DNA of 64,000 nucleotides, from the NCBI GenBank assembly GCA_029883105.1, contig JAOUJT010000001.1:3035-67034 (forward strand), written 5' to 3'. The position numbers and the translations under genes were made by a program. Numbering within the stretch: position 1 is the stretch's first letter; each line of letters starts with the position of its first letter. Of the stretch, positions 1 through 64,000 are shown one piece after another. The DNA comes from Gammaproteobacteria bacterium (lineage in GTDB: Bacteria; Pseudomonadota; Gammaproteobacteria; Thiohalospirales; Thiohalospiraceae). Below the pieces are notes generated by a model, which was not told where the DNA came from, made no database searches, and was given only the letters and a program-made list of their open reading frames with translations.

Positions 1-51
1 ATAATTAGATTCGGAGACGGGAACACTTTCTATCTATCACAGAGGAGTTCT

Positions 52-549
52 TTGGTCAGTACATCGAACATGCAACATATTACATTTAAGACACGAGAGA
101 GTGCCGAAAGAGAATTGGTCCGTTTTAATACCACACTGAAAAAGCCTCTATCGCTGTCAGCAGAAGTGAATCCTTACGAGAATGCTGAGGAAAGAGTCCC
201 AAGCCCGGCTACTCTAGAATTGTCCAGACTAGCAACCTCACAAGCTCTTGAGATCAGCTATTTGAATAATCGGCTGATAGATGTTAATAAGGAGGCAATT
301 AAAAGAGAGATGAAAGGAGCTCCTGTAGGGCTTATAGCAGTTTTTCCGATGATCTTTCGAGAAGCTACCTATCCCAGGGTATGGTATATCTCTTCAGAAA
401 AGTCATATAAAGGGTGCGAGATATTCCTAGGGCGTGACGGTGATGTCCATCTTAAAGTAGCAAATGACTCTGAGTTTTTAGGTTGGCATACAAAAGAAAG
501 TGCTCAAAATTTCCTGGAAGGGTGGAGGGATAGTCTATGCCGTCAATGA
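52..549 (+). CDS. hypothetical protein (tandem paralog A)
   Basis: 165-aa ORF with a TTG start 4 nt after AGAGGAG. C-terminal block VWYISS..SYKG.EIFLG.DG..H.K....FLGW....A..FL..WR is shared with the next ORF. Confidence 0.6.
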   Translation: MVSTSNMQHITFKTRESAERELVRFNTTLKKPLSLSAEVNPYENAEERVPSPATLELSRLATSQALEISYLNNRLIDVNKEAIKREMKGAPVGLIAVFPMIFREATYPRVWYISSEKSYKGCEIFLGRDGDVHLKVANDSEFLGWHTKESAQNFLEGWRDSLCRQ

Positions 550-920
550 TGGAAGCTCTTGAAGAGGAAGGTAAGAAGAAGAGTACGTTAGAAGCTGAGT
601 GTCTGAGACTCTCCCGAGAATTATGTGCAAAGACGGAACAATTGATATGGTTATCGAAGAAATTTGATGAAGAGAAGCTAAAAGGGTTAGACAGCCACAT
701 TCCTGCAGTCCTTATATATAATGATGAGCGTATCTTTAAAGAGATCGACGGTGGTATAACTCGTTGGTATATATCTTCGCATCAGTTGTATAAAGGAAAG
801 GATATATTTCTAGGACCTGATGGTTGTATTCATTATAAATACTCAAAGAGTTACACCTTCTTGAGTTGGTCTTCATTTCGCGATGCTTTCGACTTCTTGA
901 AAAGATGGCGAACACCTTAA
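537..920 (+). CDS. hypothetical protein (tandem paralog B)
   Basis: 127-aa ORF overlapping the previous stop. Same C-terminal block (RWYISS..LYKGKDIFLGPDG.IHYK....FLSW....A.DFLKRWR) after a coiled-coil N-terminus. Confidence 0.6.
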   Translation: MPSMMEALEEEGKKKSTLEAECLRLSRELCAKTEQLIWLSKKFDEEKLKGLDSHIPAVLIYNDERIFKEIDGGITRWYISSHQLYKGKDIFLGPDGCIHYKYSKSYTFLSWSSFRDAFDFLKRWRTP

Positions 921-929
921 TCTAAACAT

Positions 930-976
930 CCTCCTGATCACCTTTACGGTGGTTGGGAGGTAACCCTTTATTTTTT
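930..976 (+). terminator. rho-independent terminator, copy 1 of a tandem pair
   Basis: 13-bp stem CCTCCTGATCACC / GGTGGTTGGGAGG with three G-U pairs, so it folds only in + sense RNA. 5-nt loop, then TTTATTTTTT. Confidence 0.75.
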
Positions 977-979
977 CTT

Positions 980-1025
980 CTCCTGATCACCTTCGTGGTG
1001 GTTGGGAGTCTAACCTTTATTTTTT
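980..1025 (+). terminator. rho-independent terminator, copy 2 of a tandem pair
   Basis: Near-identical duplicate: CTCCTGATCACC-TTCGT-GGTGGTTGGGAG followed by TTTATTTTTT. Confidence 0.75.
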
Positions 1026-1033
1026 GATTTTAT

Positions 1034-1048
1034 CCCGTTAAATTAACC
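1034..1048 (+). promoter_or_regulatory. class-1 conserved motif CCCGTTAAATTAACC (candidate phage promoter)
   Basis: Same 15-mer at 17594-17608, a one-mismatch copy at 38811-38825, and a 14-mer at 47532-47545. Lies just after the terminators and upstream of the packaging operon. Confidence 0.5.
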
Positions 1049-1378
1049 TAGAATAGGTTCCTTGAAGGGTATATATGGAACATTCCCGTGAGGGATCCTA
1101 GGGAGGGTCTTTAGGGATCCTCTTAGAGATACCTTTAGATACCCTTTTAATACTCCCCTATATTCTATTATTATTAATAGATAACAACAGTGATAGATGA
1201 TCCCCTAAAGGATAGTATAGGGGGATATTTTTCTCCTTCAAAGGGGAGGGCACAGGGGATAATTCAACGGGGTCTTTTTATTCGGAGACTAACACGAACT
1301 CTAAGATTTCCAAGCGCGTCTGGGAGTCAACTTCAAACATTATCCCTCAAAATTCAATTTTAAAGGTATTTACAAGAT

Positions 1379-1837
1379 ATGAACAACGATGGCACAAATA
1401 TACAGCCAAGAGACGGAGGAACATCCGCCGGTAAGAAGTTAATAGCAAACTCTCGTAGGTCTAGAGCCAGACTGGAAGAGCTTGACTTTGATCCTTTAGA
1501 AAAACAAGTAATGCTCTACAGGAGATTAGTCAAAGAAGACGAATGGTGGGAGAATCTCAAGGCAGGTACCTCTGTCGTAGATGTCGATGCAGATGGTAAG
1601 AAGAAAAAGACTCTGAGATACTCTGGGATAGCTCACGCTGCTATATTAGCACAGATGCAAAAGATAGGAAATGATCTCATGAGGTATGGCTACGGTCGTG
1701 TGCCTGAGAATGTAGGTTCAGGACTTGAAGCTCCACCTCCTCTGCAGATAGGTCTTACAGGAAGTAAGGCTCAAGGAGCTCTCCAGAGCATCGTTATCGA
1801 TGTGTCCCCTAAGGTAATCAATGATGACGAAGACTAA
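1379..1837 (+). CDS. putative small terminase subunit
   Basis: 152-aa basic/acidic ORF immediately upstream of the large terminase. Call is by position only; no diagnostic motif recognised. Confidence 0.4.
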   Translation: MNNDGTNIQPRDGGTSAGKKLIANSRRSRARLEELDFDPLEKQVMLYRRLVKEDEWWENLKAGTSVVDVDADGKKKKTLRYSGIAHAAILAQMQKIGNDLMRYGYGRVPENVGSGLEAPPPLQIGLTGSKAQGALQSIVIDVSPKVINDDED

Positions 1838-2000
1838 AGCTAAGGGTATCATGTATTGTCCTATCTGTGAATCAAACCTTGTGGCTACTAACTTTCAAGA
1901 AGTTGAAGAAGGTGAGCACGATGGCTATATCTATGTACATGATGCAAACACGGTTCACACTGATGAAGATTTAGAAGCACTTGAGAATGGTGTCCAGTGA
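1821..2000 (+). CDS. small CxxC protein (59 aa, below ORF-track cutoff)
   Basis: ATG at 1821; translation MMTKTKAKGIMYCPICESNL...ENGVQ. Its stop TGA overlaps the GTG start of the large terminase (GTGA), which suggests translational coupling. Confidence 0.45.
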   Translation: MMTKTKAKGIMYCPICESNLVATNFQEVEEGEHDGYIYVHDANTVHTDEDLEALENGVQ

Positions 2001-3346
2001 TTGAGCTACACCCAGGTCAATCGGATGTCTACTCAGACCTCTTTATTGAGAAATCAATAAGGAATGCTGTTGTATGTGCTTCCCGTGGATGGGGTAAATC
2101 ATACTTCGCGACTGCAACTGCAACAACAGCTGCGTATGAACTCATGGCATTAGACCCATCTGTGCCGAATAAGAATGTTTATATCGTAGCTCCTACATAT
2201 GACCAAGTAACTGATATCTACTATCCAATACTAGCCTACGATTTCGGTCTTGAGTCTATAGCAATAAGTAGCTCAAGAGACAGAGGTAAATTTATATTCG
2301 CAAATAACGTCGAATTGCGAATGATCTCGTTCGAAGCTATTGAGAGGCTACGCGGTAAAGGTTCTTATTTTGTAGTTAATGACGAGATGTCCTCTTGGGC
2401 TAAAGGCATTGGGCCTAAAGAGGCTTGGGAATCAGTAATAGAGCCTTGTATTACAACTCGATGGAGTCCTAAGCGAGCAGCATTTTTCAATGCCCCTTCT
2501 TGTGGAAGATCTCTAACAATTTCTACACCAAAGGGATATAACTTCTTTCATGAGATATATCACTATAATGAGAGCGATGATCTTTGGGGTTCCTACCATT
2601 TTGACTATAAATCATCTCCCTATCTGGATCCTGATGAAATTGAAAGGGTTAAGTCGACAATAGACCCTATTAAGTTTGCCCGAGAGTATAAGGCATCATT
2701 TGTCGATTCTGGAAATAGTGTCTTTTATTGTTTTGATAGAGATAGACATGTTTCAAAGGAGATTGTAGACTTCGTCCCAAAAGACTCTGATCTACCAGGT
2801 GAAGATGTGCATGTATGTATCGACTTTAACGTGGGGATAATGGCCTCAGGTATCTTTGCTGTAAGAGGTAAACAAGTCCAGTTTATAGACGAGATTCAGG
2901 GACAACCTGATACCGAATCTCTGGCAGTTACCCTGAAGAAGAGATATATAGACAAGGGACACAATGTCTATGCCTACCCTGACCCTACAGGCAATAGTAG
3001 AAAGACTTCAGCGGCTGTAGGACGTACTGACTTTACTATTCTCGCTAGCTACGGCATTAATATACGAGCTAGACAGAAGTCACCACCGATTATTGATAGT
3101 GTAGCAGCTGTAAACAAACAATTATTGACAGCCTCTGGACATGTCTCTATGTATGTACACCCTCGGTGTCAGAACATAATAAAGTCTCTAGAGCGTACTT
3201 CGTGGCTGGATAACAACCCCGATAGCGCATCTATAGATAAGAAAGAAGGTGTCGAGCATCATTCAGACGGTATTCGATACGCTGTTGAATATCTCTTCCC
3301 TGTACGGAAGGGTGGAAAGACTGTTTCACGTGGATTCAATTTCTAA
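1997..3346 (+). CDS. terL: terminase large subunit
   Basis: Walker A-like ASRGWGKS, Walker B-like YFVVNDE, and a C-terminal nuclease-like region (VCIDFN...). 449 aa, positioned at the head of the morphogenesis genes. Confidence 0.9.
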   Translation: MIELHPGQSDVYSDLFIEKSIRNAVVCASRGWGKSYFATATATTAAYELMALDPSVPNKNVYIVAPTYDQVTDIYYPILAYDFGLESIAISSSRDRGKFIFANNVELRMISFEAIERLRGKGSYFVVNDEMSSWAKGIGPKEAWESVIEPCITTRWSPKRAAFFNAPSCGRSLTISTPKGYNFFHEIYHYNESDDLWGSYHFDYKSSPYLDPDEIERVKSTIDPIKFAREYKASFVDSGNSVFYCFDRDRHVSKEIVDFVPKDSDLPGEDVHVCIDFNVGIMASGIFAVRGKQVQFIDEIQGQPDTESLAVTLKKRYIDKGHNVYAYPDPTGNSRKTSAAVGRTDFTILASYGINIRARQKSPPIIDSVAAVNKQLLTASGHVSMYVHPRCQNIIKSLERTSWLDNNPDSASIDKKEGVEHHSDGIRYAVEYLFPVRKGGKTVSRGFNF

Positions 3347-3359
3347 TAGGATTAATAAA

Positions 3360-3584
3360 ATGACCGACAATATAATACCTTTCAAAAAATTCGAAGGTGT
3401 AACTGCAAAAGAGGCTTTAGAAAGTTCTCTTAATACTGGCCTTGACGATGTTATCGTTCTGGGCTGGAAAGACGATATTCTATATTACGCTGCGTCGAAA
3501 ATGAGTTCTGCTGATGCTAACTGGATGTTAGATAGTACAAAAGCAATGCTCCTCAACCGATGTAGCTTTCCAAGCGAGGACTAA
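3360..3584 (+). CDS. hypothetical protein
   Basis: ATG at 3360 just after the terL stop. The longer track ORF (3249) overlaps terL and is unlikely. Confidence 0.55.
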   Translation: MTDNIIPFKKFEGVTAKEALESSLNTGLDDVIVLGWKDDILYYAASKMSSADANWMLDSTKAMLLNRCSFPSED

Positions 3585-3585
3585 A

Positions 3586-4176
3586 ATGGCACGTTCAAAA
3601 ATAACGAATATATCGAATGACCTTACCAGTGATGGTGGCGGCGTTCTTATATCGCTTATCCAAGGGGAACAAGACGAGTTTCCCATCACACTTAACTTTG
3701 TGGATGTAGTATCTAACACGTATACTTTTGAAGCTGTCTTGATTGAAGGTGAGAATGATGGTTCAGGGCAGAGACCTGCAACAATACGAGCAACAAGCCC
3801 TAATAAAGCTGTCCTTACTGTGCGTGTACCCTTAGATAAGGGCGTCTGGAGTGCTGCTGTGACATATCTCTTCAATGATTACGTAGAGTTCGGTGGCAGC
3901 ATCTATATAGCCTCAGGGGCTCCTTCTATCAGTATTGATCCTGTAGCTGACCCTGACAATTGGACGCCTCATGTGGAGAACCGAGTGTTTATTCAATTCG
4001 GTAGTGCTCTCTCAGTAACACCTGCGTATGCAGTACAACCTGCTGTAGGTCTGCCTGTCTATGGTTTCCTTGAAATGCGTGTCACAGAACCTAACATAGG
4101 AGCTTACACTCGCACATGGAAGCCTCTGAGAGGTCTTGTAGAGTTTCTATTTAGTCCGACTGCGCAGGTGCCATAA
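3586..4176 (+). CDS. virion-associated protein with CBM5/12-like carbohydrate-binding motif
   Basis: VWSAAVTYLFNDYVEFGGSIYIASG...DPDNWTP resembles the W..x..Y..GD.V.Y.G..Y.A....P...W chitin-binding type-3 pattern. Confidence 0.45.
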   Translation: MARSKITNISNDLTSDGGGVLISLIQGEQDEFPITLNFVDVVSNTYTFEAVLIEGENDGSGQRPATIRATSPNKAVLTVRVPLDKGVWSAAVTYLFNDYVEFGGSIYIASGAPSISIDPVADPDNWTPHVENRVFIQFGSALSVTPAYAVQPAVGLPVYGFLEMRVTEPNIGAYTRTWKPLRGLVEFLFSPTAQVP

Positions 4177-4178
4177 TT

Positions 4179-4715
4179 ATGACGGTTGTTCTGAAGATAT
4201 CTCAAAGTGATATCGCTACATCTGTTGAGAAACAAGAATTGTCAGCAGGTTACACAGAACAAGCTGTCACAGTTGAGGCCCTAGGGAAAGACCTATCGGG
4301 AGTAGAGGAGAGATTCTCTCCCGATATAGCCATTGAGAAGGTCGAGAGAAAGAATGTAGATACGCCTTTGCAAGTCTCTCCTGCTCTAGAAGGTAGTAAT
4401 ATTCCTCAAGAGATGACAGCAGATGTAGCTACAAAGGAATCTGTTCAGACGATCCCAAAAGGGAAGCCTGTTATGGTTATCAGCACACCAACACGCGACA
4501 ATACATTTGTCGAAAAAAGCCTTGCTGAAATAAGCCTCGATAAATCTATTATTTACGAGCACAATTTAGATCTTCCTGTTGCAGGAGAAATCACTGCTAA
4601 CAGTGAGACAACAGATGTTATTATAAATGGTTCTGGTATCAGAAAACAAGGGAAGTATGATTCATACGCAGTACAGGGATATGTGAAAGACGAATACTGG
4701 AGAATTAATAGATGA
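4179..4715 (+). CDS. hypothetical protein
   Basis: 178-aa ORF tightly packed between neighbours. Its stop overlaps the next start. Confidence 0.55.
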   Translation: MTVVLKISQSDIATSVEKQELSAGYTEQAVTVEALGKDLSGVEERFSPDIAIEKVERKNVDTPLQVSPALEGSNIPQEMTADVATKESVQTIPKGKPVMVISTPTRDNTFVEKSLAEISLDKSIIYEHNLDLPVAGEITANSETTDVIINGSGIRKQGKYDSYAVQGYVKDEYWRINR

Positions 4716-7700
4716 CCGATATCCTTACAAGAGCAGCCAAAGGTGACCTCTTAGAGCATTTTGAAATTGATGCTAATTTCACTAATCTGAATAACGACAA
4801 AATAGAGACTTCTCTGCTAGGTCTCACTGAAGGTAAGATCCCTCTACTAGGCCCAGGAGGGCTCTTTCCAGAGTCTGTGTTTTCATCAGTAGGAGGTTTA
4901 TTCACTGAAGACGCAAGTAACAATATAGTTGGTGGCACAGGTTCTGGTGCATCACTAACTACCGGTACTTACAATTTCTTCGCCGGAAGTAATGCGGGAA
5001 ATCTGTTACAGAGTGGCAGAGATAATATAGCTATAGGATATAGGTCTCTATCAGTCAACCTTGTTAATAATAACAATGTAGCCATCGGAAGTGCTGCTTT
5101 ACGATTTGCTACTGGTGCAGCATTAACCGCTCTAGGCCCTTATGCAGGTAATAAAATATCTTCTGGTAGCAACAGTATTGCTATTGGTTGGGCTGCTCTA
5201 GGACAAATAGATGCAACTTCAGCTTCTATAACAGGGTCAGGAAATGTAGGTATGGGCTTATACGCTGTCGGTGGATTATCCACAAACCCTACAACTCTAC
5301 ACACTAATTTAGGTGTGGGAAATTATGCGTTATCCGATCTACAAACAGGGGGATTTAACACGGGATTAGGCACCCAAACCCTAGAAACTATTACAACTGG
5401 TCTTGGAAACACAGCTATAGGGGATAGAGCCGGTAGGAACTTAACTAGTTCAAGTTCTTATAATGTAATGATAGGGTTTCGAGCCGGGCCAGGTACCGGT
5501 GCTAATGTACATAATAAATTATATATTCATAACAATGTGTCAAGCACGCCTCTGATTTACGGTGATTTTGCAATTTCAAAGATCACAATCAATGGGGATT
5601 TTGATGTTACTGGTGCATTTACCTCTTTAGGTATAGATGATAATGCAACAGGAGAACGGTTGCAGATAGCTGATACCTTGTCTAGTTTTGGCGCTTCAGG
5701 TGTTTTCTACGGACTAATACATCCAGCGAATGATCAGGGCATTACTATAGCAGGAGGTAATGCACCCGCGAAAGGAGGTAACATAGAGCTAGGAGGTGGT
5801 ACTCATGTTTCTATTGCAGGGGATATCCGTATTCGCTCAGGCGCTAATTCTGTCTTCACTTGGGACGAATCTTTAGGCTCTCTCACACTTTCTACAGGGG
5901 CAGGAGTTAAAACTACAGCTCTTACTATCAACGCTTCTCAGCGTGCTACATTTAGTGGTGATGTGAGGTTATCAGGTGATACTCCGACCTTGTCTATAAA
6001 TGACGTGGTATCGGTATCTGATACCGCGATGCAAACATACATCTCACTACAACGGGCTGGGGCAGAGAAAGGATGGTTAGGCTTTGGTTCTGGAGCTAAC
6101 ACACACCTAAGCATTGTTAATAATCTTGGCGAGATAAGGTTATCTTCTAATGGAGTTACTGCACTAACCTTAGATGCTTCTCAGGATGCTACTTTCGCAG
6201 GAGCTGTAACTGTACAAGGAGTTTTCACTTCTCTGGGCATAGATGACAATGCCTCTAGCGAGCGTCTTCAAATAGCTGATGGGGATATAGTTCTCGGAGG
6301 TTGGCATGATGCAAACTATACAGTAAAAAGAGGAATAGATAATAGAATTTTAATTTTTGAGGGAGGCGTTACGTCTGCAGGTAGTGCAAGGTTACTACTA
6401 TATGGTGCGACAGAAACAACTGGTGCTGGTGATTTTGCTTTAAAGTCAGGCTTTAATACTGTCTGCTTATGGGATGAGTCAGCAGGAGCACTAACTCTGA
6501 GTACGGGAGCAGGAGCTAAAACTGCTGCGCTTACCCTAGACGCATCACAAAATGCTACATTTGCAGGTACTGTTGACGGCCGCGACGTAGCAGCAGACGG
6601 TGCGGTATTAGACTCTTTAGTGGTGACATCTGCACCAAATATTCCTGCTCGCAATGCTGTACTAAATAAAGAACCTGTCAGTCAAGGTGAGTCTACCCGT
6701 ACTGGTATGAGTTCTACAATCTATACAGGTACTTCTAGTGCTAATCCGGTAGCCTCTGGTATTGATATGGCTACTGGTGAATTCGGAGGACTAGTCTGGA
6801 TAAAGAGTAGAAATACCGTAAGTAATCATGCTCTATTTGATACAGTTAGAGGAACTACCCTTGAACTTAAAAGTAACAGTAGTGGAGTAGAAGTTATTAA
6901 TTCAGATGCTCTAACTGCTTTCACCTCTACAGGATTTAGTCTAGGAGCTGATGCTAATGTAAACTCTATCGGTAATACCTATATAGCATGGTCATGGCAG
7001 ACTAATAAGAAAATAACTGGTGTTACTAATAGAAATAAATCTTATACTTGCCACTATAATCCTGACATGGGGTTTTCAATTGTCAGTTATGTGGGTGATG
7101 GTGTTGCTGGTCATGAGATACCACATCATCTAGGTGTATCTCCTGAACTATCAATCTTCAAAAATATAACAAGTTCGAATAACTGGATTTTGCAGGGGAA
7201 AGATATCGGGAATTCTGAAAGCGGGGACTATATTCTTTTAAACGCTACTAATACTCTCACGAACACTACATCGGTCAAGTCTATTTTTACGGAAGAAACC
7301 GTGAGTCTTGGAATAGCGAGCTATAATACTTCGGGTGTAAGTAATATTGCTTACCATTTCTCTTCAGTAGAGGGTGTTTCTAAAGTTGGTAAGTATATTG
7401 GTACAGGCGCTATTGGCAATTACGTGGAATGTGGTTTTACACCAGCATTTGTGATGATTAAAAATATAACAACTGCTGAAGATTGGCAAGTGTTAGATGT
7501 CATACGTGGAGGTGGAAACTTATTACAAGCCAATACTACTTCAGCGGAACAATCTGTTGTGCTACTAACTATTAATGCTCAAGGTTTTATTCTACTTGGT
7601 AGTGGAGGGACTAATAAACTCAATGATGAATATATATTTTTAGCCTTCTCCTTAGCCACTTCAGATGCTACAAAATCATGGACAAATTATAGTTATCCAA

Positions 7701-8953
7701 CTACTGCTGATACACTCAGTATTGCACAAGATACGTTAATTTCATTTGCTGAAGGATTTAGCGCAGTTGGTCAAACAGATACTCAGGAGAATGTCGGTGC
7801 AGGTGTAACTCATACGCTTGGTGTCGGGCATGAAAATAAACACTACTATATCTACAAAGATAAAGCTGGCGCATTCGGTGTTACCGAGAATCGACCACTG
7901 GAAGACTCTGATAAGTGGGGTGATAGATCACCATCTGATGCTACCTTACGTACTACCTCAAGGCATTTTGATTACGAGAGTGATACAGGAGTTGTGTTAG
8001 CAAGTGGCGAAAACTCTACTAACTATGCGTATAATGCATTTAATAAAGATATAAATGACATTATTACAGTAGGTAGTTACTGGCAAATTGCGTCCTCTAC
8101 AATATCTTGGTTACAGTACAAGCAAACCGAGAAACGAATTCTCAAATCATGGAGAATAAAAGCACATGGAGACTCTACCGAATTACCTTCACGACTAATC
8201 ATCCAAGGCTCAAATGATGGTCTTAATTGGATTAATATTGATACTACGTATTCAGCTTCTAATTACGTTGGGAGTCTGCTTAATTTGTGGGGAGATCTGC
8301 AATCTACTGCAGACAATACTGTAGCCTATTTATACCATAGAATTTATATCACAGCTAATAACGGTGATCCTACATATACAGGTTTTAGTGAGTTAGAATT
8401 TAACACTATTCTCCCATCAGATCGTTTTGATGTAGCTGAAGGTGTACTTTATAACTCTGCTGGTTCTCCTATTGCTAGAACTTATCTCGCTGAGTTCCGT
8501 ACTGATGACAATGGCGGCGTAATTAATAATACAATCCGTAACTTTACTCCAGCTAAGCAAAAATTCACTGAAGCTGAGATTCAAGGGAAGTTAAAAGTTC
8601 ATGATGAAATTGAGAATAGGGGTATCTGTACGGCATGGGTGAACTTCGATGGTACTCAGAATCCTCCTTTGATACTGGATAGTTACAATGTAAGCGATGT
8701 AGTTGATTTAGGTGTTGGAGCTTACAAAATTATATTTGAAACTCCGATGGATTTACCTGCTTATACAGTCGCTGGTTACGCACAACATGCGGAGAGTGTT
8801 ACAGATTCTAGTTTCAATATACGTGGTTACGGGAATTCTATCACTAAACAGTCTGTGACTGTTCAATCAACTGTGGTAAACGAGACATCATCTGCGAGAA
8901 CTGATTTAGGCGCAGTATGTGTATCTATATTTGGAGGTAAGAAAATACTATGA
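4712..8953 (+). CDS. tail fibre / receptor-binding protein with internal repeats and a discoidin-like domain
   Basis: 1413 aa, Gly/Ser/Thr/Asn-rich. Repeated blocks FTSLGIDDNA.(G/S)ERLQIAD and WDES.G.LTLSTGAG.KT.ALT..ASQ.ATF.G. F5/8-type-C-like segment WRIKAHGD...LIIQGSNDGLNW...FSELEFN. Confidence 0.75.
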   Translation: MTDILTRAAKGDLLEHFEIDANFTNLNNDKIETSLLGLTEGKIPLLGPGGLFPESVFSSVGGLFTEDASNNIVGGTGSGASLTTGTYNFFAGSNAGNLLQSGRDNIAIGYRSLSVNLVNNNNVAIGSAALRFATGAALTALGPYAGNKISSGSNSIAIGWAALGQIDATSASITGSGNVGMGLYAVGGLSTNPTTLHTNLGVGNYALSDLQTGGFNTGLGTQTLETITTGLGNTAIGDRAGRNLTSSSSYNVMIGFRAGPGTGANVHNKLYIHNNVSSTPLIYGDFAISKITINGDFDVTGAFTSLGIDDNATGERLQIADTLSSFGASGVFYGLIHPANDQGITIAGGNAPAKGGNIELGGGTHVSIAGDIRIRSGANSVFTWDESLGSLTLSTGAGVKTTALTINASQRATFSGDVRLSGDTPTLSINDVVSVSDTAMQTYISLQRAGAEKGWLGFGSGANTHLSIVNNLGEIRLSSNGVTALTLDASQDATFAGAVTVQGVFTSLGIDDNASSERLQIADGDIVLGGWHDANYTVKRGIDNRILIFEGGVTSAGSARLLLYGATETTGAGDFALKSGFNTVCLWDESAGALTLSTGAGAKTAALTLDASQNATFAGTVDGRDVAADGAVLDSLVVTSAPNIPARNAVLNKEPVSQGESTRTGMSSTIYTGTSSANPVASGIDMATGEFGGLVWIKSRNTVSNHALFDTVRGTTLELKSNSSGVEVINSDALTAFTSTGFSLGADANVNSIGNTYIAWSWQTNKKITGVTNRNKSYTCHYNPDMGFSIVSYVGDGVAGHEIPHHLGVSPELSIFKNITSSNNWILQGKDIGNSESGDYILLNATNTLTNTTSVKSIFTEETVSLGIASYNTSGVSNIAYHFSSVEGVSKVGKYIGTGAIGNYVECGFTPAFVMIKNITTAEDWQVLDVIRGGGNLLQANTTSAEQSVVLLTINAQGFILLGSGGTNKLNDEYIFLAFSLATSDATKSWTNYSYPTTADTLSIAQDTLISFAEGFSAVGQTDTQENVGAGVTHTLGVGHENKHYYIYKDKAGAFGVTENRPLEDSDKWGDRSPSDATLRTTSRHFDYESDTGVVLASGENSTNYAYNAFNKDINDIITVGSYWQIASSTISWLQYKQTEKRILKSWRIKAHGDSTELPSRLIIQGSNDGLNWINIDTTYSASNYVGSLLNLWGDLQSTADNTVAYLYHRIYITANNGDPTYTGFSELEFNTILPSDRFDVAEGVLYNSAGSPIARTYLAEFRTDDNGGVINNTIRNFTPAKQKFTEAEIQGKLKVHDEIENRGICTAWVNFDGTQNPPLILDSYNVSDVVDLGVGAYKIIFETPMDLPAYTVAGYAQHAESVTDSSFNIRGYGNSITKQSVTVQSTVVNETSSARTDLGAVCVSIFGGKKIL

Positions 8954-9336
8954 TAGCTTATAATCAAGGAAATGGGCAAATTGCTATTTGCTCTCAAGTA
9001 TCCAGTGTGCCTGAGGGTGCTCAATATATTGAAACTCATGTAGCTCCCATGGATAAACTATTTCGATCAGCATGGAGACTAGGTGTTGATTCAATTGAGA
9101 CTGATCTGTCCGGAGCTAAAATAATTGCTCATAATATGCGTCGAGCAAAACGAGAGATTGACTTTGCGCCTTATGACGAAATTATTGCTAAGCAGATTCC
9201 AGGACATGATGCAATAGCTGCTGAAGCTGCTAGAGCTGATATACGAACAGCAGATGCGTTACTGCAAAGTAACATAGATGCTTGTTTGGACGAGAACACC
9301 CTACGGGGTGTAATAGAACCACTAATAACTGTATAG
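8950..9336 (+). CDS. hypothetical protein (possible fibre-associated)
   Basis: 128-aa ORF with start overlapping the fibre gene stop. No diagnostic motif. Confidence 0.5.
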   Translation: MIAYNQGNGQIAICSQVSSVPEGAQYIETHVAPMDKLFRSAWRLGVDSIETDLSGAKIIAHNMRRAKREIDFAPYDEIIAKQIPGHDAIAAEAARADIRTADALLQSNIDACLDENTLRGVIEPLITV

Positions 9337-9345
9337 GAAAATAAA

Positions 9346-9600
9346 ATGGCTTTAACAGAAACAAGAATACCAGATCGAGTAATAACTCTTGAAGATGGGC
9401 AAATCGAAATACGTTACGCTAATCGAATCTTTCGGAACGGTAACTACGTCACCACAGACTACGACGTCGAGCGTATCGATGTTGGCGAAGATGTGTCAGG
9501 GAAAGAAGCATTGGTTCGTGATGTAGTGAACGGAAACGTTTTCACCGCCGAGCGTATAGCAGCTAGACAGGCAGTCAAAGATGCTGAAGATCGGCAGTAG
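9346..9600 (+). CDS. hypothetical protein
   Basis: 84-aa ORF with ATG 9 nt after the previous stop. Confidence 0.5.
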   Translation: MALTETRIPDRVITLEDGQIEIRYANRIFRNGNYVTTDYDVERIDVGEDVSGKEALVRDVVNGNVFTAERIAARQAVKDAEDRQ

Positions 9601-9964
9601 TGTACTACTATGCTCTCTGATGGGGACAGTCCTAGCGGATGACCTAGGGATAGGCTTCATAGATCGGACGGTCCATCTTCAAAGTTCAGACTCTGTCTTG
9701 AATGAAAACCATCATGGTCTCTACCTACGCTACAAGAGACTACGAATAGGAGAATACCGAAATAGCTATAATATGCAAAGTAACCTGTTAAATTATGAAC
9801 TCAGTGAGCATTCAAATTATAGTACATTTGCAGGCATTGCTGATGGGTATCCTCAGAATAGACATCTCGGAGAGTACCGAATGATGTTCGGAGTAAGGGT
9901 TCGCCTAGGATTCTTGCGACTATTGATAACACCTGCTTTTATTGCGAGCAGTTACGAATTTTAG
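9581..9964 (+). CDS. small secreted protein with C-terminal aromatic signature
   Basis: Signal-peptide-like N-terminus MLKIGSSVLLCSLMGTVLA|DD. Alternating hydrophobic pattern; last residue is Phe (…SSYEF). Confidence 0.5.
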   Translation: MLKIGSSVLLCSLMGTVLADDLGIGFIDRTVHLQSSDSVLNENHHGLYLRYKRLRIGEYRNSYNMQSNLLNYELSEHSNYSTFAGIADGYPQNRHLGEYRMMFGVRVRLGFLRLLITPAFIASSYEF

Positions 9965-9972
9965 GAGAACCT

Positions 9973-10350
9973 ATGGTTATTGTATGTGACGATGACATTT
10001 CATGGTTAACCTTCTTCAGCACTTGTGCAGAGAATACATTTGAAGATCTTATAATGACACAGTCAGGGAACTCACTCCTTGAGGTGTTAGAAGCACGGGA
10101 AGAGCAACCTTGTCTTGTTTTTCTAGATTTGAATATGATTCGAAAGACAGGAATTGAAACGGCTATTGAAATTAAGAAAATAAATCCCACTATTCCTATA
10201 ATAGTGATGAGTGCAGACATAACAAGAGATAGACTCAATGACGTCTACAAAACAGGTCTACAGATGTTCCTTCGAAAGGAGTATAATGTAGAGTATTTCT
10301 CACGGAGGTTGGCTAGTATCAAGGAGACCTACCTCCACCACTGTCAATAA
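9973..10350 (+). CDS. stand-alone CheY-like response-regulator receiver domain protein
   Basis: AGGAGA RBS. Motifs: VIVCDDD (acidic pocket), LVFLDLNM (phospho-acceptor Asp at nt 10126-10128), IIVMSA (S/T), MFLRKE (Lys). 125 aa with no output domain. Confidence 0.8.
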   Translation: MVIVCDDDISWLTFFSTCAENTFEDLIMTQSGNSLLEVLEAREEQPCLVFLDLNMIRKTGIETAIEIKKINPTIPIIVMSADITRDRLNDVYKTGLQMFLRKEYNVEYFSRRLASIKETYLHHCQ

Positions 10351-10363
10351 GCAGGACGGCGAT

Positions 10364-10792
10364 ATGTTTGAGACCCTATTTTCTGAGGTTAATAATGAAA
10401 TCATAAAAACTATCGGAGTTGTACTGGTGGGTGTTGTTATTGTGTTCACCAAGAGCCTATATCGTCAAATTTTGAGGTTACAACTATATGTTTCTAGAAA
10501 ATGTGAAGAACGTCGACACGCTCGACTCAAGAAACTTGCAAAACTTCTATGGGATTTGTCTATGGAGGATCAAGTGATGAATGCTCTTGAAGCAGTACAG
10601 CATAACAACGATAGAGAACATGAAAGAGTACGTAAGGACGGTGCTCGGACACTTATGATTTTAGAAGGATTCTTGACGGATAACAAAGCGGAGAACGTCG
10701 AAATACGACAAGCTCTCCTTGAAATAAACCAAACGCAACGTGAAATAATGCGCCAACTTATGGCGGGTGTTGCAAACAAAGAGGCATATTAA
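10364..10792 (+). CDS. membrane-anchored coiled-coil protein
   Basis: N-terminal TM segment IIKTIGVVLVGVVIVF followed by a charged helical region. Confidence 0.5.
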   Translation: MFETLFSEVNNEIIKTIGVVLVGVVIVFTKSLYRQILRLQLYVSRKCEERRHARLKKLAKLLWDLSMEDQVMNALEAVQHNNDREHERVRKDGARTLMILEGFLTDNKAENVEIRQALLEINQTQREIMRQLMAGVANKEAY

Positions 10793-10797
10793 AAAGA

Positions 10798-10970
10798 TGA
10801 GTGCAGAACCATTAACTGTAAATGACTGTGAATTAATTGTACAGTTATTAGATCGAGTATCTATTACAGGACATCAAGAACGAGCGGCTATGAATCAAAC
10901 AGTCGACAAGATCTTACGTCTTCGAGAGAGTCTAGCAAATCCTCCCGAAATCCCTGATCCCGACGCCTAA
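10798..10970 (+). CDS. hypothetical protein (57 aa)
   Basis: ATG at 10798 after the previous stop. The track ORF start at 10767 overlaps the upstream gene. Confidence 0.45.
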
Positions 10971-10993
10971 AAGGGGGTGATCAAAATCTACTG

Positions 10994-11009
10994 TGGAGAG
11001 GCCTCTCCA
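10994..11009 (+). terminator. palindromic hairpin (weak terminator candidate)
   Basis: TGGAGAGGCCTCTCCA is a perfect palindrome followed by TCTCTTT. The U-tract is poor. Confidence 0.3.
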
Positions 11010-11036
11010 TCTCTTTAACAAACCAGGATTATTTAA

Positions 11037-11360
11037 ATGTCTGAACAAAAAGTAGCAATGCCGCAAGGTAAAATAAATCTAGAGGTGTCTACCTCTGATG
11101 AAAGTGACGTATCGCAGAAAGAGTCTAGCGATGCAATGAAGGCAATGGAAGCGCTGGAAGAAGCGAAAGCAGCAGAAGCAAAGGCAATTGAAGAAGCAGC
11201 TGCCAATGCGGAACCCTTCACAAGCTCTTTAGATCGAATCCCTTCGAATTGGCATATTGTCGCAGGTAAGTACAAGAAGACTGTCGATGCCACCAACGAA
11301 GTCACAGGTAATACCTTCAGTGGTCCTATCCGTGAATTTAATGCCAAGCTAAGAGGTTAA
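11037..11360 (+). CDS. acidic hypothetical protein
   Basis: 107-aa ORF directly upstream of the portal gene. Ala/Glu-rich. Confidence 0.5.
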   Translation: MSEQKVAMPQGKINLEVSTSDESDVSQKESSDAMKAMEALEEAKAAEAKAIEEAAANAEPFTSSLDRIPSNWHIVAGKYKKTVDATNEVTGNTFSGPIREFNAKLRG

Positions 11361-11364
11361 TCAA

Positions 11365-12975
11365 ATGACTGTAGCAAACGCCGCTGATGTCACCAGAACA
11401 GTAGCAGATCCTAACGCTGAATACCTATCAATGCGTGATATATGGGATCGAAACAGGGCTGTATGCGGCGGCGAGCGCTACGTAAAGGCCTTAGATCAAC
11501 GCTTAAGTCCTAGCATGCAAAACATGCTTATTCCTTTTTCCCCATCTATGACGCAGCCTCAATATGACTTCTATCGTTTAGAGGCTGAGTTACCTGGGAT
11601 TGTGTCTCAATTTTCAAAGATGTTGGTAGGAGGTCTTCTGCGCAAGACCCCTGTACTAACTCTACCTGACGACATGCCTGAAGGTGTCCGTGAGGAGGCT
11701 CACGACTGGATCATGAATAGCTTCACCCAGGACAATTCATCAATCACATCCTTTCTAGACACCGCCTTGTGGGAAGAGATTCAAACAGGACGTGCCTGGG
11801 TATATGTAGATTATCCTTTTGTTGAAGATGCAGATTCACTTACAAATGCAGACTTCAGAGAACTTGCTCCATTTCCTATCCTATGGAAGCCTGAAGAGAT
11901 TGTGAACTGGAAACTTGGAAAGGATGAGAAAGGAAATGCAGTCCTAAAACAGATCATTGTACGGACACTAGTCGAACAGTATGGTGATACTGAAGACACT
12001 GAATTTCATCCTACATTTAAAGATACAGTTTATGTTCATGAACTCGACAGCGTCGGATATTATCAGATTCGCGTATTCGAAAGAGCTGATGATGTACAAG
12101 ACGCACCGGTCGTTAATGGAAATCCCTACAAGAAACAATCCGATAGTAAGGTGGCTTTTCCTCTTGTAGACACGATCACTGGGATCAAAGCAAATGGCGA
12201 ACGTTTGACACGAATCCCTGCATGGCCTCTTAATGGTAGCATGAAGATTACTGATCCAATCATTTCCGCTATCGTAGACAAAGAAATCAGTCTATATAAT
12301 AAAATCAGTCGCCGTAATCACTTACTATATGGTGCTGCTACATACACTCCTGTGATATTCTCCGACATGGGTGAAAAAGAGTTCGACGAAATTGTAGCGA
12401 GTGGACTGGGAAGTTGGCTGCGGTTACCTATGGAGGCTAAAGTAGAGGTTCTAAAGACTCCTACAGATGCTCTGAAAGATATGGAGAAAGCGATTGCAAG
12501 TGCTATTGAAGAGATGGCACGCTTAGGGATTCGTATGTTAAGTCCTGAGACTGCTCAATCAGGGATTGCTCTTGAGATTCGGAATGCTGCCCAGACTGCT
12601 CAGCTAGGCTCCTTAAATAACAAGGTGTCTGCGATCATGTCTAAGATTATTGCTTTTATGCTGAATTGGCGGTATGATTTAGAATTGACAGATTCTGATG
12701 TTGAATTTGACCTTTCATCTGACTTTAATCCCATCCCACTAGGTGCTGACTGGATTAGACTAGCAACAGAATGGTATGAGAACGGTCTACTTCCACGTAG
12801 CGTTTGGCTTCAGATTCTGAAACAGAATGACATTGTCTCTCCTGACTATGATGATGAAGACGGTCAGACAGAGATTATTGAAGACGACCTGATACAAGGT
12901 CAGGCGAAGGCCGAAAATGAAGATATCCAAGATCAACTTGACAAAGAACTGGAAGATGAAGATTTAGATGCCTAA
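11365..12975 (+). CDS. portal protein
   Basis: 536 aa. N-terminal pattern IWDRNRAVCGGERYVKA...QYDFYRLEAELPGIV...LVGGLLRKTP resembles the DUF4055-type portal signature. Acidic C-terminus; followed by the MuF-domain gene. Confidence 0.75.
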   Translation: MTVANAADVTRTVADPNAEYLSMRDIWDRNRAVCGGERYVKALDQRLSPSMQNMLIPFSPSMTQPQYDFYRLEAELPGIVSQFSKMLVGGLLRKTPVLTLPDDMPEGVREEAHDWIMNSFTQDNSSITSFLDTALWEEIQTGRAWVYVDYPFVEDADSLTNADFRELAPFPILWKPEEIVNWKLGKDEKGNAVLKQIIVRTLVEQYGDTEDTEFHPTFKDTVYVHELDSVGYYQIRVFERADDVQDAPVVNGNPYKKQSDSKVAFPLVDTITGIKANGERLTRIPAWPLNGSMKITDPIISAIVDKEISLYNKISRRNHLLYGAATYTPVIFSDMGEKEFDEIVASGLGSWLRLPMEAKVEVLKTPTDALKDMEKAIASAIEEMARLGIRMLSPETAQSGIALEIRNAAQTAQLGSLNNKVSAIMSKIIAFMLNWRYDLELTDSDVEFDLSSDFNPIPLGADWIRLATEWYENGLLPRSVWLQILKQNDIVSPDYDDEDGQTEIIEDDLIQGQAKAENEDIQDQLDKELEDEDLDA

Positions 12976-15900
12976 TGTAAATACAGCGATCTATGATGGT
13001 AAAGTAGATCGCGCTGCTATGCTACGCCTGTACGAACAGAATACCCATGGAAAGATAGAAGCTGTCTTTGATGGTCATGTAGTTCGTCTAGATAAGCTAG
13101 TGAAGAAGTCTAAAATTAATTCAAAGACTTTCAAAGACTTTCAAAAGAATCTTGATATCGAATTGAAGAAGACCTACAAGGAAGCCTTTAGTGTTTCTAA
13201 AAGGTCACTGCTTGACATGGCAGCAGATCAAATGTCGTTTACATACCAGAATTTAGATGCTGCATTAAGTAAGGTGTGGCGCACAAAGAGACCCCAAAGA
13301 CGTATCTCTGAAGATATTGTCTTAAAACAACCACTCTACGAGAATAGAACTCTTGAGATGGGTTGGAAAGGGGTCTCTAAAAACGAACGAAAAAGACTTG
13401 CGCAAGTGATTCGTAAAGGTATTGCAGACGGTGATACCGAAGAGATCATCGCCAGGAATATCAGAAGAGGCAATGTTCATAAAATAACCCGTAATCAATC
13501 GCGATCGTTAGTGACCACTGCAATGACGAGTGTTAATGCTCAGGTCGATCATAGTGTCTATGTCGAGAATGAAAAAGCACTTCAGGGTTGGCAGTATGTA
13601 GCTGTTCTTGACTCAAGTACTACACAGATATGTGCCTCCCGTGATGGTAAGATATATGGCGTCGATGACACAGCGTACCTCCCTCCTGCTCATTGGCAGT
13701 GTCGTTCGACAATAATCCCTGTGGTTAAGAAGTGGGAAGATCTTGCAAGTCTAGAGAGCGTTGCTCAGCTGCGTAGAAGAAATATGGCAAAACTAAGCCC
13801 TGCTCAGATAGCTAGATACGATGGCCAGACGCCTCTGAAAGAAACATATAATGCCTGGCTCCTGAGACAGCCTTCAAAGATCCAATATACGCATCTAGGT
13901 GATTGGCAGAAAGTAGACCTTTTTAACAAAGGGAAGATACATCTTTCTAAATTTACTTCTCCGGACGGTAAAACATTAGGGATTCGTCAATTGCGTCGGA
14001 TGACAGATTCTGAGTATGCACCTCCAACAGGTTCTCAACGTTTTGCATTAGCAAAGGAAAAACTAGATGCGATGAATCTTGGTGCTATCTCTCCTGATGA
14101 TTTTATAAACGACCGTAAGATGACAAACACCCTAAAGAATTTCTACATTCTTCAATCAAAAGAATTGGACGGTACTTTATCACTTACTAACTATAGAGGA
14201 AATCTCATAGGAACAAAGAGAGCACAGAAACGAAGAGTGCTTACAAGACCTCCCAGAGAAGAACAGGTGATTTTCAATCCGGTCACAGGTCGTTATGAAG
14301 ATTCAAGAATGTTTCAGCCAACACCTTCTGTTCTCGTGAACAATATGAGGCTTGTGAATGAGAGTAGTATTCTTAAGGTCGCAGATAAAGAATACATCGA
14401 TCGTTTTATTGGAAGTCTCTCTGAGTATATGAGTGTAAATGAAAGAGCTGTCGTGGCTGATAATCTGAGAATTCTCTTCACAAGATATCGAAAGAACCCC
14501 GAGAATTGGGTTAACTTTAAAGCCATTTCACAAGCACAGATTAAGTTTGACGTAATGAATGTCTCTGACACAATCGAGACACAGCTCAGAAGCGATGCGA
14601 ATCTACTGAAGAAGCTTAAGCAGGATAATTACATTGACCCTGTCCTAGGTCCTGTTACCTTTGAAGATCTTGACAAACACTTCATAAGTAATATATTAGA
14701 ACGTAATAAATGGGAAGATCGTATTGCTCCTAAAATCTCAGAGGAACTCCGTGACGTTTTCGATCACAACATACCATTTAAAATACGAAGACGTTTGAGT
14801 GATTCAAATTTACAGCAGTTCTATCTAAAATTTGCACATAGACTTTCTCTGGCAGACAGTCCTGATGTAGACCAGCTAGCGGCTGCTTTAGGTCGTGATC
14901 TGTACAATCTTGCGAACTATAATGGCAATCGTCGACAATGGTATGACCTAGGTAAGAAACTTTTAGAGTCGAATAATAAATTCTTCGAACTAGAAACCTT
15001 TGGAGTTCAGAAAAGACGTATGAAAAGTAGAATGAGTGGTCAGCTATTTGGACCTTATTACGACACGTTCTCTTACAACATTCGCATCACAGACCCTCGT
15101 ATCCAGAGGTATTCTCAGCTAAATAGAAAGATTGAGGTAGGTCTCAGGATCGGTGTCACAGATGTCGGTAATCGACTGGTCTTTCGAGAAGGTTATAAAA
15201 CGTACTTCATCAAAAACCGTCTTGGCCTCTACACAGACACTCGGATACCAATTACGTCAACAAGCAGTTTTATGGACTTTCCAGAAGGTCTTATAGACAA
15301 AGAAATGGCCGCATCTTTGAACTGGGCAGCTAAGACTGAGTATCGAATCGATGAGGACTTCTACGACTCGATCATGCATATAATGAACTTCACAGACGAT
15401 AAAGGTAAGGCAAAATACTTCGATGATATAAACGAGTACCGTAAATATATAGCAGCTAGAGGTGATGCGTATGAAAGATTTAAAGCGATGGAGTGGTTTC
15501 GTAAGAGAGGAGTTGCTTTTAGTAATCATCCTTTTGTTGACCACCGTGTGCGTATCTATGACCGTGGCTTTATCGGTCCTCAGTCTGGTGAAACTTTTAG
15601 ACCTTTCCTGAATACTGCCAAGGAGAAAGTCTTAGGCATCGATAACTTTAGAAATCTGCAAGATCAAATTGGAGCTTTCTTAGGAGGTCTCGATGACTAT
15701 TTTGAAGGTCGTTATAACTCTCTAAGTGTGACAGGGCGACAGAAGATTGCAATAAAATGGCGTAAAGAGCTGGTTACTATTGGAAATCATATGATACGAA
15801 ATAAGCCAAATGATGTCCGTAAGATTCTTCAGTCAGACATGGTGGCTAGAATCGAAGGTGAAGAATTAGGTAAGTTTCTCAGATTCGCAATTGAAGTTGC

Positions 15901-17587
15901 TAAGATAGATAATTATCTAGACGGTGTCTATAACAAAACCTCTCTTCAAAAGCTTTCTAAATACAAGACAGCTCTCGCTCTTGAACAAGACGCATCGTCT
16001 TCAGGTGCCCAGATCATTGCGCTAACCACACGAAATAAGCAATTAGCAGAGCTTAGTAATGTTGTCCCTACAAACCAGAAACGACGACTCTACGACGAAA
16101 TAGCAGCTGCCACGTTCAACGATCCAGCGTTTAGAAAACTAAATGAGAAGTTTGGACTTACTGAGAAAGATTTACGCAAGGCTGCGAAGGCTCAGAACAT
16201 GGTAACCTTTTATGGAGCAGGAGAGAAGACAGGGATTCTGAACGTTGAAGGTAAATTGGCAAAAGTTCTTGAGAGACAACCTGGTACTCTCGTTGTGAAG
16301 GCCTCTGATCGCGACGTTGTCCTCAGTGAGATATCAGCACGCATTGCTCGTTATGAACGCTTTGATCCTGCTATTGCTGAAGAATTGAAAGTCCTTAGAA
16401 GCAATGTACGTGACATATTCAACAAAGGTCTTCATGTAGGGGATGACATCATGGAAGACTTATATTTCTTGGACCCCGCGACCAAAGATCTGGTGTTACA
16501 AATGACGCAAAACTACACAAAGGTCGTAACCCCTGATGATTTTCGGCAGATTGCTAAGATTATGAGTATGCATCTTGGCGAACAGGTTCCTATCTTGAAA
16601 GACTTTACAAAATATTTAGGGCGACTGGGTGAAGACTTTCTCATCAACGCTAAACCTTCTAAGAGTAGTTTTTCCTGGAAAGGTATTTTAAAGGAGCGGT
16701 TATTTGGTTCATCCCGTGATGGTTATAAGCTGTCGAAAGAAACCAGTAAGCTTCTGGGACTCCCTGCAAACACAGCTATCTCAAAGCAGATTCTGAGTAA
16801 GTTTGGCTTCTGGCGTCCTAATGGAACTCTCAGCCAGCTACTCTATGGAGTAAAGGATCCAGGAGATCGCAGAATAGGAGCTAAGTATTTCAAGATTCAA
16901 ATAACAAAATTTAAGAAAATCTTTTCAATCGAAGTTTTCAAAGCCAACAGATTGCCTAAAAGGTGGACAAACATCCCCTGGAAGAACTTCGATGGGAAGA
17001 CAATTGAGCAGAACTTTACGCAGACCTTCGAAGAGCGTCTGTTGTATAGAGATAAGGACGGTAACTGGGTTACGAATATTCTTCAAGTACCTCAAAAGAC
17101 GCAGGCGACTTGGTGGGAACAAATTCTCAATGATGCAGGAAATATTGACGATATTGCTGATGCTACAAAGGCTAGAACTGCCTATGCTGTAAATGGGAAT
17201 CACTCCAATGATGCTGTGATTGTCAAGCGATTCCATTTGTGGGGTAAGTCTGAAGATGTTCCTACTTCTACAATTCATGACGCTTTCTTTACTAATATCG
17301 CGGATATGTTAAAAGCACGGTCGGCTCTGCGTAAAATATATGCTGATGCTATGAAAACAAATGTTATAAAAGCAACTCTAGATGAGATGTTAGCGAGAGG
17401 TCTCCCTCGTGCACTTTATGACAAGTATTTGAATGAAGCCATTGAAATAGGCCTTATCCCTGTACCAGGAAGGTCTCGAGTAGGCGGCAAGCTACTAAAA
17501 GATACCGACATATTAAACTCTGAAGACATCTTAAAGAAGGTTAATGAAGTCTTTCAGGAAGATGCTTATTGGTACGGCGTGGGGTAA
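12968..17587 (+). CDS. minor head protein (MuF / SPP1 gp7 domain) fused to a T7-type single-subunit RNA polymerase domain; putative virion RNAP
   Basis: MuF signature GWQYVAVLDSSTTQICASRDGKIY...PPAHWQCRSTIIPV. RNAP motifs in canonical order: DHRVRIY..GPQSGETFRPFL, LEQDASSSGAQ (motif A), RKAAKAQNMVTFYGAG (motif B), TIHDAFFT (motif C). Confidence 0.85.
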   Translation: MPNVNTAIYDGKVDRAAMLRLYEQNTHGKIEAVFDGHVVRLDKLVKKSKINSKTFKDFQKNLDIELKKTYKEAFSVSKRSLLDMAADQMSFTYQNLDAALSKVWRTKRPQRRISEDIVLKQPLYENRTLEMGWKGVSKNERKRLAQVIRKGIADGDTEEIIARNIRRGNVHKITRNQSRSLVTTAMTSVNAQVDHSVYVENEKALQGWQYVAVLDSSTTQICASRDGKIYGVDDTAYLPPAHWQCRSTIIPVVKKWEDLASLESVAQLRRRNMAKLSPAQIARYDGQTPLKETYNAWLLRQPSKIQYTHLGDWQKVDLFNKGKIHLSKFTSPDGKTLGIRQLRRMTDSEYAPPTGSQRFALAKEKLDAMNLGAISPDDFINDRKMTNTLKNFYILQSKELDGTLSLTNYRGNLIGTKRAQKRRVLTRPPREEQVIFNPVTGRYEDSRMFQPTPSVLVNNMRLVNESSILKVADKEYIDRFIGSLSEYMSVNERAVVADNLRILFTRYRKNPENWVNFKAISQAQIKFDVMNVSDTIETQLRSDANLLKKLKQDNYIDPVLGPVTFEDLDKHFISNILERNKWEDRIAPKISEELRDVFDHNIPFKIRRRLSDSNLQQFYLKFAHRLSLADSPDVDQLAAALGRDLYNLANYNGNRRQWYDLGKKLLESNNKFFELETFGVQKRRMKSRMSGQLFGPYYDTFSYNIRITDPRIQRYSQLNRKIEVGLRIGVTDVGNRLVFREGYKTYFIKNRLGLYTDTRIPITSTSSFMDFPEGLIDKEMAASLNWAAKTEYRIDEDFYDSIMHIMNFTDDKGKAKYFDDINEYRKYIAARGDAYERFKAMEWFRKRGVAFSNHPFVDHRVRIYDRGFIGPQSGETFRPFLNTAKEKVLGIDNFRNLQDQIGAFLGGLDDYFEGRYNSLSVTGRQKIAIKWRKELVTIGNHMIRNKPNDVRKILQSDMVARIEGEELGKFLRFAIEVAKIDNYLDGVYNKTSLQKLSKYKTALALEQDASSSGAQIIALTTRNKQLAELSNVVPTNQKRRLYDEIAAATFNDPAFRKLNEKFGLTEKDLRKAAKAQNMVTFYGAGEKTGILNVEGKLAKVLERQPGTLVVKASDRDVVLSEISARIARYERFDPAIAEELKVLRSNVRDIFNKGLHVGDDIMEDLYFLDPATKDLVLQMTQNYTKVVTPDDFRQIAKIMSMHLGEQVPILKDFTKYLGRLGEDFLINAKPSKSSFSWKGILKERLFGSSRDGYKLSKETSKLLGLPANTAISKQILSKFGFWRPNGTLSQLLYGVKDPGDRRIGAKYFKIQITKFKKIFSIEVFKANRLPKRWTNIPWKNFDGKTIEQNFTQTFEERLLYRDKDGNWVTNILQVPQKTQATWWEQILNDAGNIDDIADATKARTAYAVNGNHSNDAVIVKRFHLWGKSEDVPTSTIHDAFFTNIADMLKARSALRKIYADAMKTNVIKATLDEMLARGLPRALYDKYLNEAIEIGLIPVPGRSRVGGKLLKDTDILNSEDILKKVNEVFQEDAYWYGVG

Positions 17588-17593
17588 TAGAAC

Positions 17594-17608
17594 CCCGTTA
17601 AATTAACC
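17594..17608 (+). promoter_or_regulatory. class-1 conserved motif CCCGTTAAATTAACC
   Basis: Exact copy of the 1034-1048 15-mer. Lies in the gap between the MuF-RNAP stop and the scaffold gene. Confidence 0.5.
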
Positions 17609-17691
17609 CTGTTATTTAGTGTAACAAGAGTCTTAACAATTAAACGTGTTGCTGTGCGACACATAAATGAGCTGTGCTCAGGAAAAGAAAG

Positions 17692-18378
17692 ATGCCAGAT
17701 GAAGATGACGATACCAAAATCAAGGATCCCAAGAAAATTGTGGTCGGTGATACTGATGAAGCGACAAAGCTTCTCATCGCCCAACAGATTCAAGATGGGA
17801 TTGCTGAGTCTTTAAAACCTATCAAGGAAAATCTTGATAAGGCGTATAAGGCTAAAGAAGAAGCTGAGGCCCGTGCTCTAGAGCTGGAAAATAAGCAGAA
17901 AGAACGCGAGCTTAAAGATTTGGAAGAAGCAGGAAAGCACAAAGAAGTTTACGAACAACGTCTTGCTGATAAGGAAAAAGAACTGGAAGACACCGCCCAG
18001 ACTATGAAGTCTTTGGCTCAAAAGAACATCGAACTGACGAGAGATATTGAAGTTCGAAATGCTCTGCGAGAGTTTGACTTTAGAAACGCCAATGCTAGTG
18101 ATATGGCATTTCGAGAAGTCATAGGAAGTCTTACACAGAACTCCTCTGGAACATGGGTAGACGGTCAAGGTAGATCTGTCCTGGAAGTTGTTAAAGGTTT
18201 CGTTGATAACGAGACAAATGCTTTTCTTCTTAAACCGAAATCATCATCAGGCTCCGGCACACAACACGGGGACGAAACTCCACCTGCCATTACGAAGACA
18301 GATTCTCTCTTCGGGATGAAGCAGGCGGATGTACTAAAACTAGCCTCTGAGGGTAAACTACCCAGAACGAGGCGCTAA
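17692..18378 (+). CDS. scaffolding protein
   Basis: ATG at 17692 after AGGAAAAGAAAG. Charged, Glu/Lys-rich coiled coil; sits directly upstream of the major capsid gene. Confidence 0.65.
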   Translation: MPDEDDDTKIKDPKKIVVGDTDEATKLLIAQQIQDGIAESLKPIKENLDKAYKAKEEAEARALELENKQKERELKDLEEAGKHKEVYEQRLADKEKELEDTAQTMKSLAQKNIELTRDIEVRNALREFDFRNANASDMAFREVIGSLTQNSSGTWVDGQGRSVLEVVKGFVDNETNAFLLKPKSSSGSGTQHGDETPPAITKTDSLFGMKQADVLKLASEGKLPRTRR

Positions 18379-18393
18379 TAGAGGCAATTTTAA

Positions 18394-19611
18394 ATGCGTA
18401 CTGACATACGAGTTAATGATACTGGTGGTTACACACCTTACGTTCTACAAGAAACTATCGGAGCCTACTCTGACGAGGCATACACCAATGCCCGTAAGTT
18501 ATCAGGAACCGATATCGTCCAGGGCGATCCTGATATCGATACTGATGGTGAGACCTATATTGGTCAAATGCGATGGTTCACCCCATTAAATCCTGTTGTT
18601 AATGTTGCATCTCTGACTGATGCGACCAATGGTACTCCTACCACTTACGGTTCACAGTTCTTGCAATATGTGAAATCGGCTCGTACACACGGTGCTGAGA
18701 AAGTTAACCTTTCAAAGATTGTCACTCAAGACGACGGTCTGGCAAAAGTAGGTCGTGATCTGGGTGAAACTCGTGCACAAGATGAGCATGATGCAATCCT
18801 GGCTATTCTGAAAGGCGTAGCCATCTCTGAGCTTATGTACGGTGCTGCTCAGGCTACCGGCGCTTCAGGTCTTGGTGGTCAGTCATTCTCAAATGACCCT
18901 TCCGATAATGCTTATGGCTTCTATGTCGATTTAGGTGCAAGCAAGGTTGTTACTGATGCAGCTGCTGCTAATATTGGTGCACAACGAGCTGCTGGCTTTC
19001 TGAATGCCTTTGGTCAAGCATATAAGGACCATGAGCCTGAGTACGCATACCTCGTTGCCAGTCCTGCTGTTATGGCTTCACTGCGCTCTGCTAATCTGGT
19101 AGATTCTGATCGTGTCACTGACGGTAATGTTGAGTTCAACACTATCTTCCAGGGCAAGTTCCGATTGATCCAGACTCGTGCTACCCAGTCATTGACTGCA
19201 GCTGAACGAGCAATGTTTGCAGCCACTTCTGTAGCGTCTGAAGGTGTCGATATTGTCGGCACGTTAACTTCGTATATCGTACTGCCTGGTGCTCTTGCAA
19301 TGGAGCCTTTGACTATCGATGAAGACGTTGAGATCGAACGAGCAGCTGCTGCCTACCAAGGTGGTGGTACTACTCAAATATGGTATCGTTGGGGTTACAT
19401 CCTACATCCTGCTGGTTACAACTGGGCAGGTTCTCAGGATGCATTTCCTACCAATGCAAATTACCAGCAAATCACTGACGGAACTACTCCTGTAGCTGTT
19501 GACTCTATCGGTGCTGCTACCGTGAATGGCCTTGACGGCTTCACTGGTGTATGGCAGCGTAAGACAAGCTCAGCTCTGTCTCTGGGTATCCTCCCAGTCT
19601 TCCACTCTTAA
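18394..19611 (+). CDS. major capsid protein
   Basis: 405 aa, positioned after the scaffold gene. Ala/Gly/Thr-rich composition typical of capsid proteins. Family not identified by eye. Confidence 0.75.
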   Translation: MRTDIRVNDTGGYTPYVLQETIGAYSDEAYTNARKLSGTDIVQGDPDIDTDGETYIGQMRWFTPLNPVVNVASLTDATNGTPTTYGSQFLQYVKSARTHGAEKVNLSKIVTQDDGLAKVGRDLGETRAQDEHDAILAILKGVAISELMYGAAQATGASGLGGQSFSNDPSDNAYGFYVDLGASKVVTDAAAANIGAQRAAGFLNAFGQAYKDHEPEYAYLVASPAVMASLRSANLVDSDRVTDGNVEFNTIFQGKFRLIQTRATQSLTAAERAMFAATSVASEGVDIVGTLTSYIVLPGALAMEPLTIDEDVEIERAAAAYQGGGTTQIWYRWGYILHPAGYNWAGSQDAFPTNANYQQITDGTTPVAVDSIGAATVNGLDGFTGVWQRKTSSALSLGILPVFHS

Positions 19612-19632
19612 TCAACCTGGAGAGCATTACTA

Positions 19633-20115
19633 ATGGCTTTAATTAAGAATACAAATGCTTATGTAGACTTAGCTGAAGCCACAGCCTACTTTGCTGATCG
19701 TTTAGACGCCGCTGCATGGGACGACACTGTCGATGCTGAGAGAGAAAAGGCTCTGGTGACTGCCACGATGATGCTTGATAACCTGCGTTGGACAGGACAG
19801 GCTGCTAGTGATGCTCAACTACTTGCTTTCCCTAGGATAGGTGAGTACTTCGATCCTCGTAAAGGGACTTCTGTGACTTTAACGGAAGCGGAGGTCCCCT
19901 TACGAATTATTAAAGGAACCTATGAATTGGCATACCACTTGCTTAATAACGATGGATTGTTAGATGATACAGGAAGTGTCGCCGAGATAGAAGTGGATGG
20001 TGCTGTTAAACTAAAAGGTGTACGAAGTGCTCCTGATATTCCTTCTGTTGTCTACACCACTATAAAACCTTTGTTGGAGAATAGAGGGATTTCTACATGG
20101 TGGAGGGCTAACTAA
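19633..20115 (+). CDS. head-tail adaptor / connector protein
   Basis: Position, plus N-terminal pattern YVDLAEATAYFADRLD..W......EKALVTAT.MLD.L.W.G typical of gp6-like adaptors. Confidence 0.55.
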   Translation: MALIKNTNAYVDLAEATAYFADRLDAAAWDDTVDAEREKALVTATMMLDNLRWTGQAASDAQLLAFPRIGEYFDPRKGTSVTLTEAEVPLRIIKGTYELAYHLLNNDGLLDDTGSVAEIEVDGAVKLKGVRSAPDIPSVVYTTIKPLLENRGISTWWRAN

Positions 20116-20471
20116 TGAGCTACGCTGGATTAATCCGTAAGAGTGTAGACATGGCCTTTCAGTTATCAAGTGATATTCCTTCTACTGTCACCTTCACAAA
20201 AACTGCTGTGAGTGGTTTTGACTTTAATACAAAGGAAAAAATAGAGGGAGTTCCTGTAGTCAGCCCAATTGAGGCGTTTATTGTAGCCTCGAAAAAGAAG
20301 TCAAAGAAACGAAATACTATGCAGAAGCGGCTGATTATGAAAGCTGCTGATCTTGAGAGTGGAGTTTCCTTTTATGACTATGTAATGATTGATGGTCTCA
20401 AATGGTCCATCGGTCCTCCGATTGCAATCAATGAGGCTGTGATCTCAATAGAAGTATTTAGAGAGGTGTAA
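20115..20471 (+). CDS. neck / head-closure protein (positional)
   Basis: 118-aa ORF with ATGA-type overlap with the previous gene. Confidence 0.4.
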   Translation: MSYAGLIRKSVDMAFQLSSDIPSTVTFTKTAVSGFDFNTKEKIEGVPVVSPIEAFIVASKKKSKKRNTMQKRLIMKAADLESGVSFYDYVMIDGLKWSIGPPIAINEAVISIEVFREV

Positions 20472-20472
20472 G

Positions 20473-20868
20473 ATGTATACGGACATCGAAAGTGATATTT
20501 TCTCAGTATTTGGAGATGCTGCTTGGAGTGCTGAATCAGTCTCGACTTATCCCTCAAATTTTATCCCTGAAAACCCTGGAAGCGAGTTTCTCCGAGTTAC
20601 GATTCTATCGGCTGCTAGAGATATGCGTTCAGCATCCGGTCAATTGATTATCGACATATTTACCCCCGCAGGTGAAGGCCAATCACGAGCTATCGCTATT
20701 GCGGATATTCTGGATCGATTTTTTAGAAACAAGTCTTTAAAGACTGGCTTGGGTACTACTCAGTTCTTTCTCAGTAGTATTGTCCCCGCTGGTCCTGATA
20801 TGGACAACCCTTCTTTATATCGCTCCAACTATTCAATTTCGTTTAATTACTTTGGAGTTCAACAATGA
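20473..20868 (+). CDS. tail terminator-like protein (positional)
   Basis: 131 aa, immediately upstream of the tail tube gene. Pattern ...W......YPSNF.PE......FLRVTIL resembles gpU/DUF4128-type proteins. Confidence 0.45.
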   Translation: MYTDIESDIFSVFGDAAWSAESVSTYPSNFIPENPGSEFLRVTILSAARDMRSASGQLIIDIFTPAGEGQSRAIAIADILDRFFRNKSLKTGLGTTQFFLSSIVPAGPDMDNPSLYRSNYSISFNYFGVQQ

Positions 20869-21446
20869 GTCACATTTCCTCAATTGGCGCAGGTATGTTT
20901 TCAGACCTCGCTATTTGCCGCGACACTACTGAAGTCGCTGCTGCCATCGCCAACCCTTCAGAAGCAAACTTTAAAGCCTGTTTTGCAACTGAGCTAGCTA
21001 ACGGTTCTCCTGTCACGGTAGCTGCTGGTGAATTTACGCGTATCAAAAATATTCGTGAATTTCCTGCAATGGGTACTCCTCCGAATGTTGTCAATGTACC
21101 GGTTTACGGTCAGAAGACTTCTTCGCAGATTCAGGGTCAGTCTGATGCTCCTTCAATGGAAATTCAGATGAACTATGTAGGTACTGAATGGCAGGATGCT
21201 GCTGATTACCTAGGTAGCCTGGTCGGTGACGGTCTGCAATATGTATTCCGATTTGCCTTGTTAAATGCCGAGCCTGAGTCTGGCTTTGCATCTGCTGTTG
21301 GTGAATTGGGTGCTGTTGAGAACAGCCAGTATTTCTGGATTGGTAAAATGGAAGCTATCCAAGTCAATCCTCAGCTGACTGATTCAAATACCGCCACTGT
21401 CACAATTACAGTTCAATCTGATTTCTATGGTGCTTTCACCAGCTAA
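20865..21446 (+). CDS. major tail (tube) protein
   Basis: 193 aa. Positioned upstream of the chaperone pair and tape measure, and followed by a strong terminator as expected for a highly expressed gene. Confidence 0.65.
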   Translation: MSHISSIGAGMFSDLAICRDTTEVAAAIANPSEANFKACFATELANGSPVTVAAGEFTRIKNIREFPAMGTPPNVVNVPVYGQKTSSQIQGQSDAPSMEIQMNYVGTEWQDAADYLGSLVGDGLQYVFRFALLNAEPESGFASAVGELGAVENSQYFWIGKMEAIQVNPQLTDSNTATVTITVQSDFYGAFTS

Positions 21447-21455
21447 TCAGCCATA

Positions 21456-21483
21456 GGGGATATCTTCGGGTATCCCCTTTTAT
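21456..21483 (+). terminator. rho-independent terminator
   Basis: GGGGATA-TCTTCGGG-TATCCCC followed by TTTTATT. Confidence 0.8.
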
Positions 21484-21499
21484 TAACCATACCAGAGCC

Positions 21500-21730
21500 A
21501 TGACCGACGATTATAAAAAGCCATTCGACAAATCATATGTGTTGAGAGTAACAGCAATGCATATGCTGGAAAGTATTGACATCAGTATCGGAAAGACCTT
21601 CGAAAGGGTCAAAGATTTTGATGGAGATATCGAAAAATCACGGGAAGTGTTTGAAACATTATCTGACTTACATGAAGTCCGTAGACAAGTTTTAACCTTC
21701 CAAAATTCAAATCTAAAAGCAGGAAATTAA
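21500..21730 (+). CDS. hypothetical protein
   Basis: 76-aa ORF between the tube and chaperone genes. Confidence 0.5.
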   Translation: MTDDYKKPFDKSYVLRVTAMHMLESIDISIGKTFERVKDFDGDIEKSREVFETLSDLHEVRRQVLTFQNSNLKAGN

Positions 21731-21731
21731 T

Positions 21732-22130
21732 ATGTCAGACACACCAGTAGCCGCTGTGCCGGTACAATCAAATGTTTTCAAGAAATTGCTTGGAAAACGA
21801 ATTACATCATCTCATAAATTCATGGGCGAGAATGTCACCATTCAGAAACTTTCTGTTGCAGAAGTGATGTCTATCCAGGAATCAGCTACAAAAGCTCAAG
21901 CGCTTGCGGATGATGCAAAGAACAAACAAACGATGGGCCAGGAAGTTACAGTAGATGATAAAGAGGGTTTTAACTCACTCAAGAATGTCATCCGTATGGG
22001 TGCCCCTGAATCAACAGGTCTCGATGATGAGGATTTCAACCAGTTTCCTTTGGAAGAGTTGATTTCATTATCACAGGCAATCATGAAGTTCTCCGGTATC
22101 GATCCTTCTAAAGAGGGAAACGAGAGCTAA
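21732..22130 (+). CDS. tail assembly chaperone (gpG analogue)
   Basis: 132 aa, positioned before the tape measure. Contains a slippery heptamer near its 3' end. Confidence 0.75.
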   Translation: MSDTPVAAVPVQSNVFKKLLGKRITSSHKFMGENVTIQKLSVAEVMSIQESATKAQALADDAKNKQTMGQEVTVDDKEGFNSLKNVIRMGAPESTGLDDEDFNQFPLEELISLSQAIMKFSGIDPSKEGNES

Positions 22131-22471
22131 CACCTGAAGAGTTCGTTCTTTATGAACTTGCTTACAATCTCGGGATGACAGCACACCAGGTGGTGTATGA
22201 AATGTCAAACGAGGAATTTACAAAATGGATGGCTTACTTTGAGAAGCGTCCTATTGGTTGGCGTGAAGATCAGCGAACCTACCAAATAATGGCGTCTTTC
22301 GGTACAAAAGAAAAGCCTGAAAATTTATTCGAATCTCTCAGGAAAATGAGAACAGCTGCCACCCCTGCTGTTGAAGATGGGAAACTTAATGTGGCATCTT
22401 TTAAAGGAAGCTTGATGTTTTCTAAGATGATGTCAGCAAAAGGTGGAGACAAAATAGCTTATGATAATTAA
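21732..22471 (+). CDS. tail assembly chaperone -1 frameshift product (gpGT analogue, about 246 aa)
   Basis: The -1 frame is open from 22112 through the 22175-22471 ORF. The slip at G_GGA_AAC joins the two ORFs. Confidence 0.7.
22115..22121 (+). promoter_or_regulatory. programmed -1 ribosomal frameshift slippery site G_GGA_AAC
   Basis: X_XXY_YYZ heptamer in the zero frame (GAG GGA AAC), 7 nt before the gpG-analogue stop. Lambda G/GT uses G_GGA_AAG. Confidence 0.75.
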
Positions 22472-22772
22472 AGTGTCAGGCGTATCGGAAACAATCCGAG
22501 ATATACGTCAACAAATGAAAAGAGAAGCGGAAAGAGAGAAGAGGAAAGTCCTCAAAGCTCTTCTCCAAGACATTAAAGAAGAGAACCCTGTAGATACTGG
22601 TAAGTCACGAAACGGCTGGTATATACTAGGGAACTCTATACGAAACGATGTTGACTATGTCGAAGTCTTAAATAATGGTACAAGTACTCGCGAAGGTAGT
22701 CGTTTTGTGGAAAAAGCAGTTTTGAAAAACAGAAAAGTACGCCCTAGCGGTATTATTGTTAGAACTAAATAA
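22461..22772 (+). CDS. HK97 gp10-like tail/neck component
   Basis: Pattern ...IKEENPVDTGKSRNGWY... resembles the P.DTG.L...W motif of the gp10 family. Located unusually, between the chaperones and the tape measure. Confidence 0.4.
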   Translation: MIIKVSGVSETIRDIRQQMKREAEREKRKVLKALLQDIKEENPVDTGKSRNGWYILGNSIRNDVDYVEVLNNGTSTREGSRFVEKAVLKNRKVRPSGIIVRTK

Positions 22773-22778
22773 AGACAC

Positions 22779-22806
22779 AGCCCCACACAGCGTGGGGCTT
22801 TATTTT
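22779..22806 (+). terminator. rho-independent terminator
   Basis: AGCCCCA-CACAGCG-TGGGGCT followed by TTATTTT. Confidence 0.8.
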
Positions 22807-22823
22807 AAACAGGAGACTTAGGT

Positions 22824-25800
22824 ATGTCAGGTGTTATAGTTGATGTAGATGCCAGAACAGAGAAGGCTGAACGCGACTTACAACAGATAAATAAATCTCT
22901 TAGAGGTATAGAGACTTCAGCAAGTAATGCTGGTAAGACCATTTCACGTGCGTTCGTTGGAATAGGTGCAGCCCTTACAGCTCATTTCTCAGTTTCACAA
23001 GTCAGTGGTATCTCAACCGAATTTACAAATCTGTCCAATCAAATAGCAGTTGTGACAGGTAGAACGCGAGAACTAAACAAGGTCCAGTCCGAGTTGTTCA
23101 ACATTGCTGAGAACACTCGTGCCTCGATCTCTAACACAGTATCTACCTTTGGTAGCCTAGGACGCTCACTGCGAGGTGTTGAATCGTCTAATACTAAAAT
23201 ACTGACGGTTACAAAGGCTATTCAACAAGCAACTGCCCTATCAGGTGCCTCTTCTGAATCCGCGAAAGCTGCCATTGTCCAGTTAGGACAGGGTCTCGCT
23301 GCAGGTGCTCTGAGAGGTCAAGAACTCATGTCTGTCATGGAACAGTTGCCACGTGCTGCTATAGCGATAGCCGACGGATTGGAGGTGCCTCTGGGTGCTC
23401 TGCGCAAGCTGGGCGAGTCCGGTAAATTGACGAGTGAACAAGTTTTTAATGCACTACTTCAACAGTCTGAGAAGATAGGCCAGGAATTCAAAAGCTTAGC
23501 ACCTACTGTTCAGCAGTCAAAGAACCTTCTCACAGACAGCTTAAAAATCTATATAAGTGAGCTTGACAGGGGTATGGGTCTTTCCGATCGAATGGGCAGT
23601 TCCTTGCAAGGGTGGAGTAAAAAGATCAGAGAGGCATCTAAGGGCGCGTATGATCTCGGGAATAGAATTGCGTATAACTTGACTATCTTCAAGCGAGAAA
23701 TCAAACAGTTTGTAGGCCCTTTCGCTAATATAGGTATTGCTATCGCAAAGCAATTTAAGAAGGCCCTCCCGAAGGCGTTTCTGACACTTACATTTGAAGC
23801 GATGTATAGAGATGTCATTCGAGACCTCGATAAGTTTACAGGGGGCTATATAAGTGCTTGGAAACGTTTCAAATTCATCGATATAATAAAGATTGAGAGT
23901 GATGTTGAAATAGCGATAAGAACCCTGAAAAGACTCCATCCTAAATATTGGGCTGCAGGAGGTTTTGATGTACTGTCTCTGAAACATTTCTTTAGCGCCG
24001 AGAATTTAAATCTGTATCTACGTGCCTTACAATCACTTGCTGACGCTATTGAGAGTAACATACGTTCAGCTGCATCAGTTTTTAAGTCTCTTGCCATCAA
24101 CATCAGGTTCGGAACAGAAGCAATGTTGAGGTTTGTAGGCATCATACCCGAATCTCTTGTCATGTTTCGAGTAGGACATTTAAAGCCTTTTCTGAAGACT
24201 GTTATTGAAATTGCACGTGCCATCACAGGTACATCTCTCGAATTCTATAGAGTAGGGCGCTTAATATCGGAAGGTCTGTTTCCAGACATCATCAGTGTCT
24301 TTAGAGCTATGGGCGATATTATGCAGCAACTGTTTGGACGTATTACAAGCAGTTCTCGTCTAGCGAAGGCGATAGGTTACATCAAGACTTTCGCTGACTC
24401 TGTGATGAGGCTCTTTGAGAAAGTCTATATGAGCGTTGTCGGGGGCTCCACATGGACAGATACGATGAAAGGAATTTATGAGAAAGCTCGCTCATTTCTA
24501 GGTAAGACGCGAAAGGCCCTAGCATCTTTCGGAGAGTTTGTAATGACGCAGTTTAAGAAACTTGCTGATAAAAACCTCTGGTCAAAAGTAGGCATAGCAA
24601 TTCATACAGCTATCTTTTCAATAATCCCAGTAGCTGCATGGATTATTAGGAGTGTTATTGATATTGTGACAACATCGATTGTTGCCTCATTAGGAATGAT
24701 AGGATATCTATGGGCTAAAACTTTTAACAGCCTTGCAGAAGTTGCTCCTAAGTCTATCGCTAAAATGATACGTCGTGTAAGAGATTTTGGTCTTGAGCTA
24801 ACTGTGTTATTCGCAGGTGTTGTTATTGCAGTAGGACGTCTTCTTAAGGCTCTTCTCTGGGTTGTAGCTGCTCTAGGTAAACTCTTCGTAATGGGTGCTG
24901 TTTTCTCATTTCATGCTCTTATCTATGAAATCTCACGACTGACAGAGTACCTCCGAGGGGATGCTGTACATGATATCATTGATTTTGGTAAAAAGGTTAT
25001 TGACGTCTTCGCTGAAATCTATGACAAAGTTATAGGTAACTCGTATTGGACTGATCTGATTGAGAATATTGTCAATACTTCAAACAGTCTCTGGGACTCT
25101 GTAAAAGGAGGCTTTTTCAAGTTCTACAATAACATTGTCAGTCTTTTTAAGTCCCTCAATAAAAGAGCTTCACTTCCAACATTCGAATTTAAAAGTTCCG
25201 TCAGTATTCCATTCATCGAGGATAAAAGTCTTCTTACACGAATGAAAGATAGAATACTTGAAATGTACGCTGATGTTGCAGAAAGGTTTCCTACGATGAT
25301 AACAGGTGCCGTTCTCGCCGTCGCCGGTATCGCTGTCTCACTTTTATTTCCAGCAGGTGAGATAAAGAAAGCATTACTGAGCGGTATCTTTCTTGCCCTT
25401 ATAAAGGCCGGTACCTTGATCGCTAGCGCGTTAGGCAAGGGTGTACTAGATGTTAACTTTGTAACGTCGCTGGCCAGGTCTGCAGGTAACGCTGTGGGTA
25501 ACTTCATTGGAGGCATTCTTAGAGACCTCCCTGCTACATTTGACCTCTTGTTAGGCGCTGCCATTAACTTCATCCGTGGTGTCTTTGAAGCAGTCCTTAC
25601 ACAAATTCCAATTTTAGGAACCGCTATTAAGGGTATCTTTGGTATCTTAGATGCAACAGGGACTTCAGGAGTAGCTGGTGTCATAGGGACATTGTTTCTA
25701 GGAAAATATATTGCAAACGTTCTTGGATTCTTTGGCCTCTTTACAACACCTATGGCAAAGATGAAAGGGATCATGGGTAAACTATATACCGTTGTCTCGG

Positions 25801-28800
25801 GTAAAGGGGGAGTTCTTTCCCAGTTGGTCTTCGGTAGACTAGGACCAACAGCTGGTATCGCAATGGTCTTAGGTGTCTTGGATATATTAGGAGCCTTTGA
25901 TACATTATTTGAAGACTCCCCTTTGTTCCACTTAGCAGCACAGGGCGGTATCGTGGCTCTCATGTTAGGAGGTAATGGAGCAATCCAGTATGCGAAAAAC
26001 TTTGCGATTGATAAAATCTTATCACCTATAGGTGACGCACTTCGTAGAGGGGCGATCAATATGGGGTTTGGTCAAATCCTTGCGAATGCGATGGTTACAG
26101 GCCAGGAAGGGTTTGTTGCCTCTACTCTTGCCTTTGTGACATCAGCGATTCAATCAGTAGGTTCCCGAATTGTAAGTTTTGTAGCACCTCTCGCTAGTAA
26201 AACATACGACTATTTACAGATACTGCTGTTAGGTCCTGATCCTGCTGCGACTATCGCAAAAATGAAATTATACCTTATCGCAGCAATGGATTCAGGGAAA
26301 GCACTCTTGAGTGGGATTGGTGCCTTCTTATCGCCTCTATTAGCTAGTATGGGTTCTTTCTTTAAAGGATTAGGAGCACAAGTCTCTGGTTTGTTTTCCC
26401 AAGTGCAGACCGCCAGTGTGAGAGCAGCTTCCACAGCAACAAGTGTCGGTGGTCGTAACGGAATCTTTGGGAGAGTGATCTTCGGAGCTGCCGGTAGAAC
26501 AGGTCTTGTCCTGGCCATCATTGCACTCTTGACACTTTTCAGCTCTTCAGCAAGTGCTGCTGATAAAGAAATTACAAACTTAGCAGGCAATAACCGTATT
26601 GGTCAGGCAGCTTCCTCCTTGAAGCAAGATTGGGAAGATATCCGCGACAACAATCCTCTGGCAGCTGCAGGTATTACAGCTCTAGGTGTGTTTACCACAC
26701 TAGGTGTCTTCCTCGCGTATAAATTTAGACGTGATGTACTGACCTCTATGTTGAGTGCTTTTAACCCTAAAATTGCTTACAACTTCGGCTTTTCAAGTCT
26801 TAAAACAATCGCTAAAATCAAGTCGGCGATGCTGTCCTTGGGCCGTGTTATTGCAACATCTTTTGTTGCTTTTGAAGCAGGTTCTGCTATAGGTGAAGCT
26901 TTTGGAGGAGAAGAAGGAAGTATGATTGGGGGTACCATAGGTGTCCTCATCGCTGAAGGCCTGATACGAGCCTTTGGAGGCACTTTCAAGAAGATCTTTT
27001 CATGGCGGTTAATATGGCCGATTATCACAGGAGCTTTTGCATTTATAGGTAAAGCACTGATAGGTCTTATCTTCTCTAAAATCGCAGCTGTTGTTTCTAT
27101 TGTAGGTATTTTGGGTCTGCTCCTATTCGGAAAGAAAGGAGAGTTCTGGAATGATATTGGAAAGGCAATTCAATGGGTCAAAGAATTAATAGGGCTCAGT
27201 ACAGAGGCTTCTAGAATAGATTCAAAGTCAGGGATTTCAAATGAAGCTCTTGGATTTGCAAACCTCAATCAGATAGATGTCGCTCATTCTTTAGAAGGTA
27301 TCGACTTTGATAAGATAAGTGACCGTCAGACTGAACGACTGGAAGCAAAGCTTAATGAGGTGAATGATGCAATTCTAGAAGCACAAGAGGAAGCTTCATT
27401 TACAAAGGATGGTAAGATTGTTGAAGATACAAAGAAATCTCTTGAGATACTCCTAAAGGGTACAAAGAACTATGTCGACAAACTAACAAGCCAGAGCCTT
27501 CCTAGCTATGATGAAATAGGTGCTGCCTTAGACTCTTTTAAGTTTACAAAGGAAGCAACCCTCTTCGATTCCATCCTCTTAAATTATCGCCAGGGAGCCT
27601 TAGATGTTCTCTATGGCTTAAAAGATGTCGCTATTTCTCTGAAGGGATTACCTGATGATATAGAGAAGCGTGAACGAGCAATTCTTGCAGACTCAAAGCT
27701 CACCAAGTTCAACGCTCGATTCGTTGATGATGATCCAATTCTGAATAGCATTATCAAGGCTCAGAAAGATTTCGGTGAACCAGGTAAAGATGCAAACATC
27801 ACATCTGAAGAAGAACAGAAGTTAGTCGATCTCACAGCAGCATATATACGTAATTTGAAGATTGCTTCAGAAGAACGCATAGGACTGTTTGGGAACCGAC
27901 AGGCATTCAATGTCGAGGCAGATAGTTATAAACAGATGGCCGAAAGCGCTGCTGTTTTAAACTCAGAATTCGCGAAGTTAAAGCGTCTCTCAGATCGCCG
28001 CAATGAAGTAGAAGCCTTCAATAAAGATATCAAGCAGATCAGCAATAATCTCTCACTTATTGGGATTAATATAAAGACCTCTGAACTATTTGCCGAGGAC
28101 TCTGATGCTCTAGACCGTGTACGTATATTAGGGCAGACCGCTCGAGATGTGACAGAGAATCTAAAGAATCTTGCAAGTGTTGAAGAGATGAGAGAATACC
28201 TTATCACACTTTCTAGTGTAAAGAAAGAGCTAGGGGAAATCAAAGAGCGAGCTGAGAATGCAGGTAAGTCAATGCAGACCATTGCTTTACAAAGTCTTGA
28301 GGGTCTAGGCGATAGTCTTTTCTCAGAGGAAACTGTTAGACGTCTTCCTGAAACACTTTCAAAGGCTATTACCGAGCTATCGCGTGAGTATAAGGATAAC
28401 AGTGGATTTCTAGATCTTGAGTTCAGACCGGATGCCGTGAGTACTGCTAAGTTCAGACGAGACACTGAGCTGAAGATGCTCAATCTGAAGAAGTCTATAC
28501 ATGAAATAATGTTAGACCCTTCAAATATAGGTGGTGCCAAAGAGCTTGCCGAAGGTTTGGGTCTTGACTTTGATTCGTTACTCAAGCACAAAGGTATTCC
28601 AGGCATTGTAGACGCTTTGTCAGACGTCCTTGCTCTGCAACACGATATCGATCTTTCAAAACTATTAGGTGATGGTGAAAAATATCGAGACGCCTCTCTA
28701 GCTCTGAAGAAATATATGGAGCTACTGACTAAGGCTCCTCAGACATTAGATACACTCTTGAGCGATTTTAGCACATTGGGTGGTGATCTTAGTGTGGGTG

Positions 28801-30545
28801 ACTTTGTGACTCTAGACTCTAGTACATTGTCTAGGATGCGTGAACTCTCTACAGGTCTCCATGAACTCAATTATGAACTGGCTGAAATGGGTGAGAATTT
28901 TACTTCTGAAGAACTCAAACAGAAAATGGAAGATCGTCTAAACTTAATGGCAGAAGCTTCGAAGTTAAATCTTGAAAACCTGTATACAACACCTCAGCGT
29001 ATTTTAGATGGTCTAGGTCGCGCAGGTATCTCAGATGAGAAGCTTGTAGCGCTTCTTCCAGAAGGTACATTCCGGGAGTTTCTTGCATTAGATACAACTA
29101 TTGAGGACCTACGAGCTAAACTCCAAGACCCTCGCAATGCTGACAGTTTTGAAACTATTGCAAAGCAACTACGAGATGCACTTCTGACTGTTGACTCTCT
29201 TGAAAATAGACTTAAGCATGCGAATTTAAGTATCGCTGATGAGAGAGATACTGTCAATAGTCTCACAAGGTCTGAAACAATTGGAAAGATTACAGAAGTC
29301 TTTCCTCAAATGCAAGGCTTTACAGACTCTCTAAATCAATTACCTCTTACAGATCTTCGAAATCTATTAACATCCTCGCTAGACTTTAAACAAAAGTTCA
29401 GTGATGCTGACTTCGGTGTTGATGAGTTGTCAGCAGAGCAAGAGAAACAAATACGAGATGCCTTTGTCAAGGCGTTTGCGGTGTCACAAGAGGCTTCGAA
29501 TTTTGGTCTTACTGCAAAGAGCCTACTGCTAGATTCAGGAGTGGATTTCAAGGAATCAGCTTACAATCTTGTCACCGAGACTGCTGATAAGCAAATTCAA
29601 CAATTAGCCACCGAACTACGTGATGCAAAAGCTCAACTGAGTGCAGGTGGTAACGCAGCTACTAGAATTGCTGCGCAACAGTTGGTAAATCAAAAGAGTC
29701 GTGAACTTAGTGACGCTCTTGAAGCAGCTACCTACGATGTCAAAGAAGAAGCTTATAAGGCAGGTGGAACGTATTTCGGAAATATAAAGAGTGGATTTCA
29801 GTCAGCCTTTACAGATGGACTTAAAGGAACAAAATCGGAAGAAGCCTCAACGTGGGTAACATTCCGTGACTCTATTCTTGACATGTTTACCTCTAATGTA
29901 ATAGAGACATTCTCTGGCGGCTTTTCTGACTCCATGTTCGCCCCTATAAAAGATTCAATCATGTCAGCAGGTGCTGAACTGTTCTCAGCTGGAAGTGCAG
30001 AAGGTGAAGGTCTTACAGATACATTTGCTGATGGAATGGGTGCTGTATTTTCAAGTATGAAGACAACATTGGCGGATGGGGCATCCAGTATCTATGACTA
30101 TCTGTCTGAGATCGATTGGAGTCAAGTATGGTCAACAGTGACAAGCTTCTTTGGCTTCTCAGGTGGTGGTAGTATTCTCACCGCTGCTACAGGTGGTCGA
30201 TTGGTAGGCCCTGGTACTGGCACTTCTGATTCAATGCTGGCAAGAGTGTCAAATGGTGAATATATCATTAACGCTGCAGCAACACGTCGCAATCTTGACT
30301 TGTTAGAGGCAATTAACAGTGGATCTGTTAGCAGTTATGCTACAGGAGGTCTTGTAGGACCAAATCCAACGATGACTGATAATGCTAGAAAGTCGTCAGT
30401 CAATATTAATAGTAAATCGAAGACATCACAAGTCTTTAATCTTAATGTAACAGGGGATATCTCAAGACAGACCCGTAGTGAGATTGTACAAATGATTCCC
30501 CAAATCGCGCAGGGTGTTGGCGCATATAACAATGAATTCGGATAA
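22824..30545 (+). CDS. tape measure protein (2573 aa)
   Basis: N-terminal tape-measure signature AIVQLGQGLAAGALRGQELMSVMEQLPRAAIAIADGL. Multiple hydrophobic Gly/Ala-rich segments, long coiled coils, position after G/GT. Confidence 0.9.
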   Translation: MSGVIVDVDARTEKAERDLQQINKSLRGIETSASNAGKTISRAFVGIGAALTAHFSVSQVSGISTEFTNLSNQIAVVTGRTRELNKVQSELFNIAENTRASISNTVSTFGSLGRSLRGVESSNTKILTVTKAIQQATALSGASSESAKAAIVQLGQGLAAGALRGQELMSVMEQLPRAAIAIADGLEVPLGALRKLGESGKLTSEQVFNALLQQSEKIGQEFKSLAPTVQQSKNLLTDSLKIYISELDRGMGLSDRMGSSLQGWSKKIREASKGAYDLGNRIAYNLTIFKREIKQFVGPFANIGIAIAKQFKKALPKAFLTLTFEAMYRDVIRDLDKFTGGYISAWKRFKFIDIIKIESDVEIAIRTLKRLHPKYWAAGGFDVLSLKHFFSAENLNLYLRALQSLADAIESNIRSAASVFKSLAINIRFGTEAMLRFVGIIPESLVMFRVGHLKPFLKTVIEIARAITGTSLEFYRVGRLISEGLFPDIISVFRAMGDIMQQLFGRITSSSRLAKAIGYIKTFADSVMRLFEKVYMSVVGGSTWTDTMKGIYEKARSFLGKTRKALASFGEFVMTQFKKLADKNLWSKVGIAIHTAIFSIIPVAAWIIRSVIDIVTTSIVASLGMIGYLWAKTFNSLAEVAPKSIAKMIRRVRDFGLELTVLFAGVVIAVGRLLKALLWVVAALGKLFVMGAVFSFHALIYEISRLTEYLRGDAVHDIIDFGKKVIDVFAEIYDKVIGNSYWTDLIENIVNTSNSLWDSVKGGFFKFYNNIVSLFKSLNKRASLPTFEFKSSVSIPFIEDKSLLTRMKDRILEMYADVAERFPTMITGAVLAVAGIAVSLLFPAGEIKKALLSGIFLALIKAGTLIASALGKGVLDVNFVTSLARSAGNAVGNFIGGILRDLPATFDLLLGAAINFIRGVFEAVLTQIPILGTAIKGIFGILDATGTSGVAGVIGTLFLGKYIANVLGFFGLFTTPMAKMKGIMGKLYTVVSGKGGVLSQLVFGRLGPTAGIAMVLGVLDILGAFDTLFEDSPLFHLAAQGGIVALMLGGNGAIQYAKNFAIDKILSPIGDALRRGAINMGFGQILANAMVTGQEGFVASTLAFVTSAIQSVGSRIVSFVAPLASKTYDYLQILLLGPDPAATIAKMKLYLIAAMDSGKALLSGIGAFLSPLLASMGSFFKGLGAQVSGLFSQVQTASVRAASTATSVGGRNGIFGRVIFGAAGRTGLVLAIIALLTLFSSSASAADKEITNLAGNNRIGQAASSLKQDWEDIRDNNPLAAAGITALGVFTTLGVFLAYKFRRDVLTSMLSAFNPKIAYNFGFSSLKTIAKIKSAMLSLGRVIATSFVAFEAGSAIGEAFGGEEGSMIGGTIGVLIAEGLIRAFGGTFKKIFSWRLIWPIITGAFAFIGKALIGLIFSKIAAVVSIVGILGLLLFGKKGEFWNDIGKAIQWVKELIGLSTEASRIDSKSGISNEALGFANLNQIDVAHSLEGIDFDKISDRQTERLEAKLNEVNDAILEAQEEASFTKDGKIVEDTKKSLEILLKGTKNYVDKLTSQSLPSYDEIGAALDSFKFTKEATLFDSILLNYRQGALDVLYGLKDVAISLKGLPDDIEKRERAILADSKLTKFNARFVDDDPILNSIIKAQKDFGEPGKDANITSEEEQKLVDLTAAYIRNLKIASEERIGLFGNRQAFNVEADSYKQMAESAAVLNSEFAKLKRLSDRRNEVEAFNKDIKQISNNLSLIGINIKTSELFAEDSDALDRVRILGQTARDVTENLKNLASVEEMREYLITLSSVKKELGEIKERAENAGKSMQTIALQSLEGLGDSLFSEETVRRLPETLSKAITELSREYKDNSGFLDLEFRPDAVSTAKFRRDTELKMLNLKKSIHEIMLDPSNIGGAKELAEGLGLDFDSLLKHKGIPGIVDALSDVLALQHDIDLSKLLGDGEKYRDASLALKKYMELLTKAPQTLDTLLSDFSTLGGDLSVGDFVTLDSSTLSRMRELSTGLHELNYELAEMGENFTSEELKQKMEDRLNLMAEASKLNLENLYTTPQRILDGLGRAGISDEKLVALLPEGTFREFLALDTTIEDLRAKLQDPRNADSFETIAKQLRDALLTVDSLENRLKHANLSIADERDTVNSLTRSETIGKITEVFPQMQGFTDSLNQLPLTDLRNLLTSSLDFKQKFSDADFGVDELSAEQEKQIRDAFVKAFAVSQEASNFGLTAKSLLLDSGVDFKESAYNLVTETADKQIQQLATELRDAKAQLSAGGNAATRIAAQQLVNQKSRELSDALEAATYDVKEEAYKAGGTYFGNIKSGFQSAFTDGLKGTKSEEASTWVTFRDSILDMFTSNVIETFSGGFSDSMFAPIKDSIMSAGAELFSAGSAEGEGLTDTFADGMGAVFSSMKTTLADGASSIYDYLSEIDWSQVWSTVTSFFGFSGGGSILTAATGGRLVGPGTGTSDSMLARVSNGEYIINAAATRRNLDLLEAINSGSVSSYATGGLVGPNPTMTDNARKSSVNINSKSKTSQVFNLNVTGDISRQTRSEIVQMIPQIAQGVGAYNNEFG

Positions 30546-30557
30546 TAGAGGATTATT

Positions 30558-31274
30558 ATGTTTGGTATTTTAAATGTAACTGATAACACGAGTGACACAG
30601 GAGACGACAGTCTTTTGAATGCTGTTTTTACAGCGCCTGTGTCAATTAGATCACATCGTATAAGGTCTTCATCTGACACGCTAAGCCTAAAGGTACGGCG
30701 CGCAGAGGGAACAGCTCAGAGATGGGAGTTCCAGACAGGTGCTCACATTATAAATAGCACAGGTCACCATCTCTTCACACAGCGACTCATCCAGGGGATT
30801 TCTAATTCTGTTTACATCAGACCTCCTTTGCCCTTGAAAAAAGAGAGTCACACAGTAGGCCTCCTTCGAAAAAGCTCAGAAGTAGTTCCTTCAGAAGTCT
30901 CTCCTACAGATTCATCAGAGTATGCCTTTTCTGAGGGAACTGCGAAGACAAACGCTGCCTACTCTGCTGCGGCTTCTACTTTTGCGGTGACCTTGGATAT
31001 TTCCTCAAAGATCTTTGAATCTGATTTTATTCGGTTCGCAGGGCATGATAAGCTGTATCTGATCCATAATTTAGCTGTTAATAAAGACACGCATGTGGTT
31101 ACCTTTGCAACAATCCCAGGGCTTGTAGCTCCAGTGGCAAATGCGGAGACAGTCTATCTAGGTAAGAATGCTACAGCAAAGTGTATACTAGATATGGATG
31201 CAGCTTCAGGAATGACTTATGGAGATGGTATTCTTGAAGACCTTGGTAACATAATCCTGGTGGAAGATCTATGA
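30558..31274 (+). CDS. distal tail / minor tail protein (positional)
   Basis: First gene after the tape measure; 238 aa. Confidence 0.45.
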   Translation: MFGILNVTDNTSDTGDDSLLNAVFTAPVSIRSHRIRSSSDTLSLKVRRAEGTAQRWEFQTGAHIINSTGHHLFTQRLIQGISNSVYIRPPLPLKKESHTVGLLRKSSEVVPSEVSPTDSSEYAFSEGTAKTNAAYSAAASTFAVTLDISSKIFESDFIRFAGHDKLYLIHNLAVNKDTHVVTFATIPGLVAPVANAETVYLGKNATAKCILDMDAASGMTYGDGILEDLGNIILVEDL

Positions 31275-32119
31275 AAACTATATCAGATGCAATGCGTGAT
31301 CTCTTACAACGAGAAGCTACTGAGTCATTTCTTCTTGTTGAGATTGGTCCAAATCTAGCCTCTCAGTATTTCAGGTACGTAACACTTCCCTACGACTTTA
31401 CTCATGAAACTAATGTATATTCAGCAAACCATAATATTGTTTCAATGGATGCACCTCGGCTTTCTAACTCTGTCGATAAATCTACCTTCAAAATAACGCT
31501 AAGCGACTCCAACTTTGCAATGCGTCCTTATTTTGACGCCGGTGCTCAGGGTCAACTTTCTGGAATCCCTATCACAGTAAAGGGAGGTTTTGTCAATAAT
31601 ACAGGTCAAATCGAGTATGGAACACCTCCAGGCTTTCCCTATGATGAGTTTTTCATAATATATAGCGGTGATCTTAATGGTGCGAACTACGCAATTACTC
31701 TTGAAGAAGAAGTTATGCTTGTCATTGAAGGTGCATCTCCGATGGCTGCTCTCGATATGTCACGCTCAATGATGATCTCGAAAAGCTATATGTCAAAGAA
31801 ATTCAACGGTGACACCTCTTATGATGAGATATATGAAGGTTCTGACTCTATTAGTCTTGCTTGGGGGATGACTCCAAACAATTCTGTAAAGAAGGCAAGA
31901 CAAGCATCCATGAACGGTGGCACTCTTAAGAAGCTTGTCAAGGTACGTGATGGCCGTGATGGCCGTGGAGATGGTCGTAGTAGTTATTATAGTCCTAACA
32001 CAGGTGGCCATAGTAGTGGTAGTCCAGGCCACGGAAGTGGAGGAGGCGGCAGCGACCGAGGCGGTTCCACTGCAGGTGGTGGTGGTGGTGAAACAGGTGA
32101 TATGGGGAGTTCTTTCTAA
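31271..32119 (+). CDS. minor tail (hub) protein with Gly-rich C-terminal tail
   Basis: 282 aa, overlapping start and stop with its neighbours. C-terminus RDGRDGRGDGRSSYYSPNTGGHSSGSPGHGSGGGGSDRGGSTAGGGGGETG. Confidence 0.5.
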   Translation: MKTISDAMRDLLQREATESFLLVEIGPNLASQYFRYVTLPYDFTHETNVYSANHNIVSMDAPRLSNSVDKSTFKITLSDSNFAMRPYFDAGAQGQLSGIPITVKGGFVNNTGQIEYGTPPGFPYDEFFIIYSGDLNGANYAITLEEEVMLVIEGASPMAALDMSRSMMISKSYMSKKFNGDTSYDEIYEGSDSISLAWGMTPNNSVKKARQASMNGGTLKKLVKVRDGRDGRGDGRSSYYSPNTGGHSSGSPGHGSGGGGSDRGGSTAGGGGGETGDMGSSF

Positions 32120-35100
32120 TGAGTGTAATAGCAGCAGTAGTTGGGTTAAGCGCTTATATCGGAGGTGCCACAATTCTCACCGCCGTAATGTTAGGCGCTT
32201 CTATAAAGTACCAACAGTACAAACAACAAAAAGCCTTGGACGCTATGGAGGCAGCAGCTGATGAAGCAAAAGGTTTTGAGGTTGTAACTGAGGGGGAAAT
32301 TGATAGCGTCAAACTTGTATACGGTCGTGCAAAGATAGGTGGAACGAGAGTCTTGCATAGATTAAAGAGTAATTATGTCTATGCCGCCCCTGCTTTAGGT
32401 GGCGAAGTATTTGTCACGGAAGGTGATACTAGACTGGCAAGCTCTGTAGATAGTGTCCCTGTTCTAGGTACCATTAAGGTTATTTCAAACACAACTAGCT
32501 TCAACGGTGCTGTCGATGGTACTTGGGATAGCGACAACGAGACAATCACACAGCTAACTGTCTCAAGTGAAATCAGCAGATCATCTCCAACCGGTCCTTT
32601 TACAGTGACCACTGAGGTTGGTAAAGCAGCTATCTTCGGTAGTGCATACGTCGCGGTCAAGATAGGGCATACACCTTTCGATACCTACGGTGATTGGTCT
32701 GTTGAAGAAGGCAATGCTGAAGAGCCTATTGCGACTGTATTTAATTACAGAGTGGACTCGTATAATAACACGACAGGTCTCTTAACACTAAAATTTCATT
32801 CCGCTACAAATCCTGAGTATCTATCAGGTACTAGAACCGCATCTCTTTCTGCAAACAAGAATGGTAGTAAGAATGAATTTCTCTTTATAAATCAGGTAAT
32901 CTGTCATAAAGGTATCTCAGCCGTCCATTCTATTGATATAGACGGTCGTGACTTTAGACATCCTGATTTCGGAGCTTCAGGGCGTATCCATGTGTATCGT
33001 GATGGTGGTATAGGTGATCCTATGCTGAATGCAAACATTACGGGACAAGCTGCCTCGTTGTTTCCTGAGACAGCGTATGCTTCGATGGTATTTAAACTAA
33101 ATCGAGACGAACCACAGTACAGAGGAATCCCCGAGGTTGTCTTCTACGTTGATGGTTTCGAGTTAAGTCGCATTGATGAATCATTAGGAGTTTACACAAA
33201 GAGCTCTACAAAATATAGTTCAAATAACCCTGTATATGTGCTACTTGACTATCTAACAGCTGAGTACGGTCGCAACTTAGATATTTCAAAAATTGACCTG
33301 GCTTCTTTTCATGCAGCAGCTCAGTTGTGTGAGAAGCAAGTCGATGCAGGATCTCTCGAAGATATCGATATCAATGGTGCATTATGGAATGAGAAAGTAA
33401 AGACTACAGGCACTCGTAATATTAAGCTATATGAATGTAATTTAGTACTTGATACAGCTGACGACTTTCGAAGCAATGTCAACAAGATTCTAGGAAGCAT
33501 TCCTGAAGCTCACTTCATGTGGTCTGATGGTACCTATAAAATCAGCTTGAAATATCCAGAGGTTTGGAGCGCTGGGACTTGGCCTGCCGGTTCCATAGTT
33601 CAGTATGAGACTGGTGGTGTTATTGACTTATACCGCTCTACTGTATCAACAATCGAAGTTCCCGGAGCTGGAGTAGAGTGGGAGACAGGGCCTGACCCTC
33701 AACTTGTATCAGCCTATCTCACAGATGATGATATAATTCTTGAGAATGAGATAACAATGTCTTGGCCTGATCTTTCAAGTCGTCTCAACTACTGTACAAT
33801 TACCTTTGTGAATGAATCTAAGGACTTTGAAAAGGATACCGTAAGTTGGCCTAATCGCTATGGACCTGGTCTTACTACAGTCTACGACACGTATCTCGCA
33901 GAAGACAACGGTATTGAATTAGAGACTTCTAAGAGTCCACATGGGATAACTACTGAGTACCACGCGACAGCTTATGCTGAGATGATTGTCCGTAAATCCA
34001 GACATGCGCATGTTCTAGGGATGACTGTTACGAATGAATTCATGTACTTAGAACCAGGAGATGTAATCCATCTCAACAGTACAGAGCTTAAGGTTCCTTC
34101 AGAGATATACCTTATCGATTCTCTAAAAGTCTCTGCACAAGGAAATATCGATATTCAATTGACAAAGTTCGATGCTCGCATTCTTGCCTGGAATGCTAAA
34201 GATATGGAAGTTGTCTCTAAGCGTTCTATCTATTCAGGTGATCTACCACAGGTGACGGGTCTTGCATACACTCCTCCTGCTCCTGGAAAGGCTACGTTGA
34301 CAGGCGGAAACCTTACATGGGATCCTTCTACATATAAAACAGCTCTTAAATATAATGCGTATATTGCAGGTGGTCCGGCTGATATCCAAGACTTTAATAC
34401 GGTTTGGGAATTTCTAGGTTCTTCTACTTCGAACAGTCTCACAATGCCTCCCTTTACGCCAGGTCGTTATACATTGACTGTTGTCGCTGAGGCTCTTAGC
34501 GGTAAGGTTCCTCCGGTGTACAATCTCACAACCGGTTCTCGATGGCCTTTACTTACCGTGGATATTGCTGATAGCTTACTAGGCGGTAATCAGTTTGCAC
34601 TGACACTTTATAAATACTCCACAACAGATCTTACAGGAACTTCTGTAGAAGGTGGATCCTTTGATTTCACAAATCATGTGACAACACCACCAGTAGGGTA
34701 TTATGTATCCGAGGGTGTTGCACGTGAAAACGCAACTGATCCTTTACAGCCGGGCGATCTATATGTATCTACGGCTGTAGCTTCTGTAAACCACCCTGCT
34801 ACAATCGATATAAGTCTAGCCTGGACAGCCTTGGAACTCTTCGATCCAAAGACCACTCAGAAGACCATTAAGTTCTATGCACGAGTTCCTGCTGCTGAAC
34901 CAAATCCTTCAGCTCCTTCAGGCGGCTCCTATTTATTTCCAGAAGGCCCTGTCACACCTCCCTCCTCTGCACTTGCATCAGGTAGTTACACAGGTAAGAG
35001 TTTTTCAGTGGCGACTCAGATCAATGGTTCACCTACCGATCTTGCATCAGCAATAATAAGTGTAGATGGATTACACATGTATGTGTCAAATAATGATGGT

Positions 35101-37782
35101 AGCATTTTTGAGTATGATCTGTCGGAACCTTTTGATGTTTCGTCTGCAACTTATACATCGAGAACTATTAGATTCGCAACGACACTAGGAACGTCTCAAT
35201 ACACATCATTAGCCTTATCTCCTGATGGTAGTAAAATATTTGGAAACAATGCCAGTACTAAGAAAATACACTCCTTTAGTTTTGGTACTAACTTTGATAT
35301 CTCAACTCTTACAGAAGATGCAGGCTCTCTTAGTGTGCTTACCCAATTCGGAGCGAATGGCTTTATTAACTATGTAATAAATAGTACAGGAACACGTGTA
35401 TTTGCCCTCCATACATTGTCACCTTTCCGAATACATCAATACAATCTGAGTACTCCTTGGGATCTTTCAACAGGCGTTTACGCAGCTACTTATATAAGTG
35501 CTGTTACAAATACTACACAAGGTCTTGCGATTTCTAGTGACGACACTAAGTTATATGTCGGTGACAATACGACCAAGACTATTTTAGAGCTTTCAATATC
35601 AGCTTCGGGAGATGTCACTACATGTTCTCTCACAGGTGCCGCTACTGATTTCTCGGATACAAATGTATATGTTGTTGATTTTACATTTGCAAATGAAACA
35701 CTGATTGTATGTGGTGCTGCTATCCCCTATTTTATATATCAGTATGCAAGTAGCATTGAGTGGGCGACAGAAGACCCTGGTACTGAAGGTTCTTCGTGGA
35801 TCACTGAAGCATCTTTCTCAAGGATGGGTAGCTATGGAATAAATACTAATACGCCTGCTTATTTAGCGCCTGTCTTAGCGCATAGTCCTGGTACGCAGGT
35901 AACGAAGCAGAGAGTCTATCAGTGGTCAACAGTAGCGCCTACTTTCCTTCCAAATGCCCAGACTACTTATAACTGGCTGAATGGTACACAGGGAAATGCG
36001 ACGAACATGGGCTCATGGACGTTGGGTGTCACAGCCAGTCCAGGAGGCGTCGGTATTAGATTATGGGTTGCTGAGATTTCTACATCAGCCCCGAATGGCA
36101 CAGTCTCTACCACTCTCGCGTGGGATACAGGAAATCCAAATATATACGCAGGTGACATTACAAACTTACCCGATGGTAAGACACAGGTAGTATCTATTTA
36201 CCGATGGGATACAGCTATTCCTACTATTGTAGGTTCCAGTACCTATACCTGGGAAACGGATATCCTTTCTGTAATTCCAACAGGCTGGTCAGATACGATA
36301 CCTGCCACTGTTTCAGGCTATACACTATATGAAGCTCGTATTACACTTGTTGACATAAAAGAGGCTGTCACAACGTCTGTTGATTGGTCTGCTGCTAAAC
36401 GTCTTGCAATCAACTATGCTGGTGGTGAAGGTATTAATGCTCGCCGCGCCTACGTGTCCACCGTTCAAATAAATTCAGATGAGTCATTAGTTCTGAGTTC
36501 CGGTACAGGCTCCCTACCAGATTCTGAGGCCTGGGATTTCACCGGTGTTACTTGGAGCGATACGTTACCTACAGCAGGCGCTGGTGAAGTTGTTTACCAA
36601 TCCGATGGAATGTACGATGAGAATACCACTAATGTGACATGGTCTCCCCCTTATGTTGCTGCTTTTAAAGTAGGTGATCTTAGTGCAATATCTGCTTCGA
36701 TGGGTACCCTGAATGTAACTTCATCACTCACGATGCAAAATTCGGGTGTCATTAAGTCGGAAGATGCTACTTCTCTAGTTGCAGGCGCAGGTCTTTGGAT
36801 GAGCGGTGGAACAAGTGCACAGTCTGAGTTTAGAGTAGGGGACCCAGCTGCTAGCAACTACTTAGCTTGGTCTCCTGCTCTAGGTGTGCAGGCAAGAGGT
36901 GCTGGACTCTCCATAAATGGAGCAGCCGGAGCGATATCTCTCAATGATGAAACCTTTGGAAATAAGGGGGTACAGCTTGAGTATAATGTAGGATCTCCTC
37001 GGATATATATCGGAAATGGCGAGGGTAGTTCTATCAGTTATGAAAATAATGCATTGACACTCGGCGCTGGCGTGCATATAGATGGCGCAGATTCCATATC
37101 AGCTGTTTCCAACTTCTATCGCTCACACGATTGCACTGACACTGTTGGTTGGGGTACTTTCTTAGGTGGACCGACTCTGACCCAGTTTGACTATGGTTGG
37201 AGAGTCACTATACCAAATACTGACACCGCAGAGTTCTGGGTCTACAACACGAGGCTTTTTCTAAATAATACTGCACAATGGGGTAGTGACAGAAAAGTCT
37301 ACTTTGATATAAGCCTCGCGCCTACTCCTACAGAACCTAATCTTCGAATGGAGATTGGCATGGGATATATGCGGACGAATGTCGTATATAGAAACGGAGT
37401 GTGGTTTTCCATAATCTATGATGATACCTCACCGATAGCGGTGCGAGGTGTGTGCTATAGATGGGGTGTTCCTACTTACACAGCAGCTATGCCTTTTGAT
37501 ATCATGGATCCATCGCGCAGTGATCGCATTCAATTTTTCATAGACTACAAGCCCTCGATCAACGTCTGCGACTTCTACATAAATGGTATCTATCAAGATT
37601 CTCTCCCAATGGGTAGCGGAGATAGACCTACTACTGAAAATAGCAGCGAGACATACATGGCCGGTCTTCGGACTTACAATGCAGGAACACTTACAGGACT
37701 TCTGAATCGAAATTTCTTCATTACCCAAATTAAATGGTGGGTTGCACTTACTGGAGGAGCTTTTGCTGGGTACCCTCGTTAA
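32119..37782 (+). CDS. central tail tip / host-specificity protein (lambda gpJ-like) with beta-propeller-like repeats
   Basis: 1887 aa. N-terminal TM, then VYGRAKIGGTRV, typical of J-like proteins. Five repeats of the type SPDGSKIF...F.Y.LS.P.D.S between nt ~35050 and 35760. Confidence 0.8.
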   Translation: MSVIAAVVGLSAYIGGATILTAVMLGASIKYQQYKQQKALDAMEAAADEAKGFEVVTEGEIDSVKLVYGRAKIGGTRVLHRLKSNYVYAAPALGGEVFVTEGDTRLASSVDSVPVLGTIKVISNTTSFNGAVDGTWDSDNETITQLTVSSEISRSSPTGPFTVTTEVGKAAIFGSAYVAVKIGHTPFDTYGDWSVEEGNAEEPIATVFNYRVDSYNNTTGLLTLKFHSATNPEYLSGTRTASLSANKNGSKNEFLFINQVICHKGISAVHSIDIDGRDFRHPDFGASGRIHVYRDGGIGDPMLNANITGQAASLFPETAYASMVFKLNRDEPQYRGIPEVVFYVDGFELSRIDESLGVYTKSSTKYSSNNPVYVLLDYLTAEYGRNLDISKIDLASFHAAAQLCEKQVDAGSLEDIDINGALWNEKVKTTGTRNIKLYECNLVLDTADDFRSNVNKILGSIPEAHFMWSDGTYKISLKYPEVWSAGTWPAGSIVQYETGGVIDLYRSTVSTIEVPGAGVEWETGPDPQLVSAYLTDDDIILENEITMSWPDLSSRLNYCTITFVNESKDFEKDTVSWPNRYGPGLTTVYDTYLAEDNGIELETSKSPHGITTEYHATAYAEMIVRKSRHAHVLGMTVTNEFMYLEPGDVIHLNSTELKVPSEIYLIDSLKVSAQGNIDIQLTKFDARILAWNAKDMEVVSKRSIYSGDLPQVTGLAYTPPAPGKATLTGGNLTWDPSTYKTALKYNAYIAGGPADIQDFNTVWEFLGSSTSNSLTMPPFTPGRYTLTVVAEALSGKVPPVYNLTTGSRWPLLTVDIADSLLGGNQFALTLYKYSTTDLTGTSVEGGSFDFTNHVTTPPVGYYVSEGVARENATDPLQPGDLYVSTAVASVNHPATIDISLAWTALELFDPKTTQKTIKFYARVPAAEPNPSAPSGGSYLFPEGPVTPPSSALASGSYTGKSFSVATQINGSPTDLASAIISVDGLHMYVSNNDGSIFEYDLSEPFDVSSATYTSRTIRFATTLGTSQYTSLALSPDGSKIFGNNASTKKIHSFSFGTNFDISTLTEDAGSLSVLTQFGANGFINYVINSTGTRVFALHTLSPFRIHQYNLSTPWDLSTGVYAATYISAVTNTTQGLAISSDDTKLYVGDNTTKTILELSISASGDVTTCSLTGAATDFSDTNVYVVDFTFANETLIVCGAAIPYFIYQYASSIEWATEDPGTEGSSWITEASFSRMGSYGINTNTPAYLAPVLAHSPGTQVTKQRVYQWSTVAPTFLPNAQTTYNWLNGTQGNATNMGSWTLGVTASPGGVGIRLWVAEISTSAPNGTVSTTLAWDTGNPNIYAGDITNLPDGKTQVVSIYRWDTAIPTIVGSSTYTWETDILSVIPTGWSDTIPATVSGYTLYEARITLVDIKEAVTTSVDWSAAKRLAINYAGGEGINARRAYVSTVQINSDESLVLSSGTGSLPDSEAWDFTGVTWSDTLPTAGAGEVVYQSDGMYDENTTNVTWSPPYVAAFKVGDLSAISASMGTLNVTSSLTMQNSGVIKSEDATSLVAGAGLWMSGGTSAQSEFRVGDPAASNYLAWSPALGVQARGAGLSINGAAGAISLNDETFGNKGVQLEYNVGSPRIYIGNGEGSSISYENNALTLGAGVHIDGADSISAVSNFYRSHDCTDTVGWGTFLGGPTLTQFDYGWRVTIPNTDTAEFWVYNTRLFLNNTAQWGSDRKVYFDISLAPTPTEPNLRMEIGMGYMRTNVVYRNGVWFSIIYDDTSPIAVRGVCYRWGVPTYTAAMPFDIMDPSRSDRIQFFIDYKPSINVCDFYINGIYQDSLPMGSGDRPTTENSSETYMAGLRTYNAGTLTGLLNRNFFITQIKWWVALTGGAFAGYPR

Positions 37783-37785
37783 CAA

Positions 37786-37828
37786 TTGCGCCATATGTGG
37801 TATCTTATATGAATAGGAATAATCCTAT
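37786..37828 (+). promoter_or_regulatory. class-3 conserved element, copy 1 (TTGCGC-N7-GGTATCTTATATGAATAGGAATAATCCTAT)
   Basis: 30-nt core is identical to the copies at 39915-39944 and 40331-40360. Contains the perfect inverted repeat ATAGGA-ATAA-TCCTAT (37813-37828). Ends about 22 nt before the next start codon. Confidence 0.55.
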
Positions 37829-37850
37829 TATAATAATCAGGAGATACTCG

Positions 37851-38135
37851 ATGAAATATTTAATTATAATAATAGCTCTACTAACAACCCCCGCGTTTGC
37901 CTGTAATTCTCATGATACTAATGGGTATATATGGATTGGGGCTGGACTTCATGACAGTCCACACGATGTAGCATTTGGAAAAGAGATAGCAGAGTGGGGT
38001 GTGAGCTTCAATTTACACCAGATCAGTCCTATCAACAGCCTCCGTTTCATCCTTAAGCACGATTCAGGGATATGGACGAGGGAGAGAGACTATGGCTACA
38101 ACACTGCAACCTTCAGGCTACAAGCTAACTTCTAA
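37851..38135 (+). CDS. small secreted protein or lipoprotein (94 aa)
   Basis: CAGGAG RBS. Signal sequence MKYLIIIIALLTTPAFA|C. Ends in ...TATFRLQANF (C-terminal Phe). HDSG segment present. Confidence 0.55.
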   Translation: MKYLIIIIALLTTPAFACNSHDTNGYIWIGAGLHDSPHDVAFGKEIAEWGVSFNLHQISPINSLRFILKHDSGIWTRERDYGYNTATFRLQANF

Positions 38136-38683
38136 TGAAACTTTCAGAAATATCACGTAAAAAGTCACTGGCACGGATCGTCAGTGGCTTCATGAACATG
38201 GATGTTCCCGTAAAGGAGCGTATAGAGTCTCTTGAGAGATACCTATGCACTCTCCCTCAACAAGAAGCACCAGTTGAAGAACTCTGGGGCAAAGATGTAT
38301 ATGTTCGGGAACTTATAATCCCTGCAGGTTCTTTTGTAATAGGGCGTATTCACAAATATGATCATGTAAGTATTATGATCGAAGGCGAACTTTTAATGTG
38401 GACAGAATTCGACGAGACAATACACTTAAGTGGCTACAATAAAGTCATTGCAAAAGCAGGTATTAAACGAGTCGGTTATGTTCTACAAGAAACGAAATGG
38501 ATTACCGCTCACGGTGTCACCGAGACAGACAACTTTAAAAACCCCGTCGAGGCTTTAACCGTTGCAACATATGGAGAGTATAGCACATTCAAGGATGCTG
38601 AGATGGTATGCATCGAGGGCAACTCCATAGAACAAAACCTGAGTCTGCCGGTGTCAAAATCGGTCTCCAGAACGCCAGACTAG
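38135..38683 (+). CDS. hypothetical protein (possible cupin-like beta-barrel)
   Basis: 182 aa, start overlaps the previous stop. Beta-rich segment VYVRELIIPAGSFVIGRIHKYDHVSIMIEGELLMW. Confidence 0.45.
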   Translation: MKLSEISRKKSLARIVSGFMNMDVPVKERIESLERYLCTLPQQEAPVEELWGKDVYVRELIIPAGSFVIGRIHKYDHVSIMIEGELLMWTEFDETIHLSGYNKVIAKAGIKRVGYVLQETKWITAHGVTETDNFKNPVEALTVATYGEYSTFKDAEMVCIEGNSIEQNLSLPVSKSVSRTPD

Positions 38684-38810
38684 CACCACGATCTCAGGGT
38701 CACCCTTATGGGAGTGTGCCTGAAAAAACGACAGCAGAGACGGCCAGTCTGGAAGCCGTCCTCAAAAAATCCTTTAGAATCAAGGGGTTAGGGCGGTCGT
38801 CACCTCAGAC

Positions 38811-38825
38811 CCCGTTAAATTATCC
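38811..38825 (+). promoter_or_regulatory. class-1 conserved motif, variant CCCGTTAAATTATCC
   Basis: 14/15 match to the 1034 and 17594 copies, with the flanking C and CTG also shared with 17593-17611. Lies 170 nt upstream of the holin gene. Confidence 0.45.
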
Positions 38826-38994
38826 CTGTAGGCTCCCCCGTAATGTAGTATTTATAACTCCCTATCACCACTGTTGTAAATCTATAACAATAAAGGATTA
38901 AAGAATAGAATAAGGATATCCCCTCAAGACCTTCTCTAAAGAGGTCACTCAATAGTCCCTAGGGCTAACTAAAATATAAATAAAGAGGTATATC

Positions 38995-39531
38995 ATGGTT
39001 CCAATTGTAGCAGGTCTTCTAAAAGGAGGACTCTCGCTTGTCGCAAATGCATTTCTTGCAAAAGGTAAGGAATGGGTCGAAGAGAAAGCGGGTATCACTC
39101 TCGATCCTAAAGAACCACTCTCAGAAGAGCAGTTGGTTGCTCTACGAAAGTTTGAGATGGATAATGAAGTGGAATTGCGTAAGCTACAAATTGAAGATAA
39201 TCGTCTCGCAAAAGAAATCGACGAGATGTATCTAAAAGACACTCAGAGCGCACGTCAAATGCAGATGACGGCGTTAGAACAAGACGACGTATTCGCTAAG
39301 CGTTTCGTTTATTACTTTGCATCTTTTTGGTCACTAGGCGCTGCTATATACATTGCAGCTATAACTTTTATGGCAATCCCAGAGGCAAATACTCGCTTTG
39401 CTGACACAATATTGGGCTTTCTCTTGGGTACAATTGTCGCCCAGATCATCTCATACTTCTATGGTTCTAGCAAATCATCACAGAATAAGGATAAACTGAA
39501 AGATGAGATGCTGAAGAAGGTATTGAAATGA
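38995..39531 (+). CDS. holin (3-TM, GTA-type holin-like)
   Basis: N-terminal hydrophobic helix, central charged coiled coil, and two C-terminal TM segments. Start of the endolysin gene overlaps its stop. Confidence 0.55.
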   Translation: MVPIVAGLLKGGLSLVANAFLAKGKEWVEEKAGITLDPKEPLSEEQLVALRKFEMDNEVELRKLQIEDNRLAKEIDEMYLKDTQSARQMQMTALEQDDVFAKRFVYYFASFWSLGAAIYIAAITFMAIPEANTRFADTILGFLLGTIVAQIISYFYGSSKSSQNKDKLKDEMLKKVLK

Positions 39532-39857
39532 GGCTTGGTCAACACCAGGAAGCATTTTTCAGAGACCTCCTCAAACTGGGTATCCACGCATTATCCCTGG
39601 GATATGAGATACGTGGCGGCGAATTACAACGCCCAATAGAGATGCAAGAGCTCTATATTAAGATGGGACGCTCTAAGACGATGCGGAGTGAGCATCTCAA
39701 CAAGTGTGCGATAGATCTTTATTTCACGAAGAAAGGTAAGCTTGTGTATCCCGAGGAACTCGGACGATACTGGGAGAGCCTTGACACTCGAAATTCAGCA
39801 GGGATGTTCTGGAAGTCTTTCAAAGACGGACCTCATTATCAACGTTCAACCCGATAG
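39528..39857 (+). CDS. endolysin, M15-family zinc peptidase (L-alanyl-D-glutamate / VanY-like)
   Basis: SEHLNKCAID (H-x6-D zinc ligands) and distal DGPHYQ (third His). 109 aa. Confidence 0.7.
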   Translation: MRLGQHQEAFFRDLLKLGIHALSLGYEIRGGELQRPIEMQELYIKMGRSKTMRSEHLNKCAIDLYFTKKGKLVYPEELGRYWESLDTRNSAGMFWKSFKDGPHYQRSTR

Positions 39858-39899
39858 TACCGATGACCCCTTATGTTCTTAGGAATATAGGGGGTTTAA

Positions 39900-39944
39900 A
39901 ACTGCGCAAAAATGGGTATCTTATATGAATAGGAATAATCCTAT
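39900..39944 (+). promoter_or_regulatory. class-3 conserved element, copy 2
   Basis: AACTGCGCAAAAATGGGTATCTTATATGAATAGGAATAATCCTAT. 65/71 nt identical to copy 3 when counted through the start codon. Confidence 0.55.
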
Positions 39945-39965
39945 CACAACAACTGAGGTAATATT

Positions 39966-40277
39966 ATGAACAAGCAATTTGCAGAAATGATCGAAAAAAG
40001 TCTTTCAGGTTTTAGTAAGTACGGTTTGGAGGCGTTGGCAAAACGTAAGCTGACGGCTTCGGATATCCTTGCGAGAGCTACAAAACGGGTTGTCTCACGG
40101 GAAGATGAAGAGTATTACGTTCTTGTACGTAGTCCTACGAACGACCAGATAAAAGCCCGTATTACTGACCGCACACGGGTAGGTGATTTGGAAGGTATAA
40201 TCGATGGTCTGCTGGACCGACTTAATGACAGTATGGAAACTGACATCCACGGCAAGAAGCCAAAAGCTAAAGCCTAG
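39966..40277 (+). CDS. hypothetical protein (103 aa)
   Basis: GAGGTAA RBS supplied by the conserved cassette. Followed by the hairpin TACGGGG-N8-CCCCGTA (40292-40313). Confidence 0.6.
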   Translation: MNKQFAEMIEKSLSGFSKYGLEALAKRKLTASDILARATKRVVSREDEEYYVLVRSPTNDQIKARITDRTRVGDLEGIIDGLLDRLNDSMETDIHGKKPKAKA

Positions 40278-40315
40278 TAATTGCTCTACTGTACGGGGTG
40301 TAAAAACCCCGTATG

Positions 40316-40360
40316 AACTGCGCAAAAACAGGTATCTTATATGAATAGGAATAATCCTAT
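40316..40360 (+). promoter_or_regulatory. class-3 conserved element, copy 3
   Basis: AACTGCGCAAAAACAGGTATCTTATATGAATAGGAATAATCCTAT, with the same spacing to the start codon as copy 2. Confidence 0.55.
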
Positions 40361-40381
40361 CACAACAAACGAGGTAACACT

Positions 40382-40672
40382 ATGAAAAATCAAGAAGTAT
40401 TAAAGAAAATCCCAGAAGCCATCCTTTGGTATTTAAAGACAATGCTCGTAAATATGCTGATGCTTTTATGCGGAATCTTTCTTGTGTATGAAATTCAGCT
40501 TTTGATCCTCTATCCGATCTTAATTGCACAAGCTTTTATGTATGCTGCTTTCTTCGCAGCTATAATGACTGCTGGTCAATATATAGCTGCTAGTGTATAT
40601 GAGTGGGTCAGCCGCTGTAAATATGATCGTGAGCATGGTATCATCAACGGCAAATGCCAGGCGGCTGTCTAA
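40382..40672 (+). CDS. membrane protein (96 aa, multi-TM)
   Basis: Hydrophobic segments LVNMLMLLCGIFLVY, LILYPILIAQAFMYAAFFAAIMTAG. Confidence 0.55.
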   Translation: MKNQEVLKKIPEAILWYLKTMLVNMLMLLCGIFLVYEIQLLILYPILIAQAFMYAAFFAAIMTAGQYIAASVYEWVSRCKYDREHGIINGKCQAAV

Positions 40673-40839
40673 TGTTTAGTCTAGCAACGATCGCATTGAT
40701 AGTGAGCGGTATAAGTCTTATCACATCAGTCTTTGTAGTCCCTTATGTGATTGTTTCTTTCTTTATTAAGCTTGTACTTATTGCCATGGTCTTCGGGCTG
40801 GTGATGTATGCTATTAAGAGAGCTTTCGCAAACAGGTAA
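40672..40839 (+). CDS. small membrane protein (55 aa, 2 TM)
   Basis: TAATG overlap with the previous gene. Sequence MFSLATIALIVSGISLITSVFVVPYVIVSFFIKLVLIAMVFGLVMYAI. Confidence 0.5.
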   Translation: MFSLATIALIVSGISLITSVFVVPYVIVSFFIKLVLIAMVFGLVMYAIKRAFANR

Positions 40840-40870
40840 TCAACAAATCTTTTTTCGAAGGAGGAAAGGT

Positions 40871-41275
40871 ATGTCATCAACAATTGTAGCAATCCCAGGG
40901 TACTTCTGTATAAGTGATAAATATCCAACATCTCTGGGAAATATCAACTTGAGCTTCGAACACTATGCAGAAGGTGTTCAGCGGCTCGATTTAGCAGGGC
41001 TTGAACCTGTAGAAGTGACGTCGATTTGGAATCATGAAAAGAAACCAATGAGACGCCGGTGGGGTGGATTTGTATTCAACCTTCAAGTCTTTGGTGTGAT
41101 TGATACAAAGGCGAAATCAAAAGAGAAACCTGCGTCAAAACAGGGGAATCAAAAGACGGAACAAACGAAAACAACAAAAGGGTCTCTTATCCCATTCTTT
41201 GTGGAAAAAAGAATATATGATTATATCGTACAACAAACCAACTATGCGAGACCTGCGGATGTAATAAGATTATAG
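40871..41275 (+). CDS. hypothetical protein (134 aa)
   Basis: ATG at 40871 after AGGAGGAAAGGT. The track start at 40808 overlaps the upstream gene. Confidence 0.55.
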   Translation: MSSTIVAIPGYFCISDKYPTSLGNINLSFEHYAEGVQRLDLAGLEPVEVTSIWNHEKKPMRRRWGGFVFNLQVFGVIDTKAKSKEKPASKQGNQKTEQTKTTKGSLIPFFVEKRIYDYIVQQTNYARPADVIRL

Positions 41276-41332
41276 CTGCTACCCCATATGACACCTTCGG
41301 GTGTTGTATGGGGGCGTGTAGCTTTATTTTTT
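41274..41332 (+). terminator. strong rho-independent terminator
   Basis: CCCCATATGACACC-TTCG-GGTGTTGTATGGGG 14-bp stem with G-U pairs, an outer AGCT/AGCT extension, then TTATTTTTT. Confidence 0.85.
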
Positions 41333-41346
41333 CTTCCGGAGGAACA

Positions 41347-41481
41347 ATGGCTTCAACAAAGCTCAAAATCGTTCACTATGTTTTAATATTTAGTGTATTA
41401 GCCTTATTTTCAAAGCTGCGCCCTGAGACAATGCTTGTCGGTGCAATCGCGATCTACCTCTATCAGAAGGTAACTTCATGA
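41347..41481 (+). CDS. small membrane protein (44 aa, below ORF-track cutoff)
   Basis: GGAGGA RBS 5 nt upstream. Sequence MASTKLKIVHYVLIFSVLALFSKLRPETMLVGAIAIYLYQKVTS. Confidence 0.5.
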   Translation: MASTKLKIVHYVLIFSVLALFSKLRPETMLVGAIAIYLYQKVTS

Positions 41482-41547
41482 TAAAATTTATAGTGGGTCT
41501 ATATTTGATATCGTTAATCCCAAAGGTTATTGAGAAAATTGAAAGCT

Positions 41548-43803
41548 ATGATAAAACAAAAGATAATTCTGACAACAACAAAAAGGATAGCAAAGGAAAT
41601 TGCACCACAAAACCCCCTAATATATCTAAAAGAACATGATGTCGAAAAGTATATTAATGAATTAATCTCGACAGTCTATCTGTTCACACGCCCTAAGAAG
41701 GGTTCATCGGACCCTCTCTATATGGTTGAAATTATATCGGCTATCGGACATCGGGTCAGAGGAAAGTTAGGACTTAGAAAAGACTCAGCGTTAGCAGCTA
41801 AAACAGGAGCGTTTCTTTTATATACATTCGAAGTACTTAATATCATCCATGTTATCCTTGGAGCTGGTAGACGTGGACATAATGCGTACATTGTAGATGT
41901 TTTGGACGATGCTACGATAAATGAACTATGGAAGGAGCTAGGTGACCGCGAGATCGAGAAGTTACCTGCGCTACAGCCGCATCAGGATTGGAAGCATTCA
42001 AGGCATCCTACAGGAATGCTTATGGTAAAAACAGGATGTAAAGAGACACTTGAATCACTAACACCTCAAACACATCCTATCGTCTTCAACGTCCTGAACA
42101 GAGCTCAACAAGTAGGTTGGCGAATAAATACGGAGATTCATCACTTACAACAATGGGCACTAAAGTACAAAACAGTCGCCTTTGCAGATATATGGGAACA
42201 ACAAAACCCTGAAGCGCGTGCTACAAAATTAAGAGAGGCTCGATCTATTGACTCGATTGCGAGTAAATACCTAGGGACAACCTTCTATCATCTCTATTAC
42301 TATGACTTCAGAGGTCGTAAGTATGCAGCCACTGCTTATCTACACGAACAAGGAAGTGATGTAGCGAAAGGTCTCTTGCTCAGAGATGATAAGAAGCGAA
42401 TAGGAAAAGAAGGATTTTTCTGGCTACTTGTGAGTATCGCCTCTAACTGGGGCGGTGAGAGTGGTCGTGAAGATGGATTGAAAACAGATAAAATACCTCT
42501 TGAAGAAAGGTATCAATGGGCGCTCGCAAATGAGGATATTTTATTGTCCTACGCGAAATCACCTAAAGTGAATCAGGGATGGATGAAAGCTGATAAGCCC
42601 TGGCAATTTATAGCAGCGTGTTTTGAGCTAAGGTCTTGTTACCGATGGGCTAAGTATGACCATACTAAGCATGATCACCTAAAGGAGGAAATCTATGAAT
42701 ATGAGTCTCATCTTGAGTGCTTTATTGATGGTAGTAACAATGGCTCTCAGCATCTATGTGCGCTTACACGCGACGAAGTTACGGCTCCTCACGTTAATCT
42801 TGTGCCACTTGATTATCCTGGGGACCTCTATAAATATGTTGCAGATCATGTTTGGGACAGCTTAGAGGCTCAAGTTAATCTCCTGACAGAAGCTGAAGTT
42901 GAAATTTGTGAAAAGTTCATAGATGATCTGGTCGTGCACAAAAAGCGAATAAACAGTGCGCCCCGTGGTAGCGAAATCAAAAGGCTCCTTGTGGATAAGA
43001 TACGAAAGTTTAAGGAGGAACATGGACTTTTAATGGTGCTTGTAGCTCCTGTATTTTGGTTTAGAATCCAGGATGCTAAGGAGAAACGTAAGATTGTGAA
43101 GAGAAACACAATGACGCTTCCCTATGGCGGAACACCCTATGGACTTGGACAACAGATCATTGATGATGCTAAGAAACATGGGATTGAACAACTCCTATAT
43201 ATGGAACATAGCTGGGGCGCTTTCTTAGGAAGAGAAGTATTTAAAAACTGCCAGGAAGCTCTTAAACGACCTATGCAACTCCTTGATATCTTTGAGAAGG
43301 CAGGGAAGCTAGCAGAAGCCGAAGAGAGATTCTTAAAATGGACTGTACCAATAACAAACTTCCCGGTAGTGCAGCACTACACGGAAGGTCGTGTGAAGAA
43401 GATATGGGTTCAGTACGGACCGCCTAAAGGAACCAGAAATTCAACAGGTTACTTTACAAACACCTTACAATTGCATATTTGCTTTGTAGAAGATCCACAA
43501 CCATCGAAGCGCAAACAAGCACAGGGAGCTTCTCCTAATGCCATTCACAGCCTAGATGCAGCACACTTAATGCTTACAGTAGATGAGGCACCTTTTCCAA
43601 TAACAACTGTTCATGATTCTTTTGGATGTTTGTTAGCTGATATGCCTGAACTGTACAAACTAATACGTGAAACATTCGTAGAACTCCATGAGGTCAATCC
43701 ACTCTATTCATTGTTTGAACAGATAGGAGGCGACATCTCAGACGTTGATCTGGGGAATCTTGATATCAATTTGATACTTGATTCAGAATATTGTTTTTCA
43801 TAG
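41548..43803 (+). CDS. T7-like single-subunit DNA-dependent RNA polymerase
   Basis: YYDFRGRKY...EQGSDVAKGLL (42304-), motif A IDGSNNGSQH (42727-), motif B KRNTMTLPYGG (43099-), motif C TVHDSFG (43609-43626). ATG at 41548 preferred; TTG at 41530 is possible. Confidence 0.9.
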   Translation: MIKQKIILTTTKRIAKEIAPQNPLIYLKEHDVEKYINELISTVYLFTRPKKGSSDPLYMVEIISAIGHRVRGKLGLRKDSALAAKTGAFLLYTFEVLNIIHVILGAGRRGHNAYIVDVLDDATINELWKELGDREIEKLPALQPHQDWKHSRHPTGMLMVKTGCKETLESLTPQTHPIVFNVLNRAQQVGWRINTEIHHLQQWALKYKTVAFADIWEQQNPEARATKLREARSIDSIASKYLGTTFYHLYYYDFRGRKYAATAYLHEQGSDVAKGLLLRDDKKRIGKEGFFWLLVSIASNWGGESGREDGLKTDKIPLEERYQWALANEDILLSYAKSPKVNQGWMKADKPWQFIAACFELRSCYRWAKYDHTKHDHLKEEIYEYESHLECFIDGSNNGSQHLCALTRDEVTAPHVNLVPLDYPGDLYKYVADHVWDSLEAQVNLLTEAEVEICEKFIDDLVVHKKRINSAPRGSEIKRLLVDKIRKFKEEHGLLMVLVAPVFWFRIQDAKEKRKIVKRNTMTLPYGGTPYGLGQQIIDDAKKHGIEQLLYMEHSWGAFLGREVFKNCQEALKRPMQLLDIFEKAGKLAEAEERFLKWTVPITNFPVVQHYTEGRVKKIWVQYGPPKGTRNSTGYFTNTLQLHICFVEDPQPSKRKQAQGASPNAIHSLDAAHLMLTVDEAPFPITTVHDSFGCLLADMPELYKLIRETFVELHEVNPLYSLFEQIGGDISDVDLGNLDINLILDSEYCFS

Positions 43804-43815
43804 GAAACGTAACGA

Positions 43816-44460
43816 ATGAAGCAAATCAAACACACGCGTGAATTAAACAAAGAGGAGCTAGGACCTCTATATGACTATATCCTAGGGCTGAATGAACAGC
43901 TGCCTCTGGATATTGAGCTTGGACTTTATATCGAAATGGATCAATACCTGGGAGGCGACCTGTTTATTGTCGACAACGTTCGAGACTTTCGTCTGATAGG
44001 TGCCGCAGGTCTGGTAGATAGTCTGGATTTCTTAACCGAACCAAATCTTGCAACTGTGCCCCAGGCGTATGATCACGCAGAATATATCCTGGAAGGAGCC
44101 TACGCGGTCTTATGGGTTTTGTGCAATAATGCAGGAGGACCGAACTTTATTATCCCTCGTTACTTTGCGCAGATGGAACCTAATGTACATCGTTCAATAC
44201 GTCTCACTGAGAATTCATTGGCAGCTGACGTAGTCCCTGATAAAGAGACTGAAAGAGAAGTGATAGTTGAAAGTCACGAGGAGCCTTCTGACGAAGTTAT
44301 AGACTCTCGAAAAGAAAGAGCGATGGATGATGGACCTGATTATGAAGATGGACCTGAGTTTGAAGGATATGAAGAGCGTTGTGACAATGACGCATCTGAC
44401 CCTTTCGAAGGAATGAGCGATAGAAACGAAGAGGATCAAAAGACTGATCCCGAACTATAA
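43816..44460 (+). CDS. hypothetical protein with highly acidic C-terminal third
   Basis: 214-aa ORF. C-terminal Asp/Glu-rich tail. Confidence 0.55.
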   Translation: MKQIKHTRELNKEELGPLYDYILGLNEQLPLDIELGLYIEMDQYLGGDLFIVDNVRDFRLIGAAGLVDSLDFLTEPNLATVPQAYDHAEYILEGAYAVLWVLCNNAGGPNFIIPRYFAQMEPNVHRSIRLTENSLAADVVPDKETEREVIVESHEEPSDEVIDSRKERAMDDGPDYEDGPEFEGYEERCDNDASDPFEGMSDRNEEDQKTDPEL

Positions 44461-44463
44461 GCA

Positions 44464-44673
44464 ATGATGCTGATAACACGAAAAGATCCATTCACCGGCG
44501 TAGTGAATGAGATGACACTTGATATTACTCGCAAACAATTGGACAGATGGGAGAAAGGAGGAGAACTGATACAGAATGTATTTCCAACTTTGTCCCCTGA
44601 TGAACGCGAATTTCTCATGACTGGAATAACACCAGATTCGTGGGATGAACACTTAGGTAATGATCAAGAATGA
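44464..44673 (+). CDS. conserved small phage protein
   Basis: 69 aa. FPTLSPDEREFLMTGITPDSWDE resembles a widely distributed small phage domain of unknown function. Confidence 0.55.
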   Translation: MMLITRKDPFTGVVNEMTLDITRKQLDRWEKGGELIQNVFPTLSPDEREFLMTGITPDSWDEHLGNDQE

Positions 44674-45284
44674 GTAGAACAATAATAGTAGAGAACTGTG
44701 AACTTTGGTACTGTAAACTGGACCCAAAGTTCCCCAATAAAAAGTTCAGCAAAAAGAATCCGGCTTGGGAAATACAAATCCGGACAAAAGTAAAAGAGGT
44801 CGCTGATTTATGGCGGGAATCAGACCTCCGCGTCAAAAGGATTATTCCTGAAGATGCTGATGAGAATCCAATCATTGAGGATGCTTATTGGCGTGTGAAT
44901 CTCAGGAAACGATCCATCAAGGCCGATGGAGACCCAGCAAATCCAGTGGATGTTGTCGATGGTAATCTAGACGAGATCGATGCAAGATCGTTAGGAAACG
45001 GTTCAGTCGGAAACCTTCGTATCTTTCAATATGAATACGAGAATGACGACGATGATAAAGGTATTGCAAACATGCTCATGGGTATCCAGGTAACAAAGCA
45101 TGTTGTGTACAAACCTAAAGAACAGGCGGCTTTTGGTCAAACTACGACTGAAGTCATAACGCCAGTTGAAGACCCAGATGAGAAAGAAAATCCCTGGGAT
45201 AGTTCTGACGATGAGTCAGAAGATGCTAAAGAAAAGAAACCTATTAAAGTGGGATCGAAAGACGATGAGACTAAAGACTTCTAA
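44670..45284 (+). CDS. single-stranded DNA-binding protein, T7 gp2.5-like
   Basis: Position next to the polymerase genes. Acidic C-terminal tail ending in Phe (...SKDDETKDF), as in gp2.5. 204 aa. Confidence 0.55.
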   Translation: MSRTIIVENCELWYCKLDPKFPNKKFSKKNPAWEIQIRTKVKEVADLWRESDLRVKRIIPEDADENPIIEDAYWRVNLRKRSIKADGDPANPVDVVDGNLDEIDARSLGNGSVGNLRIFQYEYENDDDDKGIANMLMGIQVTKHVVYKPKEQAAFGQTTTEVITPVEDPDEKENPWDSSDDESEDAKEKKPIKVGSKDDETKDF

Positions 45285-45343
45285 AGTCTAGCTCGTTATC
45301 TCGATGCCTGCTAAAATACATACTGTAAAATGCACCTAAAAGG

Positions 45344-45363
45344 CATGCCGGAATCGTAACCGG
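45344..45363 (+). promoter_or_regulatory. class-2 conserved motif (CATGCCGGAATCGTAACCGG)
   Basis: One of four intergenic copies of AT(G/C)CCGGA-N3/4-GTAACCG. Lies 38 nt upstream of the next start codon. Confidence 0.5.
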
Positions 45364-45400
45364 TAAATTTAATTAAATCAATTAAAGCAGGAAAATACGA

Positions 45401-45901
45401 ATGAGTGAATATAAAATATGCTTTATCAAGGGTGATGAAGTATTAAGAACTGTAAAGGCAACCTGTCTCGAAGGTATCAAAGCTTCAGATGTCCAGGGAA
45501 AGAAACGTGTCGAAGTCTACGAGACGGTATCAAGAAAAGAATATCATGTCGCAACCATCGTAGGATCGATTTCGTTGAATTTCTGGAAGTCAAAGTTGGC
45601 TACGCCAGACCTGCCGAGCGACGAAAAAGACAATCTAGCAATAAATCCTGGACATTACCAGGGATACATTGCCGATATGCAATGGTGGGAGACGGAGCAG
45701 TATCTTGCAAAGGATTTTCAAAGTGTCTCTCTCAATCAGGTACGTAAGTACATTGCGCGAGTCGGTAAGAAGGATGATGAGCTGCAGGAGCTTTTAAAGG
45801 CAAAATGGTATCTTGACTTCCAAATTGCGAAGATGATCAATAACAATGAACCTATTCGAGTTGCAGATGTCCAATCGCTGATTGCCAGCTATAAGGTATA
45901 A
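45401..45901 (+). CDS. DUF3310-like protein
   Basis: INPGHYQG...VRKYIARVGKKDD..ELLKAKWYLDFQI matches the NPxHY ... KY..R ... KA.WYL pattern of that family. Confidence 0.5.
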   Translation: MSEYKICFIKGDEVLRTVKATCLEGIKASDVQGKKRVEVYETVSRKEYHVATIVGSISLNFWKSKLATPDLPSDEKDNLAINPGHYQGYIADMQWWETEQYLAKDFQSVSLNQVRKYIARVGKKDDELQELLKAKWYLDFQIAKMINNNEPIRVADVQSLIASYKV

Positions 45902-45917
45902 CACCTAGGAGGCTGTG

Positions 45918-46097
45918 ATGATCAGTGACGACAGAAAAGCTTTTGAAGAATGGATACAGAAACCGCCTTATGAGGAAAATACTCCGAGATACACAGAAAA
46001 GGATAGCTGGCCTGGTCAATACCAGAGTATCAATGTGCAACTCGCATGGGAGGCTTGGCAAGCGGGTCAAAACTTAGGACATGCAGGAGAAAACTAA
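45918..46097 (+). CDS. hypothetical protein (59 aa)
   Basis: ATG at 45918, 5 nt after AGGAGG. TAATG overlap with the DNA polymerase start. Confidence 0.5.
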   Translation: MISDDRKAFEEWIQKPPYEENTPRYTEKDSWPGQYQSINVQLAWEAWQAGQNLGHAGEN

Positions 46098-48103
46098 TGT
46101 TCAGACTGGTTTTTGATATTGAAGGCGATGGGTTCCTAAGAGATGTAACACGGATGTGGACGATCATTATCCATAACTTAACCACAGGCGAGCGCGTGGA
46201 ATTCCTTGAGAATGACCTAGGCTGGCAGGATTATTTTAATAATAATGTGGGGATTGTAGTTGGGCATAACATTTTAGGATATGATGTTCCTGTCCTAGAA
46301 AAACTCTTTGGGTATAAATTCCCAAAAGAAACTCAATTTCATGACACGCTTTTGATGTCACAGATTCTTGACTACCGGCGATTCGGCTACCAAGGGCACT
46401 CACTAGCGGTGTGGGGTAAATCACTAAATTATCCAAAAATTGACTTCCACGACTTCTCAAAATGGACTCCTGAGATGTCTAAGTATTGTCACCAAGACGT
46501 AAATCTTAACGTTGAGGTGTATAAAATTCTAATACAAGAATATTATGATTTGTTTGACAAACTTGAGAAAGATGAGGGAACAGGTCATAGAATAAAAACA
46601 TTTCTTCAGGCTGAACATGCTGCCACTACTTGGCAAGCTCAGGCTGAATTGCACGGCTGGCCCTTCGACAAAGAAGGAGCTATTGAACTCTTCGGTAAGT
46701 TAGAGGAGGAACTGACTGAAATTCGGGATAAATTAGAAGGAGTCTTAGGCTCAAAGTCAATTGCAATCGACAAGGTAAAAGGAATTGTGCCTCACAAAGA
46801 ACCTAAGTGGGTTGCTACAGGGTACTATCATGCACATACTGCGCAGTGGTTTGGTATCGATCCTCGCTGCGGTTCTGATCTTTCTACAAAAGAGGCTCGT
46901 ATGATCATAGCCTCCGGCGAATATGAGGAGGAAGATGAAATAATGAAGATGGCTCAGGCTATCCTGACGCATGGTGAGCGACCGATTACAGGCCCGTATT
47001 GTAGAGTAGACTTCCAGAAACTAAAGTTAAGCTCTGTCGCAGATGTTAAAATTTATCTATATCGACATGGATGGGAACCCTCCGAATGGAACACTAAATG
47101 GAATCCTGCTACTAAAAAGAATGAAAACACTTCACCTAAAATCATTGATGACGATCTCGATCTTTTAGGCGAAAACGGAAGGTTGTATCGAGCCTTTACA
47201 ACAGCAGAATCTCGATACAGTATAGTAAAAACATGGATTGAAAACGTTGATGACAATGGAATGCTTCATGGAAACTCAAGGATGATAGGAACGCCGAGTA
47301 TGCGCGCTACACACCAGATCATTGTAAATGTACCCTCTGGAGAGCTTAAGGATGATGGAACTCCTGTTAGTAAATGGGGTCCTGAGATGAGAGCCTTGTT
47401 TAGGTCAAAGCCAGGCTGGAAATGCATAGGATGTGATTCAAAAGGCAACCAGGCGCGAGGTCTCGCACACTATCTAGGAGATCAGGAGTTTATAGACGTA
47501 ATCCTGCACGGTGATATTCATGCATACAACGCCGTTAAATTAACCGAAGCATTGTCGAAGATGGGTGTACAGCACACGGTACCAAGAAGTGCCGCAAAGA
47601 GAATCCTGTATGCCTTCCTATTTGGAGCTTCAGGTAAGAAGCTGTGGAGCTATATATTTGGCACCTTCAATGCAACTAAAGGAAATAAGTTAAAAAAGGA
47701 GTTTATTAAAGCAGTACCTGGGTTTGAAGACCTTAACAAAAAGCTGGAGAATATCTATGGAAGCACCTCAAAGTTTGGATACGGCTACATTCCTTCAATG
47801 GTTGGTAATAGAATTTATGTTGATTCTTTTCATAAACTTCTTGTATATTTACTACAATCCCTTGAAAAGATTACATGTAGCACTGCGGTTATGCTCACTA
47901 TGCAGCGTCTGGAGGAAGAAAGTATTCCATACATCCCTCTCATCTACTATCATGATGAGGAGGATTTCATGGTACCAGAAGAATTTGCAGAACGTGCAGC
48001 TGAAATAGGTTCAGGCGCCTTCAAGGATGCGGCGCTCCTATATGATATCAAAATAATGGATGGTGATGCAAAGATCGGCGACAGCTGGCTAGATATTCAT
48101 TAA
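46097..48103 (+). CDS. family A DNA polymerase with 3'-5' exonuclease domain
   Basis: Exo motifs FDIEGDGF, GHNILGYDVPVL, YCHQDVNL. Polymerase motifs CDSKGNQARGLAH (A), RSAAKRILYAFLFGAS (B), YYHDEEDF (C). Confidence 0.9.
   Translation: MFRLVFDIEGDGFLRDVTRMWTIIIHNLTTGERVEFLENDLGWQDYFNNNVGIVVGHNILGYDVPVLEKLFGYKFPKETQFHDTLLMSQILDYRRFGYQGHSLAVWGKSLNYPKIDFHDFSKWTPEMSKYCHQDVNLNVEVYKILIQEYYDLFDKLEKDEGTGHRIKTFLQAEHAATTWQAQAELHGWPFDKEGAIELFGKLEEELTEIRDKLEGVLGSKSIAIDKVKGIVPHKEPKWVATGYYHAHTAQWFGIDPRCGSDLSTKEARMIIASGEYEEEDEIMKMAQAILTHGERPITGPYCRVDFQKLKLSSVADVKIYLYRHGWEPSEWNTKWNPATKKNENTSPKIIDDDLDLLGENGRLYRAFTTAESRYSIVKTWIENVDDNGMLHGNSRMIGTPSMRATHQIIVNVPSGELKDDGTPVSKWGPEMRALFRSKPGWKCIGCDSKGNQARGLAHYLGDQEFIDVILHGDIHAYNAVKLTEALSKMGVQHTVPRSAAKRILYAFLFGASGKKLWSYIFGTFNATKGNKLKKEFIKAVPGFEDLNKKLENIYGSTSKFGYGYIPSMVGNRIYVDSFHKLLVYLLQSLEKITCSTAVMLTMQRLEEESIPYIPLIYYHDEEDFMVPEEFAERAAEIGSGAFKDAALLYDIKIMDGDAKIGDSWLDIH
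47532..47545 (+). promoter_or_regulatory. intragenic copy of the class-1 motif (CCGTTAAATTAACC)
   Basis: Exact 14-mer of the intergenic class-1 motif, inside the DNA polymerase ORF in the same orientation. Confidence 0.3.
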
Positions 48104-48144
48104 TCTAGGGAAACTAAATTTGAACCTTTTTAACAGGACATTTT

Positions 48145-48393
48145 GTGGCTAAATTTAAAAAAGTACGCAAGGCTCGACTTTTCAGGGCACTTGCAATAAA
48201 ACTTACGATGATGCGATCGTACAAGCACATGTACCCAGCACCTATGCGTCTCAAGCTCATTGAAGCGATAAATGAGTTAGGGAACTCGGGACATCGTATT
48301 CGTATGGACCTCTATCGAAAGCTCACTGAGCCAGTTCTCAAAGATGAGTTTTACAGGCCTCTCCGCGTGGCGTACCACAAGCGCGGGCGTTAA
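48145..48393 (+). CDS. small basic hypothetical protein
   Basis: 82-aa ORF with GTG start; Arg/Lys-rich. Confidence 0.45.
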   Translation: MAKFKKVRKARLFRALAIKLTMMRSYKHMYPAPMRLKLIEAINELGNSGHRIRMDLYRKLTEPVLKDEFYRPLRVAYHKRGR

Positions 48394-48454
48394 ATCCAAC
48401 AGTTCGTATAAAAGTTGGTCACACTCCAGGTATGCTCTGGAATTGTGTAAGAAG

Positions 48455-48488
48455 CTATCGCTAGCAACGATGCCGGAAAAGTAACCGT
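48455..48488 (+). promoter_or_regulatory. class-2 conserved motif, extended form (CTATCGCTAGCAACGATGCCGGAAAAGTAACCGT)
   Basis: 30/34 identical to 53336-53369. The core is shared with 45344 and 48668. Confidence 0.55.
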
Positions 48489-48667
48489 GCTTTTAACCAG
48501 GAAACTATTTGGAGGAAATAATATGCCTGAATAATAAGTAACTGCAACGAAGTGCAGCTCTCTAAAACAAATACTACTAGCTAGCATAGGGCGCAATCCA
48601 CAGGGGATATCTATGCAGAAACACCTACCAAAAATCTCATGCGATGTCTAGAAAATCCCGCGCTGAC

Positions 48668-48687
48668 ATCCCGGATAACGTAACCGG
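48668..48687 (+). promoter_or_regulatory. class-2 conserved motif (ATCCCGGATAACGTAACCGG)
   Basis: Core motif with a one-nt longer spacer. Lies 36 nt upstream of the 48723 start codon. Confidence 0.5.
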
Positions 48688-48722
48688 GGCTAATCAATTA
48701 TACAATCCGTATGGAGAGCATT

Positions 48723-49478
48723 ATGGCTGAAAATGTAGATGATGGCGGCTTTTCGTCAATTCTATCAAATAACAGAGAGAGGATGGATGAAATATCAACT
48801 CTCAAAAATAGCAAGGTAACAGGAAAGGCTCGCAATGTTGGGTTCGGCATTATTCTTATTGGGATTCTCCTAATGTTTATTGTCTTTGCAGCCCAAATTA
48901 TCACAGGAATGTTTGCTCTGGTTCTTACACTAGTTGTAAGTGTCGGCGGGTTTCTGGGACTCCGGTGGTTGAAAACAATGGATCCTCTCATTCGACAGAA
49001 GACATTGAATATGCGCCTGGAGAAGATGATAGGAGAAGCCAGGGAGAGGGCGATGGAGCAGTTGCAGAATCAGGTGATGAAGAATGCTGATCGTCTGGCA
49101 AATGCGAAGGAAGCGATTATTAAAGTAGGAGCACTTATTAATAAGATGGAAAGTAAAATAAATCCTGCCGACGCTGGCTCTGCAAAGCACACTAAAAAGC
49201 TTAAAATGAAAGCAAAGATAGAAGAAGCTCACGATGCTATGAAACAAAACTATGTAGCAGCGCAGGACGCCGATCTTGCCTTTAAAGCAAAAGTACATGA
49301 GTACCGTGAAATGGATGAATTTGCAGATATCGTTTCAGACGCACAGTCTATAATGAATTCAGCAGCAGACGGTGAGCTGGAAGAACTTCTATCACTGGAA
49401 GCTTTCGGACAGATCGAAACTAACTTTCATACTGCGGTAAGCTCTTTAGAAGCTTCTGCACTAGAATTTAAAGGGTAA
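48723..49478 (+). CDS. membrane-anchored coiled-coil protein
   Basis: ATG at 48723 after GGAGAG. Two TM helices (FGIILIGILLMFIVFAAQIITGMFALVLTLVVSVGGFLGL), then a long helical charged domain. Confidence 0.55.
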   Translation: MAENVDDGGFSSILSNNRERMDEISTLKNSKVTGKARNVGFGIILIGILLMFIVFAAQIITGMFALVLTLVVSVGGFLGLRWLKTMDPLIRQKTLNMRLEKMIGEARERAMEQLQNQVMKNADRLANAKEAIIKVGALINKMESKINPADAGSAKHTKKLKMKAKIEEAHDAMKQNYVAAQDADLAFKAKVHEYREMDEFADIVSDAQSIMNSAADGELEELLSLEAFGQIETNFHTAVSSLEASALEFKG

Positions 49479-49481
49479 CAC

Positions 49482-49634
49482 ATGGGTAAGTCAACAGATA
49501 TTCAATCATCTACACGTTGGATGTTGATCATCATTGGAATAGGTCTGGCGGCAATTGTGCTGGTAGGGCTCTCTAATGCATTTATCGGCGGATCATCTTC
49601 GCCATCCTCTTCAACTGAAGAACCATTGTTCTAA
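49482..49634 (+). CDS. small single-TM protein (50 aa, below ORF-track cutoff)
   Basis: MGKSTDIQSSTRWMLIIIGIGLAAIVLVGLSNAFIGGSSSPSSSTEEPLF. Tightly spaced between neighbouring genes. Confidence 0.45.
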   Translation: MGKSTDIQSSTRWMLIIIGIGLAAIVLVGLSNAFIGGSSSPSSSTEEPLF

Positions 49635-49643
49635 GGTATTACT

Positions 49644-50591
49644 ATGAAAAAATCAAGAAAAATGTTAACAGCATTCTGTGTAGCAGCGATGCTTATTGCG
49701 AATGTTCATGCAGGACAAACACTCCGTATCGGTACAGGTTCTGAAGCCGGTACATATTTCCCTCTAGGAAACGATATCAAGGATTTCTGTGGAGGTGCTA
49801 CAAGCAAGGAACTCGATGTACAGGTCAGTGGCGGCGCCATTGATAACTTGTTGGGACTCATCGAAAAGAGATACGATGCAGGTATTGTTCAGATCGATGT
49901 GTTGAAGTTTTATGAAACAAAAATAATGCCAACAAAAGTGAATGAAAACAGACTCAAGGTTGTAATGGGACTGCACGCTGAGTCGGGACACCTTCTGATT
50001 CCAAAAGGCTATAAACCATCAGGAGGCGGCTTTGGGAGTCTTCTTTCTAGCATAGGCGAAAATATTGGCGTCAATGATAAGAAAGGTATTAGTATCGATC
50101 TTATCAAAGGTCAAGAAGTAGCCGCCTGGGGAGGGAGCACGCTTAGTTTAAAGGCTTTAAGTTCTTTCCTGAAACTAGGAGTCAAGCCTGTTGATATAAA
50201 GAAAGGTCAGGCTGTGAATATGCCGATTCTTGTTATTGAAGGACAGCCTAGTTCTGTTGTACAGGGATACCTTGACAGTGGTAAATATACGTTGGTCCCG
50301 ATAGATCCTACAAGCGTGTCATCTGTTGCGCCTTTTTACTCTGCAACAACATTGACGTATATGTCAAAGGGCAAACAGTTCTCTGTGAAATCTTTTGCAG
50401 TGCGGGCTGTCTTAATAGGGAAGGCTTCAAGGAAAGCCGAAAGGAATGTAGCGTTCTCTGAACTAGCGACATGCCTCTCTAGTAGTTTAGAGGACCTTGC
50501 AGACGATTCAGCTACAAACCCGAATTGGGAAACGATCTTCGAACTTGTAGATGAAGGTCAAATCAATTGGGGCTATTTCCCACTCCTTTAG
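49644..50591 (+). CDS. periplasmic solute-binding protein, TAXI (TRAP-associated) family-like
   Basis: Signal peptide MKKSRKMLTAFCVAAMLIANVHA|G, then TLRIGTGSEAGTYFPLGNDI, which matches the TAXI N-terminal signature (l.igTGg.gGtYyp.G). Confidence 0.6.
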   Translation: MKKSRKMLTAFCVAAMLIANVHAGQTLRIGTGSEAGTYFPLGNDIKDFCGGATSKELDVQVSGGAIDNLLGLIEKRYDAGIVQIDVLKFYETKIMPTKVNENRLKVVMGLHAESGHLLIPKGYKPSGGGFGSLLSSIGENIGVNDKKGISIDLIKGQEVAAWGGSTLSLKALSSFLKLGVKPVDIKKGQAVNMPILVIEGQPSSVVQGYLDSGKYTLVPIDPTSVSSVAPFYSATTLTYMSKGKQFSVKSFAVRAVLIGKASRKAERNVAFSELATCLSSSLEDLADDSATNPNWETIFELVDEGQINWGYFPLL

Positions 50592-50606
50592 AAAACATAA
50601 CTACGG

Positions 50607-50636
50607 AGAGCCGCTGATAAGGGCGGCTCTTTCTTT
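50607..50636 (+). terminator. rho-independent terminator
   Basis: AGAGCCGC-N8-GCGGCTCT followed by TTCTTT. Confidence 0.75.
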
Positions 50637-50657
50637 AATAAATCATTGAGAAATAAA

Positions 50658-50978
50658 ATGGCTGAATATTTAGATGAACACGTGGATTTACTAATGATAA
50701 CTTTCGGAACACAAGAAGGTATCTTTAAGGATGGTATCCCGAAATTGATCAAGGCAATTGTAGCAAACAATCCTGCGTGGTTTGTTGGTCCTGCTCTTCT
50801 TATACACTACTCATGGGTGCCGGTAATCAAGGATAGAATTAGTACAGAAGGAGGGCGTATCTTCTTCGACGGTATGCAAATGATACCTACTGAGCAGGTT
50901 GAGGAATTTACAATAGCGCTTGTTGATGCAGGGACGGTATCGGAAGAGCCATCAGAAAACCCTAAGGAGCACCATTGA
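50658..50978 (+). CDS. hypothetical protein
   Basis: ATG at 50658; 106 aa. Confidence 0.5.
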   Translation: MAEYLDEHVDLLMITFGTQEGIFKDGIPKLIKAIVANNPAWFVGPALLIHYSWVPVIKDRISTEGGRIFFDGMQMIPTEQVEEFTIALVDAGTVSEEPSENPKEHH

Positions 50979-50979
50979 G

Positions 50980-51582
50980 ATGGATACTACTGATACTAGT
51001 TGGCGCTTCGAAGGTGCCGGTGAAGATTTCAAAAATCTCTGTTTAGCTTATCTAGGAGCAGCTTCTGAAGCAGAGCTAGCCGAGAAGGAAATGTATTGGA
51101 TCCTTCCACACGGTAAACATTGTGAAGAGCTCTGGGAAATCCCTCCTGCTATCAATATTGAACTTGAATTCAAAGATGTTGGAAGACCGGCTGCGTATGA
51201 TGAGAATGGTCTGCTAGAAGACGCAGGCTTTAGTATCGGATACGTAGCGTTTTGCACCTACAAAGGACGTAAGGTTATTCTTGAATGCAACGCGAGTCCT
51301 TATTGTATTCACTGGAAGAAGTCCGACTTTCCCGAAGTCTTTGAAAGCGATACTTCGACTGATCCACTAAAGGAAGCAGACCAATTATCCTATGAGGAGC
51401 GTTGTAAGCAATACCATATATATGAAGAAAGGGCGCATACACTACAGCATCTCGTAAATATCGTAGGGAAAGCCGTCAATAATCTGCCAATCTCCAAAGT
51501 GACCTCTGATGGAATACTGTGCATGAGTGTTAGCTCGTATAATGCCTTGCTTGATACCTTGGACGAATTTGTTACGGAGTGA
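50980..51582 (+). CDS. hypothetical protein
   Basis: ATG at 50980 immediately after the previous stop; 200 aa. Confidence 0.5.
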   Translation: MDTTDTSWRFEGAGEDFKNLCLAYLGAASEAELAEKEMYWILPHGKHCEELWEIPPAINIELEFKDVGRPAAYDENGLLEDAGFSIGYVAFCTYKGRKVILECNASPYCIHWKKSDFPEVFESDTSTDPLKEADQLSYEERCKQYHIYEERAHTLQHLVNIVGKAVNNLPISKVTSDGILCMSVSSYNALLDTLDEFVTE

Positions 51583-51776
51583 TTACTATGGAGGACCCGG
51601 AAGAGATATATCTGCAACCAGAATGTTGCATTGAATCTAACACAGGGAGGTTGTGGTGTGAAGACGATATTGATGATTGTCGCGAAGGAAATCCGTGGGT
51701 TCGATATATCCGTGCCGATCTCGTTGAGAGACGCGCTACAGAGATATCGGAGCTGCAAGAAGTCGTAAAAGAATGA
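51579..51776 (+). CDS. small Cys-rich hypothetical protein
   Basis: 65 aa, ATGA-type overlaps on both sides. Sequence EIYLQPECC....RLWCEDDIDDC....WVRYIRADL. Confidence 0.5.
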   Translation: MITMEDPEEIYLQPECCIESNTGRLWCEDDIDDCREGNPWVRYIRADLVERRATEISELQEVVKE

Positions 51777-52036
51777 GTGAAAGAGTAAAAAGATATGACC
51801 ATCTGCTCACTAGGGTAGAGTATCCGAGAGAAAGAGGTTACCGCATGGAGGCTATCCGCCTGCCGAAATGGATTCATATACGTATCACTGACACGGAACA
51901 CCATAAATACTTAACAGTACATTCTCGTATACATGTCAACAAAGAAGTCAGAGTTGGACCTAGCTATAGCTTAGCCTTTACTGACCATGAAATTATCAAG
52001 GAGCTGAGCAGCGACATAAGCTATCGGTTCCTTTAA
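51773..52036 (+). CDS. hypothetical protein
   Basis: 87-aa ORF with overlapping start. Confidence 0.5.
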   Translation: MSERVKRYDHLLTRVEYPRERGYRMEAIRLPKWIHIRITDTEHHKYLTVHSRIHVNKEVRVGPSYSLAFTDHEIIKELSSDISYRFL

Positions 52037-52053
52037 CTATTAGGAGACACTGA

Positions 52054-52524
52054 ATGCCAAGTGTAAAAGAAGAATGTCCTCTTTGCGAGGCTCGCAAAAC
52101 TATGAAACGACTCCACGCTGAAAATAAGGATCTGATTAGCCGCAATGCGTTTCTAAGACAGCGTCCAGATCTACCTGTCGACAGGATTCCTGCGTATGAA
52201 GAAATGAACAAGAAGATATCAGAGCTGGAGTGGAGGCTTATGATTGATACTCTGAATCCAAATAGACGACTACATCTTGAGGCGTTAGTGGCAAAGAATA
52301 AAAAGCTTGAAGAGGAACTGGAAAAGCTGAAAACACTGGTGGATAATTCAGCAGATGCCTTTGAGTACTTTGAAACCATTGAAGCGATGGGTGACGATGG
52401 AACTATCGTCGGAGGTGAACATATAGAACTTCTCGTTAAGGCAGCTAGAATTTCCAAGGAGTATGTTTTAGAGGAGCAAGATAACGTTTTGTATGTAGTA
52501 GATTCAACACAGGAGAAACAGTAG
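52054..52524 (+). CDS. coiled-coil hypothetical protein
   Basis: 156 aa with N-terminal CPLC. Confidence 0.5.
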   Translation: MPSVKEECPLCEARKTMKRLHAENKDLISRNAFLRQRPDLPVDRIPAYEEMNKKISELEWRLMIDTLNPNRRLHLEALVAKNKKLEEELEKLKTLVDNSADAFEYFETIEAMGDDGTIVGGEHIELLVKAARISKEYVLEEQDNVLYVVDSTQEKQ

Positions 52525-52526
52525 TA

Positions 52527-52865
52527 ATGGATATCACGACGTTAAAGATAATTCCTCTCCTGGATGTCCTTTATGATCTGCAAGAGCTAGAATGTAAGAC
52601 GTTTGGAATGGAAACTCCTCCAAAAGGACACTCCTTTAAATTACCAAACGGAGAGACTGGTATTAAGCAGAGACTATGGGAGATACTTCGAGAGCGTCAC
52701 TGGGGAAATCAAGACTTTGGAAACGACAGACTCTATATAATTCCTGTAGAAGAGCTGGCGGAACTTCCCGGAGACATGTTAGTACTCATTACACGTTGCG
52801 TCGATGCTATCAATGAGCCTACGGACTCTCTACCCGCATGTCTCGTCTTTTATATTAGCTGGTAG
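52527..52865 (+). CDS. hypothetical protein
   Basis: 112-aa ORF, 2 nt after the previous stop. Confidence 0.5.
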   Translation: MDITTLKIIPLLDVLYDLQELECKTFGMETPPKGHSFKLPNGETGIKQRLWEILRERHWGNQDFGNDRLYIIPVEELAELPGDMLVLITRCVDAINEPTDSLPACLVFYISW

Positions 52866-52871
52866 GTATTT

Positions 52872-53288
52872 ATGAATACTATACACATCGCAACGTTGGT
52901 TGACTTCGCAGAAGCGATAGAGTCTGGAAAGAAACTTTTCTATACAAACGGACTTCCTGTAGGTGAGAAAACACCATTAGGTGATATTAGAAACGCCATT
53001 GAGATGAAAAGGATCATACAATCGCCGTGGACCATTAACTTCGAGGACTATCGAGGATTTCTACCCACACCTATCCTTAAGGAACCTATTAAAGGAAGCC
53101 TCTACTATACTATTGTTGACGGTCGAGCCTCTGTAAAAGAATGGACAGACTCAAATGCTGATTGGAGACTTCTCACTACAGGTTTTGTCTGGTATACAGA
53201 TGAAGATGCAAACGGATTTCTGAAAGGAATGAAATTGCTTGTAGCTCATGTAGCAGGGGTTCCCTTACGAAAATCCAACGCGCAGTAA
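52872..53288 (+). CDS. hypothetical protein
   Basis: 138-aa ORF. Confidence 0.5.
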   Translation: MNTIHIATLVDFAEAIESGKKLFYTNGLPVGEKTPLGDIRNAIEMKRIIQSPWTINFEDYRGFLPTPILKEPIKGSLYYTIVDGRASVKEWTDSNADWRLLTTGFVWYTDEDANGFLKGMKLLVAHVAGVPLRKSNAQ

Positions 53289-53335
53289 GTCGGGGTTGGT
53301 TGCACTTGTGTCTGCGGACAAGTAATATTATAAAA

Positions 53336-53369
53336 CTATCGCTCGCATCGATCCCGGAAAAGTAACCGG
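53336..53369 (+). promoter_or_regulatory. class-2 conserved motif, extended form (CTATCGCTCGCATCGATCCCGGAAAAGTAACCGG)
   Basis: 30/34 identical to 48455-48488. Lies in a 366-nt non-coding gap. Confidence 0.55.
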
Positions 53370-53578
53370 AGTCTCTGACTTAGAGACAGACCACGTCCTA
53401 ATAAAATGGGAGAATAAAATGTGAATCAGGGGAGGACTGCGGCCTAGATGTCCGTAGATAGCCGTTTTTAAGATAGTAGGCGAACAATAAAAACAAGAGA
53501 CCTGTTGAGGTTTCGATAATATGACTTCGAGTCTGCAGCAACTAGGCAGATCAAGTACGTATTTTCAACTGTGAAAGA

Positions 53579-53624
53579 AGCCTCCTTCTGGTCGATGTCT
53601 GCTAGCGGCATTCAGAAGGAGGTT
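53579..53624 (+). other. long RNA/DNA stem-loop in a non-coding region
   Basis: CCTCCTTCTG (53581-53590) pairs perfectly with CAGAAGGAGG (53613-53622) around a 22-nt loop, with two further flanking pairs. Confidence 0.5.
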
Positions 53625-53654
53625 GTATTAACTTAAAATAAATAGGAGCGTACG

Positions 53655-53819
53655 ATGATACGTGCAGTACTTGTAGGTGGTAGATGGTTAGCATTACAGA
53701 TAAGAGACGTTGAAGATGACATTCAGAACATCAATACTTTTCTTGAATCTAGTGAATGCGTTTTATTAGTAGAAGATCTAGAGGATATACCTCCTGGCTT
53801 TGAAGTGGAGATGGTGTAG
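53655..53819 (+). CDS. small acidic protein (54 aa, below ORF-track cutoff)
   Basis: TAGGAG RBS. MIRAVLVGGRWLALQIRDVEDD...GFEVEMV. The TAG stop overlaps the GTG start of the HD gene. Confidence 0.5.
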   Translation: MIRAVLVGGRWLALQIRDVEDDIQNINTFLESSECVLLVEDLEDIPPGFEVEMV

Positions 53820-54454
53820 TGATAGATTCATTTTCATTACCCACGAGGGCAGCAGAAGTAAATAGATGGGCAGGAAAGCATCTCATAGGGCGTCGAATGA
53901 ATATTAGCGAACATAGTTTCGAGGTCGCCTTTTACTCACTTCTTCTCTATCAATTAGTGGAACAGCATCTGGAGGACGCTGTTTCCTGTAAGAGAGAAGC
54001 TGATAAGGCTCACTATATAGGAAATAGAGCTATGTTGAAAATTGTCCAGGCGATGCAGGGAGAGGTACTAGAATATGCGCTGGTGCATGACATCGCTGAG
54101 ATCGTCACAGGAGATATTCCTCATGATGTGAAAAAGTCATATCCTGAGTTTAAATCTCTCCTGAAACAAATTGAGGCAGATTTTATGCGCAAGCACTTGC
54201 CTGCGTTTATGAAAACGTATGATCCTCTGGTAGTATTCATTGTTAAGGCCGCTGATACATATGCGGCCTTTCGGGAGTACTTGCAAGAAGAAAAGTATGG
54301 AAATACACTACCGGATGTCTATGAAAATATTATAGAGGCCTTTGAGACTCTATTCGACACGGAACCGGATGTACCTCAGATATGCAAAAAATCTATCTGG
54401 GGAATTCTTCTTGAACTGGGTGCTCCTGTACCCTCTCAATTACAACTCGGATGA
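53819..54454 (+). CDS. HD-domain phosphohydrolase (YfbR-like 5'-deoxynucleotidase)
   Basis: ISEHSFEVAFYS (His) and ALVHDIAEIVTGDIPHDVKK (HD ... D) match the YfbR-type pattern. Confidence 0.7.
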   Translation: MIDSFSLPTRAAEVNRWAGKHLIGRRMNISEHSFEVAFYSLLLYQLVEQHLEDAVSCKREADKAHYIGNRAMLKIVQAMQGEVLEYALVHDIAEIVTGDIPHDVKKSYPEFKSLLKQIEADFMRKHLPAFMKTYDPLVVFIVKAADTYAAFREYLQEEKYGNTLPDVYENIIEAFETLFDTEPDVPQICKKSIWGILLELGAPVPSQLQLG

Positions 54455-54461
54455 GAAAACT

Positions 54462-55316
54462 ATGGCAGTTCGGTTAATAATAGATGGCGATGTTCAATGT
54501 CATTCTGCATGTCGATACTCAGACTGGATAAGTCTTGTAAAAAAGATTGAAGGCGAATTCAAAGAAGTTCGACAGTATGACAGTGAGGGTGCATTCATTC
54601 CTCCTAAGCACACACGCCCTGAAGAAAGAAAGTATATGGAGGATTCTTGGAAAAATTTCAAGAAGGATCTTGATGGTATCTTGAAGAAGTTTTTCACAAA
54701 CGACTTTAAAATGGCCGTAAAGGGTGAGGGTAATTTCAGAGATGATATGTATCCTGACTACAAACAAAACCGAAAGAATCAAGAAGCGGTATTAAAGGCT
54801 AAGGGTGAAACACGACGTAAGTATGTAAACGGTGTTCGCGACTTAGCAATAATGGAAGGACTTGCAGTACCTGCTGATGGGATGGAGGCAGATGACTACG
54901 TCAGAATATGGGCTGAAGAGGCTCGACAAGAAGGACAAGACTTCATTATCGTCACAATCGATAAGGATCTTAAATGCATCCCAGGACGACATTACAATCC
55001 TTCAAAGAAAGAACTCATTACAATGTCAGAAGCAGATTCACTCCGGTTCTTCTATCAACAATTACTCAGTGGAGACCCTACTGATAATATCCCAGGAATC
55101 CCAGGAATAGCTGAGAAGACTGCAACTAAGGAATTAATGCATTGTATGTCTGAAGAGGAGTTTCAGGAAAATGTTGTAGGAAATTATATCGCGGCGTATC
55201 AGGAAGAGTGGTATGCAGCATTGACGTTTAATGGTGCTCTTCTGTATATTTTAAAATCAGCCGATGACAAATTTACCATCGATCATTGGCCTATCGTCAA
55301 GGAGTTAACGAGTTAA
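54462..55316 (+). CDS. 5'-3' exonuclease / flap endonuclease (FEN, T5 D15 / T4 RNase H-like)
   Basis: LIIDGD, YKQNRK, GMEADDY, IVTIDKDL, GDPTDNIPGIPGI. ATG at 54462 after the HD gene stop. Confidence 0.85.
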   Translation: MAVRLIIDGDVQCHSACRYSDWISLVKKIEGEFKEVRQYDSEGAFIPPKHTRPEERKYMEDSWKNFKKDLDGILKKFFTNDFKMAVKGEGNFRDDMYPDYKQNRKNQEAVLKAKGETRRKYVNGVRDLAIMEGLAVPADGMEADDYVRIWAEEARQEGQDFIIVTIDKDLKCIPGRHYNPSKKELITMSEADSLRFFYQQLLSGDPTDNIPGIPGIAEKTATKELMHCMSEEEFQENVVGNYIAAYQEEWYAALTFNGALLYILKSADDKFTIDHWPIVKELTS

Positions 55317-55781
55317 ATGTCTGATATATCTGTTCCCGGTGTAAAGAAGAAAAGAGCTCTATACCATAACGGTCATTGGAAGTTTCCTAAGAAGATGGGA
55401 AACGGTGTTGGTTTTATCTATGTCATCCGAGACAACGCTTTGAAGCGATTCTATCTCGGTAAGAAACTATATATCTCAAATTCAGGCAAGAAACTGAATT
55501 GGAAGTACTACAAGTCGTCTTCAACGCTGCTTCACGATATGTTCGAGGCACGAGGCGAGAATGAGTTCGATTTCATCGTGCTCGACGAGTACAAAACAAG
55601 AAGCGGTCTTTCGTATGCAGAAACATGGTCTCTTTGTTTCGTAGATTCACCCCTCTCGAATACCTGGTTTAATACCCGCATCGAGAGAATTACATGGAAT
55701 GTCACGGAACCTGTGACGGATACACATAAGCGTAGACTACATAGGTCTATCGCACTTGAAAATAGTTTAGAGGAATACTGA
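55317..55781 (+). CDS. GIY-YIG-like nuclease (possible free-standing homing endonuclease)
   Basis: GFIYVIRDNALKRFYLGKK fits the GIY-x9/11-YIG pattern. 154 aa, inserted between the FEN and primase genes. Confidence 0.4.
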   Translation: MSDISVPGVKKKRALYHNGHWKFPKKMGNGVGFIYVIRDNALKRFYLGKKLYISNSGKKLNWKYYKSSSTLLHDMFEARGENEFDFIVLDEYKTRSGLSYAETWSLCFVDSPLSNTWFNTRIERITWNVTEPVTDTHKRRLHRSIALENSLEEY

Positions 55782-56023
55782 TGTTTCAATTTATTGTACA
55801 CAAGCTGCTAGCTCTCACAGCAGTTGTAATAATGTTCAGCCAAGGGTTTTCGGCTTTTCAGGCCGGTCTTGAAATAGGGTTCAGCGAAATAGATCGACTG
55901 GATTGGTTGTTTCTGGCTATCTCAGCGGTAATGATATCCGCTATGTCTGAGCCACCTAAAAAGGGAGGTGTTGAGGGTGAGCCACCTAAAAAGGGAGGTG
56001 TTGAGGGTAAGCCAAATGAGTAA
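55781..56023 (+). CDS. small membrane protein with duplicated EPPKKGGVEG C-terminus
   Basis: Two TM segments. The C-terminus is encoded by a perfect 2 x 30-nt tandem repeat. Overlaps the primase start by 8 nt. Confidence 0.5.
   Translation: MFQFIVHKLLALTAVVIMFSQGFSAFQAGLEIGFSEIDRLDWLFLAISAVMISAMSEPPKKGGVEGEPPKKGGVEGKPNE
55949..56008 (+). repeat. perfect tandem direct repeat, 2 x 30 nt
   Basis: GAGCCACCTAAAAAGGGAGGTGTTGAGGGT occurs twice back to back. Confidence 0.95.
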
Positions 56024-57707
56024 TATCGTCCTGAAGAACCAGCCGTGTGTAGATACCGAGGGCTGTGGATCGAGTGACGCCTTGCAAATCTATGAAGCAG
56101 GGGACGGCTTTTGTTTCTCCTGTAGTAAGAAGTTTAAGAAAGAAGAAATAGCGGGAGCCTCTACAGGGGTGGTGTTCAAAAAGAAACCTTCAAATCAAAT
56201 GATTAAATGGGACCCTGACGAGGAACTCGAAAAAGTAAAGGATTATCCCATCAGAGGTTTCGTGGAGCGAAATATCAATAAACCTATTACAACCTTCTAT
56301 GGAGTAAAGGTGTCGTATAACGGTGACGGTGATATAAATAAACATTACTATCCGTATGACGGAGGTCTTGCATACCACGTCAGAAAGGTATTACCTGACA
56401 AAGACTTCTTCTGGATAAAAGAGTCGAAAAGTCTCTTCGGTAAGGAGTTATTCAATCCCGGAGGAAAACGACTCGTAATCTGTGAAGGTGAAATTGACAC
56501 AATGGCTGTGGCAAAAGCATCTTATGAGAAATATGGAAAATTCTACCCTGTCATTGGTATTGCAGGATCTTCTATGACAGAAGCTCTTCTAGAAGCGCGC
56601 GATTGGATACGCTCGTTTCAGGAAGTTATTATATGTTTTGACGAGGATGAGCCTGGTCAAAAAGCTGTCTCAAAAGCCCTTAAAATCATAGGGCTTGATA
56701 AGGCAAAAATTACACGCCTTCCTGAGAATGATGCAGGCGCTGTATTGTTAGAACACGGTCACAAGGCCTTAATGCAATGTATTTTTGATGCAGCCTCTTT
56801 TGTACCGTCAGGATTTATTACCAAAGAAGCTCTTTGGGACTCTTTGGTTGAGTATAACTCAAAAGTTTCCACACCTTATCCCTTCTGTATTAATTCACTT
56901 AATGAGAAACTTAAAGGGCGTAGAGGAGGTGATATTGCATTATTTATTTCTGGAACAGGTTCAGGAAAGAGTACCCTGATCCGAGAGATAGGATTAGATA
57001 TAATTCAAAACTCAGATGAGAAGATAGGAATTGTAAATCTTGAAGAGTCTCCTCATGAGACTGCCCGAAAATTTGCAGGAATGGCTCTTATGAGAAATCC
57101 TGCTGATGAAGAGATTCCTATCGATGAGTTGAAGCCAGGCTTTGATGAAGTGTTTGGAGATGATAGATGCCTTGTATTAGATCATCAAGGCTCCATGAAT
57201 GATAGTTCAATCATTGATAAACTTGAATATATGGCACTGTCAGGGTACACCAGTATCTTTATTGACCATATCACAATTCTAGTCTCAGAAGGAGTTGAGA
57301 ATCTAACAGGCAACGAGGCTCAGGACAAAGTAATGAATGACCTATTGAGGCTTGTCAAGCGATATCCAGATGTTTGGATAGGTCTTGTAAGTCATCTAAG
57401 GAAAGTACCTGGTGGTACTGTGTCATTTGAAGAAGGCAAGATGCCTACAATGGATGATATTCGAGGCTCTGGCTCAATAAAGCAGGTATCAATGGATATT
57501 ATTGCTTTCGCCAGAAATATGGTAGCTGAGACCGTTGAGGAAAGAAATAGAATTGATATGAGAGTGCTCAAATGTCGCTTTACAGGGCTTACTGGTGATG
57601 TAGACCCTGCATTCTATGACTTCCCAACTGGAAGGCTTACAGCTGATGTTCCAGATATCCCCGAGAAAGAGGAAACATCAGAACAAACTGAGTTTACAAA
57701 GGTTTAA
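56016..57707 (+). CDS. bifunctional primase-helicase (T7 gp4-like)
   Basis: Zinc-binding CVDTEGCGSSDA...GFCFSCSKKF, TOPRIM VICEGEIDTMAV...CFDEDEPG, Walker A ISGTGSGKST, Walker B IFIDHI. Confidence 0.9.
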   Translation: MSNIVLKNQPCVDTEGCGSSDALQIYEAGDGFCFSCSKKFKKEEIAGASTGVVFKKKPSNQMIKWDPDEELEKVKDYPIRGFVERNINKPITTFYGVKVSYNGDGDINKHYYPYDGGLAYHVRKVLPDKDFFWIKESKSLFGKELFNPGGKRLVICEGEIDTMAVAKASYEKYGKFYPVIGIAGSSMTEALLEARDWIRSFQEVIICFDEDEPGQKAVSKALKIIGLDKAKITRLPENDAGAVLLEHGHKALMQCIFDAASFVPSGFITKEALWDSLVEYNSKVSTPYPFCINSLNEKLKGRRGGDIALFISGTGSGKSTLIREIGLDIIQNSDEKIGIVNLEESPHETARKFAGMALMRNPADEEIPIDELKPGFDEVFGDDRCLVLDHQGSMNDSSIIDKLEYMALSGYTSIFIDHITILVSEGVENLTGNEAQDKVMNDLLRLVKRYPDVWIGLVSHLRKVPGGTVSFEEGKMPTMDDIRGSGSIKQVSMDIIAFARNMVAETVEERNRIDMRVLKCRFTGLTGDVDPAFYDFPTGRLTADVPDIPEKEETSEQTEFTKV

Positions 57708-57712
57708 AATAA

Positions 57713-59686
57713 ATGATAACAGTTGAAGATCTACCCGAAATTGATACCCCTTGGAGCACTGTGGGGTACCTAACATTTAAGAGAACTTACGCTCGTAAGT
57801 TTGAAGACATATCAGAAGAAGAGGCCGATGAGTCCCTTCTTGACATGAACGCCCCTACAGAAGAATTCGAAGACACGGTCGTTCGCGTAATTAACGGATG
57901 CGATAAGCAATTCGGTTGCGGATTTACGCAAGAAGAAGAGATACGTCTTGCTACATATTTCTTGGAGTTAAAGGCAAGTGTAGCGGGTAGAATGTGGTGG
58001 CAGGCTGGTACAAAGACAGTCGATAAATATGGATTAGCATCGATGCAGAATTGTGCATTCACAGTAGTGGATCACCCTATAAGACCCTTTACATGGTGTA
58101 TGGATATGCTGGCAGTAGGGGCAGGTGTTGGGTATAATATTCAACAGAAACATGTAGATAAAATACCTGCAGTAAAGGAGTGGTTTGAAGCTCCTACACG
58201 ATTTGATGATGGCGGCGCTGACTTCATTGTCCCCGACTCACGTGAAGGCTGGGTAAGACTATTAGGGAAAACCCTGAAGGCGGCATTTCTGTCACACTCA
58301 GAAGAAAAAGGAACATTCACTTATTCAACGCAAGTAATACGTGGGAAGGGGACACCTATTAAAGGGTTCGGTGGTACAGCCAGTGGTCCTGAAGACCTTG
58401 TATGGGGAATTGGAGAAATTAGCAAAATCCTCAGTAAAAGAAAAGGAGCGCGTATACGGCCTATAGACGCTCTTGATATCATGAACATCATCGGCTACAT
58501 CATTGTGGCTGGGAATGTACGGAGATCAGCTCAAATTGCGATAGGTGACCCTGATGATGTTGAATTCCTCCTTGCAAAGAGGTGGGACCTAGATGACGTA
58601 ATGATTCCGAAATGGAGAAGTATGTCAAATAATAGTGTAGCTTGTAGCGATATTGACGATCTACACCCTTTCTTTTGGGAAGGCTATTCTGGCAATGGAG
58701 AGCCATATGGTCTGATCAATCTCCCATTGTCACGAGGTTGCGGTCGATTGGGTGAGACTCAGTATCCTGACCCCAAGGTTGAGGGCTACAACCCGTGTGC
58801 GGAGCAGTCGCTTGAGCCTTACGAGACATGTTGTCTTGCAGAGGTATTTCTTCCGAATGTAGAATCAAAGGAAGAATTGATGGATATTACAAAGTTGTTA
58901 TATCGTATCAATAAGCATTCACTGATGTTACCTTCGCACCATCCAGAAACCACGGAAGTTGTACATAGAAATCTACGGATGGGAATAGGGTTGACAGGTA
59001 TTATGCAAGCCCTACCTGAGCAGCTCGAATGGCTTGATGACGTCTATAGTGAGCTTCGACGATTCGATGAGTATTATTCAAAGAAAAACAATCTGTCAAA
59101 GTCTATAAAGTTGACAACAATAAAACCTAGCGGCACACTCTCGCTACTACCTGGAGTTACTCCCGGAGCACATCCAGGGTATGCTCGTTTTATGTACAGA
59201 CGTATCAGCATTGGTGCTGATAATTCACTCGTAAAGGTCTGTAAGGATCACGGATATCCTATTGAGTTTAAAAGGAACATGGATGGCACAGAAGACTACG
59301 GAACTGTCATCGTTACATTTCCTTTTAAGTTTCCTTCGCATGCAATACTTGCGGACGATGTTGACGTAATTCAGCAGTTAAAGACAGTTAAGCTGTTACA
59401 GACTGTATGGTCTGATAACAGTGTCTCCTGCTCAATATATTACAACAAGGATGACGTACCACGAATAAAGGAATATTTAAAAGAAAACTATAGAAACTGC
59501 CACAAAAGTCTCTCCTTTCTATTACAGAGAGGGCATGGTTTTGACCAGGCTCCTTACGAGGAAATCTCTGAGGAGACCTATAATAAACTTGCAGCAGAGA
59601 CCCAACCGATCTCTAATATTAGCTCCGTCGGGAGTTTGGATATCGGTGACGAAGAATGCGAAGGGGGTGCTTGTCCCATTCGTTGA
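57713..59686 (+). CDS. nrdJ: ribonucleotide reductase, class II (adenosylcobalamin-dependent)-like
   Basis: Active-site block YNPCAEQSLEPYETCCLAEVFL and C-terminal Cys pair CEGGAC. Single 657-aa chain; no beta-subunit gene seen in the window. Confidence 0.7.
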   Translation: MITVEDLPEIDTPWSTVGYLTFKRTYARKFEDISEEEADESLLDMNAPTEEFEDTVVRVINGCDKQFGCGFTQEEEIRLATYFLELKASVAGRMWWQAGTKTVDKYGLASMQNCAFTVVDHPIRPFTWCMDMLAVGAGVGYNIQQKHVDKIPAVKEWFEAPTRFDDGGADFIVPDSREGWVRLLGKTLKAAFLSHSEEKGTFTYSTQVIRGKGTPIKGFGGTASGPEDLVWGIGEISKILSKRKGARIRPIDALDIMNIIGYIIVAGNVRRSAQIAIGDPDDVEFLLAKRWDLDDVMIPKWRSMSNNSVACSDIDDLHPFFWEGYSGNGEPYGLINLPLSRGCGRLGETQYPDPKVEGYNPCAEQSLEPYETCCLAEVFLPNVESKEELMDITKLLYRINKHSLMLPSHHPETTEVVHRNLRMGIGLTGIMQALPEQLEWLDDVYSELRRFDEYYSKKNNLSKSIKLTTIKPSGTLSLLPGVTPGAHPGYARFMYRRISIGADNSLVKVCKDHGYPIEFKRNMDGTEDYGTVIVTFPFKFPSHAILADDVDVIQQLKTVKLLQTVWSDNSVSCSIYYNKDDVPRIKEYLKENYRNCHKSLSFLLQRGHGFDQAPYEEISEETYNKLAAETQPISNISSVGSLDIGDEECEGGACPIR

Positions 59687-59697
59687 TCCATAACAAG

Positions 59698-59728
59698 AGC
59701 CCCTCTCCATGGAGGGGCTTAAAATTTT
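59698..59728 (+). terminator. terminator candidate
   Basis: AGCCCCT-N8-AGGGGCT followed by TAAAATTTT. The U-tract is interrupted. Confidence 0.5.
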
Positions 59729-59743
59729 AAAGGGTAAGAATAG

Positions 59744-59986
59744 ATGGAAGACATCTTTATAGAAGAAGCATGGGAACTGTATTGTTACGAAATGGAAGGT
59801 ATTGAAGAGACTGTGAGTAAGTTTAGTGACCTAGCACCGAGAGTTCAAGGTTACTATTTATGGCGATCTATTATGGGAGGTGATATGAGCTATAATCAAT
59901 ATTCGCACACAGGCACTTTACCAAAATCACATCGTGACTTACCGAGTCCCAAAGTTGTTCTTCGAAAGAAAAAATCAAAAATCTAA
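59744..59986 (+). CDS. hypothetical protein
   Basis: 80-aa ORF. Confidence 0.5.
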   Translation: MEDIFIEEAWELYCYEMEGIEETVSKFSDLAPRVQGYYLWRSIMGGDMSYNQYSHTGTLPKSHRDLPSPKVVLRKKKSKI

Positions 59987-59999
59987 GGGTATAAATTAA

Positions 60000-60809
60000 A
60001 TGACAAACAATGTATTAATTGAAGGGCTAACCTGCTATAGATGTGAAAGTAAGAGCGTAAGTCTCTACTCAGACCGTTCTGGGTTCTGCTTCTCTTGCAC
60101 AAGCAAATTATATGGAGTACGTACGTCCATAACGACGGTTGTATGTTTACACTTCATAGAAACTGTGGCCGCCTTATCAACGAAAAAACTGCTCTCCGCT
60201 CGTTCTGTGAGGCATATGCCAGGAGGACGTCGCCTGTGGACTGTTTGCAATCGACTTGGTTTTATAAACTTCGGGAGGTGGACACAGGGAGAACCTACGA
60301 TGGAAATGGCTAAACATCTGCACTCTGAGTATCATGAGTATAAATCTACTGCCCCTATTATATCAAAGGTAGGCTCTCCTGAGCACGTACAGAAATGGAC
60401 AGAGAATGCTCTGAAATGGTTGGAGGAAGTATATATTCGTGCGCTTATGGATAAGGACGGGCAATACAAATGTAGTGACGTCTCAGGACTGTCAGGAGGT
60501 CCTTCCTTCAATGTCTGCGCAGCTCGTATAGGTCTTATCAATAAGGTGGGTGGAGAATTTTTCTGGCCAGACCTCCAGACTGAACCTACCGAAGAGGACG
60601 CTGAGCGGCTGGCAAGAGCGTATATCGCCTATCAACATAAACGTCCCGTTGCCGCTGAGAGGGTCACAGAAGAAGTGGCTCCCGTTGAGGTAGCAGAGCT
60701 TGAACGTTCTGTGTTTGAACCTAAGGATTATTCAGGTATAGGTGCTCTTGAAAAAGTTGACTTAATGCTCGAAAAATTAGACCGTATACTGTTTCACATA
60801 TACGAGTAA
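60000..60809 (+). CDS. hypothetical protein with primase-like zinc-ribbon N-terminus
   Basis: CYRCESKSVSLYSDRSGFCFSCTSKLYG parallels the primase zinc-binding domain C....GCGSSDA......DGFCFSCSKKF. Confidence 0.5.
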   Translation: MTNNVLIEGLTCYRCESKSVSLYSDRSGFCFSCTSKLYGVRTSITTVVCLHFIETVAALSTKKLLSARSVRHMPGGRRLWTVCNRLGFINFGRWTQGEPTMEMAKHLHSEYHEYKSTAPIISKVGSPEHVQKWTENALKWLEEVYIRALMDKDGQYKCSDVSGLSGGPSFNVCAARIGLINKVGGEFFWPDLQTEPTEEDAERLARAYIAYQHKRPVAAERVTEEVAPVEVAELERSVFEPKDYSGIGALEKVDLMLEKLDRILFHIYE

Positions 60810-60894
60810 TTCTCGGTCAATAATTAATAAAAACAGTTAGGATTAAGGGTATGGGGCACCCCTTTTAAGTGCCCCTAACATTAGGAGAAAAACT

Positions 60895-61284
60895 ATGGAG
60901 ATTGAAATATCCCCAAAGCAAGCCACCCTGTTCATGAAACTTGGGTATTCTATAAAATGTTTCGTTGACGTACCTTCGGCGGAGGAAGGGCAGAGACTTC
61001 TGGAACATAAAACTAAAAGAAAAGGAGGTAAAAGGATTCCACCTGATACTCTCATCATGTATTCATCTGATGGTGAAATTCCTACTGTGGGAATGATGGC
61101 GGAAATCTGGAAAAAGATTGAAAAGAAACTCTGGAAGAATGATGTCACAAAAGCATACACCAGAAAAGCTTTCGACACTGCATGGATGAAGGAAGTTATG
61201 GCCTTAGGCTATAAATTCGACCCTTCCACATTTTCCTATCTTCTGAACCGAAAGCGTTGTATTCGGATTGCTGAAGAGCGTTAG
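60895..61284 (+). CDS. hypothetical protein
   Basis: AGGAGA RBS; 129 aa. Confidence 0.55.
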   Translation: MEIEISPKQATLFMKLGYSIKCFVDVPSAEEGQRLLEHKTKRKGGKRIPPDTLIMYSSDGEIPTVGMMAEIWKKIEKKLWKNDVTKAYTRKAFDTAWMKEVMALGYKFDPSTFSYLLNRKRCIRIAEER

Positions 61285-61335
61285 AAAAACCAAAAGGGCG
61301 GCTTAAGGAGGTCGCCCTTCTATCGAGAAAATAAA

Positions 61336-61770
61336 ATGATCAATAGTATAGATGATTATCAGTCACGTATCCGGCAGTTAGGGATGGTTGACTATGAGCC
61401 AGAATTAGCGGCTCTCAAGGAAGAACTTGTGACAAAGGCGTGTCAGGAAATGGGCTATTTTGACCAGATGAACAATACAGTGCAATATACATTGTCAGGT
61501 ATAGCCATACATTACTGGGGCGAGTTCAGAGAGGAAGCATACGACAAGCTTCTTTCGTCTGTATACACTGTCCCTTCACACGATCTCGTGTTTGCATGTT
61601 CAATTTGTATTGAAAAAGAAATAGGTGAAGTTCTCCTACAAAACTACTATTCGGTCTCTTTCGACTTAGCACCTGATGACATAGCGACACTTGAAAGTCT
61701 CGGCAAGATCCATCGCGAAGTAGAGACACAACGAATTGAAAGAACAGGCATTATCTGTTCACTATATTAA
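61336..61770 (+). CDS. hypothetical protein
   Basis: 144-aa ORF. Confidence 0.5.
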   Translation: MINSIDDYQSRIRQLGMVDYEPELAALKEELVTKACQEMGYFDQMNNTVQYTLSGIAIHYWGEFREEAYDKLLSSVYTVPSHDLVFACSICIEKEIGEVLLQNYYSVSFDLAPDDIATLESLGKIHREVETQRIERTGIICSLY

Positions 61771-61773
61771 CCA

Positions 61774-63096
61774 ATGGATATTACAATGATCACGAGTTAC
61801 GAAGTATATCAGTTTTTAGAAATAATTAGCGGATCGGACTCAAAGAAAGTAAAAATAGCTTTCTTAGAAGAGTTCTTAGACAATTCTCTGTTCAAGATGG
61901 TCTGTCAATACGCCTATCAACCAGGTCGTACGTATGGTGTCTTGAGGGTCCCTCCTTGTCCTCCCGGTTCCCAACGTTTCACTCCTGAGACTTTCTACCT
62001 CCTGGATGATTTAGCAAATAGAAAAATCACTGGTAACGCAGCTTTGGAAGCAATTTCTGAAGAGTTAACCGGCATGGATGAGTTCTCTCAGATGCTATTT
62101 GAGCGAATTTTAAAGAAAGATCTACGGGCAGGTATCACCGCAAAGTCTATCAACAAGGCCTGGCCTGGAACAATTGACACATTCGATTACATGCGGTGCA
62201 GTACATTAAAGGAACGCCCATTGTCGACAATTGAATGGGAAGAGGGAGTATACAGCCAGGAAAAGCTGGATGGAATGTTCTTAAATTTAAATGTAAAGCC
62301 TTCAGGTGTCTCCGCTCACACACGTGTCGGAACTCCTTTCCCTGTTCAGTATTTCAAGGTAGGCTCAGTACCTGCTTCTCGGTCCCGCCTTAATGTCCAG
62401 TTACACGGTGAGGTGTTGGTCTATAAGGATGAAAAATTACTTGAGCGCCGGACTGGAAACGGTCTATTGAACAGTCTCTTACAAGGTAATACTATTCCTT
62501 ACGACTACAATCTTGTCTTCAAGGCCTGGGATATGATAGAGTTAGGCAGCGAGATTGGAGGTTTTGGACCCAGACCCTACAAGGAGAGATTTGAGATGCT
62601 GACGATGTTGCTGAATAACTTTCCAGGAAACGTCAAAGTAATTGACACACGAGTCGTTTTCAAAAGAGTAGATGCCGAACAACACTTTGAGGAAGTTATT
62701 ACGAGAGGTGGTGAGGGCACTGTTCTGAAAATAGCCTCAGGTTTTTGGAAAAATGGAACATCCCGTGATCAGATTAAGCTGAAGAGTGAAAGGGAATGCG
62801 AGCTGAAGGTCGTAAAACTTTTAGAAGGAAAAGGGAAATATGAACATTCACTAGGCTCCATTCTGGCTGCATCCTGTGACGGTCAGCTAGAGGTGAAAGT
62901 GTCAGGGTTTACGGATAAAGACCGAGACTATATTTGGAATAATGGAGTACCTTCTCAAATCATGACGGTTCGGTTCAATGAAGTCATAACCAATAAACAA
63001 GATCCTCAGAAACTCTCTCTATTCCTACCACGGTTTGTAGAGTTCCGAAGTGACAAGGTTAGGGCTGACACTGCAGAGTATATAGTATCACTATGA
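61774..63096 (+). CDS. ATP-dependent DNA ligase
   Basis: Adenylation motif I EKLDGMF, motif III LHGEVLV, motif IV EGTVLK, motif V IKLK. 440 aa. Confidence 0.85.
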   Translation: MDITMITSYEVYQFLEIISGSDSKKVKIAFLEEFLDNSLFKMVCQYAYQPGRTYGVLRVPPCPPGSQRFTPETFYLLDDLANRKITGNAALEAISEELTGMDEFSQMLFERILKKDLRAGITAKSINKAWPGTIDTFDYMRCSTLKERPLSTIEWEEGVYSQEKLDGMFLNLNVKPSGVSAHTRVGTPFPVQYFKVGSVPASRSRLNVQLHGEVLVYKDEKLLERRTGNGLLNSLLQGNTIPYDYNLVFKAWDMIELGSEIGGFGPRPYKERFEMLTMLLNNFPGNVKVIDTRVVFKRVDAEQHFEEVITRGGEGTVLKIASGFWKNGTSRDQIKLKSERECELKVVKLLEGKGKYEHSLGSILAASCDGQLEVKVSGFTDKDRDYIWNNGVPSQIMTVRFNEVITNKQDPQKLSLFLPRFVEFRSDKVRADTAEYIVSL

Positions 63097-63344
63097 ATAA
63101 AATGAACCCCCGACACCGTATGATTTTACATCTCATGAGTGCTTGTGCACTGAGTGGGGAACTTGATGGAGAGAAGGAACCTCCCATCTTCAAAAGTATC
63201 CGAGCCTTCTTGAACAAAGGGGATTTATCGGAGCTGATGAGACTAGAGGCTAGGAAACCTGTAGGTCAGGTCATAAAGAAAGAACCTGTTGCGATATCTA
63301 TACCGAAACCAAAATCAGCACTTAATATCAAAATAGGAGACTAA
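63093..63344 (+). CDS. hypothetical protein
   Basis: 83-aa ORF with ATGA overlap with the ligase gene. Confidence 0.5.
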   Translation: MNKMNPRHRMILHLMSACALSGELDGEKEPPIFKSIRAFLNKGDLSELMRLEARKPVGQVIKKEPVAISIPKPKSALNIKIGD

Positions 63345-63345
63345 A

Positions 63346-64000
63346 ATGCAGTGTTCAAACTGCCGCCCTTTGCCTCGTTCAGGGCGTAAGCTGAAGAAAA
63401 TAAGAGAAATTCTTAGAACCAAGATTGATGAGTGGCTTAGAACAATCACTGACGAACGCGTCAGGGATCTTGCCTTCCGTCATGCAATCGTCTCAGGAGG
63501 GAGTATCGCGTCTATGCTTTCAGGAGAGAAAGTGAATGACTACGACATCTACTTCCAGACCAAAGAAACCGCGTTAGCTGTGGCTGAATATTATGTAAAT
63601 ATATTCAATAAGAACACTGGCTACGAAGACGGTGACTCGGATACATACATGCCTACCGTTGTTGAAGATTCGATCCAGAATATCAAAGGAGAGGTTGAGG
63701 AACGTGTCACAATTTATATGAGGTCCGAAGGCGTCGCTGCTGAATCTGAGACAGTCGCGCGAGGCTTGTCGTTTGATGACGATGACGATGCTGAAGAGGA
63801 TCTGAAGGCTGTAGAAGGTCTGGTCAATGAGGAGGACTATCGGCCTGTATTTCTATCCCGTAATGCTATAACACTTACAAATCGTGTGCAAATCATTATT
63901 CGGTTCTTTGGTGCTCCGGAGGAGATTCATAAGAACTTTGATTTTGCTCACACACTCTGCTGGTGGAGAGCCAGAGACGGTAAACTACATATTGAGCAGG
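63346..64000 (+). CDS. partial ORF (runs off the window); possible Pol-beta-type nucleotidyltransferase fold
   Basis: ATG at 63346, open to the window end (absent from the ORF track). VSGGSIASMLSGEKVNDYDIYF fits hG(G/S)-x9-13-D-h-D-h. Confidence 0.4.
   Translation, partial: MQCSNCRPLPRSGRKLKKIREILRTKIDEWLRTITDERVRDLAFRHAIVSGGSIASMLSGEKVNDYDIYFQTKETALAVAEYYVNIFNKNTGYEDGDSDTYMPTVVEDSIQNIKGEVEERVTIYMRSEGVAAESETVARGLSFDDDDDAEEDLKAVEGLVNEEDYRPVFLSRNAITLTNRVQIIIRFFGAPEEIHKNFDFAHTLCWWRARDGKLHIEQ

Follow-up and report, generated by a model that had tools for sequence, protein, structure and literature searches.

Bacteria sense their surroundings mainly through two-component signalling, and to our knowledge very few phage factors that tamper with it have been described. 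The stretch of DNA analysed here (64,000 nucleotides, hereafter the window) contains a short reading frame, between the fibre and portal genes of a phage, whose product resembles the receiver domain of response regulators. The locus raises the question of whether this product is a complete receiver and, if so, what a phage might do with such a domain when no kinase is encoded beside it. As a receiver with an intact Asp site and no kinase, the protein is a candidate that can readily be tested for the hijacking of signals or for acting as an anti-defence decoy. The finding is a lead rather than a discovery, as similar unstudied phage genes have already been listed and the pathway is not pinned down.

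Reading frame and overall fold

The first-pass annotation of this DNA had described a 125-aa frame with a good ribosome-binding site. The ORF list indeed contains an ATG-initiated frame of this length, and a Shine-Dalgarno-like motif can be read directly in the sequence in front of it.

9963-9967, plus strand: Shine-Dalgarno-like AGGAG, 5 nt before the ATG
9973-10350, plus strand: gene of a 125-aa stand-alone classical receiver (REC) domain, defined by ORF, Pfam, AF2, Foldseek PDB and codon usage

The same annotation had proposed a profile search with Response_reg. In the Pfam search, the 125-aa protein matched PF00072 (Response_reg) with 51.1 bits and an E-value of 1.7e-13, well above the gathering score of 30.2, residues 2-107 being aligned to profile positions 1-104 of 111. 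In addition, 4249 library proteins matched the receiver at E<=1e-3, and the alignments were all generic receiver-like. Several PHROG families of unassigned function also matched it. The profiles of these families span 227 to 1030 positions, which suggests that the majority of their members have several domains.

Structure prediction by AlphaFold2 with a 16-sequence alignment yielded a model with a pLDDT of 93.3 and a pTM of 0.87, which superseded a poor model obtained from the single sequence (pLDDT 55). The secondary-structure elements of the model follow the order b1-a1-b2-a2-b3-a3-b4-a4-b5-a5, corresponding to a (beta/alpha)5 fold. Foldseek comparison of the model against the PDB returned receivers only, with a probability of 1.0 and a TM of about 0.8. 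The (beta/alpha)5 fold on which the earlier reading depended was thus borne out by both the model and the Foldseek search.

The reading frame stops directly after helix 5, and the next gene starts 13 nt on in another frame, in agreement with the earlier statement that the protein has no output domain. The possibility that a frameshift joins the receiver to the gene behind it was considered and rejected, because the frames differ, the stop is clean and the downstream gene is called separately. The product of 9973-10350 is a complete, intact classical single-domain receiver of the CheY-like superfamily. Profile match, predicted fold and predicted active-site residues all point to a receiver domain, as far as each is testable from sequence and model.

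Active-site residues

The receiver was aligned with 15 single-domain relatives and, separately, with what we take to be the sequences of E. coli CheY and B. subtilis Spo0F. The landmarks named in the first-pass annotation, namely a DDD run, an Asp at nt 10126-10128, a Ser and a Lys, were all found in place and aligned with CheY/Spo0F.

9988-9996, plus strand: codons of Asp6-Asp7-Asp8; Asp6 and Asp7 are the predicted Mg2+-binding acidic pair and align with Asp12/Asp13 of CheY and Asp10/Asp11 of Spo0F
10126-10128, plus strand: GAT codon of Asp52, the predicted phospho-acceptor, aligned with Asp57 of CheY and Asp54 of Spo0F
10210-10212, plus strand: AGT codon of Ser80, the Thr/Ser position closing b4, followed by Ala81; aligned with Thr87-Ala88 of CheY
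10267-10278, plus strand: Phe99 (aromatic switch) to Lys102 (conserved Lys) on b5, aligned with Tyr106 and Lys109 of CheY

Asp52 is located at the end of strand b3 in the AlphaFold model, and the two landmark residues on b5 are encoded by TTC (Phe99, 10267-10269) and AAG (Lys102, 10276-10278). The columns of Asp7, Asp52, Gly60 and Lys102 are invariant in the receiver alignments, and Asp6 is at least 90% conserved. Two of the usual prolines are replaced, one by Glu103 after the conserved Lys and the other by Ile56 in the b3-a3 loop. The Lys-Glu pair is also found in one of the aligned relatives, P0078. A receiver domain with such a set of residues catalyses its own phosphorylation from phospho-His or small-molecule donors (cf. 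Bourret 2010, cited in PMC7824862).

Comparison with characterised receivers

The protein had been called CheY-like on the first pass, with a flavour of chemotaxis. The name holds at the level of the superfamily but not for CheY proper. The best CheY model in NCBIfam, NF041367, gave 31.4 bits against a cutoff of 200, and the receivers of ZraR, NtrC, RprY and others gave equally weak or higher NCBIfam scores than the CheY model. Sequence matches to CheY entries in the PDB had E-values of 2e-4 or weaker. Moreover, no equivalog-level NCBIfam match to any named regulator was obtained for the receiver, and the PDB sequence and NCBIfam searches linked it specifically to none of the characterised single-domain regulators or kinase partner classes. 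No cheA, cheW or MCP genes were detected in the window or in an extra 9.46 kb of sequence upstream of it. In the Foldseek ranking of PDB structures, the single-domain phytochrome regulators Rcp1/RcpA came first, followed by Sln1-REC, Spo0F, NtrX-REC and CheY. With no che genes, no equivalog-level CheY match and phytochrome-type regulators as the best structures, the chemotaxis flavour was given up. Judged from sequence, the receiver is not a CheY orthologue.

In size and (beta/alpha)5 fold, the phage receiver agrees with Rcp1/RcpA (the partners of cyanobacterial phytochromes), Spo0F, DivK and CheY, all of which likewise carry no output domain. With the Rcp1/RcpA-type regulators, which are its best PDB matches by sequence as well as by fold, it also has in common the Asp-Asp/Asp/Ser-Thr/Lys site and the aromatic switch. 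However, it is 16-25% identical to them in the Foldseek PDB alignments, is encoded by a phage, has no cognate kinase gene nearby and carries Glu103 and Ile56 in place of the usual prolines.

Search of the viral structures in BFVD gave 24 matches to the receiver at E<=1e-3, mostly giant-virus hybrid kinases with a few phage proteins. Stand-alone phage receivers in BFVD are CDS-30 of Alteromonas phage V22 (149 aa) and an uncultured Caudovirales 'CheY-like receiver' (143 aa), while a third stand-alone match, an unnamed 125-aa protein, falls just outside the 24 with an E-value of 1.3e-3. The two named proteins are, like the receiver studied here, phage-encoded, roughly 125-150 aa long and devoid of an output domain. 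The identity to V22 CDS-30 is about 19% in the structural alignment, and V22 is a myovirus, whereas the carrier here is a siphovirus. CDS-30 of Alteromonas phage vB_AmeM_PT11-V22 has been listed as a 'CheY-like' class II AMG (PMC7289586), and the literature searched contained no functional tests of these stand-alone phage receivers. Phage- or virus-encoded receivers are rare but known, and the present receiver is a new, highly divergent member of an unstudied group.

Carrier phage and the terminase-portal cassette

By its gene content and portal sequence, the carrier appears to be an uncultivated marine-type siphophage, distantly related to Pelagibacter phage Kolga and Ruegeria phage DSS3_VP1. 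All phage genes lie on one strand. The head genes in the window encode TerL, the portal, a MuF-like head protein fused to an RNA-polymerase region, the scaffold and the major capsid protein, and the tail genes include that of a 2573-aa tape measure. Among the other genes of the window are those of a T7-like RNA polymerase, a primase-helicase, a class II ribonucleotide reductase, a ligase and a 5'-3' exonuclease. No near-identical DNA was found in INPHARED. Among cultured phages, the portal is 48% identical to those of Pelagibacter phages Kolga and Aegir, 44% to those of Ruegeria phages DSS3_VP1 and DSS3_PM1 and 42% to that of EBPR siphovirus 1; the hosts of the nearest cultured phages are SAR11 and Ruegeria. 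The only hint to the host is the binning of the contig into a 'Gammaproteobacteria bacterium' MAG; scans of GTDB genomes with the portal and with a PurZ-like protein, run for host inference, gave no match.

The gene of the receiver lies in the interval between the large terminase and the portal.

1997-3346, plus strand: large terminase, conserved left anchor of the cassette (phrog_2; 57-62% identical in the related contigs L007, L015, L017 and L023)
3586-10970, plus strand: hypervariable cassette from TerL to the portal module, with a fibre-like gene and small accessory genes including REC
4712-8953, plus strand: 1413-aa fibre-like protein with PHROG matches; precomputed Pfam gives only DUF7483
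9346-9600, plus strand: 84-aa accessory ORF, GenBank hypothetical protein OEX12_00075, weak PHROG match
9581-9964, plus strand: 127-aa ORF, N-terminus resembling a signal peptide, C-terminus ...YEF; it may encode an outer-membrane protein, but the gene is uncertain
10364-10792, plus strand: 142-aa ORFan, helical in its C-terminal part and with a single transmembrane helix at the N-terminus; begins 13 nt behind the REC stop
10767-10970, plus strand: 67-aa accessory ORF, last gene of the cassette, no significant Pfam/PHROG match
11365-12975, plus strand: portal, conserved right anchor of the cassette (phrog_145, E 4e-59)

IMG/VR provided 25 related contigs whose portals are 44-71% identical over the best segment of the alignment. 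Conserved in these relatives are TerL, a small protein, the portal, the MuF-RNAP fusion, the scaffold and the capsid, whereas the window genes from 4179 to 10970 have no counterpart in the 25 related loci. In L007 and L017, TerL almost directly adjoins the portal module and the cassette is absent. The remaining relatives contain in this interval different large fibre-like proteins (about 830-1320 aa) together with small genes. Neither phmmer nor a custom receiver HMM found a receiver in the 25 portal-anchored related loci, only the window being matched. From this comparison the REC gene appears to be an accessory, moron-like gene that is absent at the syntenic site in close relatives. The first-pass annotation had assigned it to an accessory islet at 9346-10970. 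The region between fibre and portal is accessory as claimed, but it is the tail end of the cassette 3586-10970 rather than a private islet. In this phage group, host-interaction genes seem to be exchanged at the cassette between terminase and portal.

The neighbouring ORF 9581-9964 had been described as a secreted protein. Its N-terminus is signal-peptide-like, but the gene itself is uncertain: it is missing from both the JGI/Logan and the NCBI gene calls, and its codon usage is atypical (z -2.18). The ORF has a partial match to phrog_3600 ('PagP', E 9e-9), and no homologues of it were found. As a paralogue of another signal-peptide ORF at 37734-38135 it was rejected, the two having no similarity.

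Absence of a kinase partner

The Pfam scan for partner genes covered all other coding-strand ORFs of at least 50 aa, joined into pseudo-proteins, with the fibre gene taken from precomputed calls. No HisKA, HATPase_c, Hpt, CheA/W or second receiver was detected in the window among these ORFs. Likewise, precomputed Pfam calls revealed no kinase, Hpt or CheA/W in the fibre gene (4712-8953) or in the 9.46 kb upstream of the window. This upstream sequence is added by Logan contig L026, which is 100% identical to window positions 1-10920, and its precomputed Pfam calls comprise only a peptide deformylase and an adenylosuccinate-synthetase-like gene. Together, the search for kinases extended over all but about 0.7 kb of the 74,187-bp contig. 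The earlier statement that the window holds no kinase gene therefore stands, and it extends to the additional 9.46 kb. By these scans the phage appears to have a receiver without a phosphodonor of its own and no self-contained two-component system.

ORF 10364-10792 was considered as a minimal DHp/Hpt partner on account of the motif 'EHERVRKD' and was rejected, having no Pfam, PHROG, PADLOC or PDB match and no homologues; among 5.8 billion proteins it matched only itself. Neither this ORF nor 9581-9964 offers a clue to the role of the receiver. The window gene 537-920 also occurs on Logan contig L026 (SRR7132771, 58 kb).

Transcriptional context

Two regions with possible transcription signals were located, one upstream of the cassette and one just behind it.

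931-1049, plus strand: a pair of terminator-like repeats in tandem (931-1025; families D7 and D4), built of a hairpin plus a T-run, and behind them the promoter-like motif CCCGTTAAATTAACCT (1034-1049)
10994-11009, plus strand: small GC-rich hairpin GGAGAGGCCTCTCC then AUCUCUUU, weak candidate terminator closing the cassette, from the centroid fold

The motif CCCGTTAAATTAACC(C/T) at 1034 recurs at 17594, before the scaffold/capsid genes, and at 38811. The promoter-like motif has 5 matches against 0.3 expected by chance, and sigma-70-like promoter matches are at background (28 against 26 expected). From the fibre gene through the cassette, the genes lie on the same strand with gaps of 9, -20, 8, 13 and -26 nt. 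The hairpin at 10994-11009 is not significant against shuffles and is absent from the terminator scan.

The segment 931-1049 is probably the start of a late transcription unit that contains the REC gene. The position of the REC gene and the tight gene spacing suggest, as the simplest reading, that it is co-transcribed with the late structural genes. The picture of an early host-takeover gene sits poorly with such a position and spacing. It would be uncommon for a host-takeover factor to be expressed late, which counts against a role as phosphate sink or decoy. Late timing would fit superinfection exclusion, protection of the progeny or the countering of defences triggered by structural proteins.

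Proposed role of the receiver

Since the phage encodes no kinase or Hpt in the sequence searched, the receiver would have to draw its phosphoryl group from the host or from acetyl phosphate. Lacking an output domain, it could act in two modes only, by competing for phosphoryl groups or by binding a partner in a phosphorylation-dependent manner. It is reasonable to infer that the receiver intercepts a host phosphorelay, although the first-pass suggestions of motility and envelope-stress signalling as targets gained no direct support. We tentatively propose, rating the chance somewhat below even, that it is an accessory decoy or phosphate sink acting on a host two-component pathway. Asp52 would take the phosphoryl group from a host kinase, an Hpt protein or acetyl phosphate, and the receiver, probably made together with the late structural genes as judged from its position, would compete as a decoy or sink, draining one two-component pathway of the host or blocking it. 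This role is ranked first because it would need no specific interface beyond kinase recognition and because DtcB may serve as an example of it. DtcB, a component of the Detocs system, is also a stand-alone receiver with a proposed job as phosphate buffer (bioRxiv 10.1101/2023.01.24.525353). It is bacterial, however, and sits in an operon with the kinase DtcA and the effector DtcC, whereas the phage receiver has no partner genes; neither a DtcA-type kinase nor a PNP-type effector was detected near the REC gene by Pfam or PADLOC.

Several observations count against a decoy or sink. The REC gene is known from one phage genome only, the usual prolines are replaced by Glu103 and Ile56, and specific similarity to a characterised single-domain regulator or kinase partner class is lacking. 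A narrower version, in which a late phosphate sponge either disarms a Detocs-like immune system or shuts the pathway that controls the phage's own receptor, strikes us as improbable. If true, it would represent a viral mimic of a bacterial signalling buffer.

CheY, PilH/PilG, CpdR, DivK and RssB work as phospho-switch adaptors, and the second-ranked explanation, in our view rather unlikely, is that the receiver does the same. A host kinase would phosphorylate it and the phosphorylated form would bind a specific target; conceivable targets are a phage protein, a kinase, a protease adaptor site, or the motor of flagella or pili. Such a switch might serve to shut off the receptor used by the phage itself at a late stage of infection, resulting in superinfection exclusion or progeny protection. 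Consistent with an adaptor, the switch residues Ser80 and Phe99 as well as Lys102 are intact, and the best structural matches are single-domain regulators acting by protein-protein contacts. The location of the REC gene near the fibre gene, a frequent site of exclusion genes and morons, points in the same direction; phages often keep such genes beside their fibre genes, as exemplified by lambda lom and T5 llp. On the other hand, the similarity to CheY, PilH, CpdR and DivK does not go beyond the generic domain, and no target can be named for the receiver.

A small phage protein that interferes with two-component systems lends an adaptor further support and is a precedent for the decoy or sink as well. 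PIT4 of Pseudomonas phage LSL4 binds host histidine kinases, and its interference with PilS/FleS is interpreted as infection exclusion (PMC10714779). PIT4 differs from the receiver in being the product of an early gene that binds kinase domains and for which the abstract mentions no receiver domain, whereas the present receiver is encoded in what is probably the late block.

The decoy might instead be directed at host immunity, soaking up the phosphoryl groups of a Detocs-like system in mimicry of DtcB, so that the effector receiver would never be activated. We give this anti-defence role a slim chance. Many abortive-infection systems sense phage structural proteins, and late expression of the receiver would coincide with the proteins so sensed. 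DtcB is itself a stand-alone receiver, and mutation of its Asp makes Detocs toxic, consistent with buffering (bioRxiv 10.1101/2023.01.24.525353); the phage receiver is just as minimal in its architecture, and its Asp is intact. However, PADLOC v2.0.0, a release that may not include a Detocs/DtcB model, gave no match at E<=0.1. The Detocs preprint makes no mention of phage DtcB-like inhibitors (bioRxiv 10.1101/2023.01.24.525353).

A role outside phosphorelays is disfavoured on the sequence and model data and seems to us very doubtful. The receiver would then be a receiver-fold enzyme or pseudo-receiver, for example of the cREC kind that processes cyclic phosphates or ADP-ribose, or else a structural or assembly factor in which the fold serves as a scaffold only. 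The REC gene is embedded among structural genes, both usual prolines are replaced, and divergent phage receiver domains that were never found with kinases are on record (PMC7824862). These include cREC of jumbo phages, likewise a phage-encoded receiver fold never linked to histidine kinases (PMC7824862). In contrast to cREC, the receiver studied here is closer to the classical profile, matching the classical Pfam model well above threshold, and to classical structures. In BFVD, classical viral receivers matched with E-values of 1e-6 to 1e-4 and TM of 0.7-0.85, whereas the 'cyclic-phosphate processing receiver' entries were worse, with E-values of 2e-3 to 6e-2 and TM of 0.49-0.59. Furthermore, Pfam, PHROG and PADLOC revealed no genes of NAD+/ADP-ribose or RNA-end-processing enzymes nearby, again in contrast to cREC.

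Origin and annotation of the gene

A word-indexed search of 5.8 billion proteins returned the receiver as a singleton matching only itself, and a scan of IMG/VR for receiver relatives gave none. When 1.84 billion cluster representatives were searched exhaustively with HMMER, the best matches other than the receiver itself were 22-38% identical, the top one (E 2e-15) being a 370-aa protein aligned in three stretches. The codon usage of the REC gene is typical of the phage (z -0.42), and only the annotated frame scores positive. With no relative above about 38% identity and phage-typical codon usage, the data argue for long maintenance of the gene under selection, rather than for recent capture. 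A recent capture should leave a close donor and an old unselected insert should decay, so the intact active site argues for a function. That the gene is a functionless passenger, a captured fragment of a response-regulator gene left intact by chance and without a role in infection, is most improbable: its presence in one phage only, at a recombination-prone site, and its omission from the NCBI annotation would fit, but the domain is complete and precisely bounded, no catalytic residue is missing, the ribosome-binding site is good, the codon usage is adapted to the phage, and no close cellular donor exists among the matches, the best lying below 40% identity.

One INPHARED 'phage' record matching the receiver (H1) was discarded, as it is a Salmonella chromosomal contig in which a zraS kinase gene stands beside the response-regulator gene; the other INPHARED records that matched are mostly small or unannotated.

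The NCBI record numbers the genes flanking REC consecutively, as OEX12_00075 and OEX12_00080, from which it follows that the receiver is not annotated in the GenBank MAG. This leaves an annotation gap in the GenBank record of the contig, whereas the JGI/Logan gene calls include the receiver and assign it PF00072.

RNA polymerases of the phage

Two genes in the window carry RNA-polymerase sequences, the first by Pfam and PHROG matches.
12968-17587, plus strand: MuF-RNA polymerase fusion, 1539 aa
41530-43803, plus strand: T7-like RNA polymerase, 757 aa, the separate second polymerase of the genome

The fusion gene lies immediately 3' of the portal gene. Its product carries at the N-terminus a head-morphogenesis domain of the MuF/SPP1-gp7 type (Pfam Phage_Mu_F, phrog_241), fused to an RNA-polymerase region of the single-subunit type (Pfam RNA_pol, phrog_414), and its full-length identity is 59-66% in the related IMG/VR loci L001, L004, L007, L010, L015 and L023. 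The domain content of the fusion and the presence of a separate T7-like enzyme suggest a polymerase that is packaged in the capsid and ejected, in a long-tailed phage.

Candidate promoter, terminator and repeat elements

The motif CCCGTTAAATTAACCC has five matches with at most 3 mismatches, versus 0.3 by chance, and three of them sit directly upstream of gene blocks, making the motif a candidate promoter for a phage polymerase. The matches and the other non-coding elements are as follows.
1034-1049, 17594-17609, 38811-38826 and 47531-47546, and 1256-1271 on the minus strand: matches to CCCGTTAAATTAACCC
931-1025: GC-rich hairpin followed by a T-run, a 46-nt unit in two tandem copies
37784-37861, 39900-39977 and 40316-40393: 78-nt element, three copies with 63-100% identity
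45327-45362, 48452-48487 and 53333-53368: 36-nt repeat, three copies between replication-module genes

The tandem hairpins with their T-runs look like a double terminator, and about 330 nt of non-coding sequence separate the pair from the putative small-terminase region. Each copy of the 78-nt element runs up to the start codon of a small gene, and the element looks like a further class of promoter or leader. Within the 36-nt repeat lies a short hairpin, ATCGCTAGCAACGAT, with GCCGGAAAAGTAACCG after it.

Nucleotide metabolism

Two genes bear on a possible modified genome, one of them on the Logan contig L026 (SRR7132771), which extends the phage sequence upstream of the window.
L026 5327-6448: adenylosuccinate-synthetase-like protein, short at 373 aa, matching phrog_1211
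Window 53819-54454: HD/YfbR-like deoxynucleotidase

The label of phrog_1211, '2-aminooxy adenylosuccinate synthetase', is the basis on which we read the 373-aa protein as PurZ-like. Taken together, the two predicted proteins hint at a 2-aminoadenine (Z-base) genome.

Annotation of the contig and other genes

The contig was deposited within a 'Gammaproteobacteria bacterium' MAG, yet looks like a complete phage genome. The receiver gene at 9973-10350 is absent from its NCBI annotation, in which OEX12_00075 and OEX12_00080 are the flanking tags.

The remaining genes and ORFs are listed below.
Window 9581-9964, plus strand: ORF whose product starts like a signal peptide and ends in ...YEF
L026 1930-2520, upstream of and outside the window: peptide deformylase gene
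Window 49644-50591, plus strand: NMT1_3-domain (TAXI/TRAP-type solute-binding) protein with a signal peptide, 315 aa
Window 55317-55781, plus strand: SegE-like GIY-YIG endonuclease gene, adjoining the primase-helicase gene

The ORF at 9581-9964 is absent from the predictions of public gene callers, and its codon usage is atypical (z -2.18). A PHROG labelled PagP matched it in part (E 9e-9), and a search for homologues detected none. The NMT1_3 protein is possibly the product of an auxiliary transport gene. Shortly downstream of the endonuclease gene, a perfect 30-nt tandem duplication (55948-56007) gives a small membrane protein two copies of the peptide EPPKKGGVEG.

Follow-up and report, generated by a model that had tools for sequence, protein, structure and literature searches.

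A MuF-type minor head protein fused to a T7-like RNA polymerase in a long-tailed phage: a putative virion RNA polymerase

Programmes of transcription that pair a virion RNA polymerase with a non-virion polymerase have precedents in phage N4 and in Thermus phage P23-45 (PMC5512222, PMC10770324). The N4 enzyme, gp50, is a single-subunit polymerase of the T7 superfamily that is encoded among the late virion genes, carried in the capsid and injected, and in the three-polymerase programme of N4 (Schitoviridae) a few early promoters are followed by a second phage T7-like polymerase that serves the next gene class. It is a protein of ~3500 amino acids from a short-tailed phage, with domain roles that include a C-terminal encapsidation region; N4-like polymerases are joined to a zincin-like peptidase domain, and the survey of polyvalent proteins reports virion polymerases in no phages other than N4-like ones (PMC5512222). 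In the siphovirus P23-45, which has an extremely long tail, the virion polymerase gp96 is fused to the tape measure and transcribes the pre-early genes, including that of the non-virion polymerase gp64, with a promoter class for each enzyme; siphoviruses therefore already offer a precedent for joining a virion RNA polymerase to a structural protein (PMC10770324). T7 RNA polymerase and the other free T7-like phage polymerases (Autographiviridae and others) are unfused and made early.

Proteins of the MuF/SPP1-gp7 family enter the procapsid by binding to the portal. Each SPP1 capsid has 1-2 copies of gp7 bound to its portal (as cited in PMC5576092). MuF proteins bear C-terminal effector domains, and delivery of these domains into cells has been proposed (PMC5576092, PMC5512222), although such cargo delivery is still mostly hypothesis in the literature (PMC5576092). 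In these polymorphic toxins and polyvalent proteins the MuF domain is N-terminal, the gene lies beside the portal gene, and the cargo is enzymatic, the known cargos being toxins, ADP-ribosyltransferases, nucleases, peptidases and others. The word "polymerase" is absent from the MuF toxin paper (PMC5576092), we found no paper in the literature describing a MuF-polymerase fusion, and the Naomviridae paper has neither a virion proteome nor any mention of an RNA polymerase; MuF as the carrier of a T7-type RNA polymerase is apparently undescribed.

The window analysed here, the whole stretch of 64,000 nucleotides, comes from a phage genome of ~64 kb or more in which every gene lies on one strand. 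Its genes of interest are as follows.

11365..12975, + strand: portal gene (PHROG 145, E 4.3e-59; Pfam DUF4055, E 1.7e-9)
12968..17587, + strand: MuF-RNA polymerase fusion gene, putative virion RNA polymerase, a single unbroken ORF of 1539 aa (Pfam and PHROG)
17674-18378, + strand: scaffolding protein gene (phrog_206/phrog_247 evidence, as a scaffold and capsid pair)
18394-19611, + strand: major capsid protein gene (same paired evidence)
22824..30545, + strand: tape measure gene, 2573 aa (many tape-measure PHROGs, best E 1.9e-62)
41548..43803, + strand: free-standing T7-like RNA polymerase gene, putative non-virion polymerase (Pfam RNA_pol, E 1.4e-67)

An earlier note, made from the sequence alone, had read this locus as an uninterrupted 1539-aa ORF overlapping the portal stop by 8 nt, with a MuF/SPP1 gp7 domain joined to a T7-type single-subunit polymerase, in a long-tailed phage with a separate canonical T7-like polymerase, and all of these readings hold. 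In Pfam searches the fusion protein matches Phage_Mu_F at 50.3 bits (E 4.9e-13; curated cut-off 29.6 bits) and RNA_pol at 34.5 bits (E 1.4e-8; cut-off 22 bits), the latter model being covered only in part, and its PHROG polymerase match is T7-like (phrog_414, E 3.3e-21). The tape measure, at 2573 aa, implies a very long non-contractile tail. The order portal, fusion, scaffold, capsid is common to the window, DSS3_VP1 and EBPR siphovirus 1, a distant 41-kb contig has the order terminase, portal, fusion, and the fusion adjoins the portal gene in every context examined.

The architecture differs from the N4 and crAss-type virion polymerases, as had been argued beforehand: compared with N4 gp50, it combines an N-terminal MuF anchor with a T7-like enzyme in 1539 aa and in a phage with a very long tail. 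Both the profile and the structure searches place the fused polymerase nearer to T7-like enzymes (phrog_414 E 3e-21 vs N4-like phrog_2166 E 1e-3; Foldseek 1e-20 to 1e-13 vs 1e-11 to 1e-7 for N4-like proteins). It shares with gp50 a single-subunit polymerase of the T7 superfamily encoded among late virion genes and, as we propose from its genes, carriage in the capsid and injection. With P23-45 it shares a long-tailed siphovirus and a polymerase joined to a structural virion protein, but here the carrier is a head protein rather than a tail tape measure, and the two polymerases are of the T7-type right-hand class and only remotely related to each other, whereas those of P23-45 are two-barrel (cellular-type) enzymes and mutual paralogues. 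From the known MuF proteins, which likewise have an N-terminal MuF domain beside the portal gene and a C-terminal enzyme for which delivery along with the DNA has been proposed, it differs in its cargo: an enzyme of the life cycle, 1100 aa long, carried by lytic phages.

The protein is a two-part molecule, in which a minor head protein of ~400 aa of the MuF/SPP1-gp7 type is followed by a probably flexible linker and a polymerase of ~1100 aa, as the domain matches and structure models show.

13397..13717, + strand: MuF core (Phage_Mu_F, PF04233), aa 144-250
13955..14050, + strand: linker, probably flexible, low-confidence in the AlphaFold model of aa 1-470, aa 330-361
14165..17584, + strand: T7-like single-subunit RNA polymerase module, complete, aa ~400-1539 (AlphaFold2, Foldseek)

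The MuF core sits within a wider head-morphogenesis region (aa 2-408; phrog_241, E 1.9e-55), and three motif blocks were located in it, QSRSLVTT... (aa 177-192), GWQYVAVLD... (aa 207-230) and PPAHWQCRSTIIPV (aa 239-252, nt 13682-13723), with C222, P239, P240, H242, C245, R246 and S247 invariant among homologues. Only the linker, aa 330-361, falls below a pLDDT of 50 in the model of aa 1-470, for which a structure search found no solved structural relative.

The module includes an equivalent of the N-terminal domain of T7 RNA polymerase, and its AlphaFold2 model (aa 400-1539) has a pLDDT of 86.4 and a pTM of 0.83. A comparison of the C-terminal half with single-subunit polymerases, which the note had called for, returned significant matches by structure and by profile. 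The top PDB matches of the model in Foldseek are T7 RNA polymerase (initiation and elongation complexes) and the yeast and human mitochondrial polymerases, at E 6e-18 to 1e-15 (the best about 1e-17 to 1e-18) over roughly 1000-1250 aligned columns, and in BFVD the DSS3 phage protein ranks on top, followed by T7-like phage polymerases. The family profile finds T7 RNA polymerase among PDB sequences at E 4.8e-8 with DWRGRVY, motif A and motif C collinear, and hhalign aligns it to T7 residues 397-877 with 96.5% probability. Fold, motif order and conserved C-terminus are thus common to the fusion and the free T7-like enzymes, but the present one is highly divergent, bears long insertions, and is fused to a capsid protein in a late head operon.

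15539..15559, + strand: DHRVRIY, aa 858-864, equivalent to T7 DWRGRVY (aa 421-427); D858, R860, R862 and Y864 invariant
15980..16012, + strand: motif A, LEQDASSSGAQ, aa 1005-1015, aligned to T7 DGSCSGIQ
16175..16222, + strand: motif B, RKAAKAQNMVTFYGAG, aa 1070-1085; K1071, K1074, M1078, Y1082 and G1083 invariant
16616..16969, + strand: clade-specific insertion between motifs B and C, within the fingers, aa ~1217-1334 (BLASTP, model)
17192..17212, + strand: NGNHSND, equivalent to T7 N781-H784-D787 and aligned to NFVHSQDG; N1409, H1412 and D1415 invariant
17270..17293, + strand: motif C, TIHDAFFT, aa 1435-1442, aligned to T7 IHDSF; H1437 and D1438 invariant
17570..17584, + strand: conserved extreme C-terminus, WYGVG; Y1536 and G1537 invariant

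When re-derived, the coordinates of DHRVRIY and of motifs A, B and C, including the Asp codons, all agree with those first given. Conservation of the motif A and C aspartates among homologues had been set beforehand as a test, and both residues are invariant: D1008 (codon 15989-15991) corresponds to the catalytic D537 of T7, and H1437 and D1438 (D1438 codon 17279-17281) to H811 and D812. In alignments of 49 and of 110 sequences from two clades with 28-34% identity between them, D858/R860/R862/Y864, D1008, K1071/K1074/Y1082/G1083, N1409/H1412/D1415 and H1437/D1438 are invariant, their T7 equivalents being D421/R423/R425/Y427, D537, K631/Y639/G640, N781/H784/D787 and H811/D812; in motif A, E1006, A1009, S1010, S1012, G1013 and Q1015 are invariant as well. 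Motif B keeps a register, R-x3-K-x3-M-x3-Y-G, identical to T7 R627-K631-M635-Y639-G640, with R1070, at the position of R627, unconserved in the Naomviridae clade. The spacing between motifs B and C, noted earlier as much longer than in T7, amounts to 356 aa (Y1082 to D1438), compared with 173 aa there (Y639 to D812); ~120 aa of the excess come from the insertion at aa ~1217-1334, where AlphaFold2 confidence drops and which is absent from the Naomviridae clade, in which BLASTP segments jump query residues 1216-1335. The polymerase is complete and apparently active, that is, predicted to be catalytically competent.

The modest RNA_pol score, with its partial model coverage, could also be expected if the module were a dead structural or DNA-binding domain, or if the fusion were an artefact of assembly or a frameshift. 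We consider this scarcely credible, and it is effectively refuted by the invariance of catalytic and substrate-selecting residues across clades, by a complete T7-like fold, and by the presence of the fusion in two phages that were cultured and sequenced in full, besides its recurrence in hundreds of independent assemblies; the composition along the ORF is also even (GC 0.39-0.44). The fusion of MuF and RNA polymerase is genuine. A search for other such fusions, also proposed in the note, matched hundreds of clusters together with named phages. With the window protein as query, 336 metagenomic clusters were matched (E <= 1e-5), and both domains are present in nearly all of the 120 matches listed; the DSS3_VP1 protein matched 146 clusters, and most of the 120 listed carry both domains, with MuF alone on record for about a quarter. 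The module itself matched 164 among 1.84 billion representative proteins, the full-length matches being 1264-2073 aa long with the polymerase at the C-terminus, and an N-terminal MuF domain was present in all six of the more distant matches tested. A phmmer search with the module reaches almost no ordinary T7-like polymerase, and among the proteins searched this polymerase lineage was found at full length only as a MuF fusion. Named carriers are EBPR siphovirus 1 and the cultured marine Naomviridae phages DSS3_VP1 and DSS3_PM1, and source annotations call the homologues only "head morphogenesis" or "minor capsid" proteins. Lineages with 23-30% identity retain the fusion intact, and, judged from sequence, it is ancient. 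Some homologues have additional inserted domains at varying positions, in which they resemble polyvalent proteins. The EBPR siphovirus 1 gene is interrupted by a group I intron with an HNH endonuclease exactly between the NMV and TFYGAG of motif B; homing sites of such introns are typically conserved, essential sequence, and the position of the intron thus points to selection on motif B.

The best explanation, which we hold to be moderately probable, is a MuF-anchored virion RNA polymerase that is packaged, ejected and transcribes the early genes; the phage would then probably bring along, inside the capsid, an enzyme for its own transcription. We infer packaging, injection and early transcription, with good support, from gene position, from what is known of MuF proteins and by analogy. 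The fusion gene would be expressed late, in the same operon as terminase and portal, and a few copies of the protein would be recruited to each procapsid through contact between MuF and the portal. During infection the protein would exit together with the DNA by way of the long tail, which would require it to unfold and refold, since a folded protein of ~175 kDa is too big for a siphovirus tail tube. Such passage is accepted for other ejection proteins and is here proposed for a MuF protein. The fused polymerase would then begin phage transcription, with no need of the host polymerase, at a promoter-like element of ~28 nt that we call D1, and the early genes so read would include the free T7-like polymerase.

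37784..37861, + strand: D1 copy 1 (..TGCGCC..GGTATCTTATATGAATAGG..), where the early region begins, immediately past the tail genes
39900..39977, + strand: D1 copy 2, upstream of a 103-aa ORF
40316..40393, + strand: D1 copy 3, upstream of small ORFs leading to the free polymerase gene

The D1 logo (taaa.tGCGgaAAaa..gGTATCTTATATGAaaa) is strongly conserved across ~28 contiguous nt, the "spacer" included, and none of the 77 sites falls on the non-coding strand. The loci around the free polymerase gene contain 0-3 copies each (none in six loci), and each of the 64 sites in such loci lies 0.7-7 kb upstream of that gene. In DSS3_VP1 a D1-related element, GCATCTATAATGA, has three copies, two of them directly past the tape-measure terminator. 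The link between the fused polymerase and D1 is an indirect one. D1 does not clearly look like a hairpin promoter; a hairpin seen in the window copies is unconserved among relatives.

D1 may instead be read by the host polymerase, whose promoter type may be unusual, the fused enzyme acting in the producing cell, either as a late-gene or packaging-coupled polymerase tethered at the portal or after a cleavage that leaves MuF alone to be packaged. T7 early genes are read from the host promoters A1-A3, and T7-like siphoviruses with host-polymerase-dependent early genes exist. The early element of DSS3_VP1 contains a perfect TATAAT, and D1 copy 1 fits the sigma-70 pattern if its upstream flank is used, but copies 2 and 3 do not, and conservation extends through the "spacer". 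D1 as such does not fit the sigma-70 consensus, which may not be the host's promoter type, and sigma-70-like sites in the early region are in no excess over shuffled sequence. Cleavage would be without an obvious agent, since no prohead protease gene lies between the portal and capsid genes in the window; a free polymerase is already present for intracellular work, and a fusion kept intact at 23-30% identity, in a lineage found at full length only when fused, is hard to explain if the tether is irrelevant. We regard this alternative as unlikely.

T7 genome entry is driven by transcription, and T7-type and mitochondrial RNA polymerases can prime replication, so that a packaged and ejected enzyme could serve mainly as a DNA pilot and entry motor or in primer synthesis. 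The evidence for packaging is identical in this case, and the single-strand gene layout and very long tail suit transcription-coupled entry of ~64 kb or more. A pilot role is compatible with early transcription and not exclusive of it, because a transcribing motor makes early RNA too; D1 stands directly ahead of early-gene ribosome-binding sites, which indicates productive transcription, and no origin-like feature is tied to the promoter-like elements. As the main function of the enzyme, piloting or priming seems to us improbable.

Under the favoured explanation, that of a virion polymerase transcribing the early genes, the free polymerase would read the middle and late genes from a second element, D4, and perhaps from D2; here too we infer which polymerase would read which promoter class. 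The resulting programme would resemble that of N4 in its few early promoters and in a second phage T7-like polymerase for the next gene class, and that of P23-45 in the early synthesis of a second phage polymerase and in a promoter class for each enzyme. Homologues of the free polymerase are found in DSS3_VP1 and DSS3_PM1 (34% identity) and in Pelagibacter phage Kolga, and it co-occurs with the fusion in DSS3_VP1, DSS3_PM1 and at least one IMG/VR contig (loci L041 and L081 being one contig).

17592..17612, + strand: D4 promoter-like element (ACCCCGTTAAATTAACCCTGT), 5 nt past the fusion stop and upstream of the scaffold and capsid genes

Further copies of D4 lie at 1032-1052 and 38809-38829, and its core is kept in relatives, where 80 of the 82 sites are on the coding strand.

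The fusion gene is an uninterrupted ORF (12968..17587, + strand) with an ATG start that encodes 1539 amino acids and shares 8 nt with the preceding ORF (11365..12975), which codes for the portal protein (PHROG 145, E 4e-59; Pfam DUF4055). The ORF length and the portal overlap reported in the earlier note hold, and all its motif strings and coordinates were re-derived by script and agree. The + strand carries all sizeable genes of the window, no tRNAs were found in it, and the following gene order is also that of DSS3_VP1, a cultured roseophage of the Naomviridae:

1997-3346, +, terminase large subunit
4712-8953, +, tail fibre-like protein
11365-12975, +, portal
12968-17587, +, fusion gene
17674-18378, +, scaffold
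18394-19611, +, major capsid protein
22824-30545, +, tape measure, 2573 aa
32119-37782, +, large tail protein, 1887 aa (no PHROG match; weak Pfam Phage-tail_3 hit only)
37.8-41.5 kb, small genes
41548-43803, +, free T7-like polymerase
46046-48103, +, DNA polymerase
54342-55316, +, exonuclease
55968-57707, +, primase/helicase, predicted GTG start
57713-59686, +, ribonucleotide reductase
61774-63096, +, ligase

At 0.15 nm of tail per tape-measure residue, the 2573-aa tape measure implies a tail ~0.4 um long.

The N-terminal half of the fusion protein had been read as a MuF/gp7 head-morphogenesis domain, and this is borne out by a match to Phage_Mu_F (PF04233) at aa 144-250 (50.3 bits, curated cut-off 29.6), with the MuF strings located by script at aa 177-252, and by a head-morphogenesis PHROG family that covers aa 2-408 (E 1.9e-55). 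Phage_Mu_F is above threshold also in DSS3_VP1, in EBPR siphovirus 1, and in six more distant homologues, and the portal-adjacent position in the head module is common to the window, these two phages, and L094, a 41-kb contig with one distant homologue and the order terminase, portal, fusion. The structure was modelled in two overlapping parts, aa 1-470 and aa 400-1539. The N-terminal model (pLDDT 80) consists of long helices and a small beta element with a disordered stretch at aa 330-361 that is likely a linker; a Foldseek search with it returned no significant PDB match (best E 0.23, helical bundles). GC content along the ORF is even (0.39-0.44), and so gives no sign of a chimeric assembly.

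The C-terminal half is assigned to the T7-type single-subunit polymerases, as first proposed from its motifs, by profile and by predicted structure alike. Pfam RNA_pol (PF00940) scores 34.5 bits (curated cut-off 22) and, apart from the MuF domain, is the sole other Pfam domain of what is a two-module protein, while a T7-type polymerase PHROG covers aa 856-1089 with E 3.3e-21. A direct phmmer search of PDB sequences with the whole window protein gave nothing useful, and only a family profile reaches T7 RNAP, at E 4.8e-8, with hhalign giving a 96.5% probability over T7 residues 397-877 and with collinear matches (window family/T7) at DsRgRvY/DWRGRVY, DASsSGaQ/DGSCSGIQ, and NGnHsnDA...iHDaf/NFVHSQDG...IHDSF. 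The model of aa 400-1539, built from a 110-sequence alignment (mean pLDDT 86.4, pTM 0.83), has T7 RNAP complexes and yeast and human mitochondrial RNAPs as its only partners among the best 50 PDB matches (Foldseek; E 6e-18 to 4e-15, target-normalised TM 0.43-0.56). These alignments run to ~1000-1250 columns and therefore cover the N-terminal domain of T7 RNAP too. Among predicted viral structures (BFVD) the DSS3 phage homologue ranks best (E 5e-64), T7-like phage polymerases follow at 1e-20 to 1e-13, and N4-like virion polymerases come later, at 1e-11 to 1e-7.

The script placed the catalytic motifs as follows:

aa 858-864, nt 15539 onward, +, DHRVRIY
D1008, codon 15989-15991, +, motif A
aa 1070-1085, nt 16175-16222, +, motif B
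D1438, codon 17279-17281, +, motif C

Motif B has the register R-x3-K-x3-M-x3-Y-G in both proteins, which in T7 is R627/K631/M635/Y639/G640. For conservation we built an alignment from the window protein, 25 close relatives (60-74% identity), and 23 sequences (28-32% identity) from the Naomviridae clade, the more distant homologues that include the roseophages DSS3_VP1 and DSS3_PM1. Invariant in all 49 sequences are D858, R860, R862, and Y864 (T7 D421, R423, R425, Y427); E1006 and D1008, the latter corresponding to T7 D537; K1071, K1074, M1078, Y1082, and G1083, of which the last four correspond to T7 K631, M635, Y639, and G640 and K1071 aligns with T7 S628, beside the R627 position (R1070); N1409, H1412, and D1415 (T7 N781, H784, D787); H1437 and D1438 (T7 H811, D812); and the C-terminal Y1536 and G1537. 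The same residues hold in the 110-sequence alignment with the single exception of R1070 (T7 R627), which is variable in the Naomviridae clade. The aspartates of motifs A and C, whose loss among homologues would have spoken against the polymerase reading of the earlier note, are thus kept in every sequence of both alignments.

Full-length relatives in phage records (tblastn) are limited to EBPR siphovirus 1 (58% identity) and the Naomviridae phages DSS3_VP1 and DSS3_PM1 (29% identity, 90% coverage), annotated as 'head protein', 'minor head protein-like', or 'head morphogenesis'. The DSS3 phage protein is YP_010105321, of 1463 aa. Metagenomic data extend this distribution considerably: in a collection of 5.8 billion protein clusters, 336 clusters match the window protein at E <= 1e-5 and 146 match the DSS3_VP1 protein. 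Among the 120 matches listed for the first query nearly all have both Pfam domains, many of them on contigs of 55-90 kb, and among the 120 listed for the second most have both, with a MuF hit alone on record in about one quarter. The further MuF-polymerase fusions that the earlier note suggested looking for are therefore numerous, and hundreds of entries with no label beyond 'head morphogenesis protein' or 'minor capsid protein' hold an RNA polymerase. With the polymerase module as query, HMMER found only 164 proteins among 1.84 billion 50%-identity representatives, the full-length members of which are 1264-2073 aa long and have the module at the C-terminal end, and all six of the more distant full-length proteins tested (23-30% identity) have an N-terminal MuF domain. 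Judged from sequence, and within reach of these searches, the polymerase lineage occurs at full length only as a MuF fusion. An assembly artefact or a dead polymerase domain is effectively excluded by the invariant residues, the complete T7-like fold of the model, the recurrence of the fusion, and its even GC content. The fusion is real, old, and widespread; a true fusion with an active polymerase is, in our estimate, very likely. By the criteria of sequence and genome context the window protein is a member both of the MuF family and of the T7-like polymerase family.

Homologues of the fusion protein also vary in length. Extra domains of 70-230 aa sit at a few permissive sites, numbered here by window residue:

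aa ~265, insert in P0162 and P0194
aa ~985-988, insert in P0010, P0022, P0042, P0059, and P0105
aa ~991, insert in P0163
aa ~1107, insert in P0062

Those at aa ~265, ~985, and ~1107 measure 115-230 aa. One inserted domain (HEFxEDAETIxWAKKN...) is found at two different sites in different proteins. In polyvalent proteins one polypeptide combines several effector domains with a packaging-associated domain such as MuF (PMC5512222); the window protein has its two modules only, and further domains occur in some homologues. The inserts are without intein ends, which leads us to reject inteins and regard them as plain extra domains; they have no Pfam match, a ParB-like identity for one of them based on a 'DGLHR' resemblance is unsupported, and they are possibly additional delivered effectors. 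The Pelagibacter phage Kolga (L096, MT375529) has a head morphogenesis protein of 633 aa (45152-47053) that is related to the first 350 aa of the fusion and is without the polymerase, together with a homologue of the free polymerase (33563-35851; 28% identity), and thus provides a natural comparison for the origin or loss of the fusion.

A separate line of evidence comes from EBPR siphovirus 1 (L001, JF412302), in which the gene is interrupted inside motif B (...AQNMV / TFYGAG...) by ~850 nt (9176-10040), at the point corresponding to window aa 1079/1080 (nt ~16204). The insert codes for an HNH/NUMOD1 endonuclease (gp48), and in a targeted search its 5' part matches the full-length Rfam group I intron model with 40.5 bits (E 1.2e-8), short of the gathering score of 50; at Rfam gathering thresholds no RNA families are found in the window or the EBPR locus. 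GenBank labels the pieces of the gene as three unrelated genes, and eight truncated proteins of the Naomviridae clade (~1140 aa) stop at the same position. Homing to the most conserved catalytic motif is to be expected where the enzyme is essential and active.

Virion RNA polymerases are known from N4-like, crAss-like, phiKZ/AR9-like, and P23-45 phages. The fusion resembles those of N4 and P23-45 in proposed function, P23-45 being the closer, but it does not belong to the N4-like family: its N4-like PHROG match has E 1.2e-3 only, as against 3.3e-21 for the T7-like family, N4-like enzymes rank below T7-like ones in BFVD, and none is among the best 50 PDB matches of the polymerase model. N4-like virion polymerases of the Schitoviridae gp50 type are ~3500 aa long and contain a zincin-like peptidase domain as well as an encapsidation region at the C-terminus (PMC5512222), whereas the window protein has 1539 aa and an N-terminal MuF as its only other domain. 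Both its closest relatives and its domain architecture thus set it apart from the giant N4 enzyme, as the earlier note had held.

The second, free T7-like polymerase that had been described at 41548-43803 is present, and in DSS3_VP1 the best match to it is 34% identical. The fused and free polymerases of the window are only remotely alike and align around motifs A and C only, so that an origin of the fused enzyme by recent duplication of the free one is rejected. On about ten contigs of relatives (L034, L037-L041, L045, L049, L050, L052) the match to the free polymerase spans 2.9-3.3 kb, compared with 2.25 kb here, which points to insertions in that gene too, in the form of introns, homing endonucleases, or extra domains.

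Three classes of repeated intergenic elements, D1, D4, and D2, are found in the window:

37784-37861, 39900-39977, 40316-40393, D1
1032, 17592, 38809, D4 (ACCCCGTTAAATTAACCCTGT)
45327-45362, 48452-48487, 53333-53368, D2 (..ATCGCT.GCA.CGAT.CCGGAAAAGTAACCG), in the replication-gene region

The D1 copies stand immediately ahead of ribosome-binding sites, those of the early genes leading up to the free polymerase gene. Their core (logo taaa.tGCGgaAAaa..gGTATCTTATATGAaaa) is kept in relatives whose free polymerase shares just 41-66% identity, with 77 sites (68 distinct), every one on the coding strand. Loci flanking the free polymerase gene have 0-3 copies each, with none in six loci, and all 64 sites in such loci lie 0.7-7 kb upstream of that gene. 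In DSS3_VP1 the D1-related GCATCTATAATGA occurs three times, twice where the early region begins, right after the tape-measure terminator. No D1-type pattern is present in Kolga, which has MuF without the polymerase and a free polymerase, although a single genome, distant and AT-rich, is weak evidence. The window copies run past the conserved core into a perfect hairpin (ATAGGA-ATAA-TCCTAT) before the ribosome-binding site, which is not conserved in relatives and may be a phage-specific 5'-UTR or regulatory element.

D4 precedes late gene blocks and is kept in relatives (80/82 sites on the coding strand). The copy at 17592 lies 5 nt past the fusion-gene stop, with the scaffold and capsid genes behind it. 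Transcription of the fusion gene therefore goes together with that of terminase and portal, ahead of the point where expression of the abundant head proteins is boosted, which fits a low-copy virion component. Just upstream of the D4 copy at 1032, a 46-nt hairpin with a T-run is duplicated in tandem (931-976 and 980-1025; 85% identity) and looks like a double terminator at which transcription of the preceding unit would end before the late genes begin. D2 gave no match in related contigs when up to 4 mismatches were allowed, and is possibly a middle promoter or regulatory site. D1 and D4 are thus two conserved classes of phage-type promoter-like elements, alongside a second polymerase.

One conserved polypeptide, encoded next to the portal in the head operon, combines a MuF-family capsid-targeting domain with an intact T7-type polymerase. 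SPP1 gp7 is a portal-binding protein with 1-2 copies in each capsid, and for the C-terminal effectors borne by MuF domains co-delivery with the DNA has been proposed (PMC5576092, PMC5512222). In N4 and P23-45 the injected polymerase transcribes the first genes, including in P23-45 the gene for a second phage polymerase (PMC10770324). Given that the polymerase is fused to MuF and encoded late, in the head operon, the protein is probably packaged in virions, via MuF, and would then exit through the tail together with the DNA, transcribe the D1-driven early genes including that of the free polymerase, and leave the later classes to the latter; for injection and early transcription we see an even chance or slightly better. 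The fused enzyme might instead act in the producing cell, with early promoters read by the host. One D1 copy, the first, does fit a sigma-70 promoter, but through its non-conserved flank, copies 2 and 3 do not fit, D1 is conserved through the would-be spacer, and sigma-70-like sites in the early region are in no excess (12, against 10.1 +/- 2.8 in shuffled sequence). Sigma-70 identity of D1 is accordingly rejected, and we consider this alternative unlikely. A role mainly in DNA entry or priming is a further alternative, which, set beside the D1 elements, appears more doubtful still. Early transcription by an injected enzyme would amount to a host-polymerase-independent programme in a large, global group of long-tailed phages (the Naomviridae, dU-DNA phages of marine roseobacters, together with many relatives from wastewater and freshwater), in which a portal-bound MuF delivers a T7-type RNAP that reads a ~28-nt early promoter (..TGCGgaAA..GTATCTTATATGA..) and switches on a free T7-like polymerase, a scheme to which, taken whole, we give even chances.

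No description of a MuF-RNA polymerase fusion, or of both Pfam accessions together, was found in the open-access literature, which is the literature covered. The MuF toxin survey makes no mention of 'polymerase' (PMC5576092), the polyvalent-protein survey lists virion polymerases in N4-like phages only (PMC5512222), and neither the Naomviridae paper nor a 2025 paper on Naomviridae-like marine viruses mentions an RNA polymerase. If the proposed delivery holds, a MuF-carried T7-type enzyme would be a fifth virion-RNAP design and the first capsid-internal T7-type polymerase obliged to travel down a long siphovirus tail; the N4 strategy would have been invented independently, with another carrier, another polymerase lineage, and a ~0.4 um tail. 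Each known virion-RNAP case has shown unusual enzymology and phage escape from host-polymerase dependence or interference. The fusion would also be among the clearest cases of a MuF 'cargo' whose role in the recipient cell is obvious, a test of the long-standing idea of MuF C-terminal delivery, and the polymerase with its compact, highly conserved candidate promoter could serve as a new orthogonal transcription tool. It is directly testable in an ICTV family with cultured members, the Naomviridae, of which DSS3_VP1 and DSS3_PM1 infect Ruegeria pomeroyi DSS-3 (PMC8323127). There it bears on the first expression of dU-containing DNA, which it would explain if true, and on the start of transcription in phages with unusual DNA generally.

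The window differs from DSS3_VP1 at the place where the latter, whose DNA contains dU, has a dCMP deaminase and a kinase. No dCMP deaminase is recognisable at the syntenic place, so a dU genome is unsupported for the window phage; it has a nucleotide-kinase-like ORF directly before the DNA polymerase gene (45401-45901) and an HD-domain 5'-deoxynucleotidase ORF (YfbR-like; 53819-54454, Pfam E 6e-20). Between the exonuclease and primase/helicase genes lies a free-standing SegE-like GIY-YIG homing endonuclease (55317-55781, Pfam E 2e-11), and an exact 30-nt tandem repeat (TGAGCCACCTAAAAAGGGAGGTGTTGAGGG x2, 55948-56007) extends across the GTG at 55968, the predicted start codon of the primase/helicase gene.

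Follow-up and report, generated by a model that had tools for sequence, protein, structure and literature searches.

A conserved, strand-specific intergenic motif as a candidate promoter for a T7-like RNA polymerase in an uncultivated phage family

A short intergenic sequence that recurs ahead of gene clusters in the genome of an uncultivated phage is very probably a promoter for a phage RNA polymerase (RNAP). We refer to this motif as class 1. The phage encodes two polymerases, a T7-like single-subunit RNAP of 757 aa and a 1539-aa RNAP that is fused to a MuF domain (MuF-RNAP) and presumably carried in the virion. We propose that class 1 is probably the middle and late promoter of the phage's own non-virion T7-like RNAP. 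The enzyme that reads it would then likely be the 757-aa protein; for choosing this enzyme over the MuF-RNAP we used gene order and analogy alone. The preliminary description of this DNA had suggested a promoter for one of two phage RNAPs or another strand-specific signal at operon starts, and our computational tests speak in favor of that suggestion.

The window, that is, the whole stretch of DNA that was analyzed, covers 64 kb of a contig that is 74.2 kb long and entered the database as a Gammaproteobacteria MAG. Judged by its gene content, it is a phage. The + strand carries all ORFs. The structural genes encode a terminase, a portal, a scaffold (phrog_206), a capsid that is homologous to annotated major head proteins, tail fibers and, at the tape-measure position, an ORF of 2573 aa. 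There is also a T7-like replication set of SSB, family A DNA polymerase, primase-helicase, exonuclease and ligase. The earlier gene labels hold for the MuF-RNAP, the scaffold, the capsid and TerL, whose gene was identified. The label “holin-endolysin” is weakly supported: a 109-aa ORF has weak matches to endolysin families, and a search with the 178-aa ORF of the lysis region gave no known function. Scanning the whole window against Rfam and for tRNAs gave no hits, so the intergenic regions contain no known RNA family.

A near-identity DNA search of a phage collection gave no match to the window. Thus the phage has no close cultured relative. Among the nearest records are EBPR siphovirus 1 (52% identity in the capsid, 64% in the MuF-RNAP) and the roseophages DSS3_VP1 and DSS3_PM1. 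EBPR siphovirus 1 is a member of the same phage family as the window, and the Naomviridae form a sister lineage to this family.

The number of class-1 motifs in the window is far above chance. Allowing up to three mismatches, the 15-mer has seven matches, compared to 1.1 ± 1.0 in shuffled windows, and none of 100 shuffles reached seven. The relaxed core CGTTNNNTTAWCC matches five times, where 0.16 matches are expected from shuffles. For copies with at most one mismatch our own arithmetic gives an expectation of about 0.006 in the 128 kb of both strands, and four are seen (Table 1). In the 8 kb upstream of the window there are no further copies.

Table 1. Motif copies, terminators and polymerase genes in the window.
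Feature	Position	Strand	Remarks
Tandem terminators, hairpin plus T-run, two copies	931-1025 (931-976, 980-1025)	+	close the preceding transcription unit
Class 1, copy 1, exact 15-mer CCCGTTAAATTAACC	1034-1048	+	intergenic; off-consensus flanks (tat...ta)
Class 1, two-mismatch copy CCCGTTGAATTATCC	1257-1271	-	same intergenic region as copy 1
MuF-fused RNAP, 1539 aa, presumed virion enzyme	12968-17587	+	Pfam Phage_Mu_F 4.9e-13 (N-terminal), RNA_pol 1.4e-8
Class 1, copy 2, full 20-nt consensus AAC-CCCGTTAAATTAACC-CT	17591-17610 (15-mer 17594-17608)	+	intergenic
Class 1, degenerate three-mismatch remnant CCCCTTTTATTAACC	21474-21488	+	overlaps terminator 21455-21478, upstream of ORF 21500
Class 1, copy 3, GAC-CCCGTTAAATTATCC-CT, one mismatch (A13T variant)	38808-38827 (15-mer 38811-38825)	+	intergenic
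Class 3, early-region motif TATCTTATATGAA	39917-39929; also 37801, 40333	+	marks the class upstream of the RNAP gene
T7-like single-subunit RNAP, 757 aa, proposed reader	41530-43803	+	Pfam RNA_pol 1.5e-67
Class 2 motif CCGGnnnnGTAACCG	45348-45362; also 48473, 48671, 53354	+	ahead of replication-module genes
Class 1, one-mismatch copy GCCGTTAAATTAACC	47531-47545	+	within the DNA polymerase ORF

The three main copies lie exactly where the preliminary description had placed them. Copy 1 follows the two tandem 46-nt terminator repeats by 8 nt and stands upstream of the terminase genes; a terS-like ORF at 1379 begins 330 nt downstream. Copy 2 is located between the MuF-RNAP and the scaffold and capsid genes; the MuF-RNAP stop codon is 6 nt away on its upstream side, and the scaffold ATG (17692) follows after 83 nt. 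Copy 3 lies about 169-184 nt upstream of ORF 38995, with the endolysin-like ORF 39528 beyond. The flanking bases C...CTG are indeed common to copies 2 and 3. Downstream of copy 3 a C-run is followed by an A+T-rich stretch, and we call such an arrangement a type A module.

The earlier list of copies was incomplete, since it missed the two copies and the remnant that complete Table 1. It had also put all copies on the + strand. This is correct for the three main copies and not for the two-mismatch copy at 1257-1271, which is the sole copy in the window that faces against the genes. Like copy 3, the minus-strand copy is followed by a C-run and an A+T-rich module, and in a relative (L248) both variant forms occur in + orientation upstream of terS. 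The match within the DNA polymerase ORF could have arisen by chance or could serve as an internal promoter that is specific to this lineage. Its site is not kept in the 13 relatives compared, and we therefore do not count it as an established promoter. At the site of the degenerate remnant another relative (L116) has a terminator followed by an exact class-1 motif.

The motif is much better conserved than the coding sequence next to it. Scanning IMG/VR for the exact 15-mer yielded at least 119 loci, most of which align to the window at about 65-70% DNA identity. A control 15-mer with one base changed (CCCGTTAAATTATCC) yielded 27 single-copy loci, one of them a relative. Within 1 Mb of the listed loci there are 156 exact copies, one copy with one mismatch and two copies with two. 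Variants of class 1 are almost absent in relatives. The full conserved block in the listed relatives has 20 nt, RAM-CCCGTTAAATTAACC-CW, and outside this block there is no conservation among the relatives aligned. Aligning 20 diverse relatives gives 100% identity over the motif, whereas the adjoining MuF-RNAP coding sequence averages 63%. The RNAPs of relatives that share the 15-mer are just 52-64% identical to that of the window.

Orientation and position are conserved as well. In the listed loci where orientation could be assigned, 123 of 123 exact copies are co-oriented with the genes. Classified by neighboring genes, exact copies in the listed relatives fall between the MuF-RNAP and the scaffold (at least 76), upstream of the SSB gene (at least 21), upstream of a terS homologue (at least 16), upstream of lysis-region genes (at least 5) and upstream of a homologue of ORF 21500 (at least 1), where the window has just the remnant. 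Exact copies ahead of homologues of ORF 38995 and ORF 39528 in the lysis region occur in L024, L060 and L091. By this classification the three sites described at the outset are syntenically conserved, and the motif is kept there in dozens of relatives. The name “late-class” is only partly appropriate: class 1 does precede packaging, head and lysis genes, but it is not purely late because in relatives it also heads SSB and replication genes.

The listed loci were picked by the motif itself. Hence, we repeated the test on loci that were fetched by capsid homology alone. For 43 usable loci, we took the closest + strand match to the motif in the interval from MuF-RNAP to scaffold. The motif is exact in 13 loci, has one mismatch in five and three mismatches in three, and is absent (four or more mismatches) in the remaining 22. 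All of the 21 loci that bear the motif have it on the + strand only, and all retain CGTT-NNN-TTAACCC. For exact copies, the strand count in this unbiased set is 13 to 0. Those motif-less loci in which the MuF-RNAP stop could be located have a short intergenic region there and no such element.

The variants define what is probably essential in the sequence. Variant lineages carry CGTTAGATT, CGTTAACTT, CGTTTTCTT or the forms of EBPR siphovirus 1, which are TCCGTTGAATTAACC, ACCGTTACATTAACC (upstream of terS) and ACCGTTATTTTAACC (after the MuF-RNAP). EBPR siphovirus 1 shows the same CGTT-NNN-TTAACCC core. Because both the variant loci and the EBPR forms keep it, the essential core would be CCGTT-N3-TTAACCC, with the central triplet as the free part. 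Across RAMCCCGTTAAATTAACCCW, we thus predict that CCGTT and TTAACCC are sensitive to change and that the central AAA is tolerant.

Two further motif classes occur in the window. Class 3 is preceded by a GCGGAAAA-like sequence, and in relatives it lies before small genes with very short leaders. Class 2 has CCG...A..TAACC in common with class 1. In this window the replication genes are preceded by class 2, not class 1. Class 2 was found in one relative only (L018); an IMG/VR scan for its 15-mer gave unrelated single-copy matches only.

The order of these motifs around the RNAP gene points to the reader of class 1. We compared 19 relatives that have the RNAP gene inside the locus. All 11 class-3 copies precede the RNAP gene, at a distance of 0.9-3.8 kb. 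In none of these relatives does a class-1 motif stand in the interval from class 3 to the end of that gene. Downstream of the gene 16 class-1 copies follow within 0.3-3.0 kb, and the five copies that lie further upstream head lysis genes, the end of the late region. By analogy, this placement is the T7 layout. It is the position of class 1 relative to the T7-like RNAP gene that indicates the 757-aa enzyme as its reader. Two promoter-like classes next to two polymerases suggest a one-to-one assignment, and each of the polymerases may have its own promoter class.

The same gene order bears on the most serious competitor, in which class 1 is a promoter read by the MuF-fused virion RNAP, either freshly made late or injected. 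We consider this unlikely, even though the phage encodes, in the MuF protein, another RNAP domain that is very divergent. An enzyme that is injected would be expected to transcribe early genes, but class 1 precedes packaging, head and lysis genes, and the early region lacks class 1 and carries a different conserved motif. Copy 2 comes immediately after the MuF-RNAP gene, and throughout the family, EBPR siphovirus 1 included, MuF-RNAP and motif are found together; however, the MuF-RNAP gene itself sits in an operon headed by class 1. Moreover, class-1 copies resume just downstream of the gene for the 757-aa RNAP, which is the classic signature of the product of that gene.

From its sequence, the 757-aa RNAP is catalytically intact. 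It matches structures of T7 RNAP at 4e-46, and the equivalents of D537, K631, Y639 and H811-D812 are conserved together with the C-terminal foot. It has no AT-rich recognition loop, and its specificity loop is 12 aa longer than that of T7. Relatives that share the class-1 motif have a well conserved specificity-loop region. In DSS3_VP1, which has its own motif ATAGGGTGCGTTAAAGAGGGGGA, the loop differs (34% identity); this is one contrast, in a loop that cannot be aligned to T7 residue by residue. An attempt to locate the start site through an alignment of this loop to those of T7 and T3 gave no position, because the 12-aa insertion prevents a residue-by-residue match. A sequence search with the C-terminal part of the MuF-RNAP against solved structures gave no match.

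The shape of the element agrees with a single-subunit polymerase as its reader. Class 1 consists of near-identical asymmetric copies that are co-oriented with transcription, with the one exception in the window at 1257-1271 (-). The copies are intergenic and stand ahead of gene clusters, with the first of them a short way past the RNAP gene. Single-subunit polymerases rely on one compact recognition element.

Transcription may start inside or just after TTAACCC. This is suggested by downstream hairpins, by short leaders and by the resemblance to elements of Syn5 and DSS3_VP1 that we discuss below. Hairpins with a dG of at most -5 kcal/mol directly follow the motif in 39% of cases versus 13% in shuffles. 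Many of these hairpins use the CCC of the motif, in which case these bases would be transcribed. The distance from the end of the motif to the start codon can be as short as 25-31 nt (L116, L007). A start at T, A or C would be unusual for the T7-like RNAP family.

These elements can be combined into a simple scheme. The early genes, including the RNAP gene, would be transcribed from class 3 by the injected MuF-RNAP or by the host enzyme. The new RNAP would then bind the asymmetric class-1 sequence as duplex DNA and melt the A/T center. RNA synthesis would begin in TTAACCC or directly behind it, with one of the A residues as the most likely first nucleotide. From the class-1 sites transcription would proceed rightward via long operons: from 1034 into the packaging, portal and MuF-RNAP genes, from 17594 into the scaffold, capsid and tail genes, and from 38811 into the lysis genes. 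Many of the transcripts would open with a short stabilizing hairpin, often using the CCC of the motif.

Instead of a promoter, class 1 could be a signal for RNA processing or stability, a strand-specific nick or primase site, or part of an origin. Such roles are very unlikely. It is true that hairpins follow the motif, and that type A copies (38811, 1271 on the minus strand and many in relatives) combine a C-run with an A+T-rich region of 100-200 nt and occur in either orientation, like a T7/T3 promoter with an A+T-rich primary origin. Yet copy 1 stands just past two strong terminators, where new initiation is needed. An invariant 20-nt single-stranded signal would be atypical for RNA, and nick or primase sites would not be restricted to intergenic operon starts. 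The function of T7 origins also depends on the element being a promoter. Thus an origin role would add to the promoter reading and is not an alternative to it.

Type A copies in relatives often stand in tandem with a plain copy. There is some chance, albeit a small one, that type A copies are transcription-activated origins of a T7-like replisome in a long-tailed phage, usable in either orientation, or that the invariance of the 15-mer reflects reading by both polymerases or by an extra factor.

The core of the motif holds a perfect 11-bp palindrome, GTTAA-A-TTAAC, that a pure polymerase promoter does not need. The motif could hence be an operator for a dimeric late activator or repressor, with the real promoter elsewhere, and the small number of copies per genome at operon starts would suit such a role. 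We give this reading a slim chance at best. The flanks are asymmetric (RAMCCC versus CCCW), the orientation is 100% fixed, and the functional-looking variants GTTGAATTATC, GTTACATTAAC and GTTTTCTTAAC break the palindrome. Nor are there conserved promoter boxes nearby. Sites similar to the sigma-70 consensus are at shuffle level in all three scans, a result that concerns this promoter type. A two-box host promoter does not fit either, because nothing is conserved beyond the 20 nt.

We also rejected other types of signal: several copies per genome speak against a pac or cos site, confinement to operon starts against a nick site, the lack of a second conserved box against an ECF or sigma-54 promoter, and both the presence of a phage RNAP and the failure to match TATAAATA against a T4-type late promoter.

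We found neither the class-1 sequence nor any work on transcription in this family in the literature searched. Since class 1 behaves as a T7-type promoter and is absent from that literature, we class it as a new promoter consensus. It most likely belongs to an uncharacterized branch of T7-like RNAPs, while the kind of signal is well known. That a phage with a T7-like RNAP should have such promoters is conceptually expected. The promoters of many phage single-subunit RNAPs are still to be found: in a survey of phages with these enzymes there was no promoter prediction for 741 of 1757 genomes (PMC11880802). Class 1 now provides a candidate promoter consensus for a widespread and entirely uncultivated phage family. 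Together with the early motif it suggests a host-independent program with two polymerases, one of which is delivered as a MuF fusion. The motif and the 757-aa polymerase could also serve as an orthogonal transcription pair for synthetic biology.

How does class 1 compare to known systems? As with the class II and class III promoters of T7 and T3, class 1 belongs to a phage that encodes an intact T7-like RNAP, and it is a short asymmetric element whose several intergenic copies are nearly identical and co-oriented. Within the early unit no copy precedes the RNAP gene, the first one comes just after it, terminators stand ahead of one copy, and the transcripts are predicted to open with a hairpin. 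The number of copies is different, only about 3-6 per genome of 70-78 kb, and unlike T7 and T3 the phage has a long-tailed (siphovirus-type) structural module. The polymerase differs from that of T7 in its missing AT-rich recognition loop and its longer specificity loop.

The sequence itself departs from the T7 group. That consensus, of the TAATACGACTCACTATAGGGAGA type, has CACTA at -7 to -3, A/T at -4 to -1 and GGG from +1, and class 1 fails to match it. There is no CACTA core, no TATA or TAAA followed by GGG, and nothing conserved past CCC. The preliminary description had seen no similarity to the T7 consensus at all. This is right for CACTA and for the +1 GGG and otherwise too strong, since T3 promoters have the 3' half of class 1, ATTAACCCT, unchanged at positions -16 to -8. 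The T3 match is probably a coincidence, because it leaves CCGTT unexplained and because the conserved downstream part that would be required is absent. When class 1 is aligned with T3, its block of about 20 nt extends upstream beyond the contacts of T7 RNAP.

A smaller T7-like RNAP, that of cyanophage Syn5, has an experimentally defined promoter of 15 bp, ATTGGGCACCCGTAA followed by G(+1) (PMC3950665). Class 1 shares CCCGT(T)AA with it, immediately before the Syn5 start, but lacks the upstream half ATTGGGCA. Syn5 RNAP can also initiate with A or C, at yields of 36% and 52% (PMC3950665), which makes a start other than G plausible for class 1. Syn5 RNAP does not resemble the window enzyme more closely than T7 RNAP does (27-33% identity in partial alignments). 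Hence, the resemblance between the promoters is only a lead and may be due to chance.

DSS3_VP1 (Naomviridae) belongs to the sister lineage and has the same pair of RNAPs in the same gene order. Its repeated motif ATAGGGTGCGTTAAAGAGGGGGA occurs in about 14 copies, all intergenic, on the + strand and followed by hairpins; we found no description of it in the literature searched. The motif resembles a T3/T7 promoter ending in TAAA and then G. It has the core CGTTAAA in common with class 1. The parts around this core differ, upstream ATAGGGTG versus RAMCC and downstream GAGGGGG versus TTAACCC, and the function of the DSS3_VP1 motif is putative. For all three elements, T3, DSS3_VP1 and Syn5, we would speak of mere resemblance to class 1 and not of homology.

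The overall program can also be compared with that of coliphage N4, where the virion RNAP uses hairpin promoters for the early genes and a second phage RNAP serves the middle genes (PMC4496689). Class 1 is not a promoter of the N4 hairpin type: it is not a GC-rich hairpin of 5-7 bp with a 3-nt loop, it does not lie at early genes, and its A/T palindrome of just 4-5 bp is lost in variants. The virion enzyme of the window also differs in being fused to a MuF head-protein domain, and the late genes appear to be served by a phage RNAP and not by the host enzyme. The two phages have in common a pair of T7-family polymerases, of which the virion delivers one, and a separate class of promoter for each successive set of genes.

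In the scaffold-gene leader of the window and of the relatives (L002-L119, L272-L319) there are two hairpins, both with the loop core yTGTr. The stems of hairpin 1 covary, and its loop, ATTGTAT, is invariant in 31 of the 35 unique relatives; in the window the loop reads GCTGTGC. Hairpin 2, which adjoins the ribosome-binding site, is GAGTTGTACTC in the relatives and GAGCTGTGCTC in the window. Loops 1 and 2 vary jointly. Relatives without the class-1 motif, the proposed promoter of the 757-aa T7-like RNA polymerase, still keep a hairpin of this type, and so does DSS3_VP1, a phage of the Naomviridae sister lineage (gtaaGTTGTACttac, L121 at about 25680). The hairpins look like a deeply conserved RNA operator at which a translational regulator would control scaffold and capsid synthesis.

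Sequence features of the window and their positions.
Feature	Position	Strand	Remark
Terminator unit, first copy	931-976		46 nt, tandem duplication
Terminator unit, second copy	980-1025		46 nt, tandem duplication
Type A module	1049-1271	-	
Leader hairpin	17646-17662		scaffold gene 5' leader
Leader hairpin	17669-17679		scaffold gene 5' leader
Class-3 motif	37801-37813	+	
Type A module	38808-38994	+	
Class-3 motif	39917-39929	+	
Class-3 motif	40333-40345	+	
Class-2 motif	45348-45362		
Class-1 copy	47531-47545		one mismatch; in DNA polymerase ORF, codons N-A-V-K-L-T
Class-2 motif	48473-48487		
Class-2 motif	48671-48686		
Class-2 motif	53354-53368		

A second invariant motif, class 3 (TATCTTATATGAA), lies on the plus strand of the early region. 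A (t/c)GCGGAAAA-like sequence precedes it, and the small genes that follow have very short leaders; the hairpin ATAGGAataaTCCTAT also comes after it in the window. In relatives (L013, L024, L072, L074, L088, L091, L099, L110 and L111) the motif occurs upstream of the T7-like polymerase gene only. We regard class 3 as a candidate early promoter, possibly read by the injected MuF-RNAP, the presumed virion enzyme.

The third motif, class 2 (CCGG-N4/5-GTAACCG), stands ahead of replication-module genes. It has CCG...A..TAACC in common with class 1 and, when the two are aligned, shows a G where class 1 is predicted to start; its CCGG arms are able to pair over 4-6 bp. It was found in a single relative (L018, position 7020). 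Class 2 may be a 'middle' version of the class-1 promoter, and a weaker one. A class-1 copy with one mismatch lies within the DNA polymerase ORF. Residues and bases at this site differ in relatives; the copy is either an internal promoter gained recently or a rare chance match.

Compared with the enzymes of T7, T3, Syn5 and DSS3_VP1, the T7-like polymerases of the window's phage family (41530-43803 in the window) have no AT-rich recognition loop, and their specificity-loop region contains a conserved insertion of 12 aa with a consensus of about G+VKKIWVQYGPP. DSS3_VP1 (L121/L122, NC_055826) has about 14 intergenic plus-strand copies of ATAGG(G/T)(T/G)(G/A)CGTTAAAG(A/C)GGGGG, many with a hairpin directly 3', a candidate T3/Syn5-like promoter of the Naomviridae polymerase. 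The DSS3_VP1 paper makes no mention of any RNA polymerase. In EBPR siphovirus 1 (L120 25771-31144) the annotation divides the MuF-RNAP homologue into two ORFs, gp47 and gp49, with the HNH endonuclease gene gp48 between them. The arrangement suggests that the gene for the virion polymerase has received an insertion of the homing-endonuclease or intron type.

The contig, deposited in a gammaproteobacterial MAG (proteins MDH5182264.1 and MDH5182252.1), is a complete-looking 74-kb phage genome. The 8 kb that precede the window contain genes for peptide deformylase and adenylosuccinate synthetase. The replication and auxiliary gene block ends in tandem terminators, 85% identical and spaced by 49 nt, directly ahead of the first class-1 copy.

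Some class-1 copies belong to a larger layout, the type A module, in which the motif is followed after about 8-10 nt by a run of 5-6 C and then by an A+T-rich stretch of 100-200 nt. In relatives (for example L002, L056, L073, L096 and L248) a second, plain copy of the motif usually follows about 80-210 nt downstream. Both modules of the window contain the ATTATCC variant and, downstream, the block ctatcac..ctgttgt; the module ahead of terS has the opposite orientation to its counterparts in relatives. In layout, type A modules resemble the primary origin of T7 and T3, where a phage promoter is joined to an A+T-rich region.
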